A stretch of 64,000 bases of DNA. Source: an uncultured Alphaproteobacteria bacterium. Its GTDB lineage: Bacteria > Pseudomonadota > Alphaproteobacteria > Rhizobiales > Afifellaceae. Below, in pieces: positions 1 through 64,000 of this stretch. The stretch lies in assembly GCA_963761005.1 (NCBI GenBank), contig CAVXFK010000002.1, forward strand, positions 31,666 to 95,665. The letters are read 5' to 3'. The notes below the pieces were generated by a model. It worked only from the letters and a program-made list of their open reading frames with translations. It was not told the origin of the DNA and ran no database searches. The translations under genes were made by a program, and so were the position numbers. Every line of letters begins with the position of its first letter. Within the stretch, counting starts at the first letter, position 1.

Positions 1-1
1 C

Positions 2-1642
2 GTCGGACCGGACGGCGCCGGAAAGACCACGCTGATCCGGCTTGTCGGCGGCCTCATGCCAGCGGATTCCGGCAAGCTCGAAGTCCTAGGCTTCGACGTC
101 GGAAGCAACCCGCAGGCGGTGCAGGACCGGGTCGGCTATATGCCGCAGAGGTTCGGCCTCTACGAGGATCTGAGCGTTCAGGAGAACCTCGACCTTTATG
201 CCGACCTGCACGGCGTCTCCGTCGCCGAGCGGAAGCAGCGCTATCCGCGTCTCATGGAGATGACCGGGCTCGGGCCGTTCATCCTACGACTGGCCGGGCG
301 GCTCTCGGGCGGCATGAAGCAGAAGCTCGGCCTTGCCTGTACGCTCGTCCGCGTGCCCGAGCTCCTGCTCCTCGACGAGCCGACGGTCGGCGTCGATCCG
401 CTGTCGCGGCGCGAGCTCTGGGATATCGTCCGGCAGCTTGTAGACGAAGGCCTGAGCGTTCTCCTCAGCACCTCCTATCTCGACGAGGCGGAGCGCTGCG
501 CCAATGTCGTCGTGCTGCACGAAGGGAGGCTCCTGGCGAGCGGCGATCCCTCCGAGGTCAGCCGGAAGGCGAGTGGAAGAAGCTTCGTCGCCACGCCGCC
601 GCCCGGCGAGCCGGCGCGCATGCTGCAGGTGCGGCTCCTCGATGAGCCGGAGATCGTCGATGCGGTACCGCAGGCCGGCGAGGTGCGCTTCGTGCGCGCC
701 GCGGAAAATGGATCGGGACAGCCGGAGCCCGAGCTTGCCGGCCTCAAGGTCACGCCGGTCAAGCCGCGCTTCGAAGACGGCTTCATGATGCTCCTGCACG
801 GATCGGCCGTTCCGGCGCCGGCGACCGCTTTGCCGGCGCGCGCCCGGACCGACGGGCTGCGCGACGGGGACATCGTCGTTCAGGTGCGCGATCTCGTGCG
901 CAAGTTCGGGCAGTTCACGGCCGTCGACCATGTGAGTTTCGGGGTCAAGCGGCGGGAGATATTCGGCCTGCTCGGCCCCAACGGTGCAGGCAAGACGACG
1001 ACGTTCCGCATGCTTTGCGGGCTCCTCCCGGCTACGAGCGGCACGCTCCAGGTTGCCGGTCTGGATCTGCGCACCGCGCGCGCCTCGGCGCGCCAGCGGA
1101 TCGGATATGTGGCGCAGAAGTTCTCGCTCTACGGTCAGCTGACCGTCACCGAGAACCTCGACTTCTTCGCCAGCGCCTACGGCCTCCGCGGCCGGCGTCG
1201 GCGAGATCGTCTTGATTGGGCTATTGGGGAGTTCGAGCTCTCCTCGCTCGCCAAGCTTCCGAGCGGGCAGCTTCCCGGAGGCTACAAGCAGCGACTGGCG
1301 ATGGCTGCCGCTTTGATGCACGAGCCGGAGATTCTCTTTCTCGACGAGCCGACGAGCGGCGCCGATCCGCTGGCGCGGCGCGATTTCTGGCGGCGCATCA
1401 CCATGCTCTCGGGCGCGGGCGTCACGATCATCGTCACCACGCACTTTATGGAGGAAGCGGAATATTGCGACCGCGCGGTGATCCAGGACGCCGGCCGGAT
1501 TCTCGCGCAGGGTACGCCGGCCGAACTCCGCGCGCATGCCGAAGTCACCGATCGTGAGCCGACGATGGAGGACGCCTTCATCGCCATCGTCGACCAGGCG
1601 CGGCAAGAGGTCGAGGCGAAGGCCTCGCGGAGCGCGGCATGA
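2..1642 (+). CDS. ABC transporter ATP-binding protein with tandem nucleotide-binding domains (YbhF-like); 5' end cut by window edge
   Basis: The frame is open from nt 2, with Walker A (GPDGAGKTT) at the window edge. Second Walker A is GPNGAGKTT. Signatures are LSGGMKQK and LPGGYKQR. Walker B motifs are LLLLDEP and ILFLDEP. ATGA overlap with the next gene. Confidence 0.93.
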   Translation, partial: VGPDGAGKTTLIRLVGGLMPADSGKLEVLGFDVGSNPQAVQDRVGYMPQRFGLYEDLSVQENLDLYADLHGVSVAERKQRYPRLMEMTGLGPFILRLAGRLSGGMKQKLGLACTLVRVPELLLLDEPTVGVDPLSRRELWDIVRQLVDEGLSVLLSTSYLDEAERCANVVVLHEGRLLASGDPSEVSRKASGRSFVATPPPGEPARMLQVRLLDEPEIVDAVPQAGEVRFVRAAENGSGQPEPELAGLKVTPVKPRFEDGFMMLLHGSAVPAPATALPARARTDGLRDGDIVVQVRDLVRKFGQFTAVDHVSFGVKRREIFGLLGPNGAGKTTTFRMLCGLLPATSGTLQVAGLDLRTARASARQRIGYVAQKFSLYGQLTVTENLDFFASAYGLRGRRRRDRLDWAIGEFELSSLAKLPSGQLPGGYKQRLAMAAALMHEPEILFLDEPTSGADPLARRDFWRRITMLSGAGVTIIVTTHFMEEAEYCDRAVIQDAGRILAQGTPAELRAHAEVTDREPTMEDAFIAIVDQARQEVEAKASRSAA

Positions 1643-2787
1643 GCATGGGCGGCTCCCCGGACCGTCATTTTGGGAAGGCGCGCAGGATACGCGCGCTGAT
1701 CCTCAAGGAGAGCCGGCAGATCGTCCGGGACCCGAGCAGCATCGCGATCGCCGTCGTCATGCCCGCGATCCTCATCCTGCTGTTCGGCTTCGCCCTCTCG
1801 CTCGACGTGAAGAACGTGCCGATCGCGATTGTGCTCGAGGATCCGTCGCTTTCGGCCCGTGACGTAGCGTCGGGCTTTCAGCTGTCACGCTATTTCGAGC
1901 CACGCCTTGTGACCTCGATGCCGCGCGCGGAGCAGCTGATGCAGAACGGCGATGTCGACGGCATCGTCCGCATCCGCTCCGATTTTGCCAGTCGGCTGAA
2001 GCGCGGCGATGGCGAGGTGCAGGTCATTGTGCATGGCACCGACGCCAACACAGCCCGCATCATTCAGTCCTATGCCCAAGGTGTGGTGGGGCAATGGAGC
2101 CTGCGGCAGATGGCCGAGGGCCGGCGGGTGACGGGCATCGGACCGGTGAACCTGCAAAGCCGGGTGTGGTTCAACGAGGCCGGCGAGAGCAGCTACTTCC
2201 TTGTTCCCGGCCTGATCGTGCTGATCATGACGCTGATCGGGGCGCTTCTGACGGCGCTTGTGGTTGCGCGCGAATGGGAGCGCGGGACGCTCGAGGCGCT
2301 CTTCGTCACTCCGGTGCATGCCGACGAGATCCTGCTCGGCAAGGTCGTTCCCTATTTCGGCCTGGGGCTGGTGGGCTTCGCGCTGACCGTGATCGCCGCG
2401 CAATATCTCTTCGCGGTGCCGCTGCGCGGCTCGTTGATCGTGCTGACGATCGTCTCGATGCTCTATCTCCTGGTCGCGCTCGGCATCGGCCTCGTCGCAT
2501 CGTCGGTGACGAAGAGCCAGTTCGTCGCCAGCCAGGTGGCGCTCATCTCCACGCTGCTGCCGGCGATGATGCTCTCCGGCTTCCTGTTCGACATCAGGAG
2601 CATGCCGATCGCGCTGCAGTACATCACCTATGCGCTGCCGGCTCGCTACTTCGTCACCCTGTTGCAGACGATTTTCCTCGCCGGCGACATCTGGAGCATC
2701 ATCCTGCCGAACGGCGCGATGCTTGCCGCGATGGCGGTGCTGCTGATGGCCGTCGCGCGCGCGGCGACACGGAAGCGGCTCGTCTGA
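1639..2787 (+). CDS. ABC-2 type transporter permease (YbhS-like)
   Basis: 382-aa multi-TM protein. N-terminus reads RALILKESRQIVRDPSSIAI, typical of ABC-2 permeases. Start overlaps the ATPase stop. Confidence 0.85.
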   Translation: MSMGGSPDRHFGKARRIRALILKESRQIVRDPSSIAIAVVMPAILILLFGFALSLDVKNVPIAIVLEDPSLSARDVASGFQLSRYFEPRLVTSMPRAEQLMQNGDVDGIVRIRSDFASRLKRGDGEVQVIVHGTDANTARIIQSYAQGVVGQWSLRQMAEGRRVTGIGPVNLQSRVWFNEAGESSYFLVPGLIVLIMTLIGALLTALVVAREWERGTLEALFVTPVHADEILLGKVVPYFGLGLVGFALTVIAAQYLFAVPLRGSLIVLTIVSMLYLLVALGIGLVASSVTKSQFVASQVALISTLLPAMMLSGFLFDIRSMPIALQYITYALPARYFVTLLQTIFLAGDIWSIILPNGAMLAAMAVLLMAVARAATRKRLV

Positions 2788-2795
2788 AGCGCGCC

Positions 2796-3914
2796 ATGCA
2801 GGAAACGCTGCTCCGCATCCTCGCGCTGATCCGCAAGGAACTGCTCGCGATCCTCAAGGATCCGCGGAGCCGCGTAGTGTTGATCGTGCCGCCGATCTTT
2901 CAGACGCTGATGTTCGGCTACGCGGCGACCTTCGACCTGAACCGGGTGCCCTATGCGGTGCTTGATCAGGATCGCAGCGCCGCTTCGTCGACGCTGCTTG
3001 CCGGGCTCGACGGATCGCACGCCTTCGTCCGCGTCGCCAATCTCGACCGCGCGGGGGACATCGCCAACACGATCGACAACCGCACCGCGCTCCTCGCCCT
3101 GCAAATCGGTCCCGATTTCGAGCGGCGCCTGCTCTTGGGTCAGCAGGCCGACGTGCAGGTCATCATCGACGGCCGCAACTCCAACACCGCCGGAACGGCG
3201 CTCGGTTATGTCACCGCGATCGTCAATGCATTCAATCTCGACTGGCAGCAGAAGCATGGCGGAAGCGGCCCGGCGGTGAGGGTCACGAGCCGCGCTTGGT
3301 ACAATGAAAATCTGGAGACGCGCTGGCACATGATCCCGGCGCTGATCGGCACAATCACCATGCTGCAGACGATGCTCCTGACTGCCTTGTCGGTGGCGCG
3401 CGAGCGCGAGGATGGAACCTTCGACCAACTCCTGGTCACGCCGCTTCGGCCATCCGAGATCATGATCGGCAAGGCGGTACCGTCGACGCTGGTGGGCCTG
3501 GTCCAGGCGACGCTCATCCTGCTTGTCGCCCAGCTCTGGTTCCGGATACCGTTCGTCGGCTCCTTCTTCACGCTTTATGCCGGGCTGATCCTGTTCATCG
3601 TCGCGTCGGTTGGCATCGGTCTGCTCGTCTCCTCGCTCGTCTCGACGATGCAGCAGGCGATGCTCTTTTCCTTCGTGATCCTCATGCCCTTCATCCTGCT
3701 TTCGGGCCTGGCGACACCCATTGGCAACATGCCCGCGATCTTCCAGTACCTGACGCTGATCAACCCGTTGCGCTACGCGATCGACATGACGCACCGGGTC
3801 TATCTGGAGGGGGCGACGATCGGGCAGCTTCTTCCGGTTCTATGGCCGCTCGCCCTCATTGCGGCGGTCACGCTGCCCATAGCGAGTTGGATGTTCCGCA
3901 ATCGGCTGGTGTGA
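2796..3914 (+). CDS. ABC-2 type transporter permease (YbhR-like)
   Basis: An internal ATG of the 2094-3914 ORF gives MQETLLRILALIRKELLAILKDPRSRVV, paralogous to the upstream permease. The upstream extension overlaps the previous gene and is Arg/Ala-rich junk. Confidence 0.85.
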   Translation: MQETLLRILALIRKELLAILKDPRSRVVLIVPPIFQTLMFGYAATFDLNRVPYAVLDQDRSAASSTLLAGLDGSHAFVRVANLDRAGDIANTIDNRTALLALQIGPDFERRLLLGQQADVQVIIDGRNSNTAGTALGYVTAIVNAFNLDWQQKHGGSGPAVRVTSRAWYNENLETRWHMIPALIGTITMLQTMLLTALSVAREREDGTFDQLLVTPLRPSEIMIGKAVPSTLVGLVQATLILLVAQLWFRIPFVGSFFTLYAGLILFIVASVGIGLLVSSLVSTMQQAMLFSFVILMPFILLSGLATPIGNMPAIFQYLTLINPLRYAIDMTHRVYLEGATIGQLLPVLWPLALIAAVTLPIASWMFRNRLV

Positions 3915-4184
3915 CAGGCGGCACTCCATGCCGGCGTGAATAGCAGGGATGCAGAGGTCGCGGCCGAGGGCGCGCAGGCGGCCTGAGGCGTCGTTCGATC
4001 GGCGCCGGGGCCGGCTTCCGCAGTGCCCAGAAACGTAGCTTTCATCATGGCGATAGAAGCGGCCGTATTTCAGCCGGCCGCCGGTGTTTAGTTGTCCTTG
4101 AGCGGCATCGTCGTCGCGCGTGTTAGTGTCCGCGCGGCGACGACACGGCTGACACTAAAAGCCACATTTGCCGGAGGAGGATTC

Positions 4185-4493
4185 ATGTCCGGGATTCAGA
4201 TGAAAGTCTGGCCGCGTGCCGCGATGGCGGCGGCGATGGCGGCGTTGATCGGGGCGGCGCTGACGGCAAGCCAGGCGGAGGCCTATACCTGCAAGCCCGA
4301 AATTGTCCGCAGCGCGTCCGCCGTGCGCGAGGAAAATGCGCTCAGCATGGCGCGGAGCGCTTGGTCGGCTGCCGCGGGGAACCGCTACGGCGCGTCGTGG
4401 CAGGTGTGGGACCTCGCCGAGTTGAAGAGCCAGCACTGCACCGCTTCCGGCGGTACGTGGACGTGCAACGCCGCCGCGAAGCCGTGCCACTAG
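4185..4493 (+). CDS. Small secreted hypothetical protein with four Cys
   Basis: ATG is preceded by GGAGGAGG. Signal peptide AAMAALIGAALTASQAEA. The mature ~70 aa carry 4 Cys. No family recognised. Confidence 0.6.
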   Translation: MSGIQMKVWPRAAMAAAMAALIGAALTASQAEAYTCKPEIVRSASAVREENALSMARSAWSAAAGNRYGASWQVWDLAELKSQHCTASGGTWTCNAAAKPCH

Positions 4494-4626
4494 ATCACAG
4501 CCGCAAATCGTCGTGACCGGTCGCCGGCGAGTGGCCGGTCGGGCCGGGTGCTTGCGGCGTCAGTTGCTGAAATTCCGCAATCTCGACTCGACGCTGACGG
4601 GACGGAACATCGACGGAGGGAAGCTC

Positions 4627-5034
4627 ATGAAACGCATTGCTATGCTTGCGACGGCCTTGCAGATGATCGTCGGCATTTTGGTGGCGGGCGTGTCGCCGGC
4701 TTTGGCGCAGGACGGTTTTCAGGCATTGCTGGAATCCGACGTGTCCGCGGTCGAGGCCAAGCTGCAGCTCACAGGAGACGAGAAGAGCCAGGTCGACGCG
4801 ATCCTGCAGGACGGCGTCAAGCAGCGCCTGGCGGTTCTCGACAAGCTCGGCGTCACCTACCGAAAGAAGCCCTCGTTCGGAACGCTGCTGAAGCTCCGAT
4901 CGCAGATGGACGACATCCGCACGGAGCAGCAAACGGCGCTGGCCAAGATTCTCACGGAAAACCAGATGTTCGTCGTCGATCAGATGGCGACGGATTCTGA
5001 GCAGAAATTCCGCGCCGTACTACTCGGTTCGTGA
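4627..5034 (+). CDS. Periplasmic LTXXQ-motif (Spy/CpxP-like) protein
   Basis: Signal peptide MKRIAMLATALQMIVGILVAGVSPALA. Helical, with an LTENQ motif and an LTGDEK motif. Confidence 0.6.
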   Translation: MKRIAMLATALQMIVGILVAGVSPALAQDGFQALLESDVSAVEAKLQLTGDEKSQVDAILQDGVKQRLAVLDKLGVTYRKKPSFGTLLKLRSQMDDIRTEQQTALAKILTENQMFVVDQMATDSEQKFRAVLLGS

Positions 5035-5043
5035 GCGTTACAA

Positions 5044-5072
5044 GCGAAGGCGCCGACATGCGGCGCCTTCGC
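5044..5072. terminator. Perfect 12-bp GC-rich hairpin between convergent genes
   Basis: GCGAAGGCGCCG-acatg-CGGCGCCTTCGC lies between the 5034 stop (+) and the 5105 stop (-). No clear U-tract. Confidence 0.55.
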
Positions 5073-5104
5073 TCCCGGTCTCCGTTGTCAGTGCTGATCT
5101 GAGA

Positions 5105-5707
5105 TCAGCTGAATAGCCACCAGTTCCAGCCGCCGTCATTCGGGCAGTCGACGAATCCGCATTCCATGAAGGTGGTGAGCGTCTCGACGACGGCGAGCAC
5201 CGCCAAAATTCCAACCGCCGCGCCGGCCAGGCTCTTCAGCCGATCGGGCTCGCTCGTTGTCGTTTTGAACCTGAGCAGCTGCACGACACCCACAGCCAAG
5301 ATGACGATCGCGAAGAGGAGAGCGCCCCACGCATAGAGATGAAGGCCCATGACAGGCTGGCCAAACGGCGGGTTCGAAGTGGCCATCAAGGTGGGTAGGC
5401 CCGTCTTCGTGTCGAAGTACGGATCGATGTGCAAAAGCGACTGCCGGATCGATATGCCGATTCCAAACACCGCCGACACGAGACAAACGCCGTAGTGACG
5501 CAGATCGGGTCCGAGCATCACGTTCATCGCCGCGCCGAAGGCAACCGCCAGCATGGCGACCCGCTGCAGCTGACAAAGCGTGCAGGGAAGCTCGTGATAG
5601 GAAAACTGATAGACGTAGGCGCCGAGCAGGACACCGATCATGGCGAGCATGCCGACGAGATTGAGAACGCGCGCAAGATCGGGCGAAAGCCCCTCGTCGC
5701 GGCTCAT
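5105..5707 (-). CDS. Disulfide bond formation protein, DsbB family
   Basis: Four-TM protein with CTLCQ (CxxC) in the first loop and a second Cys pair, ECGFVDC. Start chosen at internal ATG 5707 (MSRDEGLSPD). Confidence 0.75.
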   Translation of the reverse strand: MSRDEGLSPDLARVLNLVGMLAMIGVLLGAYVYQFSYHELPCTLCQLQRVAMLAVAFGAAMNVMLGPDLRHYGVCLVSAVFGIGISIRQSLLHIDPYFDTKTGLPTLMATSNPPFGQPVMGLHLYAWGALLFAIVILAVGVVQLLRFKTTTSEPDRLKSLAGAAVGILAVLAVVETLTTFMECGFVDCPNDGGWNWWLFS

Positions 5708-6146
5708 AGCTGGATCCCCAGATTCGTGGAGAAATCGACGTCCTGTACGAAGATCACGATTCCAAGAATCAGAGCCGCCATCACCAGGGCCCACGCCCAG
5801 CGGACGCGCCGCCAAAGGAGAATGCTGGCTGCCGCAAGCAATCCGTATGTCACGGTCATCATCGGATCGTCCTCCGCCGCTGGAAGTGATTCCGAGTAAG
5901 ACGTTCATGGCGCTCACCGGGCCGGCATGTCAAACGCAACCGCGCCGTTGAATTTTCAGGGACACATAGAAGCTCAAAGATAAGTACTGAGCCGGTCACG
6001 CAAAGCGCAAGAACAAGCGGGATTGCGCTTGATGCCGAGCGAGCCGCGGCGGCTTTTCGGGCTTTGCCTGGCCCTTCTGAATCAAGTACCGTGACGGCGC
6101 CCACTTAAGGCGGATCGAGAGGGCGTGGAGGGGAGCCACAGCGCAG

Positions 6147-6542
6147 ATGATCAGGCAGGTTCCCCCCGATGCCGCCTTCATCCCCTGGCCCCTCGACGGC
6201 TACACATACTTGATGTTCGCCTTCTTGCTGGTGGCGATCGTCACGTTCTTCGCGATCGTCCTCTGGATCCTCGGGTTGCCGGGGAAGATCGCCATCCAGC
6301 GCCGGCATCCGCACGCCGAGACCGTCAAGATCATGGGGTGGGCGGGTGCTCTCGCGGTCGTGCCGTGGATTCACGCTTTCATCTGGGCGTTCCACGATTC
6401 GCTGACCATCGACATCCGCCGCTTTCCGAAGGAAGAAGAAAAGGCGATCGACGACGAAATCGCGCGGCTTACCGGCGGCGGCGGAGCCAAGGTCGAGGTC
6501 GATCGGCCGACAACTCTGCCTGACCCCCGCCCCGAGACCTGA
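6147..6542 (+). CDS. DUF3302 inner-membrane protein (YiaW-like)
   Basis: The TM segment followed by RRHPHAETVKIMGWAG...PWIHAFIW matches my recollection of E. coli YiaW (HPHAD..GW..W..W). Confidence 0.8.
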   Translation: MIRQVPPDAAFIPWPLDGYTYLMFAFLLVAIVTFFAIVLWILGLPGKIAIQRRHPHAETVKIMGWAGALAVVPWIHAFIWAFHDSLTIDIRRFPKEEEKAIDDEIARLTGGGGAKVEVDRPTTLPDPRPET

Positions 6543-6560
6543 CCGAGACGGGCCGACGCG

Positions 6561-7703
6561 ATGGGAATGGCAATCACCATTACGGTCATCTACGTCGCGG
6601 CCGTCTGGCTTGTCTTCTTCCGCTTCAAATGGCTGAAATTCAATTTCGTCTGGGGCGTGGTCTCGTTCTGGATCGGCTTCCACCTGCTGCTGATCTTCAT
6701 GATCGGCCTTCGATTCAACGCTCCCTACACGATCGATGCGCATCTGATCCGCAACACCATTCAGATCGTGCCTCGGCTTGAGGGGCCAACGCTCCTGAAG
6801 GAGGTGCTGGTCGAGGCAAATCAGCCGGTCAAGAAAGGCACGCCGCTCTACAAATTCGACACGACGATCTACGAGCAGAAGCTCGCCGCAGCCAAAGCCC
6901 AGCTCGCCGCCGCCGAGCAAAACACCAAGATCCTCGATACCGACGTCCAGGCGGCGCAGGATCAGCTTACCCAGGCACAGGCGCAGCTTGCCTACGCAAA
7001 ATCGCAGCAGAAGCGGTTCACCAACCTCTCCAGCCAGGGCGGCGCGCGCCAGGAGGATGTCGACAAGTGGAACGCCGAGGTGGAGGCGGATACGGCGGCA
7101 GCCTCCGCCGCGGAGGCCACGCTGCAGAAGGCGCAACTCGCCAAGGACAACAACATCGACGGCGTCAACACCAGCGTCGCCCAAGCGCGCGCGCAGGTGG
7201 CCGAGGCGCAGTACTACCTGGACCAGACCACCATCGTCGCGCCGACCGACGGCTACATCGTTTCGCAGCAGGCCTATCCCGGTCTCGTCGTCGGCGATTT
7301 CCGCGTCGGCGCCATTGCCGCCTTCATCACCGACAACCCGCCCTACATGCTCGGCGCCTTCTTCCAAGAACACATCAAGTTCGTGGAGCCGGGCCAACCG
7401 GTCGACATCGCGCTGGACATCGATCCAGGCAAGATTCTGACCGGCAAGGTGGAGGCGATCTGGTGGGCGACAGGCCAGGGCCAGTACGTCCCGTCCGGCA
7501 GGCTGCCGGACTTCATCCTCCCAAAGCTGCAAGGCAAGTTCGCGGTCCAAGTGGCGTTTGACGATCCCAATGCATTCCTGCCCGCCGGAGCGCACGGGGC
7601 GATCGCCATCTATCCCGGCCGAAGCGCCGCTTTCGAGTTGTTGCGGCGCATCAACATCCGCCTCTACAGCTGGGCGAATTTCATATTCCCGTTTGATCTC
7701 TGA
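6561..7703 (+). CDS. HlyD-family membrane fusion / periplasmic adaptor protein (YiaV-like)
   Basis: N-terminal TM segment, long coiled coil (AAAKAQLAAAEQ...), then TIVAPTDGYIVSQ barrel-sandwich motifs. Confidence 0.9.
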   Translation: MGMAITITVIYVAAVWLVFFRFKWLKFNFVWGVVSFWIGFHLLLIFMIGLRFNAPYTIDAHLIRNTIQIVPRLEGPTLLKEVLVEANQPVKKGTPLYKFDTTIYEQKLAAAKAQLAAAEQNTKILDTDVQAAQDQLTQAQAQLAYAKSQQKRFTNLSSQGGARQEDVDKWNAEVEADTAAASAAEATLQKAQLAKDNNIDGVNTSVAQARAQVAEAQYYLDQTTIVAPTDGYIVSQQAYPGLVVGDFRVGAIAAFITDNPPYMLGAFFQEHIKFVEPGQPVDIALDIDPGKILTGKVEAIWWATGQGQYVPSGRLPDFILPKLQGKFAVQVAFDDPNAFLPAGAHGAIAIYPGRSAAFELLRRINIRLYSWANFIFPFDL

Positions 7704-7795
7704 TTCGACGCAATGGGGGGCGACCTTAGCGAATGCGCGAGCGACAGCCACTGAAGCGCTGGCCTGAGGTGCGGAAGAAGGGACGAGGTCCGAGT

Positions 7796-9400
7796 ATGGC
7801 TGCCGGCTCGCTTGCTGCCGTCTGCCGCTACGCCTTGCCCGTTTTCGCGTCATCGTTCGTCGCCGGCTGCACGATGGTCGGGCCGGATTTCGTCACGCCG
7901 CTCGCGGCCGAGAAGGCCGGCTGGACCAGCGCCGGGAGCCCCGGCGTCAGCGCACGCAGCCAGCCGTCGATCGAATGGTGGAAGCGGCTTAACGATCCTG
8001 TCCTCGACAAGCTCGTCGATGTCGCCTTCGCGCAGAACCTGACACTCCAGATCGCCGCGGTGCGCATCTATCAGGCCCGAGCGCAACTCGGCATCGTTCT
8101 CGGCGACCGGTTTCCGCAAAGCCAGAAGGTCGGCGCCGGCTACAAGAAGGAATGGCTGTCGAAGGATGTCGGCGTCCTGAAGGAGATTTCCAAGATCGAT
8201 CCCTCCTTCGACCCGACGTTCGAGACGTGGTCGACCGGTTTCGACGCAAGCTGGGAGCTCGATCTCTGGGGCCAGGTGAGGCGCGGCATCCAGGCCGCGA
8301 CCGCCAACGTCGTTGTGCAGGTCGCCGACTACGACGATGTCCTCGTCACGCTCGTCGGCGACGTTGCGACCGCCTATGTCACGATCAGGGAACTGCAGGC
8401 GGAACTGGCTCTTGCCCAGGCGAACGTGACCACCCAGACCAAGAGCCTCCATCTCACCGAGGTGCGTTTCAAGAACGGGGTGACGACCGAGCTTGACGTC
8501 CAGGAAGCGACCGCCCTGCTCGACAACACGAAGGCCGAAATCCCTGCTTTGGAAGCAGATCTCGCCAAGGCGGAGAACGCGCTTGCGGTGCTTCTCGGCA
8601 TGCCGGCGGGCGACGTCGACGCGGCCGTTCGCCGGCCGCGAGCGATGCCCAATCCGCCCGCCAGGATCGGCGTCGGCATACCCGCCGACCTGCTTCGGCG
8701 CCGGCCGGACATTCGCGCCGCGGAGATGCGCGCGGCGGAGCAGTCCGCGCAGATCGGCGTCGCCCAAGCGGACCTCTATCCGCAGTTCGGCATCACAGGC
8801 TCAATCGGTTTGAAGGCGACCGACTTTCCCGACCTGTTCACGGGCGGCAGCCGCGCGGGCCTCTTCAATCCGGGGATATCCTGGAATTTCCTCAACTACG
8901 GCCGCATCCGCAACAATGTGCGCGTGCACGACGCCCGTTACCAGGAGGCGATCGTCAACTATCAGCAGACCGTGCTGAAGGCCTACAGCGAGGTTGAGGA
9001 CGCGCTTACGGCGTTCCTGAAGGCGAAAGAGCAGGCGGTGTATCTCGCACAGGCTTCCGCGGCAGCGGACAAGGCCGTCGGGATCGCGCTCGACCAGTAC
9101 GAACAGGGCACCGCCGACTATTCGCGCGTGCTCAACACGGAGACCGCTCTCCTTCACACGCAGCAGCGGCTCGCAGCAGTGCGCGCCGAGGTGCTGACGA
9201 ATTTGATCGCCGTCTACAAGGGACTGGGCGGTGGCTGGGAACCGGCGAATGCCGGACCGTTCATCTCAGACGCGAACCGGGAGGAGATGGCCAAGCGGAC
9301 CAAGTGGGGCCGGCTTCTTGATCCGGACGCGATCACGCCAACCGAGCGCTTGCTGAGGCCGACCTTGCCGACCGTCGACCCGGTGAATGCGACCCAGTAG
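7796..9400 (+). CDS. Efflux outer-membrane factor lipoprotein, NodT family
   Basis: Lipobox SFVAGC. WWKRLNDPVLDKLV motif. Two OEP repeats. Start taken at the ATG giving the lipoprotein signal. Confidence 0.9.
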   Translation: MAAGSLAAVCRYALPVFASSFVAGCTMVGPDFVTPLAAEKAGWTSAGSPGVSARSQPSIEWWKRLNDPVLDKLVDVAFAQNLTLQIAAVRIYQARAQLGIVLGDRFPQSQKVGAGYKKEWLSKDVGVLKEISKIDPSFDPTFETWSTGFDASWELDLWGQVRRGIQAATANVVVQVADYDDVLVTLVGDVATAYVTIRELQAELALAQANVTTQTKSLHLTEVRFKNGVTTELDVQEATALLDNTKAEIPALEADLAKAENALAVLLGMPAGDVDAAVRRPRAMPNPPARIGVGIPADLLRRRPDIRAAEMRAAEQSAQIGVAQADLYPQFGITGSIGLKATDFPDLFTGGSRAGLFNPGISWNFLNYGRIRNNVRVHDARYQEAIVNYQQTVLKAYSEVEDALTAFLKAKEQAVYLAQASAAADKAVGIALDQYEQGTADYSRVLNTETALLHTQQRLAAVRAEVLTNLIAVYKGLGGGWEPANAGPFISDANREEMAKRTKWGRLLDPDAITPTERLLRPTLPTVDPVNATQ

Positions 9401-9534
9401 GCGTCGGCTACACCTCAGATACTCCGGAGTTAGCGCAAGAGGCCCTGCCGACGTCTGACATCGTGAGCCATTGATCTCGGGCGCCAAAGAACCGAGGCTG
9501 GAGCCGCAACGTCTCGCTCAGGCGGCAGCTCTCA

Positions 9535-10944
9535 ATGGATCATCCGGTATCCGGGCCTCGAACGCGGGGTCGGAAGGCTAAGAAATCGCGGGCCCGCGCG
9601 CCGGCGAGCCGGGCGATACTGGCGCTTAACGCCTTCGATCCACGGCGCTCCAGAGACCTCGACAACTCGGTCGGAGCGCTGCTTGCGCGGCGGATTGGGA
9701 CTTTCGGCCCGATCTCGATGCTGTTCTACGACCGGCCGCTGCATTTCGTGCGGGGCGAGGGCGCGTGCATGTACGACGCCGAGGGGCATGCTTACCTCGA
9801 CGTCTACAACAACGTTCCGTCGGTCGGGCACGCGCATCCGCATGTGGTCGAGGCGATCGCCCGCCAGGCGGCGCTCCTGAACATCCACACCCGCTACCTG
9901 CATGAGACGGTGCTAGCCTATGCGGAGCGCCTTCTCGCGACGCTCCCCGCGCCGATCTCCAACATCGCCTTCACCTGCACGGGGAGCGAAAGCAACGATC
10001 TGGCGCTGCAGGTGGCACGCGCCGCCACCGGCGGAGAGGGCTTCGTCGTCACCGAGAACGCCTATCACGGCAACAGCTCGGCGGTGGTGGAGATATCGCC
10101 GTCGTCGACACCCGGCCGGCCGGCGGCGCGGCACGTGCGTTTCGTCCCGCCGCCCGACCCGCGCCGCGCTTCCGGTAAGAATGTCGGGGTGCGGTTCGCT
10201 GCCGATGTGCGCGCTGCAATCGAGGACCTTGAGGCGCACGGCATTCGCTTCGCCGCGCTGATCTTCGACAGCATCTTCTCCAGCGACGGAGTCTATGCCG
10301 ACCCGCCCGATTTGCTCAGGCTCGCCGTCAATGCCGCGCACAAGGCCGGCGGCCTTGTCATCGCCGACGAGGTGCAGCCGGGCTTCGGCCGCACTGGCAA
10401 GCATATGTGGGGCTTTGAGCGCCACAGAATAGCGCCCGACATGGTCACGATGGGAAAGCCGATGGGGAACGGCTACCCAATCGGCGCGGTCGCCGCGAGC
10501 CCGGCGCTCTTCAAGACGTTCACCGACGGCGTCGGCTATTTCAACACCTTCGGCGGCAGCCCGGTCGCGGCGGCGGCAGGGATGGCGGTGCTTGACGTGT
10601 TGGAAGGGGAGCGGCTCATCGCGAACGCCGGCAAGGTCGGTGCGCACCTTGCGCGGAATCTAGACGCTCTCGCCGCAAGCCATGAAGCGATCGGCGCGGT
10701 GCGCGGCGCGGGGCTCTATCTCGGCGTCGAGTTTGTCTCCGACCGCGAAGCGTGGGCGCCCGACCCGGCGACGGCGCGCCATGTCATCAATTTCCTGCGC
10801 GACAGGCGCATCCTGATCGGCGCCGCCGGGCCATATGGCAACGTGCTGAAGATCCGCCCGCCGCTTTGCTTCAGTACCGGTCAGGCGGATACGCTCGTCA
10901 CCGCGATCGACGCGGCGCTTACTCCGCGGCGACGACGTAGGTAA
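9535..10944 (+). CDS. Class-III (AGXT2L-like) PLP-dependent aminotransferase / putative phospho-lyase
   Basis: PLP-Lys motif VTMGKPMGNGYP, plus YFNTFGGSPV and NVLKIRPPLCF. The start is uncertain: the first ~30 aa are a basic extension not expected from homologues. Confidence 0.88.
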   Translation: MDHPVSGPRTRGRKAKKSRARAPASRAILALNAFDPRRSRDLDNSVGALLARRIGTFGPISMLFYDRPLHFVRGEGACMYDAEGHAYLDVYNNVPSVGHAHPHVVEAIARQAALLNIHTRYLHETVLAYAERLLATLPAPISNIAFTCTGSESNDLALQVARAATGGEGFVVTENAYHGNSSAVVEISPSSTPGRPAARHVRFVPPPDPRRASGKNVGVRFAADVRAAIEDLEAHGIRFAALIFDSIFSSDGVYADPPDLLRLAVNAAHKAGGLVIADEVQPGFGRTGKHMWGFERHRIAPDMVTMGKPMGNGYPIGAVAASPALFKTFTDGVGYFNTFGGSPVAAAAGMAVLDVLEGERLIANAGKVGAHLARNLDALAASHEAIGAVRGAGLYLGVEFVSDREAWAPDPATARHVINFLRDRRILIGAAGPYGNVLKIRPPLCFSTGQADTLVTAIDAALTPRRRRR

Positions 10945-10955
10945 AGGCGCACCTC

Positions 10956-11757
10956 ATGTCCAAGACGCAATACACCCTCGACGACGAATGGACGGCGGCA
11001 CGCGAACGGCTGACTCAACTCGAAGGACATTTGGATTCGGTGACCTTTGAGCACATGCAGAGGATTGGCGTTGGTGCCGGCTGGCGATGTCTGGAAGTCG
11101 GGGGAGGTGGCGGCTCCGTTGCCAAATGGCTGTGCGAGAAGGTCGGCGTAACCGGTCATGTGATGGCAACCGACCTCGACACCCGTTTCCTGGATGACTT
11201 GGACTACCCGCACCTTGAGGTACGACAGCACAATATCGAGCAGGATGACCTGCCGGAGGGTCAATTCGATCTGGTCCATACGCGGATCGTCATCGTTCAC
11301 CTCCACCAACAGAAGCGGGCGTTCAGGCAACTGATGCGGGCGGTGAGGCCGGGGCGGATGGATTCTTCTGGAAGAGCCCGATCATCTTACCACGATCGCT
11401 GACCCGGAAGCGACGCCCGCCGCGCAGGCGTTGTTCAACAAGGTCTTGGCGACCCAGCAGGAAGCCTTTCGGCAGCGTGGACAGGACGTGCACATCGGCA
11501 ATCGTCTCCTGGGCATCCTGCGCGCCGGCGGGTTCGATTCGCTCGGCGCCGAAGGAAGAACTAGAGTGTTCCAGGGTGGGTCTCCGGAGGTGGAGTTCCA
11601 CAGGCTGACCTATCGCCAGCTGCGCGATCTGATCCTGGCATCCGGCAATGTGAGCGCCGGTGAGTTCGATCAATTCATGGCACTGCTGGACGACAAATCC
11701 TTTGCCTTCAGATTCTTTCTGGTGATGTCTGCGTGGGGCCGCAAGCCGGTGAATTGA
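10956..11757 (+). pseudogene. Class I SAM-dependent methyltransferase, split by a +1 frameshift
   Basis: Motif I is CLEVGGGGGSV. Reading continues in another frame (GWILLEEPDHLTTIADPEATPAAQALFNKVLA) into ORF 11431-11757. The break is at the GGGG run 11351-11354. Confidence 0.75.
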
Positions 11758-11971
11758 AGGGAGGCGGTTTCACAGTGCGAGGTGCCGCGCATGCGATTGC
11801 CCCATGGGGCGATGTTTGCTGCCTGTCTTGGAGGATCTGGCAAACGGCATGATGCGGATGCGCCACGAGCCTATGCAGCGCGCACCTTGCAATTATAGAG
11901 GGCACGCGTCCGTGCCGTCCGCCTATGGATGCGCGTTCATGAGTCCACGACCCTAGAAGTATCGCCCGACT

Positions 11972-12790
11972 TCACGCGATGCACTCGCCGCCATCGACGA
12001 CGAGCGCATGCCCGGTCATGAAGGCGGAGCGATCCGACGCCAGGAACAGGATGGCCTCCGCGATCTCTTCGACGCTGGCGAAGCGGCCGAGCGGGATTTT
12101 CTTCGCCACATAGTCGAGAAGCGCCTGGCGCCCGCCCATCTGCCGCGTGAACGGATCGTTGAAGGGCGTGTCCACCCAGCCGGGACAGAGCGCGTTCACG
12201 CGGACATTGTATTTCCCGTAGTCGATGGCTATCTGCTTCACCATCGCGACCGCGGCGTGCTTCGAGGTCGCATAGGCGATCATGCCGGGATCGTAGAAGA
12301 CGCCGGAATTCGACGAGGTCACGATGATCGAGCCGCCGCCAGCTTCACGCATGTGCGGCATGACGAGGCGCGCGAGGGTGAAATGCGCCCGCACGTTGAT
12401 CCGCCACGATTGATCCATCCCGGGCGGATCGACGTCCTCGAGCGAGCCTTCGACCTGAACGCCGGCATGGCTGTGCAGGATATCGACGCGGCCGAACTCG
12501 GCGACAGCGCGCTCGACCAGCCGCGCAAGCGCCGGCTCGTCACCGACGTCGGTCGCGATCGCGATCGCCGTCCCGCCTTCTTCTGTGATCCGGCGGACGG
12601 TCTCTTCGCCCGCCGCGCGGTCGCGGTCGGCGACGACGAGACGCGCCCCTTCGCGCGCCATGATCTCCGCGCCGGCGCGGCCGATGCCGGAGCCAGCGCC
12701 GGTGACGATCGCCACCCTGTCCTTGAGGATCACGCGTTCCGCCCCTTGTCCGACCGGCAAGATGTGACAAGGTTGCGACCGCAATATCAA
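11972..12790 (-). CDS. SDR-family oxidoreductase
   Basis: TGAGSGIG and YATSK motifs. An alternative GTG start at 12733 is likelier than 12790. Confidence 0.9.
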   Translation of the reverse strand: MILRSQPCHILPVGQGAERVILKDRVAIVTGAGSGIGRAGAEIMAREGARLVVADRDRAAGEETVRRITEEGGTAIAIATDVGDEPALARLVERAVAEFGRVDILHSHAGVQVEGSLEDVDPPGMDQSWRINVRAHFTLARLVMPHMREAGGGSIIVTSSNSGVFYDPGMIAYATSKHAAVAMVKQIAIDYGKYNVRVNALCPGWVDTPFNDPFTRQMGGRQALLDYVAKKIPLGRFASVEEIAEAILFLASDRSAFMTGHALVVDGGECIA

Positions 12791-12809
12791 GCGTGGCTGG
12801 CCGGGCGAA

Positions 12810-13811
12810 ATGCAGTTCGACGATCTTCCTCACGAGCGCCAGCTCGAATGCCTCGGCGAGCTCGCCGCCGCGGCGCTCGATCGCTACGGGATCAAGGCCG
12901 CTGAGCCCCCAAAGCTCATCAATGTCTCGGAGAACGCGACCTACAAGGTGGTCGCTGACCGCGGCGAATACGCCCTTCGCGTGCATCGAGAGGGCTACCA
13001 CTCGCGGGCCGCCATCGCCTCGGAGCTTGCCTGGCTGCAGGCACTGCGTCGCGACGGCGTCGTGATCACCCCGATTCCGGTACCCGGTCGCGACGGCGAT
13101 CTGATCCAGGCAGTCGGGCACCCCGCGATGCCGCGTCCACGTCATGTCGTCCTCTCCGAATGGGAAGCGGGGAAGGAGCCTTCATCGACCGACCATCTTG
13201 TGGAAAAATTCGGCGTGCTCGGCGAGGTGACGGCGCGCATGCACAAGCATTCGGAGAGCTGGCAACGGCCGGAGAATTTCGAGCGCCTTACCTGGGACTT
13301 CGACACAAGCCTCGGCGAACGGCCGCATTGGGGGCGCTGGGCCGACGGCATGGGCATCGACAAGGCGAAGGCGGAGCTTTTTGGGCGCGCGATCGCGCTT
13401 ATCGGGCGGCGGCTCGACAAATTCGGCAAGGCGCCAGAGCGCTTCGGCTTGATCCATTGCGACATGCGCCTCGCCAATCTTCTGATCGACGGCGACACGG
13501 TGAAAGTGATCGACTTCGACGATTGCGGCTTCTCCTGGCACCTCTACGACGCGGCGACGGCGGTCTCCTTTTTCGAGCACGAGCCGCACGTTCCGGAGTT
13601 GCTTTCCGCGTGGATCGCCGGCTACCGCAAGGCGTTGCCGCTGCCGGCGGAGGACGAGGCGGAGATGCAGACCTTCGTCATGCTCCGCCGCATGCTGCTC
13701 GTCGCGTGGATCGGCTCGCATTCGGAGACAGACCTCGCGAAGTCGATGGGCGTCGCTTACACCGAAGCGACCGCGCCGATGTGCGAGGATTATTTGAAGA
13801 AGTTCGGGTGA
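12810..13811 (+). CDS. APH-fold phosphotransferase (small-molecule kinase; hydroxylysine/amino-alcohol kinase-like)
   Basis: HCDMRLANLL catalytic loop and VIDFDD metal-binding motif. 333 aa. Confidence 0.88.
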   Translation: MQFDDLPHERQLECLGELAAAALDRYGIKAAEPPKLINVSENATYKVVADRGEYALRVHREGYHSRAAIASELAWLQALRRDGVVITPIPVPGRDGDLIQAVGHPAMPRPRHVVLSEWEAGKEPSSTDHLVEKFGVLGEVTARMHKHSESWQRPENFERLTWDFDTSLGERPHWGRWADGMGIDKAKAELFGRAIALIGRRLDKFGKAPERFGLIHCDMRLANLLIDGDTVKVIDFDDCGFSWHLYDAATAVSFFEHEPHVPELLSAWIAGYRKALPLPAEDEAEMQTFVMLRRMLLVAWIGSHSETDLAKSMGVAYTEATAPMCEDYLKKFG

Positions 13812-13834
13812 GGGGGCAGCGCAGTCTCCACTGC

Positions 13835-13864
13835 GAACCTTCTCCCATGTTTGGGAGAAGGTTC
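13835..13864. terminator. Perfect 13-bp hairpin between convergent genes (bidirectional terminator candidate)
   Basis: GAACCTTCTCCCA-tgtt-TGGGAGAAGGTTC lies between the 13811 stop (+) and the 13872 stop (-). Confidence 0.65.
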
Positions 13865-13871
13865 GGTGTCG

Positions 13872-14639
13872 TCACGCATTCAACGCCTCGAGCGATTCCG
13901 GCAGGATCTGGCCGCCGTCGACGACGATGGTCTGGCCGGTGATGTAGGCGGCCTCCTTTGAAGCGAGGAAGAGTGCGGCGTAGCCGATATCCTCCACCGA
14001 GCCGAGCCGCTTCAGCGGGATCGAGGCGGCCATGGTCTTCAGGTAGTCCGCGCCGAGCCCTTCGAGCCCCTCGGTGACGATGTTGCCGGGCATCACCGCG
14101 TTGACGGTGATCCCGTATTTGGCGAGCTCGATTGCCGCGGTCTTGAGGAACCCGAGCTGGCCCGATTTCGAGGCGCCGTAATGGGTCCAGCCGGGAAAGC
14201 CGGTGATCGGACCGGTGATCGACGAGGTGATGACGATCCGGCCCTCGCCTGACTTCTTGAGATAAGGCACACAGGCTTTGACCGCCAGGAACGTGCCCTT
14301 GAGGTTCGTTGAGAGCACCTCGTCCCACTGTTCAGACGACATGTCCTCGATCTTCGCCTGCGGAAAGATGCCGGCATTGGCGCAGAGTATATCGATGCCG
14401 CCGCTCCGCTCGGCCGCGGTTGCCGCCATCTTCTCCAGCGACACGAGGTCGGTCACGTCAGCGGCGAAGGCGGACGTATCGCCGCCGATCGCCTTCGCCG
14501 AGGCTTCCGCCTGATCGGCGTGACGCGCGACGACCGTCACCTTCGCGCCGTTCTTCGCGAAGACGCGCGCAATCCCCTTGCCGATTCCCTTGCTCGCGCC
14601 GGTGACGACGACGGATTTCCCCTTCACCGATGTCAGCAT
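13872..14639 (-). CDS. SDR-family oxidoreductase (FabG-like)
   Basis: TGASKGIG and YGASK motifs. ATG at 14639 is preceded by GGGAGG. Confidence 0.9.
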   Translation of the reverse strand: MLTSVKGKSVVVTGASKGIGKGIARVFAKNGAKVTVVARHADQAEASAKAIGGDTSAFAADVTDLVSLEKMAATAAERSGGIDILCANAGIFPQAKIEDMSSEQWDEVLSTNLKGTFLAVKACVPYLKKSGEGRIVITSSITGPITGFPGWTHYGASKSGQLGFLKTAAIELAKYGITVNAVMPGNIVTEGLEGLGADYLKTMAASIPLKRLGSVEDIGYAALFLASKEAAYITGQTIVVDGGQILPESLEALNA

Positions 14640-14670
14640 CTGAGCCTCCCTTCGAACTTTGTTGCCGGCG

Positions 14671-15507
14671 TCAGGCCTCGGCTTCGACATCCACGTCGCG
14701 GCTAACACGTGAGCGGGCGCGTACGACGAGCGTCACCAGCGCGTATCCGCCGAGAAGCACGATAACGGCGCCTATCGTCGCGACCGTGCCGAGAACCGGG
14801 ACGCCGGGCGTATAGCCAGCCACCATCTTGGCATAGAGGAATTCCGGCACCGTCGTGTCGGCGCCGTCGGTGTAGAGCGAGAGCGGGAAGTTGCCCCAGG
14901 AGAGCAGGAACGCGAAGAGGCAGCCGGAGAAGATGCCGGGGAAGAGCACCGGCAATGTGATTTCCTTCAACACCTGCCAGCGCGATGCGCCGAGATCGAG
15001 GGCGGCTTCCTCGAGCGCCGGATCGAAGCTGTAGACCTGGATGGAGATGACCAGCGTCACGACCGGCACCACCCAGACAAGATGCGCAAAGACCGCCGAC
15101 TTCCAGGAGAGCGGAAGGCCGAGCGCGCTGAACCATAAGAGCAGCGCCAGCCCAAGCACCGATTGCGGGAAGAAGATCGGGAGCAGCACGAGTTTTTGGT
15201 AAAGCGAGCGGCCGCGCCAGTCGTAGCGCGCAAACGCAAGCGCGCCGAAGAAGGCGATCACGACGGAGACGACGGTGACGCAGAGCGCGATGCTGATCGA
15301 CGCGTTGAGGATCTGCCAGGTCTCGGTCGCGGCGAAAGTCTTCTTCCACCAGGTGATGCCCCAGCGCGGGACGGGAAAGAGGAAATAGCGGCTGTCGGTG
15401 AGCGAGGCGAGGGTGATGGCGGCGCTCGGCAGATAGAGGAAGAGTCCGACCGCGACCGTCCAGGCGATGATGAGCGCGCGCCATAGGCGCTGGCTGGGGC
15501 CGCTCAT
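14671..15507 (-). CDS. ABC transporter permease (PotC-like)
   Basis: Six-TM MalFG-type permease. ATGA overlap with the upstream permease. Confidence 0.9.
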   Translation of the reverse strand: MSGPSQRLWRALIIAWTVAVGLFLYLPSAAITLASLTDSRYFLFPVPRWGITWWKKTFAATETWQILNASISIALCVTVVSVVIAFFGALAFARYDWRGRSLYQKLVLLPIFFPQSVLGLALLLWFSALGLPLSWKSAVFAHLVWVVPVVTLVISIQVYSFDPALEEAALDLGASRWQVLKEITLPVLFPGIFSGCLFAFLLSWGNFPLSLYTDGADTTVPEFLYAKMVAGYTPGVPVLGTVATIGAVIVLLGGYALVTLVVRARSRVSRDVDVEAEA

Positions 15508-16370
15508 GTGGTCTTCCGCCGACCGAGAACGGTATCGAGGTCAAAGCGGCGCAAAACGAGAAGCACGAGGATTCCGACGACCAGCATGAGGAGCACGGCG
15601 AGCGCCGCCCCAAGCGGCCAGTTCTGTGCGTAGGTAAACGCGATCTCGATATCGTGCGTGATCGGAATCACCTTCTGGCCACCGAGCACCTTGGCCTCGG
15701 CGATGGCGCCGACGGCGAGCACGAAGGTAAGCAGGAAGCCTATGACGATGCCCGGCATCGAAAGTGGCAGCTCGACCTCGCGAAACACCTGCCAGCGGCT
15801 TGCGCCGAGGTCGAAGGCGGCTTCGCGCACCTCGTTCGGCACCATCGCCACCCCGAGCGACATCGGAAAGAGCATATAGGGCAGGTAGGTGTAGACCATG
15901 CCGAGGATGATCGCCGGCAGCGTGAACAGGATACTCTCCGGCTCGTAGCCGAAAAGCGCCTTCATGCTGCCGAGCAGGAGGCCGTTCTTGATGAGAAAGA
16001 GCACCCAGCCATAGAGGCGCACATTCTCCGACACGAAAAGCGGGATGACGAAGACCAGCGTCACCGCCATCGACCAGCGGCCGAACACGCGGTTCAGCCC
16101 ATAGGCGACGGGGTAGCAGATCAGGGCGAGGATGATGACGGTCAGCGTGGCAAGTCCGAGCGACCAGAGGAATGAGATGTAATTGGAGCTGGCGAAGATC
16201 GTCTCGTAGTTCTGGAGCGTCGGCGGCTGCCAGATGGAGAAGGTCCGCTCCGGCATGAAGCTGAAGGCAACGACCGCGATCAGCGGCGCGACAAAGCCGG
16301 TCAGGAAGAGCGCATAGAAGGGGAGCGCCGCGCGCGCGCCTGGTCCTAATCGCGCCGTCCCCCCCGCCAT
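15504..16370 (-). CDS. ABC transporter permease (PotB-like)
   Basis: MalFG-type permease containing the EAA-like loop (EAAFDLGASRWQVF). The ATG shares one base with the ATPase stop. Confidence 0.9.
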   Translation of the reverse strand: MAGGTARLGPGARAALPFYALFLTGFVAPLIAVVAFSFMPERTFSIWQPPTLQNYETIFASSNYISFLWSLGLATLTVIILALICYPVAYGLNRVFGRWSMAVTLVFVIPLFVSENVRLYGWVLFLIKNGLLLGSMKALFGYEPESILFTLPAIILGMVYTYLPYMLFPMSLGVAMVPNEVREAAFDLGASRWQVFREVELPLSMPGIVIGFLLTFVLAVGAIAEAKVLGGQKVIPITHDIEIAFTYAQNWPLGAALAVLLMLVVGILVLLVLRRFDLDTVLGRRKTT

Positions 16371-17470
16371 CAATCGCTCACAAGGATGGAGTCGCCCGAA
16401 TCCCAGCCGATCCGCACGACATCGTCGAGCTTTCCGGAATAGGCCTGCTGGCGGAGCTTCTCCACGATGAAGACCTGCTCGCCGACGCGCACCTGATACT
16501 GGATGCGCGAGCCGAGCGCGTATTCGTTGTAGAGGCGGCCTTCGAGGCTATTCTCGGCCTCTCCCGGCTCCGAGAGGAAGCGCACGGACTCCGGCCGGAT
16601 CACGAGGTGGCCGCTGGTCATGCCGTTCGCCGGCTTCGGCCCGTGGAAGGTCGCGTTGAAGTCGGTCGCGGCAAGCTTGCCGTCGGCAGCCACCTTCACC
16701 CGCAGGATGTTCACGTCGCCCATGAACTCGGAGACGAATTTCGTCTCCGGCGCGGTATAGATTTCGTTCGGTGTGCCGACCTGCACGAGCTTGCCGGCGC
16801 GCATCACGCCGATGCGGTCGCTCATCACCATCGCCTCTTCGAGGCTGTGCGTGATGTAGATGAAGGTCTTGTGCGTCTCGCGATGGATGTCCTTCAGCTC
16901 CTTCTCGAGCGTCTTGCGGAGCTTGTAGTCGATCGCAGAGAGCGGCTCGTCGAAGAACAGGATCTCCGGGTCGTAGGCGAGCGCGCGGGCGAGCGCGACG
17001 CGCTGTCGTTCGCCGCCGGAGCATTGCATCACGTTCTTGCCGAAATAGCTCTCCGGGAGCCGCAAGAGCCGCATGAGCTCGAGCGCCCGCGCCTTGCGTT
17101 CCGCAGCGGCGACGCCCTTGATCTTCAGCGGGAAGCCGATGTTCTCGCCGACAGATTTGTGCGGGAAGAGCGCCAGCGACTGGAACACCAGGCAGGTCGG
17201 GCGCCGGTTGGCCGGAACGTCGTTCACCGTCGTCCCGCGGATGCGAATCTCGCCTGAGGTTGGCGTCTCCAGTCCCGCCAGCATCCTGAGCAGCGTGGTC
17301 TTGCCCGAGCCGGACGGCCCGACGATCGTGACGAACTCGCCCTCCGCCACGTCGAGGTCGATCCCATCGACCGCACTGAAGTTTCCGAAGGTCTTCGTCA
17401 GCCCTCGAAGGGTGAGGATGTCCGGGCGCTCCGTCATCGATGCCGAAACCGCAGCCCTCTCGTTCCACAT
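16370..17470 (-). CDS. ABC transporter ATP-binding protein (PotA-like, single NBD plus TOBE-like tail)
   Basis: GPSGSGKTT, CSGGERQRVALARAL and ILFFDEP motifs. An alternative start is at 17437. Confidence 0.93.
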   Translation of the reverse strand: MWNERAAVSASMTERPDILTLRGLTKTFGNFSAVDGIDLDVAEGEFVTIVGPSGSGKTTLLRMLAGLETPTSGEIRIRGTTVNDVPANRRPTCLVFQSLALFPHKSVGENIGFPLKIKGVAAAERKARALELMRLLRLPESYFGKNVMQCSGGERQRVALARALAYDPEILFFDEPLSAIDYKLRKTLEKELKDIHRETHKTFIYITHSLEEAMVMSDRIGVMRAGKLVQVGTPNEIYTAPETKFVSEFMGDVNILRVKVAADGKLAATDFNATFHGPKPANGMTSGHLVIRPESVRFLSEPGEAENSLEGRLYNEYALGSRIQYQVRVGEQVFIVEKLRQQAYSGKLDDVVRIGWDSGDSILVSD

Positions 17471-17477
17471 GGAATTA

Positions 17478-17509
17478 GAAGGCCCTCGTGCCTGCGCACA
17501 AGGGCCTTC
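17478..17509 (-). terminator. Intercistronic stem-loop between the binding-protein and ATPase genes
   Basis: GAAGGCCCTCGTG-cctgcg-CACAAGGGCCTTC, with one mismatch. Partial terminator or mRNA stabiliser candidate. Confidence 0.4.
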
Positions 17510-17538
17510 GGTTGTCTAAAGACCCAAGGACCTAACGG

Positions 17539-18708
17539 TCACCCGCCGGAAGCCTCGCGCTTCGCCGCCGTCATGATGTCGAGCAGCTTGTCGTAGTCCG
17601 GGACAATGTCGTACTCGATCGAGGCCGTCATCTCCTCTTCCAGGCTGTCCCACTGGATCGCGTCGAGCTCGTCCGCGGTGAAGAGGTTGAAGCATTCCGG
17701 ATTGGCCATCTGCGCCACCGGATTGAAGGTGCCCTCGGCGAAGGCGACGACGTGTGCCGTCTTCGGATCCTGCACATATTGCAGGAACTCGACCGCGAGC
17801 GGCGAGAGGTCGGGATTGTTCACGGTCGATGTGACCTCGATCCACGAGACGCCACCCTTGCCGCCGGCCATAGGGCCCTTCTTCGGCGTGATGCCGCGCA
17901 CGTTCTTGTAGCCGTCGGCGCGCGCGGGCGAGGCGCTGTAAGTGCCGCCGGTCATGTGGAAGTCGATCTCGCCGGCCACGAACGCCTGGTTCATGGTGGC
18001 AATGTCGCCGACGAGCTTCGCGCCCTTGAACACGCGCTTCGCGGTGTCGGTGAACTTCGCCACCTGGTCGTCGGTGTGCTCGACGAAGGGGTCGAAGCCC
18101 GAGATGAGACAAATGTCGAAGACGTTCCAGTCGTCCAATTCAAGGATACCGTATTTTCCGTCGTTGGCCGGATCGTTCCAGAGGTCCCACCCCTGGTCCT
18201 CGGCGGTCGCGCGGCTGATCTTGTCGGTGTTGACCACGAACGAGTAGGGGCCGAAGCGCTGGCACATGCCGAGCAGCTCCTTGCCGTCGTCGCTCATCGC
18301 CCAGTGATAGGGCGGCGCGAACATCGGCAGCATCTTCGAGAAATAGGGCTCCATCTTCGCGCGGTCGAGCGGCTTGATCAGCCCCTCCGGATACATGACC
18401 TTCCGCGCCCAGGGATTGTTCACATTGATCAGGTCCCACACATTGATCTCGCCGGCTCTGAGCCGGTTGATCATCGTCGGGTCGTTGGTGAGCGACTCGG
18501 CCTTGACGGTCGCGCTCTTCATGGCGCGGAAGGGATCGAGCACCTGAGCTGAGTTGTAGCCCTCCCAGCAGAGGATGTTCAGCTCCTTCTCGCGCGCCGC
18601 AAGCGCGCTGCCGGCCGACCCGAAGGCGCCCGTCGCAAAGGCGGCCGCCATGGCCGTCGACCGCTCCATGAAAGTGCGCCGCGTGATCCCCTGTCTTGTC
18701 ATTGTCAT
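17539..18708 (-). CDS. ABC transporter periplasmic substrate-binding protein (PotD/PotF-like), Tat signal
   Basis: Twin-arginine signal ITRRTFMERSTAMAAAFATGAFGSAGSALA. Family-1 solute-binding protein; its size and position head the Pot-like operon. Confidence 0.9.
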   Translation of the reverse strand: MTMTRQGITRRTFMERSTAMAAAFATGAFGSAGSALAAREKELNILCWEGYNSAQVLDPFRAMKSATVKAESLTNDPTMINRLRAGEINVWDLINVNNPWARKVMYPEGLIKPLDRAKMEPYFSKMLPMFAPPYHWAMSDDGKELLGMCQRFGPYSFVVNTDKISRATAEDQGWDLWNDPANDGKYGILELDDWNVFDICLISGFDPFVEHTDDQVAKFTDTAKRVFKGAKLVGDIATMNQAFVAGEIDFHMTGGTYSASPARADGYKNVRGITPKKGPMAGGKGGVSWIEVTSTVNNPDLSPLAVEFLQYVQDPKTAHVVAFAEGTFNPVAQMANPECFNLFTADELDAIQWDSLEEEMTASIEYDIVPDYDKLLDIMTAAKREASGG

Positions 18709-18879
18709 CTCCCGCTTCCGCTGACGTTGCGCCGCATTTTCGCTCTTCGGCAGAAAAGCAAAATCCTTGCCAGAAGTGATGCATGGCGGGCCGCGTGCGG
18801 CAATAGCGACAGCCGACGTTATCTTTGCATTTGCGGGCGCTTGCAGCCTGGGCGTGCGCCGCCAAGCCGTCCTGGACCG

Positions 18880-19575
18880 TCAGTTGAGCCGCATCATCGT
18901 CTTCAGCTCGCTCGACGACATCACCTGGCAGTAGATCATGTTGATGATCTCAAGCTCCTTGTGATGCAGCTCGTCGGACCCGGCGGCGCAGCAATCCTCG
19001 ACGACGATCACGTTGTAGCTCTCGTCGGCGAGGCTCCGGACCGTGGAGGAGACGCACTGGTCGGTGAAGACGCCACAGCACACGACGTTGCGGATACCGA
19101 GATTATGGAGCAGCAGGCGGAGATTGCTTCCCGTCAGCGCGCTGTCGGTCATCTTCTCGACGACGATCTCGTCGCCGACCGGCTTCAGTTCGTCGACGAT
19201 CTGCGAGTCCCAGTCGTCGCGCGGCAGGAGCAGGTCGTTCCATCCCGGCTTTCGATGGCTCAACGAGCGCTCGCGCCCGTGGCGGGTCTGGCTCGCGATC
19301 CGGGCGAAAAGGCACGCAACGCCCTTCGCGCGGAAGCGGGTCAAAAGATCGCGCGTGTTTGGAACGAGCAGCGTCTCCATGCGCTCAAAGAAGGGCGTCC
19401 AGAGATCGTACGTCTCCTGTTCCTTGGGCGGGAGCGAGCCGCGGTCGGGCCGCTTGCGATAGGTGTTCTGGACGTCGATCACGAGGAGTGCCGTCTCCTC
19501 GGGCTTCAGCACAAAATCGGGGGGCTCTGGGGCGTCGCGGTAGTAGATCGAGCGATAGGCGGTCTTCCAGCTCAT
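18880..19575 (-). CDS. Isochorismatase-family cysteine hydrolase
   Basis: LLVIDVQN (Asp), VEKMTDSA (Lys) and FTDQCV (Cys) form the triad. The upstream part of the 491-aa ORF overlaps the dehydratase small subunit and is junk. Confidence 0.85.
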   Translation of the reverse strand: MSWKTAYRSIYYRDAPEPPDFVLKPEETALLVIDVQNTYRKRPDRGSLPPKEQETYDLWTPFFERMETLLVPNTRDLLTRFRAKGVACLFARIASQTRHGRERSLSHRKPGWNDLLLPRDDWDSQIVDELKPVGDEIVVEKMTDSALTGSNLRLLLHNLGIRNVVCCGVFTDQCVSSTVRSLADESYNVIVVEDCCAAGSDELHHKELEIINMIYCQVMSSSELKTMMRLN

Positions 19576-19604
19576 CGATTCCTGCGTCCCCGACCTGACC
19601 GGGA

Positions 19605-20033
19605 TCAAAAGCGGTAGGTAAAAAGGCCGCGCCGCTCGTAGACAGCGGCCGCCTCTTCGACGAAGCGCGCCATCAGCTCCGCCTTGTGCTCCTCTCGCAA
19701 TTTTCGGGCCGCTTCGAGGAGCGGCGCCTTGTCCTTGGCGCGGCCCGGGCGGAGCAGCTCGTAGACAGCCATGATGAAATCCTGCGGCACGTCGACCAGC
19801 TCCGCCGCGCGCTCGAAGTTCGCCGCGAGCATCGGCCGGCCAGCAGCGCGCGCGACCTCCGCCTGCATGCGGAGTGCGGCGGGCGTGATGCGAAGGTCTT
19901 CGAGCGCCACCTCGCCGGCAAGGAGCTTGTCGAGCGTGATCTCGTCGAGCGCCTTGCCGCGCCGGCCCTGGATCAGCTCCGGACGCTTCTCGGCGAGCGG
20001 GTAGTCGGCGACGCCTAGCGTGCGCTCGCCCAT
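19605..20033 (-). CDS. Diol/glycerol dehydratase small (gamma) subunit (PduE/DhaB3-like)
   Basis: DYPLAEKRPE, ITLDKLLAGEV, LRITPAALRMQA, NFERAAEL and LRPGR match the small-subunit pattern. It lacks the N-terminal extension. Confidence 0.9.
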   Translation of the reverse strand: MGERTLGVADYPLAEKRPELIQGRRGKALDEITLDKLLAGEVALEDLRITPAALRMQAEVARAAGRPMLAANFERAAELVDVPQDFIMAVYELLRPGRAKDKAPLLEAARKLREEHKAELMARFVEEAAAVYERRGLFTYRF

Positions 20034-22294
20034 TTCGGCGCTCCCGCATAGCTGACTGCGATCTCTTCCGGCGAGGCGCCGTCGACGACGAGCGACGTCT
20101 CGATCGCATAAAGAAGCGCCACGCGCGCGTGGTAGCGCGCGCCCATCGCCTCGCCGCGCGTCGGCACGACGACCGGCTCAGGCAACTTCCCGCGTGCATA
20201 GTGCGCCGCGTTCTTCCCGAGCGCGCGATAGTGCGCGAGCGTCGTGATCGGCGCGTTCGAGAAGAGCTCGAGATTGTTATGCGGGAGGCGGTCCTTCTGA
20301 TGGATGACCGCGGTGCCCTTCGCCTGGATGCCGATGCCGACGCCGGAGCCCGCAAGCCGCGCCGCGCTCAGGCCAAGGAACGAAGTGTCGGCGGTATGCA
20401 GCATGCGCACGATCCGCGCGGCAGCGCCGCCTTCCTCGATCCCTTCGACGAGTCCCTGCAGGAGCTCGGCGAGCGGAATGCCGCCGAGCGTGCGGAAGAA
20501 CTTGATGCCGAAGGCAGGCGAGACGCCGATCACTACTTCCGTCGGCGAGGTTCCGACCTTCGCGGGTCCCATCGTTCTGAAAGTGATGTCGGACGCGGCG
20601 TAACGCGCGAACTCTTCCTCCTGCGAGAGCACCGTCTCGCGGTCGAGCACGTCACGGATCGCGTGGATCTCCTGGCGCCGCGCCTCGGTGAGACGGTAGC
20701 CGGTACCGGGGCCGAGGTAGTCGTTCGGGTCGTTGACGGCGGAGAGGACTTTTCCGTCGCGGATGACCGCCGACGTCTGCAGATAGTCACCGGAGATTCT
20801 GAGCTTCACGAGCCAGAGCAGACTTTCCGCCTCCTCCTGGAAGCCACGCTTGGCAAGTGCCTTGATGACGTCGACGACGTTGATGCAGCGCGCCTTGATC
20901 TCCTCGGAGATCAGCGAGACATCGCGCGGCCGGTAGCTTTCGGTCTCATCCGAGCCTGAGGCGGTGAGAACGCTCGCCTTCATCGCCGCGGTCGGCACTC
21001 CGAGCGCCAACTCCTCGAACACCGCGGAGAGCGCGTCGAGCGCCCGGCGCCTCAGATCGAGGGCGCGATCTTCTAGGATCGGGGTCAGCCCTCCGTCCGC
21101 CTCGAAGTCGCGCTGCAGGACCAGAAAATCCTCCAGCTCCTCGCCGTTCAAAAGCGAGGGGTTGAAGGAGTTGTCGTATTTCAGGATCGATCCGAAGCCG
21201 GAGCAGATCAGGTCGGAGCCGGCGATCAGAAAAGGGAGGATCTTCGCACCGACTCGAATCTCCGACTCCGTCGAGCGCGCGTCATTGCCGCTTGCGCATT
21301 CGAGATCGAGCCAGACGGCGAGAAGGTTCTCCGCCATCAGCTCGCGTATGCCGCCGGGCACGGTCGCCGTCAGCGGGGCGCCATCGACGCCGCCGTTCTG
21401 CGTTCCCTGCACGCCCATGCCGCGCTGCAGGCAGAGGCAGCGTGCTTCCAGGTAGAGCAGCGACTTCGACTCATGGAAGCCCATGAGTAGCTCCGAGCCG
21501 GCGCCCGAGGTGCAGCGCATCTTGATGCCGCGTGAGGCGTAGGCGGAGGCGAGGAAGGCTTTCGACCACGGCGTGTCGTCGCCGTCGATGAAGGTGCGCT
21601 CCGTGCCGTAGACGGACACCGTCTCGGCGTAGGAGGTGAAGCCGGCCATGCCGATCTGCAGTTCCTCCGCCTCCTCGCTCGAGCATTGGAACAACGTTCC
21701 GGCGCGGCCGACCGCTGCGCCGACGCAGCAGGCAAGCGCGTTCGACCAAGCATTCCGCGAGACGCGCATCGTCGTCTCGATCTCGTCGAACCCGAGCGCC
21801 ACCGCGATCGCCGCGTCGGCCGCAAGCTGCAGCGGATCGTCCTTGGCGTTCGTCACATGCGCCTGGTTGCCGGGAGTCTTGCGCGCCCGCATTTTCGAAT
21901 AAGCGAAGGCAATCTCCATCGCCGAGAGCTCGGCGACGACCTCCGCCAGCTTCGCCGGCGTCATGCCGTGGGCCAAGCGCACGAGCTCGGTGCGCGGCAC
22001 GTTCATGTCGACCAGCATGCGCGCGATCTGAGGCGAGGGGATCGCCATCGCCTCCGGCGCGACCTTGGGGTCGATGTGGTAGCGCGCGATGAAGACATCG
22101 ATCATGTCGAACTCGGCGGCAGCAACGCCGTCCATCGCGGCGATGCGGCCGTCCTCGATGGCGATTCCGGGCTTTGGATCGTGCGGGCTGTTGAACGCCG
22201 CGAAGCCGTTGTCGGCATCCTCCACGGCGAACATGTCGAGCCGGAGCGGCCGCTCGTCCCAATCCGCAAACCGTCGCCAGCGATTGGCCGACAT
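20015..22294 (-). CDS. Fused large (alpha) plus medium (beta) subunit of AdoCbl-dependent diol/glycerol dehydratase
   Basis: The PduC-like part carries GNQAHVTN, GFDEIETT, GVQGTQNG, LDLECASGND, SDLICSGF. The PduD-like C-terminus carries VVIGVSPAFG, GSGVGIGIQAKGTAVIHQ, NLELFSNAP. ATG 22294 is preceded by GGAGAG. Confidence 0.9.
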   Translation of the reverse strand: MSANRWRRFADWDERPLRLDMFAVEDADNGFAAFNSPHDPKPGIAIEDGRIAAMDGVAAAEFDMIDVFIARYHIDPKVAPEAMAIPSPQIARMLVDMNVPRTELVRLAHGMTPAKLAEVVAELSAMEIAFAYSKMRARKTPGNQAHVTNAKDDPLQLAADAAIAVALGFDEIETTMRVSRNAWSNALACCVGAAVGRAGTLFQCSSEEAEELQIGMAGFTSYAETVSVYGTERTFIDGDDTPWSKAFLASAYASRGIKMRCTSGAGSELLMGFHESKSLLYLEARCLCLQRGMGVQGTQNGGVDGAPLTATVPGGIRELMAENLLAVWLDLECASGNDARSTESEIRVGAKILPFLIAGSDLICSGFGSILKYDNSFNPSLLNGEELEDFLVLQRDFEADGGLTPILEDRALDLRRRALDALSAVFEELALGVPTAAMKASVLTASGSDETESYRPRDVSLISEEIKARCINVVDVIKALAKRGFQEEAESLLWLVKLRISGDYLQTSAVIRDGKVLSAVNDPNDYLGPGTGYRLTEARRQEIHAIRDVLDRETVLSQEEEFARYAASDITFRTMGPAKVGTSPTEVVIGVSPAFGIKFFRTLGGIPLAELLQGLVEGIEEGGAAARIVRMLHTADTSFLGLSAARLAGSGVGIGIQAKGTAVIHQKDRLPHNNLELFSNAPITTLAHYRALGKNAAHYARGKLPEPVVVPTRGEAMGARYHARVALLYAIETSLVVDGASPEEIAVSYAGAPKWASAR

Positions 22295-22582
22295 GAGCGA
22301 CTCTCCAACCACCCGGGTTCTCAGGAGACTCCCCTGACCTTGCGGGCGATGCTTCCCTCGGTCAAGCACCGACTGTTTTGCGCTCGGTCGGCAGTCAGCC
22401 GCCGCGCGCTTCGGCACAGCTTCCATTGAACAAGCGGCAAACCAACGCGCTTCGATGAAAGCGCCTGTGTGAATGCAGTGGCGCAGGGCCAGTACCAACT
22501 CGCCGGCGTTCCATTGTGACCTCGAACTTGACGGCTCACGGGCCCCCCAATAGTCTCAGTTAGTGAAATGTTGTCCCAGTGA

Positions 22583-24115
22583 ATGGGATTAGAGATGACA
22601 CGGGGCGGGGACGCGCTTTTAGAGGTCCGTGGGCTTTGCAAGCGTTTCGGTGGGACCGAGGCGCTGCGCAATGTCGACTTCTCCGTCCTGCCCGGCGAGA
22701 TCCATGCACTCCTCGGTGCGAACGGCGCCGGCAAGTCGACTCTGATCAAGGTGCTCGCCGGCGTCCACACCGCCGATGCGGGCGAGATCAGGATCGCCGG
22801 CCGGCCGCGCGACCAGCAACTGGTGCGCCGCCACATCGCCTTCGTCCACCAGGATCTCGGCCTGATCGAGACGTTCAGCGTCGGCGAGAACATGGCCATG
22901 GGCTATGGGTATCCGCGGCGGTGGAAGTTCATCGACTGGAAGGCGGTGAACCGCGTCGCGGCGGAGGCTCTCGAGTTCCTCGGTTCGCCGCTGCCGCTCG
23001 ACCGGCCGGTCAGCGAGCTGACGCGCGCCGAGAAATCGATCGTGGCGATCGCCCGCGCGCTCGTCGAAAAGGTCGAGCTTCTGGTGCTTGACGAGCCGAC
23101 GGCTAGCTTGCCTGAAGCTGACGTCGGCCGGCTTTTCGACGTGCTCTTCAGGGTCCGCGAACGGAACGCCAGCGTCATCTACGTCACGCACCGCCTCGAC
23201 GAGGTCTTCCGGATCGCCGACGCGGTGACGGTGCTCCGCGACGGGCGCACGGTCGCGGTCTATCGGCCTGTCACGCTGTCGCCTGAGCAGCTCGTGACCG
23301 ACATCGTCGGTCGCGCGCCGGTGGCGCTCCTGATGTCGCGCAAGAAGCGGCGGGGCGTGCCTGCGCTCGAGGTGGAGGGGCTTCGCGCCGGCACGGTGGG
23401 GCCGATCGACTTTCATGTCGGCGTCGGCGAGATCGTCGGGTTGGCGGGGCTGAGAGGGCAGGGGCACGAGGTCGTAGGGCGCGCGATCGCCGGTGTGCTC
23501 AACCGCGACGCCGGCGTCGTCCGCATCAACGGTGTCGAGGCGAAGATCGACGCGCCGGCGGCCGCGATTGCGGCCGGGCTCGGCTTCGCGACGGGAAAGC
23601 GCGCCGAGGAGGCGCTCGCCGGCACCTTGACCGTGAAGGAGAACCTCTTCCTCAACCCGTTGAACTTCGGCCACAAATCGTTCCGGCTGAAGAGCCGCAG
23701 CAAGGAGCGGACGGCCGCGCGGGATATCCTGGCGAAATTCGACGTGCGCCCGGTCGATCCGGAGCGCGACATCTCCACCCTTTCGGGCGGCAACCAGCAG
23801 AAGGTCGTACTCGCCCGCTGGGCCGGTCGCCGCTACAAGCTCCTCATCCTCGAAGAGCCGACGATCGGCGTCGACTTCGGCGCGAAGTCGGAAATCTACC
23901 GGATGATGGCCGAGGACGCCGCGGCCGGCACTTCGTCGATCATCATCTCCTCGGACTTGGACGAGCTCGCGCAGATCTGCGACCGCGTGCTTGCCTTCAG
24001 CCGCGGGCGGATCGTGGCGGAGATATCGCGTCCTGATCTGAGCGTTGCCGCGCTGACCCACGCCGTGAGTGGGGCGGCGGCGGTCGCCAAGACACAGAGC
24101 GCGGCGCTGCAATGA
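22583..24115 (+). CDS. Sugar (CUT2-type) ABC transporter ATP-binding protein, tandem NBD
   Basis: GANGAGKST, LLVLDEPT, LSGGNQQKV and LLILEEPT motifs. ATGA overlap with the permease. Confidence 0.92.
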   Translation: MGLEMTRGGDALLEVRGLCKRFGGTEALRNVDFSVLPGEIHALLGANGAGKSTLIKVLAGVHTADAGEIRIAGRPRDQQLVRRHIAFVHQDLGLIETFSVGENMAMGYGYPRRWKFIDWKAVNRVAAEALEFLGSPLPLDRPVSELTRAEKSIVAIARALVEKVELLVLDEPTASLPEADVGRLFDVLFRVRERNASVIYVTHRLDEVFRIADAVTVLRDGRTVAVYRPVTLSPEQLVTDIVGRAPVALLMSRKKRRGVPALEVEGLRAGTVGPIDFHVGVGEIVGLAGLRGQGHEVVGRAIAGVLNRDAGVVRINGVEAKIDAPAAAIAAGLGFATGKRAEEALAGTLTVKENLFLNPLNFGHKSFRLKSRSKERTAARDILAKFDVRPVDPERDISTLSGGNQQKVVLARWAGRRYKLLILEEPTIGVDFGAKSEIYRMMAEDAAAGTSSIIISSDLDELAQICDRVLAFSRGRIVAEISRPDLSVAALTHAVSGAAAVAKTQSAALQ

Positions 24116-25168
24116 CCGCCAGCCGCAACTGCGACCTGAAGGACGAGCGGCCGGTCGAGATGCCGCCGATCGCGCCGCCGCACGAGCCACCGGCGACGCC
24201 GGAACGACGCGGTGCGAAGGCGTTCGTCCTCCACGTTCTTTCCGTCCACGGGCTTCTCGTCTTCGGCTTCGCGCTCGTCATCGTCTTCTCGTTCCTGTTG
24301 CCGCAGACCTTCACCGGCACCCAGACTTTCCGCGCGATCCTCGGGAACAACACGACCGTGGCGCTTCTCGCCATGGCCGAGATGATCGTGATCTCGACCG
24401 GCAACTACGATCTCTCGATCGCCTACAATGTCGGGCTCATGCACATCACGGCGATGGGCCTTCTGACGGACCTCTATCTGCCGTGGCCCTTCGTCGTGAT
24501 CGCGACGATCGGGATCGGCGGCCTGATCGGCTGGATCAACGGCGTCGCTGGTCGAATACGCCAAGATCGACTCCTTCATCGCCACGCTCGGCGTTGGCAC
24601 CATCCTCTATGGTGTCGGTTCCTGGTACACGAACGGCACGCAGCTCGTCGGCAACGTTCCGATCGCCTTCGCCGACCTGAACGATGCCAAGCTCTTCTCG
24701 ATTCCGCTCCCGACCTACATGGTCGCAGCGGTCGCGATCCTCGCCTGGGTCTGCCTCGAGCATCTGCCGGTCGGGCGCCATCTCTATGCCATCGGCTCGA
24801 ACCGCAGGGCGGCGGAGCTGACCGGCGTTCCCGCGCGGCGGCTGGTGATGGGCGCCTTCGTGTGCAGCGGCCTCGTCGTCGGATTGGCGGGCGTGCTCCT
24901 CGCCGCGCGGCTGCAGGTGGCGCAAAGCTCGGTCGGTCCGGAATTTCTGCTGCCGGCGTTCGTCGGCGCGCTGCTCGGCGCGACGACCGTCAGGCCCGGT
25001 CGCGTCAATGCCTGGGGCACGATCATCGCTGTGCTCGTGCTCGCCGTCGGCATCGCCGGGCTGCAGCAGCTTGGGAACTCGTTCTTCGCCGAGCCGATCT
25101 TCCAGGGCGCCGCCCTGATCATCTCCGTCGGCTTGGCAGGCTACGCCGCTCGCCGGCGCAAGCGGTGA
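24112..25168 (+). pseudogene. Sugar ABC transporter permease (RbsC/AraH-like) interrupted by a frameshift at about 24547
   Basis: The N-terminal half reads in frame 1 up to GLIGWINGV. It continues in frame 2 as LVEYAKIDSFIATLGVGTILYG...HLYAIGSNRRAAELTG to stop 25168. Confidence 0.8.
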
Positions 25169-25295
25169 AGCAAGAAGAGATGGAGAGAACCGTCTTCACA
25201 AGTGTTTGGGTTGAGGAAGGGAGGAATTCGCATGAACAGGTTTACGTAAGCATCTGCTCTCGGGTGCCGTCGCCGCGCTTGCGGCCACCACGCTC

Positions 25296-26348
25296 ATGAG
25301 CGCCGCCTTCGCGGACGAGGTTCTCGACCGCATGAAGGCGGACATCGCCCGCTCGGTCGGTCCGCAGACGACGTGGGACGGCCCGACCACCGGACCGAAG
25401 GCCGCCAAGGACAAGTCCATCGTCTACGTGTCGCTCACCCAGAACTCGAGCGGCAACGCCGACTCCGCGCGCGGCGCGGAGGAAGCGTCGAAGGTGCTCG
25501 GCTGGAAGTTCACGCTGATGGACGGCAAGGGCACCGCGACCGGCGGTGCCGACGCGCTCGCCCAGGCGATCGCGCTGAAGCCCGACGCGATCATCCTCGG
25601 CTCGGTCTCGATCGAGAACAACAAGAGCCTGATCCAGCAGGCGAACGACGCCGGCATCGTCGTCATCGGCTGGCACGCCACCGACAAGCCCGGCCCGGTC
25701 GCCGATCCCAAGGTCTTCACCAATGTCGGCACCGATCCCTGGGATATCGCCTACACCGCCGGCGAATACGCCGTCGTCGATTCCAACGGGACGGCGCAGG
25801 CGGAAGTCATCAGCGACCGGCAATATCCGATCGTGGTGACGAAGAGCGACGGCATCGAGAAGGCCATCGCCGAGTGCAGCGGCTGCAAGCTTCTCTCCGA
25901 AGACAACGCGCCTTTCGGCGAGGTTCCGCAGCGCACGCCCGGGCTGATCAGCTCGCTGCTCCAGCGCTTTGGCAGCAATCTCGGCTACATCCTCACGTTC
26001 AATGAGGTGTATTTCGATTTTGCCGTGCCGACGCTGAAGGCCGCCGGCATCGATCCCAGCGCGCCACCGCATCTGGTCGCCGCCGGTGATGGCAGCGAAT
26101 CGGCCTATCAGCGCATTCGGAACGGCCAGTATCAGGTCGCGACCGTCCCCGAGCCGGCGGTGATGCACGGCTGGCAACTGGTCGACGAGTTGAACCGCGC
26201 CTTCAACGGGCAGCCTCCTTCGGGCTTCGTGACCAAGGTCCACCTCGTGACCAAGGACAACGTCGACGCCGACGGTGGCGACAAGAACCGCTTCGAGCCG
26301 TCGAACAATTATCGCGAGCACTACAAAGAGATCTGGGGCGTGCAATAG
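25296..26348 (+). CDS. Sugar ABC transporter periplasmic binding protein (the signal-peptide region appears frameshifted; see findings)
   Basis: Type-I periplasmic binding fold (IVYVSLTQNSSGN..., IVVIGWHA). The ORF from ATG 25296 lacks an export signal. An RBS plus ATG at 25232 in another frame supplies MNRF..RKHLLSGAVAALAATTL. Confidence 0.82.
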   Translation: MSAAFADEVLDRMKADIARSVGPQTTWDGPTTGPKAAKDKSIVYVSLTQNSSGNADSARGAEEASKVLGWKFTLMDGKGTATGGADALAQAIALKPDAIILGSVSIENNKSLIQQANDAGIVVIGWHATDKPGPVADPKVFTNVGTDPWDIAYTAGEYAVVDSNGTAQAEVISDRQYPIVVTKSDGIEKAIAECSGCKLLSEDNAPFGEVPQRTPGLISSLLQRFGSNLGYILTFNEVYFDFAVPTLKAAGIDPSAPPHLVAAGDGSESAYQRIRNGQYQVATVPEPAVMHGWQLVDELNRAFNGQPPSGFVTKVHLVTKDNVDADGGDKNRFEPSNNYREHYKEIWGVQ

Positions 26349-26422
26349 GCGAGAGCTTCAGAAGCGCCGGCGCGGGCTTGCCTGCGCCGGCACGATCCTT
26401 AGAAAACATGGACATGTGATCC

Positions 26423-27289
26423 TTGACCCGGGCAAAGCGAACGGCGAGTCTGGCGGCGAAACCTGCATCGCTTGCTGCGCCTTTGCCCAAATTGCCCAGA
26501 CGAAAGTCGGTCGAGCCCGCTCCTGAAGCGCCGATTGGAACGCTTGAGCGGGGCCTCTCCATCCTGCAGTTCTTCAAGCGCTCGCCGGAGGCGACGATTC
26601 CGGAGGTTGCAGTTGCCGTTGGCCTCAGCCGCTCGACCACCTACCGGATCGCCGAGCGGTTGCACGAGCTCGGATTCCTGGAGGTCAACAGCACGACCAA
26701 CCGCTGGCGGCTCGGGCGCGAGGCGGTGCAGCTCGGCGTCGTGGCGCTCCAGTCGACCGACGTGATGCAGGTTGCGCCGGAGCTCTTGCGCCTCCTGCTC
26801 GAAATGGCGGGCGAGGCCGTCAACCTCGCGGTGTTCGACGCCGACAGCATGGTGCTGCTCTACCGTGAGCAGGGTCCGCAGTCGGTGACCATCAGCTCGC
26901 GGCTCGGCTCGCACCGCCCGATGCACGCGAGCGCCGTCGGCAAGGCGTTTCTCTCGGCGATGGACGACAGGGAGCGCCGCGTGCTTCTCGGTCGCGTCTC
27001 TCTCAAGCGATACACCGACAGCACGATCACCAGCGCCGTCGCGCTCGAACGCGAGATCGCCGAGATCAAGAGTCGCGGCTATGCGATCGATCACAGCGAA
27101 TTCGAGGCGACGCTTGCGTGCACCGCGGCGGCGGTCTTCGACCATCGGCGACAGCCGGTCGCGGCGATCAGCGTATCGGGACCGGCGGAGCGTGTTTTGC
27201 CGCAGATCGATCGCATCGGCGGCCTGGTCACGGAGACAGCCAAGGCGATCTCCGAGCGGCTCGGCTTCGTGCGCGGCACGTTGCCTTGA
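26423..27289 (+). CDS. IclR-family transcriptional regulator
   Basis: Winged HTH (IPEVAVAVGLSRSTTYRIAERL) plus an IclR effector domain (GYAIDHSEFEATLACTAAAVFD). Confidence 0.88.
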   Translation: MTRAKRTASLAAKPASLAAPLPKLPRRKSVEPAPEAPIGTLERGLSILQFFKRSPEATIPEVAVAVGLSRSTTYRIAERLHELGFLEVNSTTNRWRLGREAVQLGVVALQSTDVMQVAPELLRLLLEMAGEAVNLAVFDADSMVLLYREQGPQSVTISSRLGSHRPMHASAVGKAFLSAMDDRERRVLLGRVSLKRYTDSTITSAVALEREIAEIKSRGYAIDHSEFEATLACTAAAVFDHRRQPVAAISVSGPAERVLPQIDRIGGLVTETAKAISERLGFVRGTLP

Positions 27290-27313
27290 CGCTCCGCCTG
27301 GCGCTGTCTACCG

Positions 27314-27349
27314 TCTCATTTGATGAGAGCGTGTCCCATTCAATGGGAC
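27314..27349. promoter_or_regulatory. Two adjacent palindromes upstream of kdgD-like gene (operator candidates)
   Basis: TCTCAT-ttg-ATGAGA (27314-27328) and GTCCCATT-c-AATGGGAC (27333-27349), directly downstream of iclR. Confidence 0.45.
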
Positions 27350-27376
27350 ATCCTCTCAAGCCAGCGGATTGAGCAC

Positions 27377-28339
27377 GTGACGCCAGCCCGAGAAGTTCTG
27401 AAGCGGCGGATATCGGAAGGCATCCTGGCCTTCCCGGCGACGCCCTTCGATGAGCGGGGGGCCGTGGACGCCGAGAAGTTTCAAAGTCATCTGGTCGAGC
27501 TTGCGAGGCATCGCCCCTGTGCGATCGTTGCGGCAGGCGGAGCTGGCGAGCTTTTCTCGCTGTCGCTGGCGGAGCACGAGGTCCTGATCCGCGCCGCGGT
27601 CGCAGCAACGCCAGAGATTCCGGTCGTTGCCGGGGTTGGGTTCGGCGTTGCGATCGCTTGCGACATGGCGCGGAGCGCGGAGGAGTCGGGCGCCGCGGCG
27701 GTTCTTCTTTTTCCGCCCTATCTCGTCGGCTCCGAACAGGAGGGGCTTGCGGCCTACGTCGAGGCGGTCTGCCGGTCGACCTCGCTTGCCGTCATCGTCT
27801 ACAGCCGGGGGAACGGTGTTCTTGCGCCGGGTTCCGCGCTTCGCCTTGCCGAGACCTGCCCGAACCTGATCGCGCTCAAGGACGGCACCGGCGACTTCGA
27901 GGCGCTGACGATCCTGAAACAGCAGGCCGGCGACCGGCTGGTGCTGATCAACGGCGTGCCCACCGCCGAGATGATCGTGCCGCAATGCTTCGCGATCGGC
28001 ATCCGCAGCTACACCTCGGCAGTCTTCACGTTTCTTCCGGGGCTTGCCACGCGATACTTCCAGGCCGTCCGCGATAACGACCGAGACACATTCGAGCGCA
28101 TTCTCCGCGATTTCTACGTACCGCTCAGTGCGATCCGCAGCCGCAAGAAAGGCTACGCTGTCTCAATCATGAAGGCAGGGCTCAGAATCGTCGGCCGGTC
28201 GGCCGGCCGCGTGCGTCCGCCACTTGTCGACCTCTCCGCAGGCGAGGAAGCCGAGCTTGCAGCGCTCATCGAGCGAATCCTTGCGGAAGCCAGCGAGGCG
28301 CCGCGCTACGGCGCCTCTGCCGCCGGGGCGAGTGGGTGA
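27377..28339 (+). CDS. kdgD: 5-dehydro-4-deoxyglucarate dehydratase-like (DapA/NAL superfamily)
   Basis: AAGGAGELFSL and LKDGTGD (Schiff-base Lys) match KdgD. The GTG start at 27377 aligns with homologue N-termini (..GILAFPATPF). Confidence 0.85.
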   Translation: MTPAREVLKRRISEGILAFPATPFDERGAVDAEKFQSHLVELARHRPCAIVAAGGAGELFSLSLAEHEVLIRAAVAATPEIPVVAGVGFGVAIACDMARSAEESGAAAVLLFPPYLVGSEQEGLAAYVEAVCRSTSLAVIVYSRGNGVLAPGSALRLAETCPNLIALKDGTGDFEALTILKQQAGDRLVLINGVPTAEMIVPQCFAIGIRSYTSAVFTFLPGLATRYFQAVRDNDRDTFERILRDFYVPLSAIRSRKKGYAVSIMKAGLRIVGRSAGRVRPPLVDLSAGEEAELAALIERILAEASEAPRYGASAAGASG

Positions 28340-28342
28340 TGC

Positions 28343-29311
28343 ATGCGAATTGCGCTCTGGGACATCGCCGCCACGCAACGGAAACGGCTCGAGGCCTTGC
28401 TCCCGGGCGATGAGTTCGTCGACATCCCGGTTGAGACCGCACGGCCCTTCGACATAGACGTCCTGATCGCATCGCGCTTCGCCGCAAAGGATTCGAGCCG
28501 CGCACGCTTTCGGCTGCTGCAGCTCCCCGGAGCCGGAACGGACAAGATCGACTTCTCCGCGCTCCCAGGCGAGCCGTGGGTGTGCAACGCCTTCGAGCAC
28601 GAAACTCCGATCGCGGAATACGTGTTTGCGGCGATCCTGGACCATGGACTCGGATTTGGTGCGCTGACGAACGAGATCTCAAAACGCGGCTGGGCCGACG
28701 CCTATTTCAATCGCGTGCCGCACGGGGAGATCGCGGGGCTCACATTGGGCCTCATCGGCCTCGGACATATCGGCCGCGCTATCGCACGCCGCGCGAAGGC
28801 GTTCGACATGCGCGTGATGGCGACGACCGCAACCCGCCGCGAGCACGAGCCGAACGTGGACTGGCTTGGCACGTCCGACCGGCTTTCAGAGCTTCTGGCG
28901 AAGTCCGATTTCGTCGTGCTCGCCTGTCCTTTGAATGACTTGACCCGAGGCATGATCTCCGCGCGCGAGCTTGGCCGCATGAAGCCCTCCGCGCTTCTGA
29001 TCAATATCGCCCGCGCGGAGATCGCGGTGGAGAAGGACTTGTACGAAGCCTTGAGGGACGGTGTCATTGCCGACGCCGTGCTCGACACCTGGTTTCGGTA
29101 TCCGGCGACGATCGACGATCCGGTCGAACCCGCCAACCTTCCCTTCGCCAGCCTTCCGAACGTGCGGATGACCGCGCACTCCGCCGCCTGGACGGACGGA
29201 GTTTGGGTGCGCCGCACGAAGGTCTTCGCTGACAACATTGCCCGCCTCAAGGACGGAAGGCCGCTTCTGAACGTCGTTCGCGCGCCGGCCGCGGAAGCAC
29301 TCCAGGCATAA
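28343..29311 (+). CDS. D-isomer-specific 2-hydroxyacid dehydrogenase family protein
   Basis: GLIGLGHIGRAIARRA Rossmann motif, plus the catalytic R/E/H context (NIARAE..., MTAHSAAWT). Confidence 0.88.
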   Translation: MRIALWDIAATQRKRLEALLPGDEFVDIPVETARPFDIDVLIASRFAAKDSSRARFRLLQLPGAGTDKIDFSALPGEPWVCNAFEHETPIAEYVFAAILDHGLGFGALTNEISKRGWADAYFNRVPHGEIAGLTLGLIGLGHIGRAIARRAKAFDMRVMATTATRREHEPNVDWLGTSDRLSELLAKSDFVVLACPLNDLTRGMISARELGRMKPSALLINIARAEIAVEKDLYEALRDGVIADAVLDTWFRYPATIDDPVEPANLPFASLPNVRMTAHSAAWTDGVWVRRTKVFADNIARLKDGRPLLNVVRAPAAEALQA

Positions 29312-29321
29312 TGGCTGAGCC

Positions 29322-30557
29322 ATGAGCGACCCGCGCAAGCCCGAGAGCGCCAGGAACGTCAGCTGCGTCGGCTATTCCGACCAGGGCGGACGCTCCGATG
29401 GCGCGCAAGTCATGGTCAACAAGGGCCACGCCTTTGTCTTCCATCCCTTCAGCGGCGGCGTCACCGTCATCGACGTGCGCGATCCGCGCGCGCCGAAACC
29501 GGTGAATTTCCTCCCGGTGCACCCGCGTTCATGGTCGATCCACGGCCAGGCGTTCGGCGATCTTCTTCTGGTCATCGAGGAGTTCGACTTCTTCAAGCTG
29601 CAGGTGAAGGACTATTACGGCCAGTCGCTCGACCTGAGCGACCCGAAGCTCACGGGCAAGAACGGCGTTGACTATTCCGGCGGGCTCCGCGTCTACGACA
29701 TCACCAATCCGGCAAAGCCGCGGCCGATCGGTTTCATGCCGGTCGATGGTTTCGGCTTCCATCGGCTTTGGTGGGTCGGCGAGCGCTACGTCTACGCGAC
29801 CGCGTTGCTCCACGGTTACACGGACCACATCCTGATGATCATCGACCTACAGGACCCGACGCGGCCGCGGGAAGTGAGCCGGTGGTGGCTGCCCGGCATG
29901 TGGAAGGCGGGCGGCGAGACCAACGATTTCAATGGTCGCGTTGCGCTGCATCACGCGATCGTCTCCGGCGATCTTGCCTGCGCGGCCTGGCGAAACGGCG
30001 GCGTGACGCTGCTCGACGTCAAGGACAAGGCGGCGCCGAAGCTTCTGGCGCACCGCAACTGGTGCCCGCCTTTCGGGGGTAACACGCATACTGCGCTGCC
30101 GCTCCTCGACCGCGACCTCCTGATCGTCGACGATGAGGCGGCGGATGACATCTCGGTCGAGCCGATGAAGCACACCTGGGTGTTCGACATCCGCGCGCAC
30201 GACAATCCTGTTTCGATCGCGACGATGCCGATCCCCTTCGATCAGGACTATGTTGCGAAGGGCGGCGCCTTCGGCCCGCATAACCTCTGGGAGAACCGGC
30301 CGGACGCCTTCGTCAGCTCAGAGGTGGTGTTCGCCACCTACCAGAACGCAGGGCTCAGGATTTTCGACATCAAGAACCCGTTCCGTCCGGTGGAAATCGG
30401 CTATTTCGTGCCGCCGCCGCCGACGGGCTGGTTCGATCATCGCACCGACATCAAGCGGGTGCTTCATTCCGTCGACGTCTACGTCCAGCCCGACGGGCTC
30501 ATGTACCTCACCGACTACAATGCCGGCCTCTACATTCTGCAATGGGACGGCGGATAG
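29322..30557 (+). CDS. LVIVD-repeat beta-propeller protein, function unknown
   Basis: Repeated motifs: GVTVIDVRDPRAPK, GLRVYDITNPAKPR, ILMIIDLQDPTRPR, GVTLLDVKDKAAPK, GLRIFDIKNPFRPV. No signal peptide. Confidence 0.75.
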   Translation: MSDPRKPESARNVSCVGYSDQGGRSDGAQVMVNKGHAFVFHPFSGGVTVIDVRDPRAPKPVNFLPVHPRSWSIHGQAFGDLLLVIEEFDFFKLQVKDYYGQSLDLSDPKLTGKNGVDYSGGLRVYDITNPAKPRPIGFMPVDGFGFHRLWWVGERYVYATALLHGYTDHILMIIDLQDPTRPREVSRWWLPGMWKAGGETNDFNGRVALHHAIVSGDLACAAWRNGGVTLLDVKDKAAPKLLAHRNWCPPFGGNTHTALPLLDRDLLIVDDEAADDISVEPMKHTWVFDIRAHDNPVSIATMPIPFDQDYVAKGGAFGPHNLWENRPDAFVSSEVVFATYQNAGLRIFDIKNPFRPVEIGYFVPPPPTGWFDHRTDIKRVLHSVDVYVQPDGLMYLTDYNAGLYILQWDGG

Positions 30558-30613
30558 GTCCTTGAGCAGCAGTCTCAACGAACGCTGATTTCTTTTCTAT
30601 CTCTTCGGCGCCG

Positions 30614-31570
30614 CTATGTAGCTGGGTAGACCGGCGGCTTCCCGGAGAGGACGCTCGCCACGTCGGTGGCGGCCTTTGTCTGCAGCTCCTCGAGCGCTTC
30701 CACCGAATAGAACGCCGTGTGCGGAGTCAGGATGAGGTTGGCGCGCCCGAGAAGCGGCGAGTCCTTCGGCAGCGGCTCCGTCTCGACCACGTCGAGCGCG
30801 GCGCCACCGAGCCGGCCGGAATCGAGGGCCTCGATCAGCGCGCCTTGGTCGACAAGCGGCCCGCGCGCCGTGTTAATCAAGAGCGCGCCCGGTTTCATCT
30901 TCGCGAAGGCGCTTGTGTCGAACAGCCCGCGCGTCTGCGGCGTCAGCGGCGTGTGAATTGAAACGAAGTCGGACGCGGCGAGGAGCGCGTCGAAACCGAC
31001 GCTCTCGACTCCGGCAGAAGCGAACGCATCCGCCGCCGCGAAGGGATCGTAGGCGAGAACGCGAAGGCCGAAGGCCTTGGCCTTCGGCGCAAGCGTGCGC
31101 GGGATATTGCCGAAGCCCACAAGACCCAACACCTGGCCCGCCAGACGGTGGATCGGCACGACCGCGGCGATCGCCCAACGGCCGGCCTGAACCGTCGCGT
31201 TCGCGACGACGACCTTGCGGGCCAGAGAAAGGAGCAGCGCCATAGCGTGGTCGGAGACTTCCGCCATGCAATAGTCGGGAACGTAGGTGACGGTGATCTT
31301 GCAGTCGCGCGCCGCGGGCAAGTCGATGTTGTCAACGCCGAGGCCCGTTCTTCCGATGACCTTGCAGCGGGTGAGCGCGCGGATCAGGTCGCCCGGAATC
31401 TTGGCGTAGCACACGATCAGGGCATCGGCGTCGTGTGCCACGGCGAGAATGTCGCCGGCCGCACTGCTTTTGGACATATGCAGATCAGCGCCGAGCGGGC
31501 GGAGCGCCTTCTCGACCGGATCGAGTGACGGGAACGGGCTATCGGCGATCGCGACTTTCAGAGTGCTCAC
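30614..31570 (-). CDS. D-2-hydroxyacid dehydrogenase (CtBP/PGDH-like)
   Basis: GLVGFGNIPRTLAPKA, INTARGPLVD and LTPHTAFYS motifs. GTG start at 31570 (VSTLKVAIADS). Confidence 0.85.
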   Translation of the reverse strand: MSTLKVAIADSPFPSLDPVEKALRPLGADLHMSKSSAAGDILAVAHDADALIVCYAKIPGDLIRALTRCKVIGRTGLGVDNIDLPAARDCKITVTYVPDYCMAEVSDHAMALLLSLARKVVVANATVQAGRWAIAAVVPIHRLAGQVLGLVGFGNIPRTLAPKAKAFGLRVLAYDPFAAADAFASAGVESVGFDALLAASDFVSIHTPLTPQTRGLFDTSAFAKMKPGALLINTARGPLVDQGALIEALDSGRLGGAALDVVETEPLPKDSPLLGRANLILTPHTAFYSVEALEELQTKAATDVASVLSGKPPVYPAT

Positions 31571-31628
31571 GACGGAAGCGCCTTTCGCGGCCCACCGACT
31601 GCATCGACGGCACGTACCGGCGGCTGCA

Positions 31629-32912
31629 TCAGCTGGTCCACCGCACGATCCCTGCGACCCCATCGACAGCCACCTGTGAGCCGTCGGGAATCTTCTTTGT
31701 GGCGCCCATCACGCCAAGCACCATCGGGATGCCGCGCTCGCGGGCGAGCGACGCAAGATGCGAGGTCGAGCCGCCGAGCTCGGTGACGAGTCCGGCAACG
31801 CGCGGCAACACCTGGCCGAGTGCCGGGCCGGCCACCCGCGTCACCAGGATGTCGCCCGGCGCGACGCGCGCAAGCTCGCACTCGCAGCGCACGACGACGC
31901 TGCGCCCGGAACCCCAGCCAATTCCAGCCGGATGTCCTCTGAGGCCCGGATGCTGCAGCCAGATTTCGTCGGGCACGCGGGCGGGCTCGACGTGGAGCGG
32001 CCGCGCTTGCAGAAGCTTCAGGCCGCGCTCGTCGAGCGCCCACTCGATCTCCACCGGGCCGCCGCACACCTTCTCCGCCGTGAGCATCATTCCGCCGAGC
32101 GCCTCGGCCTGCTCGGCGCTGAGGCTCGCCTCGAAAACGAGATCGGCCGGGACCGCCCGCGATCCGGCTCCGTGGCCGTGCGTGCAATGGTCGAGGTGCT
32201 CCTTGCGGCCGGCCTCCATTTCGAGCACCCGGCCGTCGCGATTGAGCTGGATGCGATCCGGGACGACTTCACCTTGCGCGATCGCGGAGCCGAGCCCCCA
32301 CGTGGCGGACACCAGCATTTCGCCGTCGGCGGTCTGGCTCAAGCCCCCGCCGGAGGCGCGCGCCGAGATGAGCGGCTGGATCAGGACGCCCATCGCCGTG
32401 TCGGCCGGCGACAGGCCGTAATTTTCCATGTAGCGGCGCGCGTGCGAGGTCCAAAGCGCCGCCCAGCATGCCCGCACCGTCGTCAGGAATTCGGTCTCGT
32501 CCTCGAGCCCGAGAAAGCTCTCGAACTGACCGGCGAAATTGGCGCCCTCCCGGTCCTCGACGAGCGCCGAAGAGCGCACCACGCCGAGCGGCGCCTCGCG
32601 TCGCTGCGCGCGCCATGCGGCGAGCAGCGGCTTAAGAATTTCCGGCGCGATCGGCTTCTCGTAGAGCGCGAGCCTGATCTGCACCGAGAGCTTGCGCGAT
32701 GTCGGAACGTCCGCCGTGTTGTAGGCGCCAACCAGGTTCTCGATGCCGAGGTGGCGCAATTGATGGCGATAGGCGGTCGCCGTCAGCGCAAAGCCGCCCG
32801 GCGTCGGGAGTCCGGCATGAGCGAGCCGTGCAAGATTGGCCGCCTTCGGCCCGACTTCGTCCGCGTCGGCCGCAAGCGCATCGCCGAGCGGGAGGATGAA
32901 CCCTTTCATCAT
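31629..32912 (-). CDS. PEP-utilising enzyme family protein: PPDK_N ATP-grasp plus phosphohistidine swivel domain, no PEP/pyruvate TIM-barrel domain
   Basis: VGPKAANLARLAHAGLPTPGGF and VRSSALVEDREGANFAGQFESF (ATP-grasp). GGSTSHLASLARERGIPMV (swivel His). The protein ends about 20 aa after that. Confidence 0.85.
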   Translation of the reverse strand: MMKGFILPLGDALAADADEVGPKAANLARLAHAGLPTPGGFALTATAYRHQLRHLGIENLVGAYNTADVPTSRKLSVQIRLALYEKPIAPEILKPLLAAWRAQRREAPLGVVRSSALVEDREGANFAGQFESFLGLEDETEFLTTVRACWAALWTSHARRYMENYGLSPADTAMGVLIQPLISARASGGGLSQTADGEMLVSATWGLGSAIAQGEVVPDRIQLNRDGRVLEMEAGRKEHLDHCTHGHGAGSRAVPADLVFEASLSAEQAEALGGMMLTAEKVCGGPVEIEWALDERGLKLLQARPLHVEPARVPDEIWLQHPGLRGHPAGIGWGSGRSVVVRCECELARVAPGDILVTRVAGPALGQVLPRVAGLVTELGGSTSHLASLARERGIPMVLGVMGATKKIPDGSQVAVDGVAGIVRWTS

Positions 32913-33047
32913 GCGCGCCTTCTTGGCTCTTATTCGATTGCTGCTCTTGTCATTTATGTCGGGCGAGGCCGCCCGGATCGTGTCGGCCTCGCCCGCTCTT
33001 GCGCCTCCGGCGGGCCGGGGAGGGCGGCCCTGCGGGGACGGCAACTG

Positions 33048-34317
33048 TCATCTCACGTGATCGCCGTAGCCCGGCAGCGGGTCGACCACCGTGATCTGCT
33101 TTACCGGGAAGTTCGACACGATCTCGATGTCGTTCTTCTTCACGATCAGCATTTCCTCAATGCGCACGCCGTAGCGGAACTTCTTGCCGTGCTGCGTCTC
33201 GAGCGCGAATGTCATGCCCTCCTGGATCTCGATCGGATGGTCGAGCGACCAGATGCGAGAGATGACCGGCGGGTCGTATTGCGCGAGCCCGAGTCCATGG
33301 CCCCACAGATTGGCGGCCGCCTGATCCTCGTCCTCGTAGCCCCAGGTCTCCATCGCCGAAGGCCACTTGAGCGCGATGTCGCGCGTGGTGGCACCGGCCT
33401 TCACCGCGCCGATCGAGTCGTAGAGCCACGTAAGCGCCGTCTGGTAGGTGTCCTTCTGCTCCTGCGTCGGCTCCTTCCCGACGCAATAGAGTACGGTAGT
33501 AGCAGGACTTGTAGCCGTTCCACGTGAGCGCGGCCAAATCCATGAACACGATGTCGCCCGGCTGGATGATGCGGTCGGAGAAGTTGCGCCAGTTCGGCCA
33601 GGTGTTCGGACCGGACGAGACGATGACGTCCTCGACGTCCTCCATGCCGGGAATGTTGTAGAGGTACTCCATCAGGTGCGCGGTCACCTGGTTCTCGGTG
33701 ACGCCGGGGCGCAGGAACTTCATGCACTCCCAGTGCGTGGCGTCGCCGATCGCGCCGACGATGCGGAAGCATTCCTGCTCGTCTTCGCTCTTGACGGCGC
33801 GCGCCTCCATCATCGGCGTCATGCCGTCCACCCAGTTGATTTTGTGCTCTTTGAAGATGTCGATCATGTTGATGTCGACGAAGTCGACGCCGAGCCGCTC
33901 GCCGGCGACGCCGTGGTCCTTCATTGCCTGCAGCACCGCCTTGGTGAACTTGCTCACCTGCTGCGTCGAAGCCGGGCCCGCCGCGCCTTTGATCCAGGCG
34001 AAGGAATGGCGGATATTCTCCTTCGGCAGCCATGGCACGTGGCGCTCGATCTGGATGCCGATGTCGCCCTGCTCGAAAAGGATCGGCCGACCGTCGCCGC
34101 AAAGCATGGCGTAGCGCAATCCCGGCTTCAGCCGGTTCCAACCGGGCGTCAGAGTGCCGGTGATATAACGCACGTTCTCGTCGTACATGCATAATAGCGC
34201 GCCGAGCCCGTGCTTCTTCATCATCGTGCGCGCGCGCTCGATACGGTATTCGCGCAGCCGGTCCCAGTTGACGCGCTGTTGCCAGTCCATACCGGCAATG
34301 CCGAAATTCGCTCCCAT
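33048..34317 (-). pseudogene. M24-family (creatinase/prolidase-fold) hydrolase interrupted by a frameshift at about 33489
   Basis: ORF 34317->33157 reads well up to NGYKSCYYRT. It continues in the frame of ORF 33404->33048 as YCVGKEPTQEQKDTYQTALTWLYDSIGAVKAGATTRDI...GHGLGL...FALET...IEEM. Confidence 0.8.
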
Positions 34318-34401
34318 TGGTTTCCTCTGCCTAAATGGAATGATTGTCGCGCTAACCGCGAGCTGTAGATCAGAGGAAAAACAGTACCGCTGCTTTGTTG
34401 T

Positions 34402-34447
34402 GTCCAGAAATGAGTTTATCTGGACTGCTGCATCAGGAATCCTGATA
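34402..34447. promoter_or_regulatory. Two dyads upstream of the M24 gene: GTCCAGA-N10-TCTGGAC and CATCAGGAATCCTGATA
   Basis: Both lie in the 34318-34551 intergenic region, 85-130 nt upstream of start codon 34317. The second dyad recurs at 59904-59920. Confidence 0.45.
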
Positions 34448-34551
34448 CAGGCGGCGGACTTCGCTCACCGGTCCCCGCGGCTATGCGTCGCGGAGAACTG
34501 AGGACTGGCGAATTTCGAGCCAATCGCGGCCAGCGGCGGGCGCGCCGCCGA

Positions 34552-35523
34552 TTATGCCGACGCTTCCATCGGTGCCCGCGCGTGTCGCGGCGATTTGCTT
34601 TCGCCGATCAGCTTCGCCCAGCATGCGTTCATGCTCACGGCCGCGCTCTCCAAGACCTGCTGAAATGCGCGCGCGGTCGGATCCATCGGCAGCCGCGCGG
34701 GCTCGATCAGGACGAGCTCGAGGCTGAGGGTTGGATTGATGATCGGATTCACGCTGAACCGATCGCGGTCGAGATCGGCCGCCATCATGACGCCCGGCAG
34801 GATCGTCGCCCAGTCGCTGCTCGCGACGAGATCGAGCGTGCCCATCATGGCGTCCAGTTCGAGAATGGCCTTGATGCGTCCGCCATTTGAGAGGATGTGC
34901 GATTCGAGCGTGCGCCGGCGCGTATTCTCATGACCCGGGAGCACAAGCTTCAAGGGCGGCAGGTCGCGCAATCTGACCGGCGCCAGGTGCCGCAGCGGCG
35001 ATTGGCGCGCCGAGACGAGCACCTCGGGCGTGGAAAGGAACGGACGCGAATGGAGACCGACGGGGGTTTGGAAAGCCGGCACGATGGCGAACGCGAACTC
35101 ACCGGTGCTGACACGCTCGGTCAGGGTCGAGCTGTACCCTTCAACGACCCTGACGCGGGCGTTCGGATTGGCTTCGACAAAACCCAGGAGTGCCGGTGAA
35201 AGGGCGCAACGGGTGAGCGTTGGCATCAGTCCGACGAGGATCTCGCCGCTGAGCCCGGCGCCAAATGCGGCCATGTCCGCCTTCGACGATTGGAAGGCGC
35301 GAAGAATCTCTATGCAGTGCCGATAGTACATCTCGCCGGCGGGCGTCGGCATGATCGAGCCGGCGCCGCGCGTGAAAAGCTGCACGCCGAAGCCAGCCTC
35401 AAGCTTGTGCATGTGCTGCGACACGCCTGACTGGGTCGTGTTCTCTCTGGCCGCCGCCGCAGTGAAAGACCCTTCCTCGTATGCAGCAACGAATAGCCTG
35501 AGATCGCGAATGCTCTCCGTCAT
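34552..35523 (-). CDS. LysR-family transcriptional regulator
   Basis: N-terminal HTH reads LRLFVAAYEEGSFTAAAARENTTQSGVSQHMHKLE. Start at ATG 35523 (or 35529). Confidence 0.9.
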   Translation of the reverse strand: MTESIRDLRLFVAAYEEGSFTAAAARENTTQSGVSQHMHKLEAGFGVQLFTRGAGSIMPTPAGEMYYRHCIEILRAFQSSKADMAAFGAGLSGEILVGLMPTLTRCALSPALLGFVEANPNARVRVVEGYSSTLTERVSTGEFAFAIVPAFQTPVGLHSRPFLSTPEVLVSARQSPLRHLAPVRLRDLPPLKLVLPGHENTRRRTLESHILSNGGRIKAILELDAMMGTLDLVASSDWATILPGVMMAADLDRDRFSVNPIINPTLSLELVLIEPARLPMDPTARAFQQVLESAAVSMNACWAKLIGESKSPRHARAPMEASA

Positions 35524-35823
35524 ATGCATTTCTGGCGTTCCCGAACCCGTCCCTAACGCATCACATTCTTCCCGTTCTTCCTGCCAGCAATCGCCACGGG
35601 CTTGGCGCCGCAACGACGACCACCCACGGCAGGTTGGCTCAAGTTCGTTGACCGAGCGTTTCAAGCTTACACCCCTTGTCATGGCTTAGAAAGCGCGCGC
35701 ACGACATCACGCTCGGCGAGCGAAAGCGCTCCCGGCTCCCAGAGAAATGCACCCGCGATCAGGATCGCAGGCTAGGCAGCGGCCGCACGGTTCCGCCGGC
35801 GCACGCGGCCAAATTTCAAAACT

Positions 35824-36864
35824 TCAGTATCTGAGCACGATTCCCATCGCGTCCTGCGGGGTCGTGTCGAGGATCGAATAGGCTTCGGGGGCGCGACTGA
35901 ACGGCAGCTCGTGCGATACGGGTGTAACGAGCCAGTCGGAACGCAACAGATCGAACGCGACCGCGTTGCGGCGCTCCTTTGACCATCGCGGCTGAAGGCC
36001 AGAACCAAGCGAGCTGACCTGCGTGCTGATCATCCGAAGACGCCGGTAGTGGAACTCCGGCGAAAGGATGAGCGGCACCTTGCGCATGCCGAAGAAGGAT
36101 AGCACGGCAACCGTTCCTTCCTGCCCGGTGCCCACGATCGCCGCCTGCAGCGCGCTCGGCGCGCCGGTCGCCTCGATGCTGATGTCGGCGCCGCGGCCTT
36201 CGCTCAATTCGGCGATCGTCTTGGCGGCGTCCTCCGGCGTGACAGCGGCATCGGCGCCCCATTTGACCGCGGAGGCCCTTCGAACGGCGATCGGATCGAC
36301 GACGATCAGCCTGCCCGCCGTTCGGCGTGCGAGCTGAGCGACGAGGCTTCCGACGACGCCTTGCCCATAGACGACGACGCAGTCTCCGAGCCGGACCGGA
36401 ATGTCGAGCTGGCAGGTGAGCGCGACCTCGAGCAGATTCACGAAGACCGCCCGTTCGGCAGCAAGCCCCTCCGGCACCGCCGCAATCAGCCAGGTGTCGC
36501 TTCGCATCGTGAAGCAGTCCTGGTGCGGGTGGCGCGCGAAGACCATCTGTCCGGGCTTGAAGCGTGCATCGGGTCCCGCTTCGATGACCTCGCCGACGAC
36601 CTGGTAGGCATACTTCACCGGGAACCCGAAGTTGCCGGCACAGGTCTCAAGCCCAAGATCGTCCTCAGCAGGAAGCTCGCCGCGGTAGATCAGCATCTCG
36701 GTGCCGGCGCTGACCAGCGACGCGAGCGCCTTGACCGTCACCTCGGTCCCGGTCGGCTTCTTGACCGGCTCCTCGAGGAGCTCCGCCCGGCGCGCTGCCG
36801 TGAACCACAGCCCGCGGGCCGTTCGAGTGCCGGGCTCCTTCGCACTCAGAGAACCGGTATTCAT
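35824..36864 (-). CDS. Medium-chain dehydrogenase/reductase (zinc-type alcohol dehydrogenase family)
   Basis: GroES-like N-terminal domain and VVYGQGVVGSLVAQLA Rossmann motif. Confidence 0.85.
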   Translation of the reverse strand: MNTGSLSAKEPGTRTARGLWFTAARRAELLEEPVKKPTGTEVTVKALASLVSAGTEMLIYRGELPAEDDLGLETCAGNFGFPVKYAYQVVGEVIEAGPDARFKPGQMVFARHPHQDCFTMRSDTWLIAAVPEGLAAERAVFVNLLEVALTCQLDIPVRLGDCVVVYGQGVVGSLVAQLARRTAGRLIVVDPIAVRRASAVKWGADAAVTPEDAAKTIAELSEGRGADISIEATGAPSALQAAIVGTGQEGTVAVLSFFGMRKVPLILSPEFHYRRLRMISTQVSSLGSGLQPRWSKERRNAVAFDLLRSDWLVTPVSHELPFSRAPEAYSILDTTPQDAMGIVLRY

Positions 36865-36934
36865 CGTCCTTCTACCTCTTCAATCAGCAGCACTTTTGCG
36901 CGCGGTCAGACACCCGAGCGGCCGGCGCTTCTCG

Positions 36935-37705
36935 TCATTTCGCGGAGTAACCGCCGTCAACCGGAACGATCGTCCCGGTCATCTGGATCGGCGCATCGAG
37001 CAAGAGGAAGACGCCGACGGTCGCGACCTCCTCGGGCATCGAGACGCGACCGGTCACGGTGTTGGCAGCGAGCTGCTTGTGGCCGGCCTGCGGGTCCTTG
37101 GGATTGAAGCCGGCGGCCGTATCGTCGTTCATCGGTGTATCCATTGATCCAGGGCAGATGATGTTGACGCGGATGTTGTGCGGACCGTACTCGATGGCTG
37201 CCGTCTTGGTCAGGCCGACCAACGCGTGCTTCGACGCGTTGTAAGGGCCGAGCAGCTCGCATCCGTGCCACGCGAGGTACGACCCGGTGTTGACGATGGC
37301 ACCGCCGCCGCGAGCGATCAGCTCCGGAATCGCGTACTTCATTCCGAGCCAAACGCTCTTGGTGTTGATGCGGATCACTTCATCGAAGCCCTCGTTGCTG
37401 GAGTCGGCGATCGGCTTGAACTCTCCAAGGATAGCCGCGATGTTGAAGATGCCGTCGAGACCCCCGAAGCGGTCCACCGCGCGCTTGACGAACGCTTCGA
37501 CGTCGGCGGCCGATCCGACGTCGGCGACCACCGGATCGACGGCGCCCGGCGCGCCATCGAGCTCCTTCTTCAATCGGTCGAGCTTGCCGTGATCGCGGTC
37601 GACGGCGACCGTGTTTACGCCGCGTGCGGCGAGCTGACGGACGACCGCCGCTCCCATTCCCCCCGAAGCGCCAGTAACGATGACATTCTTCGTTTGGTCG
37701 GCCAT
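36935..37705 (-). CDS. SDR-family oxidoreductase
   Basis: VTGASGGMG and YNASK motifs. Start at ATG 37705. Confidence 0.9.
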   Translation of the reverse strand: MADQTKNVIVTGASGGMGAAVVRQLAARGVNTVAVDRDHGKLDRLKKELDGAPGAVDPVVADVGSAADVEAFVKRAVDRFGGLDGIFNIAAILGEFKPIADSSNEGFDEVIRINTKSVWLGMKYAIPELIARGGGAIVNTGSYLAWHGCELLGPYNASKHALVGLTKTAAIEYGPHNIRVNIICPGSMDTPMNDDTAAGFNPKDPQAGHKQLAANTVTGRVSMPEEVATVGVFLLLDAPIQMTGTIVPVDGGYSAK

Positions 37706-37783
37706 GGCTCTTCCTCTGCTTGAATTCTGATCGGCCCTATTCGGCGCGCGCGGCAACCAGCCAAGCCGCGCGGGACGAAGAGT

Positions 37784-38866
37784 TCATTCTTGCGGACGAT
37801 GTTCGGCGTCTTCGAGCCGCACCAACCAATTCCAGCGGGCGCGTCTTCCGCCGCGCGAGCTGAGCACCACCGCGGCAACGACGATGACGCCCTGAACCAT
37901 GACCTGCTGAGGGGCCCCGAAGCCGATCACGATGAGCGCATTGTTGAGCGTGCCGACGAGCAGCGAGGCGACGACCGCGCCAAGGACGGTGCCCTTGCCC
38001 CCCTCAAGCGCCGCGCCGCCGATGATGGCGGCGGAAATGACCGACAACAGATCGCTCGAGCCGAGCGTGAAGTTGGCGGCCGCCCATTGGCCGTTGTAGA
38101 GGACGCCCGCGAGCGCGCCGGCAGTACCGGTCGCGGTAAGCACGCCGACCTTGATCCGCCCCGTGCGGATACCCGAAAAGCGTGCTGCGTTCTTGTTCGC
38201 GCCGGTGGCAAGCACGCGGCGGCCCACCGCCGTTTTGGAGAGGATCGTCGATCCGATGATCAAGCCGCCAAGCGACCAGAAGGCGAGAATTGGGATCGGG
38301 CCGATAGACCCGCTGCCAAACCAGAAGAGGAAGGCGTCGTTCGATATCGAGACCGTGGTCGCATTCGTCACGACCTGCGCGAGGCCCTGCATGATGCCCA
38401 TTGAGCCGAGCGTGACGACGAAAGACGGTATGCGGAAGAAAACCACCGCAAGCCCGTTCAGGAAGCCGACGCCGGTGCCGAAGAGCACCCCGATCAGCGC
38501 GGCGAGGAGGAAGTTGTAGTCCCAGGAGAGCAGCACCGCGGTGATCAGCGCCGCCACCGGCACGATCGACGCGATGGAGAGGTCGATCTCGCCGGCGCAC
38601 AGCACGAACACCATCGGAATTGCCATGATGGTGATGGTGGTGGATATGCGCACGATGTTTAGGAGGTTGATCGGGGCCATGAACCCCGTGTTGCGCAGCA
38701 GGTACGCGAAAACGGCGATGACGATGAGCATCGCCCCGATGAGGAGACCTGGGTTGTCGCCCCGATAGGCGCCCCAAGCAACCATTCCAACTGACCTGCG
38801 CAAGCGCAGCCACAGCCGGTTTCCACCGGGTTTTGAGCGGGTCACATCCTCTGCCCTAGCTGCCAT
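37784..38866 (-). CDS. Sugar ABC transporter permease (RbsC-like)
   Basis: About 10 TM segments. Carries VLATGANKNAARFSGI, the conserved loop of CUT2 permeases. Overlaps the ATPase stop by 11 nt. Confidence 0.88.
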   Translation of the reverse strand: MAARAEDVTRSKPGGNRLWLRLRRSVGMVAWGAYRGDNPGLLIGAMLIVIAVFAYLLRNTGFMAPINLLNIVRISTTITIMAIPMVFVLCAGEIDLSIASIVPVAALITAVLLSWDYNFLLAALIGVLFGTGVGFLNGLAVVFFRIPSFVVTLGSMGIMQGLAQVVTNATTVSISNDAFLFWFGSGSIGPIPILAFWSLGGLIIGSTILSKTAVGRRVLATGANKNAARFSGIRTGRIKVGVLTATGTAGALAGVLYNGQWAAANFTLGSSDLLSVISAAIIGGAALEGGKGTVLGAVVASLLVGTLNNALIVIGFGAPQQVMVQGVIVVAAVVLSSRGGRRARWNWLVRLEDAEHRPQE

Positions 38867-40541
38867 GACTAACCTTGGCCGCAGTCACAACGGCATGAAA
38901 CTGGCCGCGCTGCATCATTGCTACTAAAGCGTCCTCAGTAAACTCGTCCGCATCCTCCGGGCCGAGCGTGGCGCCAACAATTCCGTCGCGCAGGACGATG
39001 ATGCGATCGGCGACATGCGTCACCTCGAGGAGATCGGAGGAGACCCAGAGTACCGTCGTGCCCTTCTCCGCCAAGGCGCGTACGTTCGCGATGATCTCGT
39101 GGGTCGCCCCGATATCGACCCCGAATGTCGGCTCGTCGAGAAGGAGCACCTCCGCGCCGACGGTAAGCGCTTTTGCCAATACGATCTTTTGCTGGTTGCC
39201 GCCCGACAGCTCGCCGACGGTCTGATCGACGTCGGTCGCGCGGACATCGAGCACCTTCATCAATTGGCGCGCCTGGTCGCGGCCCTCGGAGAACCGGAGA
39301 AACCCTAACCCGCCGACAAGACGACGCAAGATGACGAGGATAATGTTCTCGGCGATCGACTTGGAAAGTATCAATCCGTGCACGCCGCGGTCCTCAGGAA
39401 TGAGAAACACGCCGTGAGACATGGCGTCCTGAGATGAACGCGGGCGGTAGCGCTTTCCGCGAAGGGTGATCTCGCCGCCGTTCGGGCGGACGTCGCCGAA
39501 CAAGGTGCGGAGCAGCGTCGTTCGGCCGCTTCCGGCAAGACCCACAATGCCGAGGACCTCGCCCGGGAACGCGTCGAAAGACACGTCAGTGAGCTTTTCC
39601 CCGACGCGCAGGTTCTGAACCGTCACGGTGGCCCTGGAATCGGGCCGCGACGACGAGGCTGCGGCGACCTCGACCCGTTTCTTGCCGTGGTGGGTGCCGT
39701 GGTCCGGCAGGTGCGCGCCTTCCCACGGACGGCGCCCGAGCATCGCGGCGATCAGGCCCGCCATGTTCGTTTCGTTGGTCGGGCACTGGAGCACGACCTC
39801 TCCCTCGCGCAGGCAGGTCACCTCGTCGCTGATGGCGAACACTTCAGCGAGGTGGTGGGTGATCAGGACGATGCCGGCCCCCCTTGCCGCGATCATCCGC
39901 AGCACGCCGAACAGCCTGGTGATCTCTTCGCGGCCGAGCGGGGCCGTCGGCTCGTCGAGCACGAGGATCTGGCTGCCGAGACGCAGAGCGCGCGCGATCT
40001 CGATCAGCTCCTGCTCGATCGTGCTCATGTCGGAGACCGCCGTCGAGAGAAGCACTCGCGGGATGCCCAGTTCCTCGAGCAGGCCGGCGACCTCGGCGCG
40101 TTCCTTCCGCACGTTCACGAAGCGTGCGGCGTTCAGGTGCTCGGAATTCAGATAGAGGTTGTCGATGCCGCTCAGCGTCCCGATGAGGCTGCGCTCCTGC
40201 ATGACCATGCCGAGACCCAACGTGCGGGCCTCCGCCGGGCGGGAGAACGTGAGCCGCTTGCCGGCGACGTGCACTTCCCCCTCGGTCGGCGTCTCGGCGC
40301 CGAGGGCAATCTTCATGAGTGTGGACTTGCCGGCGCCATTGTGCCCGACGATGGCGTGAATGCTGCCGCGCCGCACTGCGACGTTGACATCCTTCAGGAC
40401 CCAGACCTGACCGAACCGCTTGCCGATGCCCTCCATCTCAAGAACGCATTCGCCGTCACGCGCTGCGTTCGTTGAAATGGCTCGCGCGCGGCTAGCCTGT
40501 GTGGAAGCTTCCGAATGACCTTCGTTCGCGAGATCGCTCAT
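38856..40541 (-). CDS. Sugar ABC transporter ATP-binding protein, tandem NBD
   Basis: GHNGAGKST, ILVLDEPT, LSGGNQQKIVLAKAL and LLLLDEPT motifs. Confidence 0.92.
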   Translation of the reverse strand: MSDLANEGHSEASTQASRARAISTNAARDGECVLEMEGIGKRFGQVWVLKDVNVAVRRGSIHAIVGHNGAGKSTLMKIALGAETPTEGEVHVAGKRLTFSRPAEARTLGLGMVMQERSLIGTLSGIDNLYLNSEHLNAARFVNVRKERAEVAGLLEELGIPRVLLSTAVSDMSTIEQELIEIARALRLGSQILVLDEPTAPLGREEITRLFGVLRMIAARGAGIVLITHHLAEVFAISDEVTCLREGEVVLQCPTNETNMAGLIAAMLGRRPWEGAHLPDHGTHHGKKRVEVAAASSSRPDSRATVTVQNLRVGEKLTDVSFDAFPGEVLGIVGLAGSGRTTLLRTLFGDVRPNGGEITLRGKRYRPRSSQDAMSHGVFLIPEDRGVHGLILSKSIAENIILVILRRLVGGLGFLRFSEGRDQARQLMKVLDVRATDVDQTVGELSGGNQQKIVLAKALTVGAEVLLLDEPTFGVDIGATHEIIANVRALAEKGTTVLWVSSDLLEVTHVADRIIVLRDGIVGATLGPEDADEFTEDALVAMMQRGQFHAVVTAAKVSHGS

Positions 40542-40680
40542 CGGCGGGCCCGGCTAACTGAACGAGGCGCCGGCTGACGCCGGCGCGAAGGTCGGTATTT
40601 CCGACCGAGATCGTATCCAATAGCACCGCAACGGCACTAAAGAGGAGGGGGCCGTCACTGCTGAACGGCCCCCGCCCGGA

Positions 40681-41965
40681 TTAGTCGGCGCAGTCGCCGG
40701 CCGGGCAGGCGACTTCCGGCCCGTGCATGAAATCCCAAGCCTCGACCATGTTGGTTGCCTTGGAGATCGGGTAGGTCGGAACGATGACGAAGGGGTGGTC
40801 CTTGTTCCAGCCCATGTGGGCAAGAGCCGCGGTCATGGCCATCAGGCGACCGCCGTCATAGACGTCCTGGGCCATGTCCATGGCGATCACGCCACCCGTC
40901 CGCACCTGGCGGGCGCCGGCATTGCCGAGGTCCATGGTGGCAATCTTCACCTTGTCCTCCAGATGAAGTGCCTTGATTGCCGCGGCCTCGCCGATTGCCG
41001 GCGGAATCTTCCCACGGTGCGAAGAGCACGTTCACTTCAGGATGCGCGGTCAGGAACGCTTGCGTGTAGGCCGTCGCGGCGCTCGGGTCTGTATAGCCGC
41101 CGGCCGACTTCGGATCGGCGGGGCCGTTCGAGATGATCTTGATGTTGGGGTATTTCTTCAGCCCATCGAGCAGTCCCTGCTCGCGGACATGGATCGCATC
41201 CACGTCGTTGATCCAGCGGATGTAGCCAAAGTTCGCGCCGTCAGGCCACGTGCTGTGGACTGCCTCCGCCATTTGCAGGCCGAGATTGTAGAAGTCGTAG
41301 GTCACCATCGCCTTGATCGGCTGATCCTGGCCGATCTTTAGCGTTGGCGTGCCCAGGCTCCACGTCGTCACCGTGATGCCCTGATCGAGCGCGGGCTTGA
41401 TAATCGCTCCGAACTGGGCGGCGTTGACCGTTCCGCCCGTCACTATGATGTCTGGCTTTAGCGGAAGAAGCGCCGTGAGCACACCGGCCATGCCGTTGGC
41501 ATTGAAGCTGTAGTTGCCGAACTGCAGGATCTTGATCCCGAGCGCGCTGAAGACAGCCTTGGCGCCGCTGCGCATCGCGAGGTTGTAAGGCACCGCGTCC
41601 CAGTCAAGATACACCGCGGTCAGCTTCTTCTCGCAGATCTGTTTGGCCTGGTCCGGTGTTACCTTCACCGTGTTGTACCAAGATGCCGGCAAATCCTCGG
41701 GCGCGCTGAACGACTTCGGCGACGTCTTGAAACCGTCCTTCGCGATCGAGTCGAGAAGACCCGGACCGCCGATCGAATCGGGGATCGGCCTCGCGTCGAG
41801 ATTCTTGGCGTCGTAGGTCCCGCAGGGCACCAAGTCGCTATCGGACTGGGTAATGTCCGCGGCGAGGCTCGCTCCCGAGAACGTTACCAATCCGGCAGCC
41901 AAAATCGGGATCAGTGCAGCCGTTCCGAAGGCGTCACGGAGTCGCCTCCTGGTAATGCTTCTCAT
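40681..41965 (-). pseudogene. Sugar ABC periplasmic binding protein interrupted by a frameshift at about 41005
   Basis: Signal peptide plus binding fold run from 41965 to ...VNVLFAPWED. It continues in another frame as PPAIGEAAAIKALHLEDKVKIATMDLGNAGARQV... to stop 40681. Confidence 0.8.
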
Positions 41966-42243
41966 CGTTTCCTCCTGGGCATGATTGATGGCGGTCCCTC
42001 GCAGGCACCGCCCTGGCTTTGAACACTTGTTTCCAGTGTTACGTCGCTCGCGGGCAGCGTACGCGTCGCGACCTGCCCGTCACAAATAATTTGATCCACT
42101 GGCCGGCATCAGAACACGTAATGGTCGCTCGGCGACGGAACGTGCGAAGATCAGCACCCGCAACGAATTATTCTGTAGATGATCCTGGCTGGCGCGTTTT
42201 TTAGTGACGCTGGACAGCGAATGCTTGAGCAAGGGAGGAAGGG

Positions 42244-43215
42244 TTGAACGACGTTCCAACGCCGAAGTCCGTCAAACGTGATGACATCTACAAGGCCGCG
42301 GAGAAGCTCTCGAACTGGGGGCGCTGGGGCGAAGACGACCAGATCGGCACGCTGAACAACGTGTCGCCCGCCGACATCGTCGCGGCGGCTGGCCTGATCA
42401 AGAAAGGGAAGGTCTTCTCGCTCGGGTTGTCGCTCAAGGAGCCGATCCAGTCGGGTCTCTTCGGTGGCCGCTGGAACCCGATCCACACGATGCTGGCGAC
42501 GGGAACGGATGCGGCAGCCGGAAATCAGGACACGCCCTATCCCTATCTCCGCTACGCGGACGATGCGATCAACATGCCGTGCCAGGCCTCCACGCAGTGG
42601 GATGCGCTCTGCCACATCTTTCTCGATGACAAGATGTACAACGGCTACGACGCAAAGCTCGTCGACGTTAAGGGCGCGAAGAAGCTCGGCATCGAGAACG
42701 TTCGCGACAAGATGGTCGGCCGCGGCGTTCTCCTCGACATCGCCCGCTTCAAGGGCGTCGATTCACTCCCCGACGGCTATGCGATCAAGAACGCGGAGCT
42801 CGACGCCTGCGCTCAGGCGCAGAAGGTGGAGGTGAGGAAGGGCGACTTCGTGATCGTGCGCACCGGTCATCAGGAACGCTGCCTCGCGAAGAAGGATTGG
42901 GCCGGATACGCCGGCGGCGCGGCGCCGGGTCTTGCGTTCGAGACTTGCTACTGGCTGAAGGAGAAGGATGTCGCCGCGATCTGCGCCGACACTTGGGGCT
43001 GCGAGGTCCGCCCCAACGAGACCGACGATGCGAACCAGCCCTGGCACTGGGTGGTGATCCCGGCGCTCGGCATCTCGATGGGCGAGATCTTCTATCTGAA
43101 AGAGCTTGCCGCGGACTGCGCGGAGGACAAGGTGTACGAGTTCTTCTTCACCGCTCCGCCGCTTCATCTTCCGGGCGCGGCAGGTTCTCCCATCAATCCG
43201 CAGGCGATCAAGTAG
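42244..43215 (+). CDS. Cyclase-family protein (arylformamidase-like fold)
   Basis: [14 protein letters not shown] and the later HxxxH/D-type region. TTG start preceded by AAGGGAGGAAGG. Confidence 0.82.
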
Positions 43216-43229
43216 GCGAGCAACTCGAA

Positions 43230-44537
43230 GTGGCAAGGTATCTGAAGAAGGGGCGCGACGCGGCCCAGCGCGCCGAGGACGCGGCGAAAGTCAGGACGGT
43301 TGTCGAAGGCATTCTCGCCGACGTCGAGGCGCGCGGCGACATCGCCGTGCGCGAGCTTTCGATACGGTTCGATAAATGGGACCGGGAGGACTATCGGCTC
43401 ACGGACGCCGAGATACACGGCTGTCTCGCGCGTCTTTCCAAGAGCAACCTCGACGACATCCGCTATGCGCAGGAGCAGGTGCGCAACTTTGCAGAGCACC
43501 AGCGGAGCGCGCTCCGCGACATCGAGGTCGAGACGCAACCGGGCGTCTTGCTCGGTCACAAGAACATTCCGGTGAACTCGGTCGGCTGCTACGTCCCCGG
43601 CGGCAAGTTTCCGCTGCTGGCATCGGCGCATATGTCGGTGATCACGGCAAAGGTGGCGGGCGTCGGTCGCATCGCCACCTCTGCTCCGCCTTACCGCGGC
43701 GAGCCGGCGCCTGCCATCGTTGCAGCGCAGCATCTTGGCGGCGCTGACGAGATCTATTGCCTCGGCGGTGTGCAGGCAGTCGCCGCAATGGCGATCGGGA
43801 CCGAGCGCATAAAGCCCGTCGACATGCTGGTCGGTCCAGGAAATGCCTATGTGGCCGAAGCGAAGCGGCAGCTTGTCGGCCGCGTCGGCATTGATCTCCT
43901 TGCCGGCCCGACCGAGACGCTGGTTATTGCAGACGAAAGCGTCGACGCCGAGATGTGCGCGACGGATCTTCTCGGGCAGGCCGAGCACGGACCGACCTCT
44001 CCGGCGATCCTGCTGACGAACTCCGAAAAGCTCGCGCGCGAGACGATGGCGGAAGTTGAGCGGCTCCTGACCATCCTGCCGACCGCGGAGATCGCCGCGA
44101 AATCCTGGGCGGACTACGGGGAGGTCATCGTCTGCGACGGCGAGGATGAGATGGTCGCGGAGGCCGATCGGATCGCCTCGGAACATGTGCAGGTCATGAC
44201 GCGCGATCCGGACTTCTTCCTGCAGCGGATGACCAACTACGGCGCTCTCTTCCTCGGGCCGCGCACCAATGTCGCCTACGGCGACAAGGTGATCGGCACC
44301 AACCACACGCTTCCGACGATGAAGGCGGCGCGCTACACGGGCGGGCTCTGGGTCGGCAAGTTCTTGAAGACGTGCACGTATCAGCGGGTTCTGACCGACG
44401 AGGCGTCGGCGCGCATCGGCGAATACTGCTCGCGCTTGTGCATGCTTGAGGGCTTCGTCGGCCATGCCGAACAGGCCAATCTCAGGATTCGGCGCTACGG
44501 CGGCAAGAATATCCCCTACGGCGTTGCTGCCGACTAG
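43230..44537 (+). CDS. Histidinol dehydrogenase family protein (HisD paralogue)
   Basis: [26 protein letters not shown] and [13 protein letters not shown] motifs. GTG start at 43230. The upstream ORF part overlaps the cyclase gene. Confidence 0.88.
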
Positions 44538-44544
44538 GGCTTCG

Positions 44545-45318
44545 ATGTCGAAGAACGAGCTGCCCGAAACGCCATCCTTTCGTCTCGACGGGCGGCGGGC
44601 GCTCGTCACCGGAGCGGGGCGCGGCCTCGGGCTCGCCGTCGCCACGGCTTTCGCGGAAGCGGGCGCCCACGTCACGCTTTGCGCAAGAACCGCGGCGGAG
44701 ATTGAGGCCGCGGCGGGGACCCTGCGCGAACGCGGATGGAGCGCGGATACCGTCGCCCTCGACGTCACCGATCTTGCGGCGTTCCGGAAGGCCGTCGAGG
44801 CTGCCGACCCCTACGATGTCTTCTTCAACAATGCCGGAACGAATCGGCCGAAGCCGTTTGTCGAGGTCGCGGTCGAGGATTTCGACGCGGTGATGGGTCT
44901 GAACGTTCGGGCGGCCTACTTTGCCGCGCAGGCGGTGGCAGGCAAAATGGTCGCGGCTAAGCGCGGGGGCTCGATCATCAACATGTCGTCGCAGATGGGC
45001 CACGTCGGCGGCCCCAACAGATCTCTCTATTGCGCCTCGAAGTGGGCGATGGAAGGGTTCTCGCGCGTCATGGCGATCGAGCTTGGTCCTTACGGGATCC
45101 GGGTCAACACGCTGTGCCCGACATTCATCGAGACGCCGATGACCCGTCCTTTTCTCGCGGACGCCTCGTTTCGCGCAAGCGTGGTGTCGAAGATCAAGCT
45201 CGGACGCCTCGGCACCGTCAACGACGTGATGGGCGCCGCGGTCTTCCTGGCATCCGATGCCTCCGCGCTGATGACCGGGTCCTCCCTGATGGTCGATGGA
45301 GGCTGGACGGCGGAGTGA
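44545..45318 (+). CDS. SDR-family oxidoreductase
   Basis: VTGAGRGLG and YCASK motifs. ATG at 44545, 7 nt after the hisD-like stop. Confidence 0.9.
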   Translation: MSKNELPETPSFRLDGRRALVTGAGRGLGLAVATAFAEAGAHVTLCARTAAEIEAAAGTLRERGWSADTVALDVTDLAAFRKAVEAADPYDVFFNNAGTNRPKPFVEVAVEDFDAVMGLNVRAAYFAAQAVAGKMVAAKRGGSIINMSSQMGHVGGPNRSLYCASKWAMEGFSRVMAIELGPYGIRVNTLCPTFIETPMTRPFLADASFRASVVSKIKLGRLGTVNDVMGAAVFLASDASALMTGSSLMVDGGWTAE

Positions 45319-45478
45319 GCGCGCCCACGGGTATCGGCGCTTTGGCCGGAGTGCACAAAAGAATCGGCCGTCCGCTGGGCCTTCGGCCAACGACTTCGCC
45401 GGAGCGCTGAGCCTACACTCGCCCGTGATCAGGTAGCCGCTTCAACGGCTACGCACCTCTAATCCGGGTAAATCGTCG

Positions 45479-47252
45479 ATGCTCAAGTCCAAAGACGAAG
45501 CCAAGAGCATGATCCGCGACGGGATGCGGATTGATTGCGACGTGCCGATTCCGATGGACGATGGTCTTGTCCTCAAGGCCGATGTCTACGGCCCGATAGA
45601 GGAGGGCCGCTACCCCGTCCTCCTGAGCTACGGCCCCTACGCGAAAGGGCTCGCCTTCCAGGAAGGCTACCCGGCGCAGTGGGAAAAGATGGTGGACGAG
45701 CATCCCGACGTCGCCGCCAACTCGACCAACAAATATCAGACCTGGGAGGCAGTCGATCCGGAGAAATGGGTTCCGGACGGCTATGTCTGCGTGCGCGTCA
45801 ACTCGCGCGGCGCCGGCTGTTCACCCGGTGTCATCGATGTCTGGTCGCCACGCGAGACGAAGGATTTTTACGACTGCATCGAATGGGCCGCGGAGCAGCC
45901 GTGGAGCAACGGACGCGTTGGGCTTGCCGGCATCTCCTACTACGCGATGAACCAGTATCAGGTCGCGTCACTGCAGCCGCCGCACCTGGTGGCGATGTGC
46001 CCGTGGGAGGGCGCTTCCGACTTCTACCGCGACATGAACTACCACGGCGGCATCCTCTCGCAGTTCTCAGGCCGCTGGTTTCCGCGCCAGGTCAGCACCG
46101 TGCAGTACCGGACTCGGCGATCGCGCGGCGAAGAGCTTCGTCACCGGCGAGTCGGTAACCGGTCCTGAGACGCTGTCGGACGAAGAGCTGGCCCGCAACC
46201 GGCACGACTTCGGCGACGACGTCGCCGCGCATCCCTGGCTCGACGCGTGGTTCAAGGAGCGCAATCCCGACTGGTCGAAAGTCACCGTTCCAATGCTGAC
46301 GGCCGGGAACTGGGGCGGGCACGGCCTTCATCTTCGCGGCAACGTCGAGGCCTTTGTGCAGGCGGCGTCCAAGCAGAAGTGGCTTGAGGTCCACGGGCTT
46401 GAGCACTGGACGCACTTCTACACGGACTACGGGATCAATCTTCAGAAGAAGTTCTTCGATCACTACCTGAAGGGCGTCGACAACGGCTGGGAAAAGACCC
46501 CGCCGGTGCTGCTCAACGTGCGCCACGCCGACGGGAGGTTCGCGGAGCGCGGCGAGAACGAATGGCCGCTCGCCCGCACCGAGTGGACGAAATATCGCCT
46601 CGACCTGAACAGCCGCGCGCTCACGAAGGCGCCGATCGCGGCCGAGCAGAAGCTCGAATACGAAGCGCTCGAAGACGGCATCACGCTCAGCATGGAGCCG
46701 CTCAAGCAGGAGACCGAGATGACCGGGCCGGCGATGGCGCGGCTCTTCGTCTCCTCGACCACCAAGGATGCCGATCTCTTCCTGATCGTGCGCGTCTTCG
46801 ATCCGAAGGGCGGCGAGATCACCTTCCAGGGCGCACTCGATCCGAATACGCCGATCGCGCAGGGATGGCTCCGCGCCTCGCATCGCAAGCTCGATCCGAA
46901 GAAGTCGCTGCCCTACCGGCCCTATCACACGCACGACGAAGACCAGCCGCTCACGCCCGGCGAGGTCTACGAGCTCAATATCGAGATCTGGCCGACTTGC
47001 CTTGTCATGCCGGCCGGCTACCACATCGAACTCAGCATTCGCGGCAAGGACTACGAATATCCGGGCGAGCTCAGCGAATTCGCCAAGTCCTTCCATTACG
47101 CCCATCGCGGCGTGGGTCCTTTCCAGCACAACGATCCTAAGGATCGGCCGCCGCAGATCTTCGGCGGCAAGGTCACGCTCTATTCGGGCGGTGATCGCAA
47201 CTCCTATCTTCTGCTGCCGATCGTTCCGGCCAAGACCGGAGGACGCCATTGA
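45479..47252 (+). pseudogene. CocE/NonD-family (X-Pro dipeptidyl-peptidase S15) hydrolase interrupted by a frameshift at about 46109
   Basis: The N-terminal alpha/beta-hydrolase part carries GISYYAMNQ (nucleophile Ser). After ...RQVSTVQY the reading continues in another frame (GLGDRAAKSFVTGE...PMLTAGNWGGHGLHLRGN) to 47252. Confidence 0.82.
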
Positions 47253-47392
47253 GCGAGAAGGGCACAGAAATTCGCACCTGTTTGCCCCGGCGAACGTTTC
47301 GTCCGGGCCAATCGAGGTGGACCGCCTGAAGGCGTGTCGACCAACGGGACGCCGGTGACGCAAGCCGGTTGAGCAAGGTGGAGGAAGCAGAA

Positions 47393-48526
47393 ATGCGTAT
47401 CAGCCAAAGATTGAATCCAGTGGTGGCGGTCGGTCTCGCCATCGCGTTCGTATGCGGCGGCTTTAGTAGCGCGCTGGCGCAAGATGCAGCGGCGGCCGTG
47501 GCCGCTGCGCAGAAGGCGGCGGAGCAGGCCCTTGCGGCCCCGTCCGGCTGGGCGGGCCCGACCTCCGGGCCGAAGCCGCTGCCGGGCAAGAAAATCGCCG
47601 TCATCAGCTGCGCGCAGCTGACCGAGGGCTGCAACCGCCCGTCGCGCGCGGCGGTGGAAGCTGCGAAGAAGCTCGGCTGGGATGCGACGATCTTCGACGG
47701 CAAGGGTGACGTCGGCACGCAGCTTGCCGCCATCAACGCGGCAGTCGACAGCAAGTACGATGGCATTGCGCTGATGATCGTCGACCCCGTGCAGGTCAAC
47801 GAGGGCATCAAGCGCGCGCTCGACGCCAAGATCCCCGTGGTCACGCTCGCCGAGCCGGCCTACACGAAAGAGCGCAAGGCGCTCCTTAAGGACGTCCCGG
47901 ACGTCTCGCACGACTGGCTGCGCACCGGGCAGCTCATCGGCGACTACATGATCTGGAAGTCCGACGGGAAGGTGAATGCGCTTCTCCTCAACGACCCGGA
48001 GGTGACGGTCGTCAACTTCGGGCAGTTCGCCGGCACCCAGCAGGAGCTCTCCGAGGCGAAGACCTGCCCTGGGTGCAAGGTGACGGTGGAGAACTTCACC
48101 ATCGCGACGCTGAACACCCAGCCGGCGGCGCTTGCCGCAGCTGCGGTCCAGCGCGACCCCTCCATCAACTGGGTCTGGTGCTATGACTTCTGCATGGCCA
48201 ACGTGGCGACTGACCTGATCGCCAGGGGCCTTCAGGGCAAGATCATGGGCGCCGGCTTTGACTGCAACGCCCAGAACCTTCAGCTGATCCGGGACGGCAA
48301 GGTCCAGGTCGTCTGTATCGCCGACCCGCGTGACTGGGAGGCATGGGCCTCGATCGACACGCTCAATCGGATGATGAACGGGCAGCCGGCCGTTGATCAG
48401 AGCATCCCGGTGAGGTTGTTCGACAAGAGCAATCTCGATGAGCTGACCGACAACGACATCAAGAACGGATGGCAGGGCGGTACTGATTTCCGCTCGCACT
48501 ACCTGAAGATCTGGGGCGTTCAGTAG
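47393..48526 (+). CDS. Sugar ABC transporter periplasmic binding protein
   Basis: Signal peptide MRISQRLNPVVAVGLAIAFVCGGFSSALA. RBS GGTGGAGGAAG. The C-terminus ...YLKIWGVQ is paralogous to that of 25296-26348. Confidence 0.88.
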   Translation: MRISQRLNPVVAVGLAIAFVCGGFSSALAQDAAAAVAAAQKAAEQALAAPSGWAGPTSGPKPLPGKKIAVISCAQLTEGCNRPSRAAVEAAKKLGWDATIFDGKGDVGTQLAAINAAVDSKYDGIALMIVDPVQVNEGIKRALDAKIPVVTLAEPAYTKERKALLKDVPDVSHDWLRTGQLIGDYMIWKSDGKVNALLLNDPEVTVVNFGQFAGTQQELSEAKTCPGCKVTVENFTIATLNTQPAALAAAAVQRDPSINWVWCYDFCMANVATDLIARGLQGKIMGAGFDCNAQNLQLIRDGKVQVVCIADPRDWEAWASIDTLNRMMNGQPAVDQSIPVRLFDKSNLDELTDNDIKNGWQGGTDFRSHYLKIWGVQ

Positions 48527-48566
48527 GGGCGCACGGGGCCACGGCTCTTGATCGACTGCACGTGAT

Positions 48567-48590
48567 GGTTCCCGGCTCAGGCCGGGAACC
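48567..48590 (+). terminator. Intercistronic 10-bp hairpin between the binding-protein and ATPase genes
   Basis: GGTTCCCGGC-tcag-GCCGGGAACC. Confidence 0.45.
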
Positions 48591-48638
48591 ACCTCGCCTG
48601 CGGACGGCGCGGCGGATCGGCCTCGGAGACAGAAAACG

Positions 48639-51230
48639 ATGGAAGTATCTCCGGCGAAAGCGCTGACGGTCGTAGGCGCGACCAAACGCTTCGGCAACTC
48701 GCTGGCGCTCAACGACGTCGGGCTCAGCGTCGCGCCGGGTAGTGTCTGTGCGCTTGTCGGCGCCAACGGCTCCGGCAAGTCAACTCTGATCAAAGCCCTG
48801 GCCGGCTATCACACGCTCGACGCCGGAGTCGTGCACGTGCACGGCCAGGAGCTGAACCCGCACCGTCTCGGGGAACAGGCGAAGGCGGCGGGGCTGCGGT
48901 TCGTCCACCAGGACCTTGCGCTCATTCCGAGCCTCGACATCACCGACAACCTCGCCCTCGGACGGAGCTACCTGGTCAATTCGCTCGGGACGATCACCTG
49001 GAAGCGGGAGGAGGAACAGGTTCGCCGCCAGCTCGGCGGCGTCGGCATTGCGATCAGCCCGCGTGAGCGGGTTGCCAATCTCGGTCCCGTCGATCGCACG
49101 CTTGTCGCGATCGCGCGTGCGCTCGATCGATTGGACAGCCGCCTGAATATCCTGATCCTCGACGAGCCAACCGCGAGGCTGCCGCAATCCGAAGCCAGCA
49201 AGCTCATCTCGCGTCTCGAAGGGCTGAAGAACCTTGGCCTGCCGATCATCTACGTGACGCACCGGCTCGATGAGGTCTATCGACTGGCCGACACGGTGGC
49301 GGTGCTGAGAGACGGCCGCGAAGCCTTCAGCGGCCCGCTGTCGGCGGTGACGCCGGATGACCTTCGTAACCTGATAACCGGCGCGCCGAAGACAAGCCGG
49401 GAGCCGCCGAAGCGCGAAGCCGAGCCGCGCCTTGTCGCGAGCGGCGAGCTTGTGCTCGAGCTGAAGGACGTCAGCTCAAGGCGCCTCCGCGATGTCAGCC
49501 TGCGTCTTTATCGTGGCGAGGTGCTGGGCGTCACCGGGCTTGTCGGTTCGGGCAAGTCGGAGCTCGGGCGCATCATCTATGGCCTGCAATCGCATTCGAG
49601 CGGCGAGATCACGGTCGACGGCAAGTCGATCGACTCTCACCTCGCCGATCCGCGCGGGTCGGCGAAGGTCGGCTACATTCCCCAGGATCGCCGCGCCGGT
49701 CTCTTCCCGAGCCTCTCTGTGGAAGAGAACATCACCATAACGGCGGTCGACCGCCTGAAGAGCTGGTACGGGCTGTCGCACCGGCGTCTGATGGACGCGG
49801 CGCTGCGCGTCATCAACGCGCTCCGGGTGCAGCCGGCCGACGCGCGCGTTCCGGTAGGCGTGCTCTCAGGCGGCAATCAGCAGAAGGTGGCGCTCGGCAA
49901 GTGGCTGCAATTGCCGCTCGAGGTGCTGATCCTCGACGAGCCCACGCAGGCGATCGACATCGGCACCAAGCACGAGCTGATGACGACGATCAGAGCCCGC
50001 GCACGGTCGGAAGCTTTGGCCGTGCTGTGGCTCGAATCCGACATCGAAGAACTAGTCAAATACGCCGACCGCATCATCGTCATGAGCAGCGGGAGAATCA
50101 GTGCCGAATTTTCACAGCCGCCCTTTGACCTCTCGCAGGTCCTGTCGGAGGCATATCGGACGGTCGGGGACACCACGATGGTAGAAGATCTGACGAAGGA
50201 GGCTGGCGGGGTCGCGCAAGTTCAAGCGCCGGCGAGCGCGGAGCAGCCGAAGGCGCCGGCTCCGCTCAGAGCCGGCCTCAGGTGGGCCTGGTCGCTATTC
50301 CATAACTTCGGGCTCCTGGTGGCACTGGTCGCGCTGATCGCGGTCTTCTCCTTCCTGCGCCCCGATGCCTTTCCAACGGCCGCCAACGCCGGATCGATCC
50401 TGACAGGAAGCGCGGCGCTCGCCATGATCGCCATCGGCATCATGCTGCCGCTGATCGTTCAGCAATACGATCTTTCGGCCGGCTTCATGGCGACGATGTC
50501 CAGTCTCCTGGTCGTCGGTCTTCAGTCCTTCGATCACGCGCCGGTATGGATGTCGATCGTGGTGGCGCTTGTGGCATCCGGCATCGTCGGATTGATCAGC
50601 GGAGTCTTGGTGGCCTATGCCAAGCTGAACTCCCTCGTCGTCACGCTCGCCGTCGGCTCGCTCCTCTTCGGTGCGGCGCAGCTCTACTCGAACGGCGCGA
50701 CCATCTACCAGGACATACCCCAGTCGTTCATGGCGATAGGCCAATCGCGTGTCGCCGGCGTCCCGCTTCCCTTCATCTACGTGATGCTGGCGGCTCTCGT
50801 CATTTGGTACATCCTCGAATACCGCCCGCTCGGCCGGCATCTCTATGCGATCGGCGGCGGCGAGGAAGGCGCGCGCCTTGTCGGCATCAAGGTGGAGCGG
50901 CTGGTGGTGCTGATGTTTGTCGGCGCCGCTGTGATGGCCGGCCTTGGAGGCGTTGTGCAGTCGGCGCGCGTCGGCTCTGCCAACGCCAGCATCCTGCAGA
51001 CGCTCCTGCTCCCAGCGTTCACTGCCGCATTTCTCGGCGCCACCTCAATTCGTCCCGGGCAGTACAACGTCTGGGGCACCGTGCTCGCCGTTTATCTGGT
51101 CGGTGTCGGCACCACCGGCATCTTCATGCTCGGCGTGCCCTCCTACATCGAGCCGGTATTCAACGGCGCAGTCCTCCTGATCGCCATCGGCCTCGCCCAC
51201 GTCAGCGCCCGCCGGCTGTCGAGGTCATAA
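48639..51230 (+). CDS. Apparent fusion: tandem-NBD sugar ABC ATPase (aa 1-513) plus CUT2 permease (aa 514-863)
   Basis: GANGSGKST, ILILDEPT, LSGGNQQKVALGKWL and VLILDEPT are followed without a stop by MVEDLTKEAGG... and 8-10 TM segments with HLYAIGGGEEGARLVG. Confidence 0.8.
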   Translation: MEVSPAKALTVVGATKRFGNSLALNDVGLSVAPGSVCALVGANGSGKSTLIKALAGYHTLDAGVVHVHGQELNPHRLGEQAKAAGLRFVHQDLALIPSLDITDNLALGRSYLVNSLGTITWKREEEQVRRQLGGVGIAISPRERVANLGPVDRTLVAIARALDRLDSRLNILILDEPTARLPQSEASKLISRLEGLKNLGLPIIYVTHRLDEVYRLADTVAVLRDGREAFSGPLSAVTPDDLRNLITGAPKTSREPPKREAEPRLVASGELVLELKDVSSRRLRDVSLRLYRGEVLGVTGLVGSGKSELGRIIYGLQSHSSGEITVDGKSIDSHLADPRGSAKVGYIPQDRRAGLFPSLSVEENITITAVDRLKSWYGLSHRRLMDAALRVINALRVQPADARVPVGVLSGGNQQKVALGKWLQLPLEVLILDEPTQAIDIGTKHELMTTIRARARSEALAVLWLESDIEELVKYADRIIVMSSGRISAEFSQPPFDLSQVLSEAYRTVGDTTMVEDLTKEAGGVAQVQAPASAEQPKAPAPLRAGLRWAWSLFHNFGLLVALVALIAVFSFLRPDAFPTAANAGSILTGSAALAMIAIGIMLPLIVQQYDLSAGFMATMSSLLVVGLQSFDHAPVWMSIVVALVASGIVGLISGVLVAYAKLNSLVVTLAVGSLLFGAAQLYSNGATIYQDIPQSFMAIGQSRVAGVPLPFIYVMLAALVIWYILEYRPLGRHLYAIGGGEEGARLVGIKVERLVVLMFVGAAVMAGLGGVVQSARVGSANASILQTLLLPAFTAAFLGATSIRPGQYNVWGTVLAVYLVGVGTTGIFMLGVPSYIEPVFNGAVLLIAIGLAHVSARRLSRS

Positions 51231-51272
51231 GTAAGTGAACGCATCAACACGCAAGCCATTGAAGGGAAGAAT

Positions 51273-52292
51273 GTGATGGACCCGGCTGAACGCGTCGCTC
51301 TCGGTAAGACCGAACTCAAGGTGACCCGCATGGGAATGGGAACCGGGCCGCTTGGCCAGATCCATGACGACGCGAAGTGGGCCGAGATCTTCAATGCCGC
51401 GTGGGATTCGGGCATCCGCACGTTCGATACGTCGCCCTATTACGGCTTCGGAAACTCCGAGAAACGGCTTGGCAAAGTGCTCGCCGGCAAGAACCGCACC
51501 GACTACGTGCTTGCGACCAAGGTCGGTCGGCTGCTCCGTGCCGACGCGCCGGTCGATCCCTTCGCCGAGGCATTCTATTACCCCGGCGGAATGCCCGATA
51601 ACGTCCTGCGCACCGTCTATGACTACAGCGGCGCGGCGGCGCGCCAGTCGCTGATCGAAAGCCGCGAGCGGCTGGGGATCGACCGGATCGACATCGCGCA
51701 CATCCACGACATCGTGGAACTGGCATCAGGGATCAATCATGTCGACGAGGCGATCAACGAAGCCTATCCCGCGCTCGCCGAGCTCCGGGAGAAGGGCGAG
51801 ATCAAGGCCGTCGGCGTCGGCGCGCAGGTGAACAGCATTCTCATCAAGCTCGCCAATTCCTGCGCCTTCGACTGCTTCCTGATCGCGGGCCGTTACACGA
51901 TGCTCGACCAGAGCGCCGTCGACGAGGTGATGCCGCTCTGCCTTGCCAAGAACATCGCGGTGATCATTGGAAGCCCCTACAACACCGGCATCCTGCACGA
52001 CCCGAAGCCTGACTCGACCTTCGACTTCGTTCAGGCGCCGCCGGAGCTGATCGAGAAGGCGCAGAAGCTGAAGGCCATCTGCGGGAAATACAACGTCCCG
52101 CTGCCTGCCGCGGCGATCCAGTTTCCGCTGGCGCATCCGGCCGTGGCGCAGGTCCTGACCGGCGCGCGCAACGCTTCGGAGCTCCTGGAGAATGTGCGTC
52201 TGATGAAGGTCGAGATTCCTTCCGACCTTTGGAAGGAGATGCGCGCGAGCGGGCTGATCCATCCGAAAGCGCCGTTGCCGCGCGGTCACTGA
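51273..52292 (+). CDS. Aldo/keto reductase
   Basis: GIRTFDTSPYYGFGNSEKRLG and LATKVGR motifs. 339 aa. Confidence 0.88.
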   Translation: MMDPAERVALGKTELKVTRMGMGTGPLGQIHDDAKWAEIFNAAWDSGIRTFDTSPYYGFGNSEKRLGKVLAGKNRTDYVLATKVGRLLRADAPVDPFAEAFYYPGGMPDNVLRTVYDYSGAAARQSLIESRERLGIDRIDIAHIHDIVELASGINHVDEAINEAYPALAELREKGEIKAVGVGAQVNSILIKLANSCAFDCFLIAGRYTMLDQSAVDEVMPLCLAKNIAVIIGSPYNTGILHDPKPDSTFDFVQAPPELIEKAQKLKAICGKYNVPLPAAAIQFPLAHPAVAQVLTGARNASELLENVRLMKVEIPSDLWKEMRASGLIHPKAPLPRGH

Positions 52293-52329
52293 CGGCGCGG
52301 CGCTCCGCATGAAAGCAAGAGAGTGGCAG

Positions 52330-53091
52330 CTATTGAGCGGTGTAGCCGCCGTCGACCAGAAGGCCGTGACCGGTGACGAAGGATGCGTCCTCGGACGCCA
52401 GGAAGAGCGCCGCCCGGGCCATGTCCTCGGGTGTGCCGATCCGGCCGAGCGGGTGCTTCGAGAAGAGGTCGGCCTTCGCCGCTTCGGCATCGGGCTGCTG
52501 GCCGAGCCACTCCTCGTAGAGCCGCGTGTCGGTGGCGCCGGGGCAAAGCGCGTTGACCCTGACGCCATCGGGGGCAAGCTCCAGCGCGAGCGTCTTCGTG
52601 AAGCTGACCGCGCCCGCCTTGGTGAGCGCGTAGGCGGCGTTGCCCGCGGCGCCGACGAGGGCGTAGGTGGATCCGAGATTGATGATGTTGGGCGAGGATG
52701 AGCGCCTGAGATAGGGAATGGCCTCCCTCGACATCAGGAACATGCTCGTCAGGTTCTTGGTGATGATGAGGTCCCAGTCGCTGAGCGACATCACCTCCAC
52801 CGCCACGAGCTTCGAGACAGCGGCGTTGTTCACCAGGATGTCGATACCGCCGTAGCGGTCGACGGTGCTTTTCACCAGCGCCTTGGCCTCGGCTTCGATC
52901 GCAGCGTCGCAGCGCGAGAAGACAACGTCGAGGCCCTCGGCCTTGAGCTCGCGCTCAAGGTCCTGGCCCGGCTGCTCGGAGCGGGAGCAGAACGCGACGC
53001 GCGCCCCTTCCTCGGCGAAGAGGCGCACGATCGCGGCTCCAATACCCGTGGAGCCGCCCGTCACAATGGCAACCTTACCGGCTAGGCGCAT
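52330..53091 (-). CDS. SDR-family oxidoreductase
   Basis: VTGGSTGIG and YALTK motifs. Confidence 0.9.
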   Translation of the reverse strand: MRLAGKVAIVTGGSTGIGAAIVRLFAEEGARVAFCSRSEQPGQDLERELKAEGLDVVFSRCDAAIEAEAKALVKSTVDRYGGIDILVNNAAVSKLVAVEVMSLSDWDLIITKNLTSMFLMSREAIPYLRRSSSPNIINLGSTYALVGAAGNAAYALTKAGAVSFTKTLALELAPDGVRVNALCPGATDTRLYEEWLGQQPDAEAAKADLFSKHPLGRIGTPEDMARAALFLASEDASFVTGHGLLVDGGYTAQ

Positions 53092-53133
53092 GTCTCCCTC
53101 CGCGTCTGCGCCGCGCGCGGTCGCGGCGCGCCA

Positions 53134-54006
53134 TTATTTGGTCGGCTTAGTCGACCGCTTGTCCCAGGTCTTGCGAAAGCTCTTCACCGCGCGCTTTGCG
53201 AACTCGGCCGACGAAAGCTTCCAAAGCGAGTCGGCGTAGTCGTTGCCGAAGAGCCCGCAATCGGAGAACACCTCGACGTCGAACCAGCCGTCATAGCCGG
53301 CGGCTTCAAGTGTTCCGAAGATCATCGGAAGATCCATCTTCCCGTCGCCCGGGAGCACGCGGTCGGCCCAGCTGCGCACCGGCTCGCGCCAGTCGTTGAT
53401 CTGCACGCCGATGATCCGGTCCACGTATTTCTTGGTGTCCTCGACCCAGGTCGGCAGATCCCAAGTGTGCCAGGTGTCGTAGATGATCTCGATGTTGCCC
53501 GTGCCGATGTCTTCGATCATCTCGATCGTCTCGGGAAGCGTCGTCGCGATCGACCCGGCCTCTTTGCGGAGCAACTCGAGGCCGAGCGGCACTCCAACTT
53601 CGCCGGCTGTCTCGGCGGCTGCCTTCAGGCCGTCAACGACGATCTGCCGGGTCTTCTTGTCGTCAACACCCTCTTGCGGCGCTCCCGGCAGCACCATGAC
53701 GCCGAGCGGATCGAACGCCGCCAGCCGGCGGATCGCCGCGCAAAGCTCTTTGCGCCGGGAGGCCGCATCGACAGGCTCGCGGAAGAAATTGTCGGGCACG
53801 ATCGACGGCACTTCGGGAACGCACAAGGTGGCCTTAAGGCCTGATTTGAGCAGCTCTTCGCGGAGTCTTTCGTCCTGCCCCTTGGGAAGCTTGTATTCCC
53901 AGATGCCGACACCATCGACGCCGGCCGCCTTGTAGGCGACCAAGTCCTCTTCGAAGGACGCGGTATAGGTGCTGCTTTGAGAGATGGAGAGTTTCGGATA
54001 GCTCAT
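53134..54006 (-). CDS. Sugar phosphate isomerase/epimerase (xylose-isomerase-like TIM barrel)
   Basis: GLELLRKEAGSI, IIYDTWHTW and VQINDW motifs. Start at ATG 54006. Confidence 0.83.
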   Translation of the reverse strand: MSYPKLSISQSSTYTASFEEDLVAYKAAGVDGVGIWEYKLPKGQDERLREELLKSGLKATLCVPEVPSIVPDNFFREPVDAASRRKELCAAIRRLAAFDPLGVMVLPGAPQEGVDDKKTRQIVVDGLKAAAETAGEVGVPLGLELLRKEAGSIATTLPETIEMIEDIGTGNIEIIYDTWHTWDLPTWVEDTKKYVDRIIGVQINDWREPVRSWADRVLPGDGKMDLPMIFGTLEAAGYDGWFDVEVFSDCGLFGNDYADSLWKLSSAEFAKRAVKSFRKTWDKRSTKPTK

Positions 54007-54148
54007 TGATGCGCCTCGGTCCCTGAGCGCACATCCTCGCATTGGCGTCTGTCATGGGCGATGGCCGACCTGCCCAAGCCGGGGCAAAAGGTTTGTACCA
54101 TTTGCCAGCCGGAAAAGTTGCCAGCCGGAAGAGCTGGCACCCTTGCTG

Positions 54149-56111
54149 TCACGACTCGGCTTGGGCTGTGCTCGCCAGATCGAGGATACGAAGCGCAAGC
54201 TCAAGCGTCAGACGGTCTTCGGTGTCCTGCAGGGTGAGGCCGGTCAGCTCTTCCAGCTTGGTCAGCCGGTAGCGGATCGTATGGACATGCAGGCCAAGCT
54301 CGCGGGCGGCAAGCGAGAGGCTCGATCCGTTCGCCAGGTAGGTTCGAAGCGTTCCGATGAGGAAGCCTTTCTGCTTCTGGTCATGCTCGATGACGCTGGC
54401 GAGCGCGCGCTGACTGAAGGCCACGGCATCGCGGCTCGCGGTCGCGCCGATGATCAGCCGGTAGGCGCCCAGGCTGGCGGCGTCGACGACAGCACTCTCG
54501 GTCCAGGGTCGCGTCTCGACCGCGAGGCGCGCCTCCTGAAACATTTGCGGCACCAGAAGCGGGTCGCTGATGACTTCGGTGAGCGCGAACCGAATCCGCG
54601 CGCCGGTCGAGGTCAGTACCACGGAGGCGATCGACTCAAGCTTCTCGGTCGCGTTGAACTTGACGTCGCGCTGGCCGGCAGACCAGGCAAGCACCACGCG
54701 TTCGCCGCGAACTGTCGCAACGGTCGGAACGGTCTGCGTCTTCAGAACCTGCTGCGCGATGGAGCAGACTTCGCGGAGAATGTTCCCGTCCACCGGAGAC
54801 GCGCCGCTCCCAGATTCGCCGCGACGGAGCTTGCCGACCGCGAGCTGAAGCGGCGGCGGCAGTGCCTGGAACGATCCGGCACTCTTCGGGACGTTCCCGT
54901 CGAGGAGCCGTTCGAGTAAGTCGGCACGCCCGCGCACGACGCCTTCTTCGAGCGCGCGTTCGCGTACGAACACGGTGGAGGCGATGAGCGCGGCCATTTC
55001 GGCGAGCGCGACGTTGACGTTTGGCGACACCGGATCGGCGGCTTCCACGAGCACATAGCCGAGCAGGTCGGCGCCGCTCACGATCGGGCTCACGACGAGA
55101 TGGTTTCCATCCTCCATCGCTGCGCGCGGGTGGAGGTCCTCGGCGACACGACGCAGCAGCTCCGGGCAGGGCTCAGAATCGAGCATCTCCTTCAGGTCCG
55201 CGTGAGCGATCGCAGGCTCGGCCGCCCTGACCCGCGCAAGACCATCGAGAATGTAAGCGCGCGAGGAGGTCAGGCAGGCGAGGCGGGTGGTCAGCGCTCC
55301 GAGGCCGAGTTCCTGGCGGGCAATCTGCGACATCGAGTTCGAGGGCCGAAAGGCGCTGGCCGAGCTCGTCGCGTTGGCGGGTGATCTCGTCGTTCAACAC
55401 TTCGAGCCGGACGCGGTTCACGTGTTCGGATTCGAAAAGGCGCGCGTTCACGATTGCGATTGCTGCAATCTGTGCGAAGTCCTCAAGCATTGCGAGGTCT
55501 TCGCTTGTGAAGGTCTGCTTGTTGTGCAGGGTATCGACGACGAGCACGCCAAGCACGGTTCCCTTGAAGACCAGGGGCGCGGTCATCGCCGCCTTGGGTG
55601 CTCGCGGTCCTTCGCTTGCCTCCTGGAAGTACTGATACGTCTCAGGCGTCGCGTCGGCGACCGCAGCGAAGACGGCTTCTTGGTCAGGATAAATCTCGCC
55701 GCGACCGCTGAGGAACGCGCGCCCGGCTGCCGCCTCGCCGGGTTTCAGGGAGAGCTTGAAGATGCTCGGACCGAAACCGACGGAGTTGGTCACGACCAGC
55801 CGCCCCGAGGTTGGGTCCTCCAGGTAGAGCGTCCCGGCATCGGCGGCAGGAATAACGGCGATCGCCCTGACGAGAACCTGATGCACGATCTCGGAGAGGT
55901 CGAGCTCGGAGGTGAGCATCCGCGCGACTTCGAGAAGCGTGGTCAGACGCTTGAGGCGGGCATCCTGCGGGCGATCACCGCCCGCGCGCGGCATCCGTGT
56001 GACCGGGCTTCTCTCGGCGCTTGAGGCCAGGACTTCCGAAGCGCGGCTGTGTGCATGCGGCGTGCGGCGTGCGGGCGCCTTGCGCTGCAACTCCTTCACC
56101 GACTTGTCCAT
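54149..56111 (-). pseudogene. GAF-domain / PucR-type HTH transcriptional regulator, apparently split by a frameshift near 55335
   Basis: The upstream ORF (56111->55173) holds a GAF domain plus coiled coil and ends in about 50 aa of junk. The downstream ORF (55333->54149) overlaps it by 160 nt and ends in the PucR HTH (LGLHVHTIRYRLTKLEELTG). Confidence 0.68.
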
Positions 56112-56271
56112 TTTCTTTTTGTCTCCCTAGACGGATCGAGTGAAACAGACGGCACCTCCTCCGTCCACCGTCGTCGGCGATCGGATTCTCCGATCCAGCG
56201 CGTCAAAGGCGGAAAGGCTGCAGCCGTGCGTTGTCGGAAGGCGAGGCGGCCTCTCGATTGCTGCGATGCAC

Positions 56272-57174
56272 TCAGTCGTCGACCGGACCGCCGACTGAAG
56301 CCTCCAACACCAGACGGACGGCTGCGGTGTCCTCCTGACCGTGGCCTGCGGCAATCGCTGCCTGGTAGAGCGGCGCCGTCGCGTCGAAGAGCGGCGTCGC
56401 CGCGCCGATCTGCTGCGCAAACTCCTTGATGAGGCGCATGTCCTTTTGCCACACGTCGAGCTTCATCGTAGGCGGCTCGTAGACATTTCGGACGATCATC
56501 GGTCCGCGCACCTCAAGAATGCGGGACTGGCCCGCGCCAGCGCACAGGACCTCGCAGAGGGTCGTGGGATCGAGGCCGCAGCGAAGGCCGAGCGACAACG
56601 CTTCCGCGGCGGCGACATTGTGGACTGCAACGAGAAGGTTGGCGACGAATTTCATGCGCGTGCCGTTGCCGAACGCGCCGAGATAGATCGCCCGGCGGGA
56701 AAAGTCGGCGAACACCGGCTGACAGCGTTCGGCGACGCCTTTGTCGCCGCTGACATAGAGCACGATGTCGCCGGCGGCGGCTTGAGCGCCGGTGCCGCTG
56801 ATCGGCGTATCCAGCATCGCGACGCGCACAGCCGCGAGTCGATCGAATGCGCGGACCTTGCCGCGCAGAGACAGCGTGCTGAGTTCCACTAGCACTTGGC
56901 CCGGCCGTCTTCGTGCACCGAGAATGGCGTCGACCGTCACTTGGAGAGCTTCGTCACTCGGGAGACTGGTCAGGAGCAGATCCGCCGACTCCGCCACGGC
57001 CGCAGCGGAATCTGCTATTTGAAGGTTGTTCCCGGAGATTGCTTCGCAGCGCGCGCTGTCCGTGTCGAAGCCGATCACCTCCCGCCCGGCGCCCGCTAGG
57101 TGACGCGCAACGGACGAGCCCATGATGCCGAGCCCAATCACCCCGACCGAGAGTGGCCACCCATCTTGTTTCAT
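56272..57174 (-). CDS. NAD(P)-dependent oxidoreductase, 3-hydroxyisobutyrate/tartronate-semialdehyde reductase family
   Basis: VGVIGLGIMGSSVARHL and MKFVANLLVAVHNVA motifs. Confidence 0.88.
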   Translation of the reverse strand: MKQDGWPLSVGVIGLGIMGSSVARHLAGAGREVIGFDTDSARCEAISGNNLQIADSAAAVAESADLLLTSLPSDEALQVTVDAILGARRRPGQVLVELSTLSLRGKVRAFDRLAAVRVAMLDTPISGTGAQAAAGDIVLYVSGDKGVAERCQPVFADFSRRAIYLGAFGNGTRMKFVANLLVAVHNVAAAEALSLGLRCGLDPTTLCEVLCAGAGQSRILEVRGPMIVRNVYEPPTMKLDVWQKDMRLIKEFAQQIGAATPLFDATAPLYQAAIAAGHGQEDTAAVRLVLEASVGGPVDD

Positions 57175-57232
57175 TGCGCTCCCGTCCCCGGGCTCCTTGT
57201 TTCCAAAGCCCTTTGGTTGCTCGCAACGGAGG

Positions 57233-58477
57233 CTAAAGCAGAAGTCGCTCGTCGAAAGGCGCGCGCGACATCACGTGCGGCTCGTCCTCGGTGACGAGCA
57301 CCATCTCCTCCAATCTGACGCCGCCGCCCCCGCGCACTCCCTCGACCCAGATGAGGGGCTCGACGGCAAACACCATGCCGGGCTCGAATTCATAGACAGG
57401 CGCGCCGGGCAGCGTCTCGCCGATATAGGGCGGCTCGTTGGCGCCGATACCGACGCCGTGGCCGATGAACAGCGACAGCATGCGGCCGCCGAGCCCGTAG
57501 CTGTCGGCCGTGCGGATCAGAGCTTCCGCTGCGTCCTTGTTGGTCCGGCCCGGCCGCATCTCGGCGATGCCGGCCTGAAGGCCACGATACACGGCCGTAT
57601 AGATCTTCTTTTGCTCGTCCAACGGCTTGCCGCAGATGACGGCGCGCGCGACGTCGCCGAAGTAGCCGCCCCAACACGCGCCGATGTCGATGAAGACGAT
57701 GTCGCCATGGCGGATGAGCTTGTCGCTGCAGATGCGGTGCGGCGGCGCCATGTTCTCGCCCGAGGCGACGAACGGCGTCATGACGTGCGCGTATTCGCCG
57801 CCGAGGCGAAAGAGGGTCCGCATCGCTTCCCCCGCGACCTCGCACTCGCGCACGCCGTCGGCGACCGCGGCGGTTGCCGTCGCGGTCACCGCGTCCGCGA
57901 GCGCGGTCGCCTCTTCGAGCAGCACGATCTCCTCGGGAAGCTTGTTCTTGCGCGCCTGTTGCATCGGTGTGTCGCCGTCTTCGACCGCGAGCTTCGGGAA
58001 GTGCGCGGCAAGCGCCTTGGTGAAAACCATGTTCGACTCGTCGAGTCCGAGCTTGGCATTGGTCAGGCCATGCGCCTTGAGCACAGGGCCCAGGATGTCC
58101 TTCATCAGCCCCTCGACCAGCGCCTTCTCCTCGATGATTGGAATCGTATGGGCCTCTTCGATCCAGGGCATCGTCCGATCGACCCGATCGCGTTCTCCGC
58201 CCGAGCAGAAGAGAATCGGCGGCTTGCCTTCAACGAGAAGTGCGCCGTTCAGCGCCGTCGTCTTGCCGGCGATCAATTGCGGGCGGAGATCCGTCAGATA
58301 GCGGCAGTTCTCGTCCTTCCAGACCAATAGAGCATCGAGACCGGCGGCGCGTCGCTGCGCGTCCGCCTTGGCGATGCGTTTCGCACGAAGCCCGGCGAGA
58401 TCGACGCGGCGCTCGTAGCCGACGTGAAACGGTCCTTGGGCGAAGCGGTCCGGCCCTGCCGCGGCGACGGGGCTCAT
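57233..58477 (-). CDS. M24-family metallopeptidase (Xaa-Pro peptidase/creatinase fold) with the complete metal-ligand set
   Basis: IVFIDIG, GYFGDVAR, GHGVGI, FAVEP and RLEEM. ATGA overlap with the upstream dehydrogenase. Confidence 0.88.
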   Translation of the reverse strand: MSPVAAAGPDRFAQGPFHVGYERRVDLAGLRAKRIAKADAQRRAAGLDALLVWKDENCRYLTDLRPQLIAGKTTALNGALLVEGKPPILFCSGGERDRVDRTMPWIEEAHTIPIIEEKALVEGLMKDILGPVLKAHGLTNAKLGLDESNMVFTKALAAHFPKLAVEDGDTPMQQARKNKLPEEIVLLEEATALADAVTATATAAVADGVRECEVAGEAMRTLFRLGGEYAHVMTPFVASGENMAPPHRICSDKLIRHGDIVFIDIGACWGGYFGDVARAVICGKPLDEQKKIYTAVYRGLQAGIAEMRPGRTNKDAAEALIRTADSYGLGGRMLSLFIGHGVGIGANEPPYIGETLPGAPVYEFEPGMVFAVEPLIWVEGVRGGGGVRLEEMVLVTEDEPHVMSRAPFDERLLL

Positions 58478-59544
58478 GAAGTAAGATTCCGTGCGGCCGT
58501 CGGGCGCCGGACGGGATCGGCGTCCGCGCGTGCGCCGTGCAAGGACCATGTGTCGAGCACTTCGGGATTGACGACGTTCGGCGGTCGGCGCCCTTCGACC
58601 AGCGCCTGAGCGTTGTCGGCGACGGCATGCGCAAGCGCAGTCCGCGTTTCCAGAACGGCGCTGCCGAGATGCGGCGTCAGGATCACGTTGTTCATTCCGA
58701 TCAAAGCCGGCGTAACCGCCGGTTCTCGTTCGAAGACGTCAAGCGCCGCTCCCGCGATCTGGCCTCGTTCAAGGGCTGCGACCAGCGCCTGTTCGTCGAT
58801 CATGGGCCCGCGCGAGGTGTTGACCAGAAACGCCGTCGGCTTCATCAGCGACAATTCCCGCGCGCCGATCTGATGCCGCGTCTCGGCCCTGAGCGGCGAA
58901 TGGACAGAAACGAAATCCGACTGTCGGAGCAGTTCGTCGAGCGGAACAAACGTCATGCCCACCTCTTGCTCGAGGTGCTCGGGCTTCCGACGCGGAGACC
59001 AGTAAAGGACCTCCATCTCGAAGCCGCGCGCGCGACGCGCGACCGCGGTGCCGACGCGCCCGCCGCCGCCGACCAGGCCGAGCGTCTTTCGCCACACGCC
59101 GGAGCCGAGCAGGTGGTTCGACTGCCCGCCCGGGAAGATGCCGCGGCGAAGAGCCTTGTCGCCCTCGACCAGGCGCCGCGCCAGCGCGATCAGAAGACCG
59201 AGGCACGTATCCGCGGTCGCTTCCGTCACGATCGGGGGCGCAATCGTCACCACGATGCCGCGCCGCGTGGCCTCGTCGATGTCGATGTCGGTGGGCGTCA
59301 CTGCCATCGAAACGATCGCGCGCAAATCCGGGTTGGCCGCGATGACGGGGCGGTCGATGTTGTCGTGCAGGAACGAAATAAGGAAATCGCAATTCCGCAC
59401 GCCGGCAAGCAAGGCGTCGCGCGGCAGAATCTGGCTGGAGTCGGAATTGACGGTGACGTTGGCAAAGGTCTGTAGCCGATCAATCGCACTGGCGGCGATC
59501 GGTTGCGTGATGAAGATGCGCGGTCGCGTCTCTCGCTGGTCCAT
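58474..59544 (-). CDS. D-2-hydroxyacid dehydrogenase (glyoxylate/hydroxypyruvate reductase-like)
   Basis: GLVGGGGRVGTAVARRA, VNTSRGPMID and LTPHLGSAV motifs. Confidence 0.88.
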   Translation of the reverse strand: MDQRETRPRIFITQPIAASAIDRLQTFANVTVNSDSSQILPRDALLAGVRNCDFLISFLHDNIDRPVIAANPDLRAIVSMAVTPTDIDIDEATRRGIVVTIAPPIVTEATADTCLGLLIALARRLVEGDKALRRGIFPGGQSNHLLGSGVWRKTLGLVGGGGRVGTAVARRARGFEMEVLYWSPRRKPEHLEQEVGMTFVPLDELLRQSDFVSVHSPLRAETRHQIGARELSLMKPTAFLVNTSRGPMIDEQALVAALERGQIAGAALDVFEREPAVTPALIGMNNVILTPHLGSAVLETRTALAHAVADNAQALVEGRRPPNVVNPEVLDTWSLHGARADADPVRRPTAARNLTS

Positions 59545-59903
59545 CTATGATGCTCGTGACAATCGGCGATCCGTTGACTGTCCGGAATCGCTCCTTCGGC
59601 ACCCAGCGCGCCGGGTACCTTCGAGAGCTCTGTCACGTGCGACACGACGTCGATCCGCTCGACCCCGTTACGATGCCGCTGACGCGAAGAGGTGTCTGAC
59701 TGAGTGCCGGCCCGGCAACGCCCGCCACAAGGATTGCGGGCACGAACGGGATGGCATCACACCGACTTGGCCAGTTCCAATACCGAAGCTCTTGCCGATA
59801 CGCTCCCTTGATCCATGAAGAGGCTGTCCGCAGTCGGGGAGGCTTTCACGAGACGTTATCGGAGACGACAATGACCTCGGAAATAAAAATATCTACCGTC
59901 GCG

Positions 59904-59920
59904 CATCAGGATTCCTGATA
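59904..59920. promoter_or_regulatory. Palindrome CATCAGGATTCCTGATA (second copy of the 34431-34447 dyad)
   Basis: Perfect 7-1-7 inverted repeat in an AT-rich patch of the 59545-60235 intergenic gap. Confidence 0.4.
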
Positions 59921-60235
59921 AACCGCTATTTTTCGTCACGCGTATTGTCTTGCGCGGATGGATATCACGCAAGTCGCGCTTCAAACTCTCCCCAAGGGGC
60001 CGGCGCCTCGATCTCCCTACTTCGGCAATAGGGCCAAGAAACCGTCGTCGCCGGCGTCGATGATGAGACGCCGGAGGTCTACGGAGAACGCATCGATGGC
60101 GGCCGGCGGCTGGCCGCCGCCATCGGCTGCGGCGCCCGTTTGGCGCTCCACTTGTTCCTCCGACTCGACACGCGTCCCCGGTTCGAATACCGCCGGACGC
60201 CTGCGCTCCCTCCTCGGCCGTGAGGTTCTTCTTCG

Positions 60236-61030
60236 ATGCCGCTTGATTTCGACTCCCTCCGCCGCGAGCTCGACCGTTGGTCGGAGGCGGATCGCGTCGC
60301 GGCGTTCTGGTGGCGGGACGACGATGCGGTCGCGCCGACGCCGGCGCTGACGCGGCTCCTCGGTCTCTCCGATGCATTCGGCATCGAGATCGGCGTCGCG
60401 GTCGTGCCGGCTCACGCCGAAGATGCGCTCGCCGAAGCGATCTCGCGCCACGCCGGCGCCGTGGTGCTGCAGCACGGCTACGCGCACATGAACCATGCGC
60501 GCCCCGGCGATCTGGCGGTCGAATGCGGCGGCGCGCGGCCGCTCGAAGCGATCCTGGAGGAGCTGCGCCTTGGCAAGGCGCGCCTCGCGGCGCTCTTCGG
60601 TAAGCGGTTCGCCAAGATCATGGCGGCGCCGTGGAACCGCATCGAGGAGCGGGTGCTTGGCGGCCTGGCTGCGCTCGGATTTGCCGGCGCCTCCGCCTAT
60701 GGGCCGCGAGCAATGATGGAAGGCCACGGACTTGTCATCGCCAACACGCACGTCGACCCGATCAACTGGCGCGAACGCCGCTTTGCCGGAACCGAAAAAG
60801 CGCTCTCCGGCATCATTGGCGAGCTCATCGCGCGCCGGACCGGTGCGACCGATGCCGACGAGCCGCTCGGTCTTCTGACGCACCATCTCGACCATGACGC
60901 AGCATTCTGGGAATTCCTGGAACGCTTCTTCGCTCTCACGCGAGCGCATCCCGCCGCGCGCTGGCTGAGCATCGACGAGGCATTCCAGCCGCACGCGGTG
61001 TCGGCTCCGCTGACGAGAGCCGGGCCGTGA
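60236..61030 (+). CDS. Polysaccharide-deacetylase-like hypothetical protein
   Basis: WWRDDDA, LQHGYAH and THHLDHD motifs are reminiscent of NodB-fold or DUF2334-type proteins. The family call is tentative. Confidence 0.55.
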   Translation: MPLDFDSLRRELDRWSEADRVAAFWWRDDDAVAPTPALTRLLGLSDAFGIEIGVAVVPAHAEDALAEAISRHAGAVVLQHGYAHMNHARPGDLAVECGGARPLEAILEELRLGKARLAALFGKRFAKIMAAPWNRIEERVLGGLAALGFAGASAYGPRAMMEGHGLVIANTHVDPINWRERRFAGTEKALSGIIGELIARRTGATDADEPLGLLTHHLDHDAAFWEFLERFFALTRAHPAARWLSIDEAFQPHAVSAPLTRAGP

Positions 61031-61887
61031 GCGTCGAGGTTCGCCCTGCGACCGCCGACGACATCGATCGTGTCGTCGATCTCCTCTACGGCAACATGAG
61101 CCAGAAGATTCCGAAGGAGCGCTGGCGCAATCTGCTCGACTATCCGTGGCGGCCGAAAAATGCCGATCGCGGGCATGTCGCCGTCGACGGCGAACGCGCC
61201 GTCGGCTTCCTCGGCCTCGTCTATGTCGACCGGCCCATCGCAGGGCGGATCGAGCGTTTCTGCAACATCTGCGCCTGGTATCTCTTGAAAGACTATCGCG
61301 GGCAGGGGATCGGGCAGCGTATCCAGTTCGGCTCCGTCGCCGACCCGACGATGACCTATACGATCATGACCGCGACGGCGGCGACGGGGCGCGCCTTCGG
61401 TTCGCGTAGCGGCTTTCGCGTGCTCGACGAAACGCGCTATCTCGTTCGCCGCCGCGCCGGCGGCGCCGGCGACCTCGACATCGCCACCGACCCGGACGCG
61501 ATCGAACGCCTTCTCTTGCCGGAGGATCGCAAGCTCCTTCAGGATCACCGTCCCTACAACCTTCGCCATCTCTTGGTCCGCGCCGGCGATGCGAGCTGTT
61601 ATGTCGCAATGCAGGTGAAGCGGAAGGGCGACGACATCGATTATCATGAGGTCATGTACGCGAGCGACCCGGCGTTCCTCGCGTGCTTCGGCCAGGCGCT
61701 CGCCGACACCATCCTTTCCGGCGACAAATCGGTGCTCGCCATCGATAAGCGCTTCCTGCCTGAAATGCCCGCCTGGGAGAGCGAGACGATCAAGCTGCCG
61801 CGCTGGTATCGCTCGCCGTCGGTTGCGCCGGCGAAAATCGACCACCTCTACGGCGAGGTGGCGCTGCTCGACTTGAAGCTGCCGTAG
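61027..61887 (+). CDS. GNAT-family N-acetyltransferase-like protein
   Basis: GTGA overlap with the upstream gene. The YRGQGIGQRI acetyl-CoA loop sits in the N-terminal half. Confidence 0.68.
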   Translation: MSVEVRPATADDIDRVVDLLYGNMSQKIPKERWRNLLDYPWRPKNADRGHVAVDGERAVGFLGLVYVDRPIAGRIERFCNICAWYLLKDYRGQGIGQRIQFGSVADPTMTYTIMTATAATGRAFGSRSGFRVLDETRYLVRRRAGGAGDLDIATDPDAIERLLLPEDRKLLQDHRPYNLRHLLVRAGDASCYVAMQVKRKGDDIDYHEVMYASDPAFLACFGQALADTILSGDKSVLAIDKRFLPEMPAWESETIKLPRWYRSPSVAPAKIDHLYGEVALLDLKLP

Positions 61888-61920
61888 ACCTCCTCACATG
61901 CCCTTGCCGCGGGCGGCAAA

Positions 61921-62466
61921 ATGGGCGTTAACGTCGCCGCTATGAACGAAGCACCCCGCCCGGAGATCGATCAGGTCCGCTTTCGCCGCGTGATGAGCCG
62001 CTTTGCGACCGGCGTCACGGTCGTGACCGCCGAGCACGAGGGAGAGGCGCGCGGCATGACGGCGAACGCCTTCATGTCGGGCTCGCTCGAGCCGCCACTT
62101 TGCGTCGTCTCGATCGCGAAGCGCGCGCACATGCACCAGGTGATGGCGGCGGCGACCCATTTCGGCGTTAATATTCTGGCGGAGAACCAGGTCGAATTGA
62201 GCGAGCATTTCGCCGGCCGCCGCGATCCGCGGCTTTCCGTGCGCTTCGAGCGCGTCGGGCCGGCGGTGCTTCTTGCAAGCGCCTGCGCACGGATCACCGC
62301 GGAGACCGTGGCCCGCCACGACTGCGGCGATCACACGATCTTTATCGGCCACATCCTCGGTCTTGATGCGGACGACCGCTCGCCGCTCCTCTATCATGCC
62401 GGCCACTATCGCGGTCTCGACGGCGGCCGGCTCGACGCCGATGTCGGAGTCCCCGAGTTCTGGTGA
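61921..62466 (+). CDS. Flavin reductase family protein (FMN-binding split barrel)
   Basis: FRRVMSRFATGVTVVTA and GMTANAFMSGSLEPPL motifs. An alternative ATG is at 61942. Confidence 0.85.
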   Translation: MGVNVAAMNEAPRPEIDQVRFRRVMSRFATGVTVVTAEHEGEARGMTANAFMSGSLEPPLCVVSIAKRAHMHQVMAAATHFGVNILAENQVELSEHFAGRRDPRLSVRFERVGPAVLLASACARITAETVARHDCGDHTIFIGHILGLDADDRSPLLYHAGHYRGLDGGRLDADVGVPEFW

Positions 62467-62591
62467 TCCGTGTCCGCCGTCCGTCCTGCCTGCGATGAAA
62501 TGACACTCGCGGCGCGCGGAACGCCAACGTCGAAAACTCCATTGTCGCGCGTGGGATGTTTTCGGGCAACGGCGGGGCAGGGAGTTTTGCG

Positions 62592-63983
62592 ATGAGAGGC
62601 ATGATTTCGGTCACGGCCCTGATGGCCGCTTTCGTGTTTTCCGGCACGGCGGTGGAGTCGGCGAGCGCGCAAAACTCCGGCAATGTGCTGACCGGCGCCG
62701 CGGCGTTCGGAAGCTGGGGGGACGCGAAGCCTGGTGTCACGCGGCTGATCAAGCCGTCCGACTTGCCGGCGCCCTACGCGACGAAGTCGGCGAGCAATGC
62801 GCCTGCACCGATCGCCATGCCGGCCGCAGGCAGGTTTAATGTGCTCGAGGGCTTCAGCGTGACGGAGTTCGCGAGCGGCATGACGCAGCCGCGCGTGATC
62901 CGGATCGCGCCGAACGGCGACGTGTTCGTGGCCGATAGCGGCGCCGACGAGATCGACGTCTTCCGCATGGACGAGAAGGGCAGCGTCGCGTCGAAGGACG
63001 TGTTCGCGGCCGGCCTCGATCAACCCTACGGCATCGCCTTCTATCCGAAGGACGATCCGCAATACGTCTATGTCGCCAATACCGGGAGTGTCGTGCGCTA
63101 TCCCTACAAGGCCGGCGACATGAAGGCCTCAGGCGCCGCCGAGACGGTCGTCCCGGTGCTTCCGGTAGGCCATCATTGGACGCGCGATCTCGCCTTCTCA
63201 CCCGACGGCAAGACGCTCTTCGTCTCCGTCGGCTCCGGCTCGAACGTCGGCGAGGGCACGATGGAAGGTCCGCCGCCTCCGGTCTTCGTCGCGAACCACG
63301 CGCTTGGCGCCAGCTGGGCGGAGGAGGCGAACCGCGCTGACGTGCTCGCCTTCGATCCGGACGGCAAGAACGAGCGCGTCTATGCGACAGGCCTGCGCAA
63401 CTGCTCCGGCATGACCGTTCAGCCGGCGACCAGTGACCTCTGGTGCGTCGTCAACGAGCGCGATGCGCTCGGCGACAACCTGCCGCCCGACTACGCCACG
63501 CATGTGCAGGATGGCGCTTTCTACGGCTGGCCCTGGTACTACATCGGCGGCAACGAGGACCCGCGCCACAAGGGTGAGCGGCCCGACCTCGCCGACAAGG
63601 TCACGGTGCCTGACGTGCTCTTCCAGGCACATTCCGCGCCGCTCGGCATCACCTTTTATGAAGGCGACGCCTTCCCGGCTGAATACAAGGGCGACGCGTT
63701 CGTCGCCATGCACGGCTCGTGGAACCGCGACCACCGCACCGGCTACAAGGTGGTGCGCTTGATGTTCGACGCTTCCGGCAAGCCGACCGGCGCCTATCAG
63801 GACTTCATGACCGGCTTCGTGATGGACGACCAGTCGGTGTGGGGCCGCCCGGTCGATGTCGCGGTCGCGAAGGACGGCTCGCTCCTCGTCAGCGAGGACA
63901 CGGGCGGCACGATCTGGCGCGTCACCGCCGACAAGCAGGCGGCCGAGAGCGTGGCACCGGCGCCTGCGGCCAAGGCGAACTAG
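62592..63983 (+). CDS. PQQ-dependent sugar (sorbosone/glucose) dehydrogenase-like beta-propeller, secreted
   Basis: Signal peptide MRGMISVTALMAAFVFSGTAVESASA. GLRNCSGM, FYGWPWYYIGG and HSAPLGITFY motifs. Confidence 0.83.
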   Translation: MRGMISVTALMAAFVFSGTAVESASAQNSGNVLTGAAAFGSWGDAKPGVTRLIKPSDLPAPYATKSASNAPAPIAMPAAGRFNVLEGFSVTEFASGMTQPRVIRIAPNGDVFVADSGADEIDVFRMDEKGSVASKDVFAAGLDQPYGIAFYPKDDPQYVYVANTGSVVRYPYKAGDMKASGAAETVVPVLPVGHHWTRDLAFSPDGKTLFVSVGSGSNVGEGTMEGPPPPVFVANHALGASWAEEANRADVLAFDPDGKNERVYATGLRNCSGMTVQPATSDLWCVVNERDALGDNLPPDYATHVQDGAFYGWPWYYIGGNEDPRHKGERPDLADKVTVPDVLFQAHSAPLGITFYEGDAFPAEYKGDAFVAMHGSWNRDHRTGYKVVRLMFDASGKPTGAYQDFMTGFVMDDQSVWGRPVDVAVAKDGSLLVSEDTGGTIWRVTADKQAAESVAPAPAAKAN

Positions 63984-64000
63984 CGGAGAGACCGCGCAGC

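Follow-up and report, generated by a model that had tools for sequence, protein, structure and literature searches.

Gene content and organization of the locus

The gene block analyzed here occupies positions 9535-22294 of a 64-kb stretch of alphaproteobacterial DNA, which we refer to in full as the window. Pfam and NCBIfam searches located every gene named in an earlier sequence-only reading of this DNA at the following positions.

9535-10944, plus strand: class III PLP-dependent aminotransferase of the AGXT2L/ETNPPL type (Pfam Aminotran_3)
10956-11757, between the aminotransferase and SDR1 genes: frameshifted SAM-methyltransferase
11972-12790, minus strand: SDR1, a generic short-chain dehydrogenase (Pfam adh_short)
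12810-13811, plus strand: (S)-1-amino-2-propanol kinase ortholog, APH fold (PDB 6EF6)
13872-14639, minus strand: (S)-1-amino-2-propanol/aminoacetone dehydrogenase (APDH) ortholog, an SDR (PDB 6CI8/6CI9)
14671-15507, minus strand: PotC-like ABC permease (Pfam BPD_transp_1; best NCBIfam model PotC, under the curated cut-off)
15504-16373, minus strand: PotB-like ABC permease (Pfam BPD_transp_1; best NCBIfam model PotB, under the curated cut-off)
16370-17470, minus strand: PotA-like ABC ATPase with a TOBE domain (Pfam ABC_tran and TOBE_2; best NCBIfam models PotA and PhnT2)
17539-18708, minus strand: periplasmic solute-binding protein (Pfam SBP_bac_8)
18880-19575, minus strand: isochorismatase-family cysteine hydrolase, amidase type (Pfam Isochorismatase)
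19605-20033, minus strand: diol dehydratase small (gamma) subunit (Pfam Dehydratase_SU, E = 2e-46)
20015-22294, minus strand: fused large and medium subunits of a diol/glycerol-type dehydratase, Asp301 subclass (Pfam LU and MU)

Because the genes from 22294 to 13872 are co-directional and closely joined, with junctions that overlap by up to 19 bases or leave a gap of at most 171 bases, this segment looks like a single operon, whose final gene encodes APDH. The second SDR would therefore belong with the dehydratase and the importer rather than with the kinase module. For the dehydratase and APDH genes, the ATG start codons at 22294 and 14639 both follow a ribosome-binding site and agree with homologs. 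The aminotransferase, SDR1, and kinase genes form transcription units apart from one another and from the long operon. The methyltransferase remnant is missing at that position in close relatives. No regulator gene, whether GntR, AraC, or other, was found within the cluster. Across the 64-kb window, no aldehyde dehydrogenase gene and no shell gene (BMC-H, BMC-T, or BMC-P) was detected, in line with the earlier suggestion that the system is run without a microcompartment.

Enzymes related to aminopropanol catabolism

The closest match to the kinase is 6EF6 of M. smegmatis (E = 1e-88; next match, E = 3e-15), an aminopropanol kinase (PMC7314540), which supports the aminopropanol-kinase logic named in the sequence-only reading. 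The window kinase is also 50-51% identical to actinobacterial kinases of RMM loci, and its catalytic motifs HCDMRLANLL and VIDFDD are found, exactly as quoted in the sequence-only reading, at residues 216 and 233. An SDR-type amino-alcohol dehydrogenase also takes part in the mycobacterial microcompartment pathway, and the product of 13872-14639 matches the M. smegmatis aminopropanol dehydrogenase 6CI8 with E = 2e-88 and keeps all five residues that contact aminoacetone in that enzyme (Thr145, Trp154, Phe95, Leu195, and Glu251). SDR1, whose true start is probably near 12733, has no specific relative among solved structures. It is found at 81-92% identity in the closest loci (L001, L002, and L004-L006) and is 54% identical to the SDR within a dehydratase-kinase-lyase operon of Agrobacterium pO132a.

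The full length of the aminotransferase can be aligned with human ETNPPL. Within the aligned stretch lie the three motifs quoted for it, all of them exact: VTMGKPMGNGYP at residue 304, YFNTFGGSPV at residue 335, and NVLKIRPPLCF at residue 436. Its nearest solved structures are two phospho-lyases, 5G4I (E = 1e-107) and human ETNPPL, 6TOR (E = 3e-102), far ahead of the next structure (E = 1e-46), which supports the proposed placement in the AGXT2L1/AGXT2L2 branch. PRK06148 and PRK06149, its top NCBIfam models, describe proteins in which a kinase and an aminotransferase are naturally fused, and an Agrobacterium ortholog, 49% identical, is encoded directly after a kinase gene. These similarities suggest that 9535-10944 probably encodes an amino-alcohol-phosphate phospho-lyase. 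Since true transaminases of the AGXT2 type likewise model best on 5G4I (PMC6750192), the ranking of solved structures alone would also fit a transaminase.

A variant B12 dehydratase and its genomic neighborhood

The large and medium dehydratase subunits form one 759-residue protein that aligns end to end with the glycerol dehydratase of K. pneumoniae, and the last 19 bases of its gene are shared with the small-subunit gene. The enzyme has the same three domains as PduCDE, PddABC, and DhaB123, and its Ca2+ ligands and catalytic residues are identical to theirs (Gln141, His143, Glu170, Glu221, Gln296, Asp335, and Ser362). In tblastn, its best-place matches to plasmid-borne enterobacterial PduC/PduD show 46-50% identity. 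It differs from these enzymes in the natural fusion of its large and medium subunits, in the absence of a reactivase gene and of a pdu- or dha-type neighborhood from the window, and in two pocket residues that face substrate C3, where Ser301 is replaced by Asp (D304 in the window protein) and Gln336 by Ala (A339). Ile303, Ala315, and Trp23 are further replaced by Ala, Glu, and Asp, respectively. The sequence-only reading had the dehydratase making the same class of aldehyde from vicinal diols as the phospho-lyase, a view at odds with so altered a C3 pocket.

Asp301 is invariant among the alphaproteobacterial and actinobacterial relatives examined and absent from two other dehydratase classes. 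No more than four class-specific positions are common to both phyla, and the replacement of Ser301 by Asp is among them. The C3 hydroxyl of glycerol is faced by Ser301 in one binding mode and by Asp335 in the other, and the Ser301Ala and Gln336Ala mutants resist inactivation by glycerol (PMC7674605). Given these glycerol-resistant mutants and the alphaproteobacterial loci lacking a reactivase, Asp301 may serve a purpose other than recognition of an amine substrate.

With one genome per species, a scan for the fused dehydratase found over 543 relatives, and all of the 80 best are alphaproteobacterial. Neighborhoods were counted in 56 alphaproteobacterial species loci, each with at least 8 kb downstream. 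An amine-type transporter accompanies the Asp301-subclass dehydratase in 55 of the 56 (37 Pot-like ABC importers and 19 APC permeases, with one locus carrying both), a setting that also separates this subclass from PduCDE, PddABC, and DhaB123. Orthologs of the dehydrogenase and the kinase are present in 51 and 43 loci, respectively, and both in 42. By domain content, the genes at 14671-18708 encode a Pot-family ABC importer consisting of two permeases, a TOBE-domain ATPase, and a binding protein; the latter has no solved relative detectable by sequence and is kept in 36/56 loci at 58-96% identity. An amidase-type hydrolase is found in 50/56 loci and an ortholog of the window's isochorismatase-family hydrolase, whose Asp, Lys, and Cys triad residues line up with those of biuret hydrolase 6AZO, in 44/56. 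Shell genes occur in 14/56 and are carried by, among others, the relative L091. A reactivase was found in none of the 56 informative loci, and a tblastn search covering the window and all 80 alphaproteobacterial loci retrieved likewise gave none. As a control, two fused dehydratase loci of the Ser301/Ala336 kind have none of these partners.

On plasmids of Agrobacterium and Shinella, with different flanks in the two, one self-contained operon combines an Asp301 dehydratase and a sugar-type ABC importer with an SDR, a kinase of another subfamily (AGPHD1-like), a phospho-lyase-type aminotransferase, and a GntR regulator. In Actinobacteria, SDR, kinase, and aminotransferase genes lie beside those for an Asp301 dehydratase, its permease neighbor of the APC family, an amidase of the FmdA/AmdA type, and a reactivase, with shells in Microbispora and without them in Dactylosporangium. 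In loci of the Hyphomicrobium and Methyloceanibacter type, an acyl-CoA synthetase of the acetyl/propionyl-CoA synthetase family adjoins the cluster. By these comparisons, the dehydratase belongs to a subclass that has not been described, whose substrate pocket is altered and whose genes nearly always adjoin those for amine uptake, and we suspect that its substrate is a diol carrying an amino group.

Relation to known systems and interpretation

By homology, the block is a real and widely conserved cluster for the predicted breakdown of small amino alcohols, whose dehydrogenase, kinase, and lyase steps are already known. Although the sequence-only reading did not know the combination as a described system, it is on record as the RMM2/PDU2 locus type, in which diol dehydratase genes adjoin an aminotransferase, kinase, SDR, and permease set (Axen 2014, PMC4207490); these were later judged unimportant (Sutter 2021, supplement). 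The RMM/AAUM loci of Mycobacterium and Rhodococcus and the RMM2/AAUM2 loci of Proteobacteria (Axen 2014; Mallette and Kimber 2018; Sutter 2021) encode an aminopropanol dehydrogenase and a kinase orthologous to those of the window. RMM/AAUM and the window also share an amine importer and a class III PLP enzyme encoded next to the kinase, and the RMM2/PDU2 form has its diol dehydratase genes on the opposite strand, as does the window. The shells of some alphaproteobacterial relatives add to the likeness. Unlike RMM/AAUM, the window lacks shell proteins, an acylating aldehyde dehydrogenase, and a GntR or AraC regulator in the cluster, has a Pot-type ABC importer in place of a GabP-type permease, and encodes an additional SDR and an isochorismatase-type amidase. 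Its PLP enzyme is of the AGXT2L/ETNPPL rather than the RMM type, the aminotransferase of RMM loci (AT2) being just 28-31% identical to it, which counts against the interpretation we favor below. Mallette and Kimber reportedly proposed, in 2018, versions of the dehydrogenase-kinase-lyase route that operate without a compartment. An amino-alcohol kinase and phospho-lyase route of Pseudomonas is said to have been described by the Turner laboratory in the 1970s, and Veiga-da-Cunha reportedly described, in 2012, an animal hydroxylysine kinase (AGPHD1) acting with the AGXT2L1/AGXT2L2 phospho-lyases. Their logic is the same, in that the hydroxyl adjacent to the amine is phosphorylated and PLP-dependent elimination of phosphate gives an aldehyde, ammonia, and phosphate. 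In contrast to these systems, the kinase and lyase genes of the window are not adjacent, and its kinase falls in the aminopropanol-kinase branch of the APH fold, whereas the AGPHD1-like branch is that of the Agrobacterium/Shinella operons. What is new here is the Asp301 dehydratase subclass with its amine-uptake neighborhood; the core aminopropanol route has already been published for RMM/AAUM.

Our preferred interpretation, to which we assign a probability of about 0.6, is that the block represents a shell-less alphaproteobacterial form of the aminoacetone/1-amino-2-propanol catabolic system with an amine-linked feeder operon containing the variant dehydratase. By homology, the 13872 dehydrogenase would reduce aminoacetone to (S)-1-amino-2-propanol, the 12810 kinase would phosphorylate the latter, and the 9535 phospho-lyase would split the product into propionaldehyde, ammonia, and phosphate. 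The feeder operon, from 22294 to 13872, would couple the dehydrogenase to the Pot-type amine importer, the cysteine amidase, and the B12 dehydratase, and may import small amino alcohols or amino-diols, partly as amides freed by the amidase. The dehydratase might act on a vicinal diol with an adjacent cationic amino group, such as 3-amino-1,2-propanediol, and not on plain propanediol. Against this, normal regiochemistry would convert 3-amino-1,2-propanediol to 3-aminopropanal, which would not feed a dehydrogenase whose pocket fits aminoacetone. The split of the block into several transcription units and the lack of a regulator gene in the cluster also weigh against it. The phospho-lyase, kinase, and SDR of the sequence-only reading, its modules occurring together, and the lack of a shell all find support; its undescribed combination and ordinary dehydratase do not.

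It is possible, if doubtful, that an ordinary 1,2-propanediol/glycerol dehydratase is at work, as the sequence-only reading had it, with propanediol and aminopropanol degraded separately and the genes clustered only for shared aldehyde handling and regulation. Established chemistry leads to propionaldehyde from both substrates, the catalytic and Ca2+ residues are all canonical, and an acyl-CoA synthetase stands beside the clusters of the Hyphomicrobium and Methyloceanibacter type. Moreover, a bifunctional compartment has been considered (Axen 2014, PMC4207490), and a Paracoccus carrying an RMM2 locus reportedly grows on 1,2-propanediol, which also counts against an amino-diol substrate. Asp301, however, is invariant over two phyla and missing from two other dehydratase classes, and the amine-type transporter stays beside the dehydratase in 55 of 56 loci, even where kinase and lyase genes are absent, while both Ser301-class loci examined lack such partners. 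In addition, the dehydratase, SDR, kinase, and lyase of the Rhizobiaceae operon share one importer, and no propanediol-specific genes of the PduF, PduL, PduP, or PduQ type were seen.

A single linear pathway, which we regard as improbable, would employ all conserved genes in order for one substrate: an imported amino-diol (e.g., 3-amino-1,2-propanediol) would be converted to aminoacetone by the B12 enzyme, through hydrogen abstraction at the secondary carbinol and loss of the primary hydroxyl, and then reduced, phosphorylated, and cleaved to propionaldehyde. It is consistent with the conserved aminoacetone pocket, with the apparent co-transcription of dehydratase, transporter, and dehydrogenase in the window and most loci, with the compact one-importer Agrobacterium/Shinella operon, and with three unrelated transporter families (Pot-type, APC, and sugar/polyol-type CUT1) that would suit a molecule both amine and polyol. 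Yet no B12 diol dehydratase is known to take the primary hydroxyl off a terminal diol, and Asp301 lies at the substituent of the hydroxyl-losing carbon, so that the geometry predicts 3-aminopropanal rather than aminoacetone. The route would also cost ATP and NAD(P)H, and the Rhizobiaceae operon has another SDR and another kinase subfamily, so intermediates may vary by lineage. That three unrelated catabolic modules merely lie side by side in one genome would agree with the separate transcription units and with the broken methyltransferase gene interrupting the block, but we give it hardly any credence: the gene set recurs with unrelated flanks in dozens of Hyphomicrobiales and Rhodospirillales species and, in a different order, in Actinobacteria. 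The co-occurrence of the three modules, on which the sequence-only reading had staked its proposal, is found in many related genomes.

Gene map and operon structure of the block

We built the gene map of the block (9535-22294) by combining a codon-position GC filter with Pfam and NCBIfam searches. An earlier sequence-only reading had seen here a shell-less supercluster for amino-alcohol or diol utilisation; its gene list was borne out by Pfam, NCBIfam and start-codon checks, and the five motifs that it quoted are all present in the window proteins.

Genes of the block: coordinates, strand, assignment and basis
9535-10944, plus, class-III PLP enzyme (Pfam/NCBIfam)
10956-11757, plus, SAM-methyltransferase, frameshifted (Pfam)
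11972-12790, minus, short-chain dehydrogenase SDR1 (Pfam/NCBIfam)
12810-13811, plus, APH-fold kinase (Pfam APH)
13872-14639, minus, SDR of the aminopropanol dehydrogenase type (Pfam/NCBIfam)
14671-15507, minus, PotC-like permease (Pfam/NCBIfam)
15504-16373, minus, PotB-like permease (Pfam/NCBIfam)
16370-17470, minus, PotA-like ATPase (Pfam/NCBIfam)
17539-18708, minus, solute-binding protein (Pfam/NCBIfam)
18880-19575, minus, isochorismatase-type hydrolase (Pfam/NCBIfam)
19605-20033, minus, dehydratase small subunit (Pfam SU)
20015-22294, minus, fused dehydratase, large and medium subunit (Pfam LU and MU in one protein)

From 22294 down to 13872, eight minus-strand genes form one co-directional run whose junctions range from overlaps of 4-19 bases to a gap of 171 bases. 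Ribosome-binding sites precede the ATG codons at 22294 and 14639, and both starts agree with those of homologues. The genes of the three modules previously proposed are thus present, with one change to the module boundaries: the second SDR (13872-14639) is the last gene of the dehydratase/importer operon. A promoter and terminator consensus scan returned no more sites than shuffled sequence did, so the operon limits are drawn from spacing and strand only. An Rfam scan of the whole window gave no match, hence no cobalamin riboswitch ahead of the dehydratase. Exact-sequence look-up of the kinase returned no record, and megablast of the block against plasmids returned short single-gene matches (71-83% identity) and no syntenic record.

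The class-I SAM methyltransferase (10956-11757, plus strand) is split by a frameshift near 11390-11430 into a 148-aa part (Methyltransf_11) and a 108-aa part in another frame. It sits between the aminotransferase gene and SDR1, which are directly adjacent in the related loci L001 and L004-L006, and this adjacency points to a local insertion, a pseudogene or a sequencing error. Upstream, at 6147-9400 (plus strand), a tripartite efflux operon encodes a DUF3302 protein, a membrane-fusion protein of the HlyD type and an outer-membrane efflux protein; it stops 135 bases before the aminotransferase gene, with no terminator recognised in the gap. Elsewhere in the window, an X-Pro dipeptidyl-peptidase (S15, CocE/NonD-type) hydrolase is apparently split between 45479-46168 (catalytic part) and 46293-47252 (PepX_C part) on the plus strand, which may reflect a frameshift or a pseudogene. 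A single 863-aa ORF at 48639-51230 (plus strand) encodes a two-domain ABC ATPase and a BPD_transp_2 permease domain in one protein, a fusion unusual for a sugar or branched-chain type importer.

The kinase, dehydrogenase and PLP enzyme

The kinase matched PDB 6EF6, the aminopropanol kinase of M. smegmatis (PMC7314540), at E = 1e-88 (residues 18-331); no other solved relative scored better than 3e-15. Pfam assigns it the APH fold, the motifs HCDMRLANLL and VIDFDD (catalytic loop and DFD-type metal-binding motif) are present, and it is 50-51% identical to kinases within actinobacterial aminoacetone-utilisation microcompartment (RMM/AAUM) loci. The SDR at 13872-14639 aligned with 6CI8/6CI9 at E = 2e-88, compared with about 1e-50 for generic SDRs. 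We take these structures to be the M. smegmatis (S)-1-amino-2-propanol dehydrogenase, in which Thr145, Glu251, Phe95, Trp154 and Leu195 are reported to enclose aminoacetone; all five of these residues of 6CI8 are identical in the aligned window SDR.

The PLP enzyme belongs to Pfam Aminotran_3 (E = 3e-70), and the PLP-binding lysine in its VTMGKPMGNGYP motif aligns with the matching motif of both solved phospho-lyases, Arthrobacter A1RDF1 (5G4I, E = 1e-107) and human ETNPPL (6TOR, E = 3e-102), with which it aligns over its full length. Among solved structures the next match, the best transaminase, decarboxylase or racemase, reached 1e-46, a set to which AGXT2-type transaminases contribute no structure. 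Given that these true transaminases also model best on 5G4I (PMC6750192), assignment of the PLP enzyme as a phospho-lyase is likely but not proven. Its best NCBIfam models are the natural kinase-aminotransferase fusions PRK06148 and PRK06149, and in Agrobacterium the gene of a 49%-identical orthologue overlaps the stop codon of a kinase gene. The PLP enzyme is thus genetically coupled to an APH-fold kinase, the two being 1.9 kb apart in the window.

Judged by these relatives, the dehydrogenase, kinase and PLP enzyme together would convert aminoacetone, by way of aminopropanol and its O-phosphate, to propionaldehyde. The aminoacetone/aminopropanol route was reportedly described biochemically in Pseudomonas by the Turner laboratory, and Mallette and Kimber are said to have assigned the aminopropanol route to the RMM/AAUM microcompartment and to non-compartment paralogues. 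The core is therefore already known. Two non-orthologous class-III PLP enzymes alternate beside the aminopropanol kinase in related loci (L003, L054, L065, L067, L073, L076, L080, L085, L086 and L091), either the AGXT2L/ETNPPL type, as in the window, or the enzyme type of shell-bearing loci, which we call AT2. The closest solved relative of AT2 is putrescine aminotransferase.

The Asp301 dehydratases and their neighbours

The dehydratase carries Pfam LU and MU domains fused in one protein, with SU encoded by the next gene. Comparison with the K. pneumoniae glycerol dehydratase revealed that, in diol dehydratase numbering, Gln141, His143, Glu170, Glu221, Thr222, Gln296, Asp335, Ser362 and Phe374, which include the Ca2+ ligands and catalytic residues, are kept, so that subunit domains, ligands and catalytic residues are those of PduCDE/DhaB. 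By contrast, the canonical C3 pocket of these enzymes, in which Ser301 and Gln336 accommodate the propanediol methyl or the glycerol hydroxymethyl group, is absent: Ser301 is replaced by Asp (residue 304 of the window protein) and Gln336 by Ala (residue 339). In the solved enzyme the glycerol C3 hydroxyl faces Ser301 in one binding mode and Asp335 in the other, and the substitutions Ser301Ala and Gln336Ala alter substrate preference and inactivation (PMC7674605). An acidic residue thus lies exactly at the site of the substrate's C3 substituent.

Asp301 and Ala336 do not vary among 73 alphaproteobacterial homologues; Asp301 is equally constant in the 119 actinobacterial ones, where position 336 is Ala (113) or Ser (6). 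An exhaustive search of cluster representatives sorted the dehydratases by residues 301/336 into three classes: Ser/Gln (canonical PduC and DhaB), Ser/Ala (which includes fused forms) and Asp with Ala, Thr, Ser or Asn. Only four alpha-subunit positions are class-specific, that is, fixed and identical in alphaproteobacterial and actinobacterial Asp-class proteins and unlike both other classes (Trp23 to Asp, Ser301 to Asp, Ile303 to Ala and Ala315 to Glu), and in three of them the change brings in an acidic side chain. By these sequence criteria, the Asp301 dehydratases form a distinct subclass.

A scan with the fused dehydratase, taking one genome per species, found more than 543 relatives. The best 80 of these are 75-91% identical and all alphaproteobacterial, with Bauldia, Methyloceanibacter, Hyphomicrobium, Aestuariivirga, Propylenella, Dongia and Ferrovibrio represented together with many uncultured lineages. 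We counted neighbours by tblastn and ORF clustering in the 56 alphaproteobacterial loci that extend 8 kb or more beyond the dehydratase on its downstream side.

Neighbours of the fused dehydratase in 56 alphaproteobacterial loci
Dehydratase small subunit: 55/56
Amine-type transporter: 55/56 (37 Pot-like ABC, 19 APC permease, one locus with both)
Dehydrogenase orthologue: 51/56
Amidase-type hydrolase: 50/56 (44 isochorismatase type, 14 GATase/peptidase C26 type)
Kinase: 43/56
Dehydrogenase and kinase together: 42/56
AraC regulator: 26/56
Microcompartment shell genes: 14/56
Reactivase: 0/56

Recurrence of the gene set across these loci excludes a chance neighbourhood. The co-occurrence of the three modules, proposed earlier as a check, holds in related genomes, both in the frequent dehydrogenase-kinase pair and in L001 (kinase 87% identical), which has the complete block between unrelated flanks. 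L002 (kinase 81% identical) keeps the block genes with an APC amino-acid permease instead of the ABC importer and the hydrolase absent, and L003 has an aminotransferase and the kinase only. Whereas a reactivase (DdrAB/PduGH) adjoins the genes of PduCDE/DhaB, none was found at the 56 alphaproteobacterial loci, and Pfam DDR had no match in the 64-kb window; both actinobacterial loci described next, L085 and L086, have one.

In Dactylosporangium (L085), the fused dehydratase, with its small subunit, a reactivase and an SDR, has GntR, SDR, kinase and AT2 genes as neighbours, and also an APC permease and an FmdA/AmdA amidase, but no shells. Microbispora (L086) has a complete shell-bearing RMM locus and, divergent from it, an operon that encodes an APC permease, an FmdA/AmdA amidase, the dehydratase and a reactivase. 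At a third actinobacterial locus the dehydratase has an amino-acid-type ABC importer as its only such neighbour. Agrobacterium cucumeris pO132a and a Shinella zoogloeoides plasmid share one self-contained operon with differing flanks. It encodes ABC components of the sugar type, a fused Asp/Thr dehydratase with its small subunit, UgpC and an SDR that shares 54% identity with SDR1; next come an AGPHD1-like kinase, a phospho-lyase-type enzyme with 49% identity to that of the window, and GntR. As a control, two fused dehydratases of the Ser/Ala class (Thermoleophilia-like genomes) neighbour an SDR, a fumarylacetoacetase-family hydrolase, an aldehyde dehydrogenase and an epimerase, and neither locus has a kinase, aminotransferase or amine importer. 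Within the literature searched, the definition of the subclass, its near-obligate tie to amine uptake in two phyla and the alphaproteobacterial loss of the reactivase are new.

An Asp-Lys-Cys triad in the isochorismatase-type hydrolase corresponds in the alignment to that of biuret hydrolase 6AZO (Asp, Lys142 and Cys); the Lys142Ala mutant entry marks the lysine column. The solute-binding protein (17539-18708) had no match among solved structures. L004, the closest relative of the window (dehydratase 91% identical), has not only an isochorismatase-type hydrolase but also an FmdA/AmdA-like amidase (9141-9902) immediately upstream of the dehydratase, where the window carries an ABC ATPase gene in divergent orientation.

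Dehydratase substrate and relation to microcompartments

The block is well supported as a conserved system for small amino-alcohols that ends in dehydrogenase, kinase and phospho-lyase steps and occurs with and without shells. Four observations lead us to infer that the dehydratase acts on an amine-bearing diol: the pocket is acidic, amine importers from three unrelated families are nearly always present, non-homologous amidases recur, and the Rhizobiaceae operon has a single importer. The simplest candidate is 3-amino-1,2-propanediol; the amidases suggest amide precursors. In its full form, to which we give a probability of about 0.3, this reading would make the Asp301 dehydratases a separate adenosylcobalamin class for amino-diols (3-amino-1,2-propanediol and longer amino-polyols), often delivered as amides and led by a radical route into kinase/phospho-lyase deamination; in Alphaproteobacteria it would do without a reactivase of its own and, in many cases, without a microcompartment.

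From where Asp301 lies, regiochemistry is predicted to be normal, with 3-aminopropanal formed from 3-amino-1,2-propanediol, a product unsuited as feed for an aminoacetone-specific dehydrogenase. A linear pathway, in which the dehydratase would itself yield aminoacetone for that dehydrogenase, needs loss of the primary hydroxyl, for which we know of no precedent among B12 diol dehydratases. The sequence-only reading had instead let two branches converge, with plain propanediol converted to propionaldehyde, the predicted product of the core, a possible but less likely account; the pocket changes might then serve resistance to inactivation without a reactivase. The sequence-only reading as a whole is partly supported: its kinase/lyase core agrees with the matches to 6EF6 and 5G4I/6TOR and its SDR-type dehydrogenase with that to 6CI8, while the dehydratase has Asp/Ala in place of the canonical C3 pocket. 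Propionate as end product would agree with the acyl-CoA synthetase neighbours in Hyphomicrobium and Methyloceanibacter. At those loci (L016-L018, L022, L030 and L039), an acyl-CoA synthetase of the acetyl/propionyl-CoA synthetase family and another SDR lie beside a phospho-lyase-type gene, divergent from the dehydratase.

Other routes were considered and rejected. Were kinase and lyase to act first on 3-amino-1,2-propanediol, 3-hydroxypropanal would result and no role would be left for the dehydratase; a route from serinol through hydroxyacetone to propanediol does not need Asp301; and with 1-amino-2-propanol itself as dehydratase substrate the amine would fall at the Ca2+ site, away from Asp301. 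A PatD-like aminoaldehyde dehydrogenase as the sink for 3-aminopropanal was found in just three Hyphomicrobium loci. In these (L026, L029 and L051, about 18500-21700), the kinase gene is followed by an NAD-dependent aldehyde dehydrogenase and ABC permease genes, the dehydrogenase by eye strongly resembling E. coli PatD (gamma-aminobutyraldehyde dehydrogenase); there it could serve as a sink for an amino-aldehyde from the dehydratase. If the amino-diol reading is true, B12 diol dehydratases gain a new substrate class, one that is open to testing. Among the carriers, Bauldia litoralis, Dongia species, Agrobacterium cucumeris and Shinella zoogloeoides are in culture.

The description "without a microcompartment" proved accurate for the 64-kb window, in which tblastn with the shell proteins of related loci found none and the ORFs scanned had no Pfam BMC or EutN match. 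Nor did the scanned ORFs contain an Aldedh domain, or tblastn find an acylating aldehyde dehydrogenase. [quoted passage not shown] At the 14 shell-bearing loci and L091, the transporter/dehydrogenase operon adjoins BMC-T, BMC-H, BMC-P, acylating aldehyde dehydrogenase, AraC regulator, kinase and AT2 genes, and this AT2 is 60-62% identical to the enzyme of actinobacterial RMM loci.

The gene combination, which the sequence-only reading did not recognise as a described system, is on record as RMM2, which was defined as RMM1 joined by diol dehydratase genes that lie on the other strand, with a bifunctional compartment left undecided (Axen et al., 2014; PMC4207490). Sutter et al. (2021) found that no more than 4 of 32 RMM2/AAUM2 loci had PDU enzymes nearby, and considered these enzymes unlikely to be important. 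Our search found no literature tying a diol dehydratase to aminoacetone beyond Axen et al. (2014) and two reviews. The pairing was known but dismissed, unexplained since 2014 and set aside as incidental in 2021; viewed from the dehydratase, it is nearly obligatory in one sequence subclass, across two phyla and irrespective of shells. That one aldehyde-producing pathway exists both in shell-bearing and in shell-less form also offers a natural comparison that bears on the need for microcompartments. The BMC-H of the Microbispora locus (L086, 2728-2988) is about 81% identical to alphaproteobacterial ones (L049, 20256-20585, and others) and its BMC-T about 68%, identities far above expectation at phylum distance that suggest horizontal transfer of the shell module.

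Follow-up and report, generated by a model that had tools for sequence, protein, structure and literature searches.

The analysed window (64,000 nucleotides, 64 kb, of contig CAVXFK010000002.1 from an uncultured alphaproteobacterium) carries a run of eight co-directional, closely spaced genes, of which the first is assigned by sequence to the AdoCbl-dependent diol/glycerol dehydratase family (EC 4.2.1.28 / 4.2.1.30) and encodes the alpha and beta parts of the enzyme as one chain (Table 1). Its minus-strand reading frame comprises 759 codons plus a stop, with no internal stop (ORF list and translation), starts at an ATG at position 22294 (GGAGAG 7 nt upstream), and ends with a TAG at 20015-20017. 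The longest possible ORF would begin at a TTG at 22498; the ATG was preferred because it fits the length of all homologues. The gene for the small (gamma) subunit starts inside the fusion gene and shares its last 19 nt (ATGGGCGAGCGCACGCTAG), as the preliminary description of this DNA had stated, and is preceded by a GGGAG Shine-Dalgarno motif.

Table 1. Features of the fused dehydratase locus (window positions; nt coordinates).
Feature	Position	Strand	Evidence
Fused alpha-beta diol/glycerol-family dehydratase gene, 759 aa	20015..22294	-	Pfam, NCBIfam, and PDB matches
Alpha part of fusion, ~aa 1-555	20630-22294	-	Codon coordinates
Connector of fusion, ~aa 556-572	20579-20629	-	Codon coordinates
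Beta part of fusion, ~aa 573-759	20015-20578	-	Codon coordinates
Asp304 codon GAT, site of K. oxytoca alpha-Ser301	21383..21385	-	Alignment; Asp in 74/74 orthologues
Ala339 codon GCG, site of K. oxytoca alpha-Gln336, adjoins catalytic Asp338	21278..21280	-	Alignment
Small (gamma) subunit, 142 aa, DhaB3-like short form	19605..20033	-	Pfam and NCBIfam small-subunit models
Isochorismatase-family (cysteine hydrolase) protein, 231 aa	18880..19575	-	Pfam Isochorismatase
PotABCD-like ABC importer	14671..18708	-	Pfam
Solute-binding protein of importer	17539-18708	-	Pfam
Importer ATPase with TOBE_2 domain	16370-17470	-	Pfam
Importer permeases	15504-16373 and 14671-15507	-	Pfam
SDR orthologous to RMM (S)-1-amino-2-propanol dehydrogenase; last gene of run	13872..14639	-	PDB matches
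APH-family kinase, orthologous to M. smegmatis (S)-1-amino-2-propanol kinase	12810..13811	+	Pfam APH
Class-III aminotransferase-fold amino-alcohol O-phosphate phospho-lyase homologue	9535..10944	+	PDB matches

Large and medium subunits had been described as sharing a single 759-aa frame, and Pfam, NCBIfam, and solved structures uphold that description; every motif quoted for it was found in the translation. All three Pfam dehydratase profiles matched: Dehydratase_LU (PF02286), a TIM-barrel domain, at aa 5 to 553 of the fusion, over the full length of its 552-position model (709 bits; E, 3.9e-213), Dehydratase_MU (PF02288), the Rossmann-like domain on the cobalamin side, in the C-terminal part at aa 593 to 703 (93.7 bits against a cut-off of 27; E, 8.2e-27), and Dehydratase_SU (PF02287) in the gamma ORF (157.7 bits; E, 2.2e-46). 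The NCBIfam large-subunit model NF011979 scored 837 bits, exceeding its cut-off of 788, and the medium-subunit model scored 206 bits over aa 546 to 748; trimming of the beta N-terminus keeps this score under 248, the cut-off set for a whole protein. The best PDB match was an engineered alpha-beta fusion, 9vi2, aligned end to end (aa 5 to 745; E, 2.9e-208), and separate chain A and chain B matches to 1dio and 1iwp were also found (548 and 542 bits for the alpha part against 1dio_A and 1iwp_A; approximately 147 to 150 bits for the beta part, with E of 1e-42 against 1iwp_B and 1dio_B).

Homology to the medium subunit starts well before the Pfam domain, at aa 546 with the NCBIfam model, aa 567 with 1dio_B (from its residue 43), and aa 573 with 1iwp_B (from its residue 16). 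With the alpha part ending near aa 555, this leaves a connector of only about 12 to 18 residues, which replaces the linker of some 40 residues proposed at first. PduD and PduE have N-terminal extensions, that of PduD being an encapsulation peptide. Extensions of this type had been reported missing from the beta part and the gamma subunit, and the alignments agree: the gamma subunit aligns from its own residue 5 to positions 37 to 166 of the 173-position PduE model (NCBIfam), and beta homology opens at PddB residue 43, with the alpha chain in front of it.

Orthologues (74) were called from approximately 80 alphaproteobacterial species genomes. The fusion is in frame in every one (dN/dS, 0.11 to 0.23), and the 120 best clusters listed at 90% identity, like the 80 species genomes, have an in-frame fusion of 754 to 760 aa. 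The alpha part gave a dN/dS of 0.09 to 0.17 and the beta part 0.15 to 0.27; the junction was more relaxed than either (0.15 to 0.81). Fused forms belong to at least three lineages, unlike in gene order and pocket, with the gamma gene upstream in two types (P0122 and P0128) and Ser or Asp at the site of K. oxytoca alpha-Ser301. In an actinobacterial fused lineage of the Asp type, contigs were short or frameshifted and gene context was uninformative.

The five Ca2+ ligands are kept (Gln144, Glu173, Glu224, Gln299, and Ser365, aligned with K. oxytoca Gln141, Glu170, Glu221, Gln296, and Ser362), as are catalytic His146 and Asp338 (K. oxytoca His143 and Asp335), bearing out their earlier recognition from motifs alone; all are invariant in the 74 orthologues. 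We take the roles of the Ca2+ ligands and the catalytic His to be those established in the structural literature. For the K. oxytoca alpha subunit, roles have been assigned to Ser301 and Asp335, and Ser301 hydrogen-bonds the C3-OH of glycerol (PMC7674605). Ser301/Gln336, the pair found in all characterised propanediol and glycerol enzymes, is replaced here by Asp304/Ala339, with Ala at the Gln336 site in 74/74 orthologues. Among the best 150 50%-identity-cluster representatives, three pocket classes occurred, namely, Ser/Gln (canonical), Ser/Ala, and Asp with Ala, Thr, Ser, or Asn; Asp was never paired with Gln. The C3-side residues are unlike those of every characterised enzyme, so that 1,2-propanediol or glycerol can only be assumed to be the substrate. 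The preliminary description had mentioned neither these substitutions nor the amino-alcohol genes nearby.

Downstream of the gamma gene, which is present in 44/44 complete related loci, the isochorismatase-like hydrolase (39/44) has its Asp-Lys-Cys motifs (IDVQN, VEKMTDSA, and TDQCV) and is weakly similar to RutB, biuret hydrolase, and amidases. The importer has its closest NCBIfam similarities in PotA, PotB, and PotC, every one below cut-off; a transporter is found in 42/44 complete loci, and in 16/44 an APC-family amino-acid permease replaces the ABC importer. The SDR (41/44) matched 6ci8 and 6ci9 best in the PDB (300 bits; generic FabG, approximately 170 bits), and the APH-family kinase (34/44) matched 6ef6 (300 bits; next match, 59 bits). 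The phospho-lyase homologue, which accompanies the kinase in 23/44 loci, matched 5g4i ("phospholyase"; 364 bits) and the ethanolamine-phosphate phospho-lyase 6tor (346 bits), with true transaminases at 163 bits or less.

By gene content, the locus resembles an RMM2-like module without shell genes. Searches of the 64-kb window with sequences from related loci (tblastn) returned no BMC-H, BMC-T, or aldehyde-dehydrogenase gene, and no pdu shell, PduGH, PduL, PduP, or PduQ gene was found in the window; shell genes (Pfam PF00936) occur in 12/44 related loci and aldehyde dehydrogenase in 7/44. An Rfam scan of the whole window matched nothing, a cobalamin riboswitch included. In 13000-23000, no site resembled a promoter, and terminator-like sites did not exceed shuffled expectation. 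The divergent upstream genes (22583-30557; sugar-type ABC transporter, IclR regulator, and DHDPS-like) were rejected as part of the system because they are not conserved beside the dehydratase in other genomes.

Taken together, domain and family matches far above threshold, conserved residues, and neighbours orthologous to characterised RMM enzymes make it very probable that the gene encodes a functional natural alpha-beta chain of an AdoCbl-dependent diol/glycerol-family dehydratase, with a coupled gamma subunit. Against it stand the report that the fused clade has no biochemically characterised member (PMC6542942), the amine or amino-acid type of the cassette transporters, which are not obviously diol carriers, and the absence nearby of a reactivase gene, which classical enzymes need. 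The enzyme class comes from sequence; we infer the quaternary structure, the substrate, and a dispensable reactivase. By analogy with the alpha2beta2gamma2 enzymes 1DIO and 1IWP and with the solved engineered Klebsiella fusions, the fusion and its translationally coupled gamma subunit would assemble as (alpha-beta)2 gamma2. The connector, in place of a flexible beta N-terminus, would tether the subunit that is otherwise most easily dissociated. Judging from the conserved residues, catalysis would start with Co-C bond homolysis, followed by removal of a C1 hydrogen from a Ca2+-bound vicinal diol (ligands Gln144, Glu173, Glu224, Gln299, and Ser365), movement of the OH from C2 to C1 with help from His146 and Asp338, and loss of water to give the aldehyde. 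Most likely, the enzyme turns an imported C3 diol, by default 1,2-propanediol, into propionaldehyde or a close analogue, and the kinase and phospho-lyase route would yield the same aldehyde from 1-amino-2-propanol.

The pocket substitutions could be an adaptation by which an ordinary propanediol/glycerol dehydratase works reactivase-free in aerobes lacking DdrAB, PduGH, or GdrAB, with Ala at the 336 site and loss of Ser301 reducing mechanism-based inactivation; this is possible, though on balance we lean against it. A DdrA probe (validated against 2d0o_A, 1252 bits) found no homologue at an E of ≤1 in the 64-kb window and 85 to 87 related loci (1.56 Mb in total; tblastn), and Pfam found no DDR domain among the window ORFs scanned; as the probe search covered loci, a reactivase gene could lie at another genomic site. 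The slow-inactivating mutants of Yamanishi are said to be S301A and Q336A. PMC7674605 describes K. oxytoca active-site mutants that were inactivated more slowly, though less active (Yamanishi 2012), and one engineered alpha-beta fusion that was also inactivated more slowly in cell lysate, and PMC4777399 has already noted that reactivase genes are missing in Mesorhizobium, Mycobacterium, and Hyphomicrobium. The residue here is, however, Asp and not Ala, and by accepting a hydrogen bond more strongly at 301 it might promote, not oppose, the glycerol conformation that leads to inactivation.

Altered specificity would explain the same residues differently: the Asp304/Ala339 clade would act on a 1,2-diol with a larger or positively charged C3 group, for instance 3-amino-1,2-propanediol or another amino-diol of that kind, which the isochorismatase-like amidase would set free and the amine-type transporter would bring in. 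We regard this as doubtful. The replacement throughout the 74 orthologues of both Ser301, the partner of the glycerol C3-OH, and Gln336 speaks for it, as do the absence of an Asp/Gln pair among the 150 representatives and the presence in the cassette of three amino-alcohol enzymes and a cysteine-hydrolase amidase together with PotABCD-like or APC amino-acid-type transporters. An Asp could just as well form a hydrogen bond with a hydroxyl, or merely tune stereoselectivity, and a natural source of such amino-diols is not established; a literature search for amino-diol substrates of B12 dehydratases found none. The side-chain geometry is beyond the reach of our AlphaFold2 model, which was too poor to use (mean pLDDT, 50.8; pTM, 0.36), its 19-sequence alignment (77 to 91% identity) being too shallow.

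It is very improbable that the enzyme acts directly on 1-amino-2-propanol in the manner of ethanolamine ammonia-lyase, as a B12 shortcut parallel to the kinase/phospho-lyase route. B12-dependent and B12-independent isofunctional routes often coexist, and the linkage to the aminopropanol genes is tight, but all five Ca2+ ligands for two hydroxyl groups are intact, and the altered residues face C3 and not C1/C2, where the amine would sit.

A spurious origin of the single ORF, in which an assembly or sequencing error such as a missed stop codon or a frameshift joined two genes, is refuted for practical purposes: frameshifts do occur in some metagenomic relatives (in P0127, the C-terminal part is out of frame; in L086, the gene for the large subunit is broken in two, and the second piece reads through the medium into the small subunit), but all 74 orthologues, cultured Bauldia litoralis, Dongia spp., and Kaustia mangrovi included, share the junction, which is under purifying-to-relaxed selection with no frame-breaking indels, and an independent, 99.66%-identical contig codes for the identical protein. 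The same in-frame junction and length in independent genomes therefore show that the fusion is no artefact.

We tentatively suggest, as an idea more speculative than probable, that the Asp304/Ala339 clade is a distinct B12 eliminase with its own C3-substituted (possibly cationic, amino) diol, wired to aminoacetone/aminopropanol metabolism and able to run reactivase-free in aerobes through a remodelled pocket and a tethered beta part. Reactivation is a main issue when glycerol dehydratase is used industrially, and the fused enzymes occur in aerobes without a reactivase gene close by; the natural substitutions hit the position that binds the glycerol C3-OH in the conformation linked to suicide inactivation, and its neighbour.

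The fusion itself is not new and adds little. A report of it dates from 2010, soil and marine bacteria commonly have it, and the NCBI pipeline annotates it routinely. Fused forms in Actinobacteria and Rhizobiales, which the preliminary description had mentioned, are documented: PMC7674605 and PMC4777399 place alpha-beta fusions of natural origin in Mesorhizobium, Mycobacterium, and Hyphomicrobium (Liu 2010), the examples being Mesorhizobium loti, Mycobacterium smegmatis MSMEG_0497, MSMEG_1547, and MSMEG_6321, and Hyphomicrobium (Liu et al. 2010; Martins-Pinheiro et al. 2016, PMC4777399). For the three M. smegmatis genes, the literature gave only annotations and expression values. Like these fusions, the window locus has alpha before beta in a single ORF, a separate gamma gene, and no adjacent reactivase genes, and the hosts are Alphaproteobacteria or Actinobacteria with an aerobic lifestyle. 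Identity between the window protein and Hyphomicrobium sp. proteins is 77%; the window comes from an uncultured hyphomicrobial lineage, nearest to MAGs labelled Alphaproteobacteria or Propylenella.

Engineered K. pneumoniae alpha-beta fusions (Wang 2009, Gibson 2013, and Maddock 2017, reviewed in PMC7674605) had activity comparable to wild type. They (9VI2, 9VII, 9VIA, and others) share the alpha-then-beta single chain of approximately 754 aa and show that this topology is compatible with activity. Their linker is artificial or a stop-codon read-through, with a full beta N-terminus and canonical pocket residues, whereas the natural fusion has that segment trimmed and carries Asp304/Ala339.

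With K. oxytoca PddABC (1DIO) and K. pneumoniae DhaB123 (1IWP), the window enzyme shares three domains with full-length homology and identical Ca2+ ligands and catalytic His, Asp, and Glu. Those enzymes are three polypeptides with Ser301/Gln336, PddB and PddC bear N-terminal extensions missing here, and their genes lie beside the reactivase genes ddrAB or gdrAB (dhaFG) (PMC4777399), which the window lacks. Salmonella/Citrobacter PduCDE shares enzyme family and reaction type; in the window, the beta N-terminus is not free and the gamma subunit is a short form.

The RMM2 loci (aminoacetone/1-amino-2-propanol Aut pathway; Axen et al. 2014, PMC4207490) likewise link dehydratase homologues to an SDR, an APH-family kinase, a class-III aminotransferase-fold enzyme, and a permease, but they have BMC shell and aldehyde-dehydrogenase genes, and the window has neither. 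In actinobacterial RMM2, the dehydratase lies on the opposite strand, and Axen et al. therefore doubted that it takes part (PMC4207490); in the window and most related loci, it is co-directional with the SDR, and this conserved linkage with aminopropanol genes bears on the "diol dehydratase" role of RMM2-type loci in amino-alcohol catabolism.

The fusion gene reads on the minus strand from ATG 22294 to TAG 20015 to 20017, 759 codons with no internal stop (ORF list and translation), in a window with a G+C content of ~64 to 67%. GGAGAG lies 7 nt 5' of the ATG; the mechanically longest ORF begins at TTG 22498, but ATG 22294 was preferred because the resulting length is common to all homologues. 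Pfam assigned amino acids (aa) 5 to 553 to Dehydratase_LU (709 bits; E, 3.9e-213) and aa 593 to 703 to Dehydratase_MU (93.7 bits), the NCBIfam large-subunit model scored over its cutoff (837 bits), and the NCBIfam medium-subunit model covers aa 546 to 748. The fusion of large (alpha) and medium (beta) subunits is confirmed far beyond chance. The ATG of the gene for the small subunit (gamma) sits within the final codons of the fusion gene and is preceded by GGGAG. The preliminary description, which had reported a single alpha-beta polypeptide and a separate small subunit overlapping it by 19 nt, was correct overall, and its motifs (10/10) were all found in the translation.

Coordinates and supporting evidence for features of the window, with occurrence among 44 related loci flanked on each side by 9 kb or more
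Feature	Position	Strand	Length (aa)	Evidence	Loci (of 44)
Alpha-beta fusion gene	20015-22294	minus	759	Pfam LU + MU; NCBIfam	
Gamma	19605-20033	minus	142	Dehydratase_SU, 157.7 bits; 19-nt overlap with fusion gene	44
Isochorismatase-family hydrolase	18880-19575	minus		Asp-Lys-Cys motifs intact	39
PotABCD-like ABC importer	14671-18708	minus			
Short-chain dehydrogenase (SDR)	13872-14639	minus		6ci8/6ci9 (best solved relatives), 300 bits; generic FabG, ~170 bits	41
APH-family kinase	12810-13811	plus	333	6ef6, 300 bits; next match, 59 bits	34
Class-III aminotransferase-fold ORF	9535-10944	plus		5g4i, 364 bits; 6tor, 346 bits	
Histidinol-dehydrogenase-family protein	42897-44537	plus	546	~120 additional N-terminal residues ahead of Pfam domain	
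X-Pro dipeptidyl-peptidase, catalytic domain	45479-46168	plus	229	Peptidase_S15	
X-Pro dipeptidyl-peptidase, C-terminal domain	46293-47252	plus	319	PepX_C; next ORF after Peptidase_S15	
Single transporter ORF	48639-51230	plus	863	Two ABC_tran ATPase domains; BPD_transp_2 permease domain (aa 586-849)	

The linker between the two parts had been put at ~40 aa, which is too long, because it was counted as far as the Pfam MU core. The alpha part ends at about residue 555, and alignment to real beta subunits starts at residue 567 (Klebsiella oxytoca PddB residue 43) or 573 (K. pneumoniae DhaB2 residue 16); with the NCBIfam match, the connector is therefore ~12 to 18 residues, the flexible beta N terminus having been trimmed away. 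The junction is the least conserved segment of the protein, yet it is in frame and of almost constant length in 74/74 orthologues. Pairwise dN/dS between the window gene and five orthologues was 0.11 to 0.23 for the whole gene, 0.09 to 0.17 for the alpha part, 0.15 to 0.27 for the beta part, and 0.15 to 0.81 for residues 556 to 592 (the junction). The identical fusion protein also occurs on a metagenome contig of independent origin, which has 99.66% identity across 22 kb. The in-frame orthologues, dN/dS values, and independent contig together exclude a sequencing or assembly artefact as the source of the fusion.

Among 5.8 billion proteins searched, 7,978 relatives were retrieved. Both domains were present in all 120 of the best clusters listed (mostly 754 to 760 aa, a few up to 830 aa; 77 to 100% identity), which came from Bauldia, Kaustia, Methyloceanibacter, Hyphomicrobium, Rhodoligotrophos, and many MAGs, and whose proteins NCBI names "propanediol/glycerol family dehydratase large subunit." Scanning one genome per species gave 80 loci with near end-to-end matches at ≥75% identity; cultured Bauldia litoralis and four Dongia species were among them, and the nearest genomes were MAGs labelled uncultured Alphaproteobacteria and Propylenella. 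Clustering at 50% separated at least three full-length fused lineages, represented by proteins P0121 (759 aa), P0122 (749 aa), and P0128 (829 aa); in the latter two, gamma lies upstream of alpha-beta and the neighbours are different. A true fusion cannot be recognised by length alone. The C-terminal 170 residues of the homologue P0127 are out-of-frame, low-complexity sequence, making this database "fusion" an artefact, as is that at locus L086 (9354 to 12013), where the large subunit's gene is broken up and the second piece continues through the medium into the small subunit.

The alpha-beta architecture has been published before, occurs widely, and has even been recreated by protein engineering. 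According to a 2020 review, the Mesorhizobium loti and Mycobacterium smegmatis enzyme is an alpha-gamma heterodimer with beta-like sequence in alpha (PMC7674605, citing Liu et al. 2010). Hyphomicrobium was added to the carriers in 2016, with reactivase genes absent in these genera (PMC4777399), and mycobacterial fused forms were not characterised as of a 2019 review (PMC6542942). Engineered K. pneumoniae fusions showed activity comparable to wild type, one being slower to inactivate in cell lysate (PMC7674605); five such fusions (9vi2 and others) were the best PDB matches of the window protein (E, ~1e-208; aa 5 to 745). A reactivase was sought with a DdrA probe, validated by its full-length match to 2D0O chain A (1252 bits): no DdrA homologue was found at an E of ≤1 in the window and 87 related loci (1.56 Mb in all), nor any DDR domain in Pfam scans of the window ORFs.

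Active-site residues were mapped by PDB alignment carried to K. pneumoniae numbering (K. oxytoca numbering plus one). All ligand and catalytic motifs had earlier been said to be present, and the Ca2+ ligands and catalytic residues (Gln144, His146, Glu173, Glu224, Gln299, Asp338, Ser365, and Phe377) are indeed kept and invariant in 74/74 orthologues; the substrate pocket, however, is non-canonical. K. oxytoca Ser301 and Gln336 are replaced by Asp304 and Ala339, both invariant in the clade, and the loop that follows reads DGAP in place of SCIG. Of the 150 best representatives at 50% clustering, 5 had the canonical Ser/Gln pocket, 20 had Ser/Ala, and 24 had Asp with Ala, Thr, Ser, or Asn, while none paired Asp with Gln. 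S301A and Q336A mutants, studied by Yamanishi et al. in 2012, reportedly resist glycerol inactivation and take longer 1,2-diols. The 2020 review confirms only slower inactivation and lower activity for such active-site mutants, and, for the pro-S conformation, with which suicide inactivation is associated, places the glycerol C3-OH toward Ser301 (PMC7674605).

Gamma, the hydrolase, the ABC importer, and the SDR follow the fusion gene on its own strand, overlapping or separated by short gaps, and the APH-family ORF is adjacent to this run. We take 6ci8/6ci9 to be the M. smegmatis RMM (S)-1-amino-2-propanol dehydrogenase; 6ef6 is presumably the RMM aminopropanol kinase. The aminotransferase-fold ORF matched the bacterial (5g4i) and human ethanolamine-phosphate (6tor) phospho-lyases far better than true transaminases (≤163 bits). 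The ORFs of all related loci retrieved were clustered; among the 44 loci of the table, the kinase and a phospho-lyase-like gene occurred together in 23, a transporter in 42 (27 with an ABC-type binding protein and 16 with an APC permease), BMC shell proteins in 12, and an aldehyde dehydrogenase in 7. On the 99.66%-identical ENA contig (L001), the kinase ORF is called as only 115 to 143 aa (18484 to 18915), versus an intact ORF in the window; an indel or assembly error in that contig is likely.

The transporter is swapped within the otherwise conserved cassette: a 516-aa APC-family amino-acid permease takes the ABC importer's place after the hydrolase gene in loci L017-L029, L043, L045, L053, L060, L064, L067, and L073, both types being amine/amino-acid carriers. 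In Dongia and Rhodospirillaceae (L026, L033, L041, L046, L058, L059, L063-L065, L067, L071, L072, and L076), a further class-I glutamine amidotransferase/Peptidase_C26 (PuuD-like) gene stands upstream of that for the transporter. It accompanies or replaces the isochorismatase-like hydrolase and points tentatively to a gamma-glutamylated amine as substrate. In Methyloceanibacter and Hyphomicrobium loci (L015-L017, L019, L021, L029, and L038), a gene for a 643-aa acetyl/propionyl-CoA synthetase-like protein (ACAS_N and AMP-binding domains) lies by the phospho-lyase gene, upstream of the dehydratase, which fits propionate or propionaldehyde as pathway product.

The divergent genes upstream (a sugar-type ABC transporter, IclR, and others) lack conserved linkage to the dehydratase in other genomes and were rejected as module members. 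Elsewhere in the window, the 863-aa ORF reflects either the fusion of ATPase and permease in a sugar-type importer or the merging of genes in the call, the X-Pro dipeptidyl-peptidase gene (45479 to 47252) may be split or frameshifted, and the N-terminal extension of the histidinol-dehydrogenase-family protein could be real or a mis-called start.

Its sequence places the enzyme in the diol-dehydratase family, and the gene very probably encodes a functional fused member. Judging from 1DIO, 1IWP, and the engineered constructs, it would assemble as (alpha-beta)2 gamma2, with AdoCbl bound between its alpha barrel and beta domain, and dehydrate a Ca2+-bound vicinal diol via radical OH migration. Beta is the dissociation-prone subunit (PMC7674605); most plausibly, fusion would secure 1:1 stoichiometry and prevent beta loss. 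There is about an even chance that the true substrate is 1,2-propanediol or glycerol. A more tentative candidate is a C3-substituted, possibly amino, diol, in view of the two pocket residues (Asp304 and Ala339), the transporters of amine type, and the amidase. In the favoured reading, an imported C3 diol would be converted by the fusion enzyme to propionaldehyde or a close analogue, and the same aldehyde would arise from 1-amino-2-propanol via the adjoining kinase and phospho-lyase. What interest remains attaches to the invariant substitutions in the pocket, to the reactivase missing from the window and 87 loci, and to the gene's close tie with the aminopropanol module.

The conserved gene set of the 44 loci matches the RMM2 locus type, which combines RMM genes with diol dehydratase homologues (Axen et al. 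2014, PMC4207490). No shell or aldehyde-dehydrogenase gene was found within the 64-kb window. In Kaustia, Bauldia, Aestuariivirga, and others (L002, L009, L012, L014, L040, L042, L051, L053, and L057), the cassette is followed downstream by genes for BMC-H and BMC-T shell proteins and for an aldehyde dehydrogenase, giving a full RMM2-like microcompartment locus; these additional genes are absent in the window's lineage. A role for the dehydratase in RMM2 was doubted since it lies on the opposite strand in Actinobacteria (Axen et al. 2014, PMC4207490). In the window, by contrast, it is co-directional and probably co-transcribed with the aminopropanol-dehydrogenase orthologue (SDR), which argues for a functional link of the dehydratase to the aminopropanol genes.
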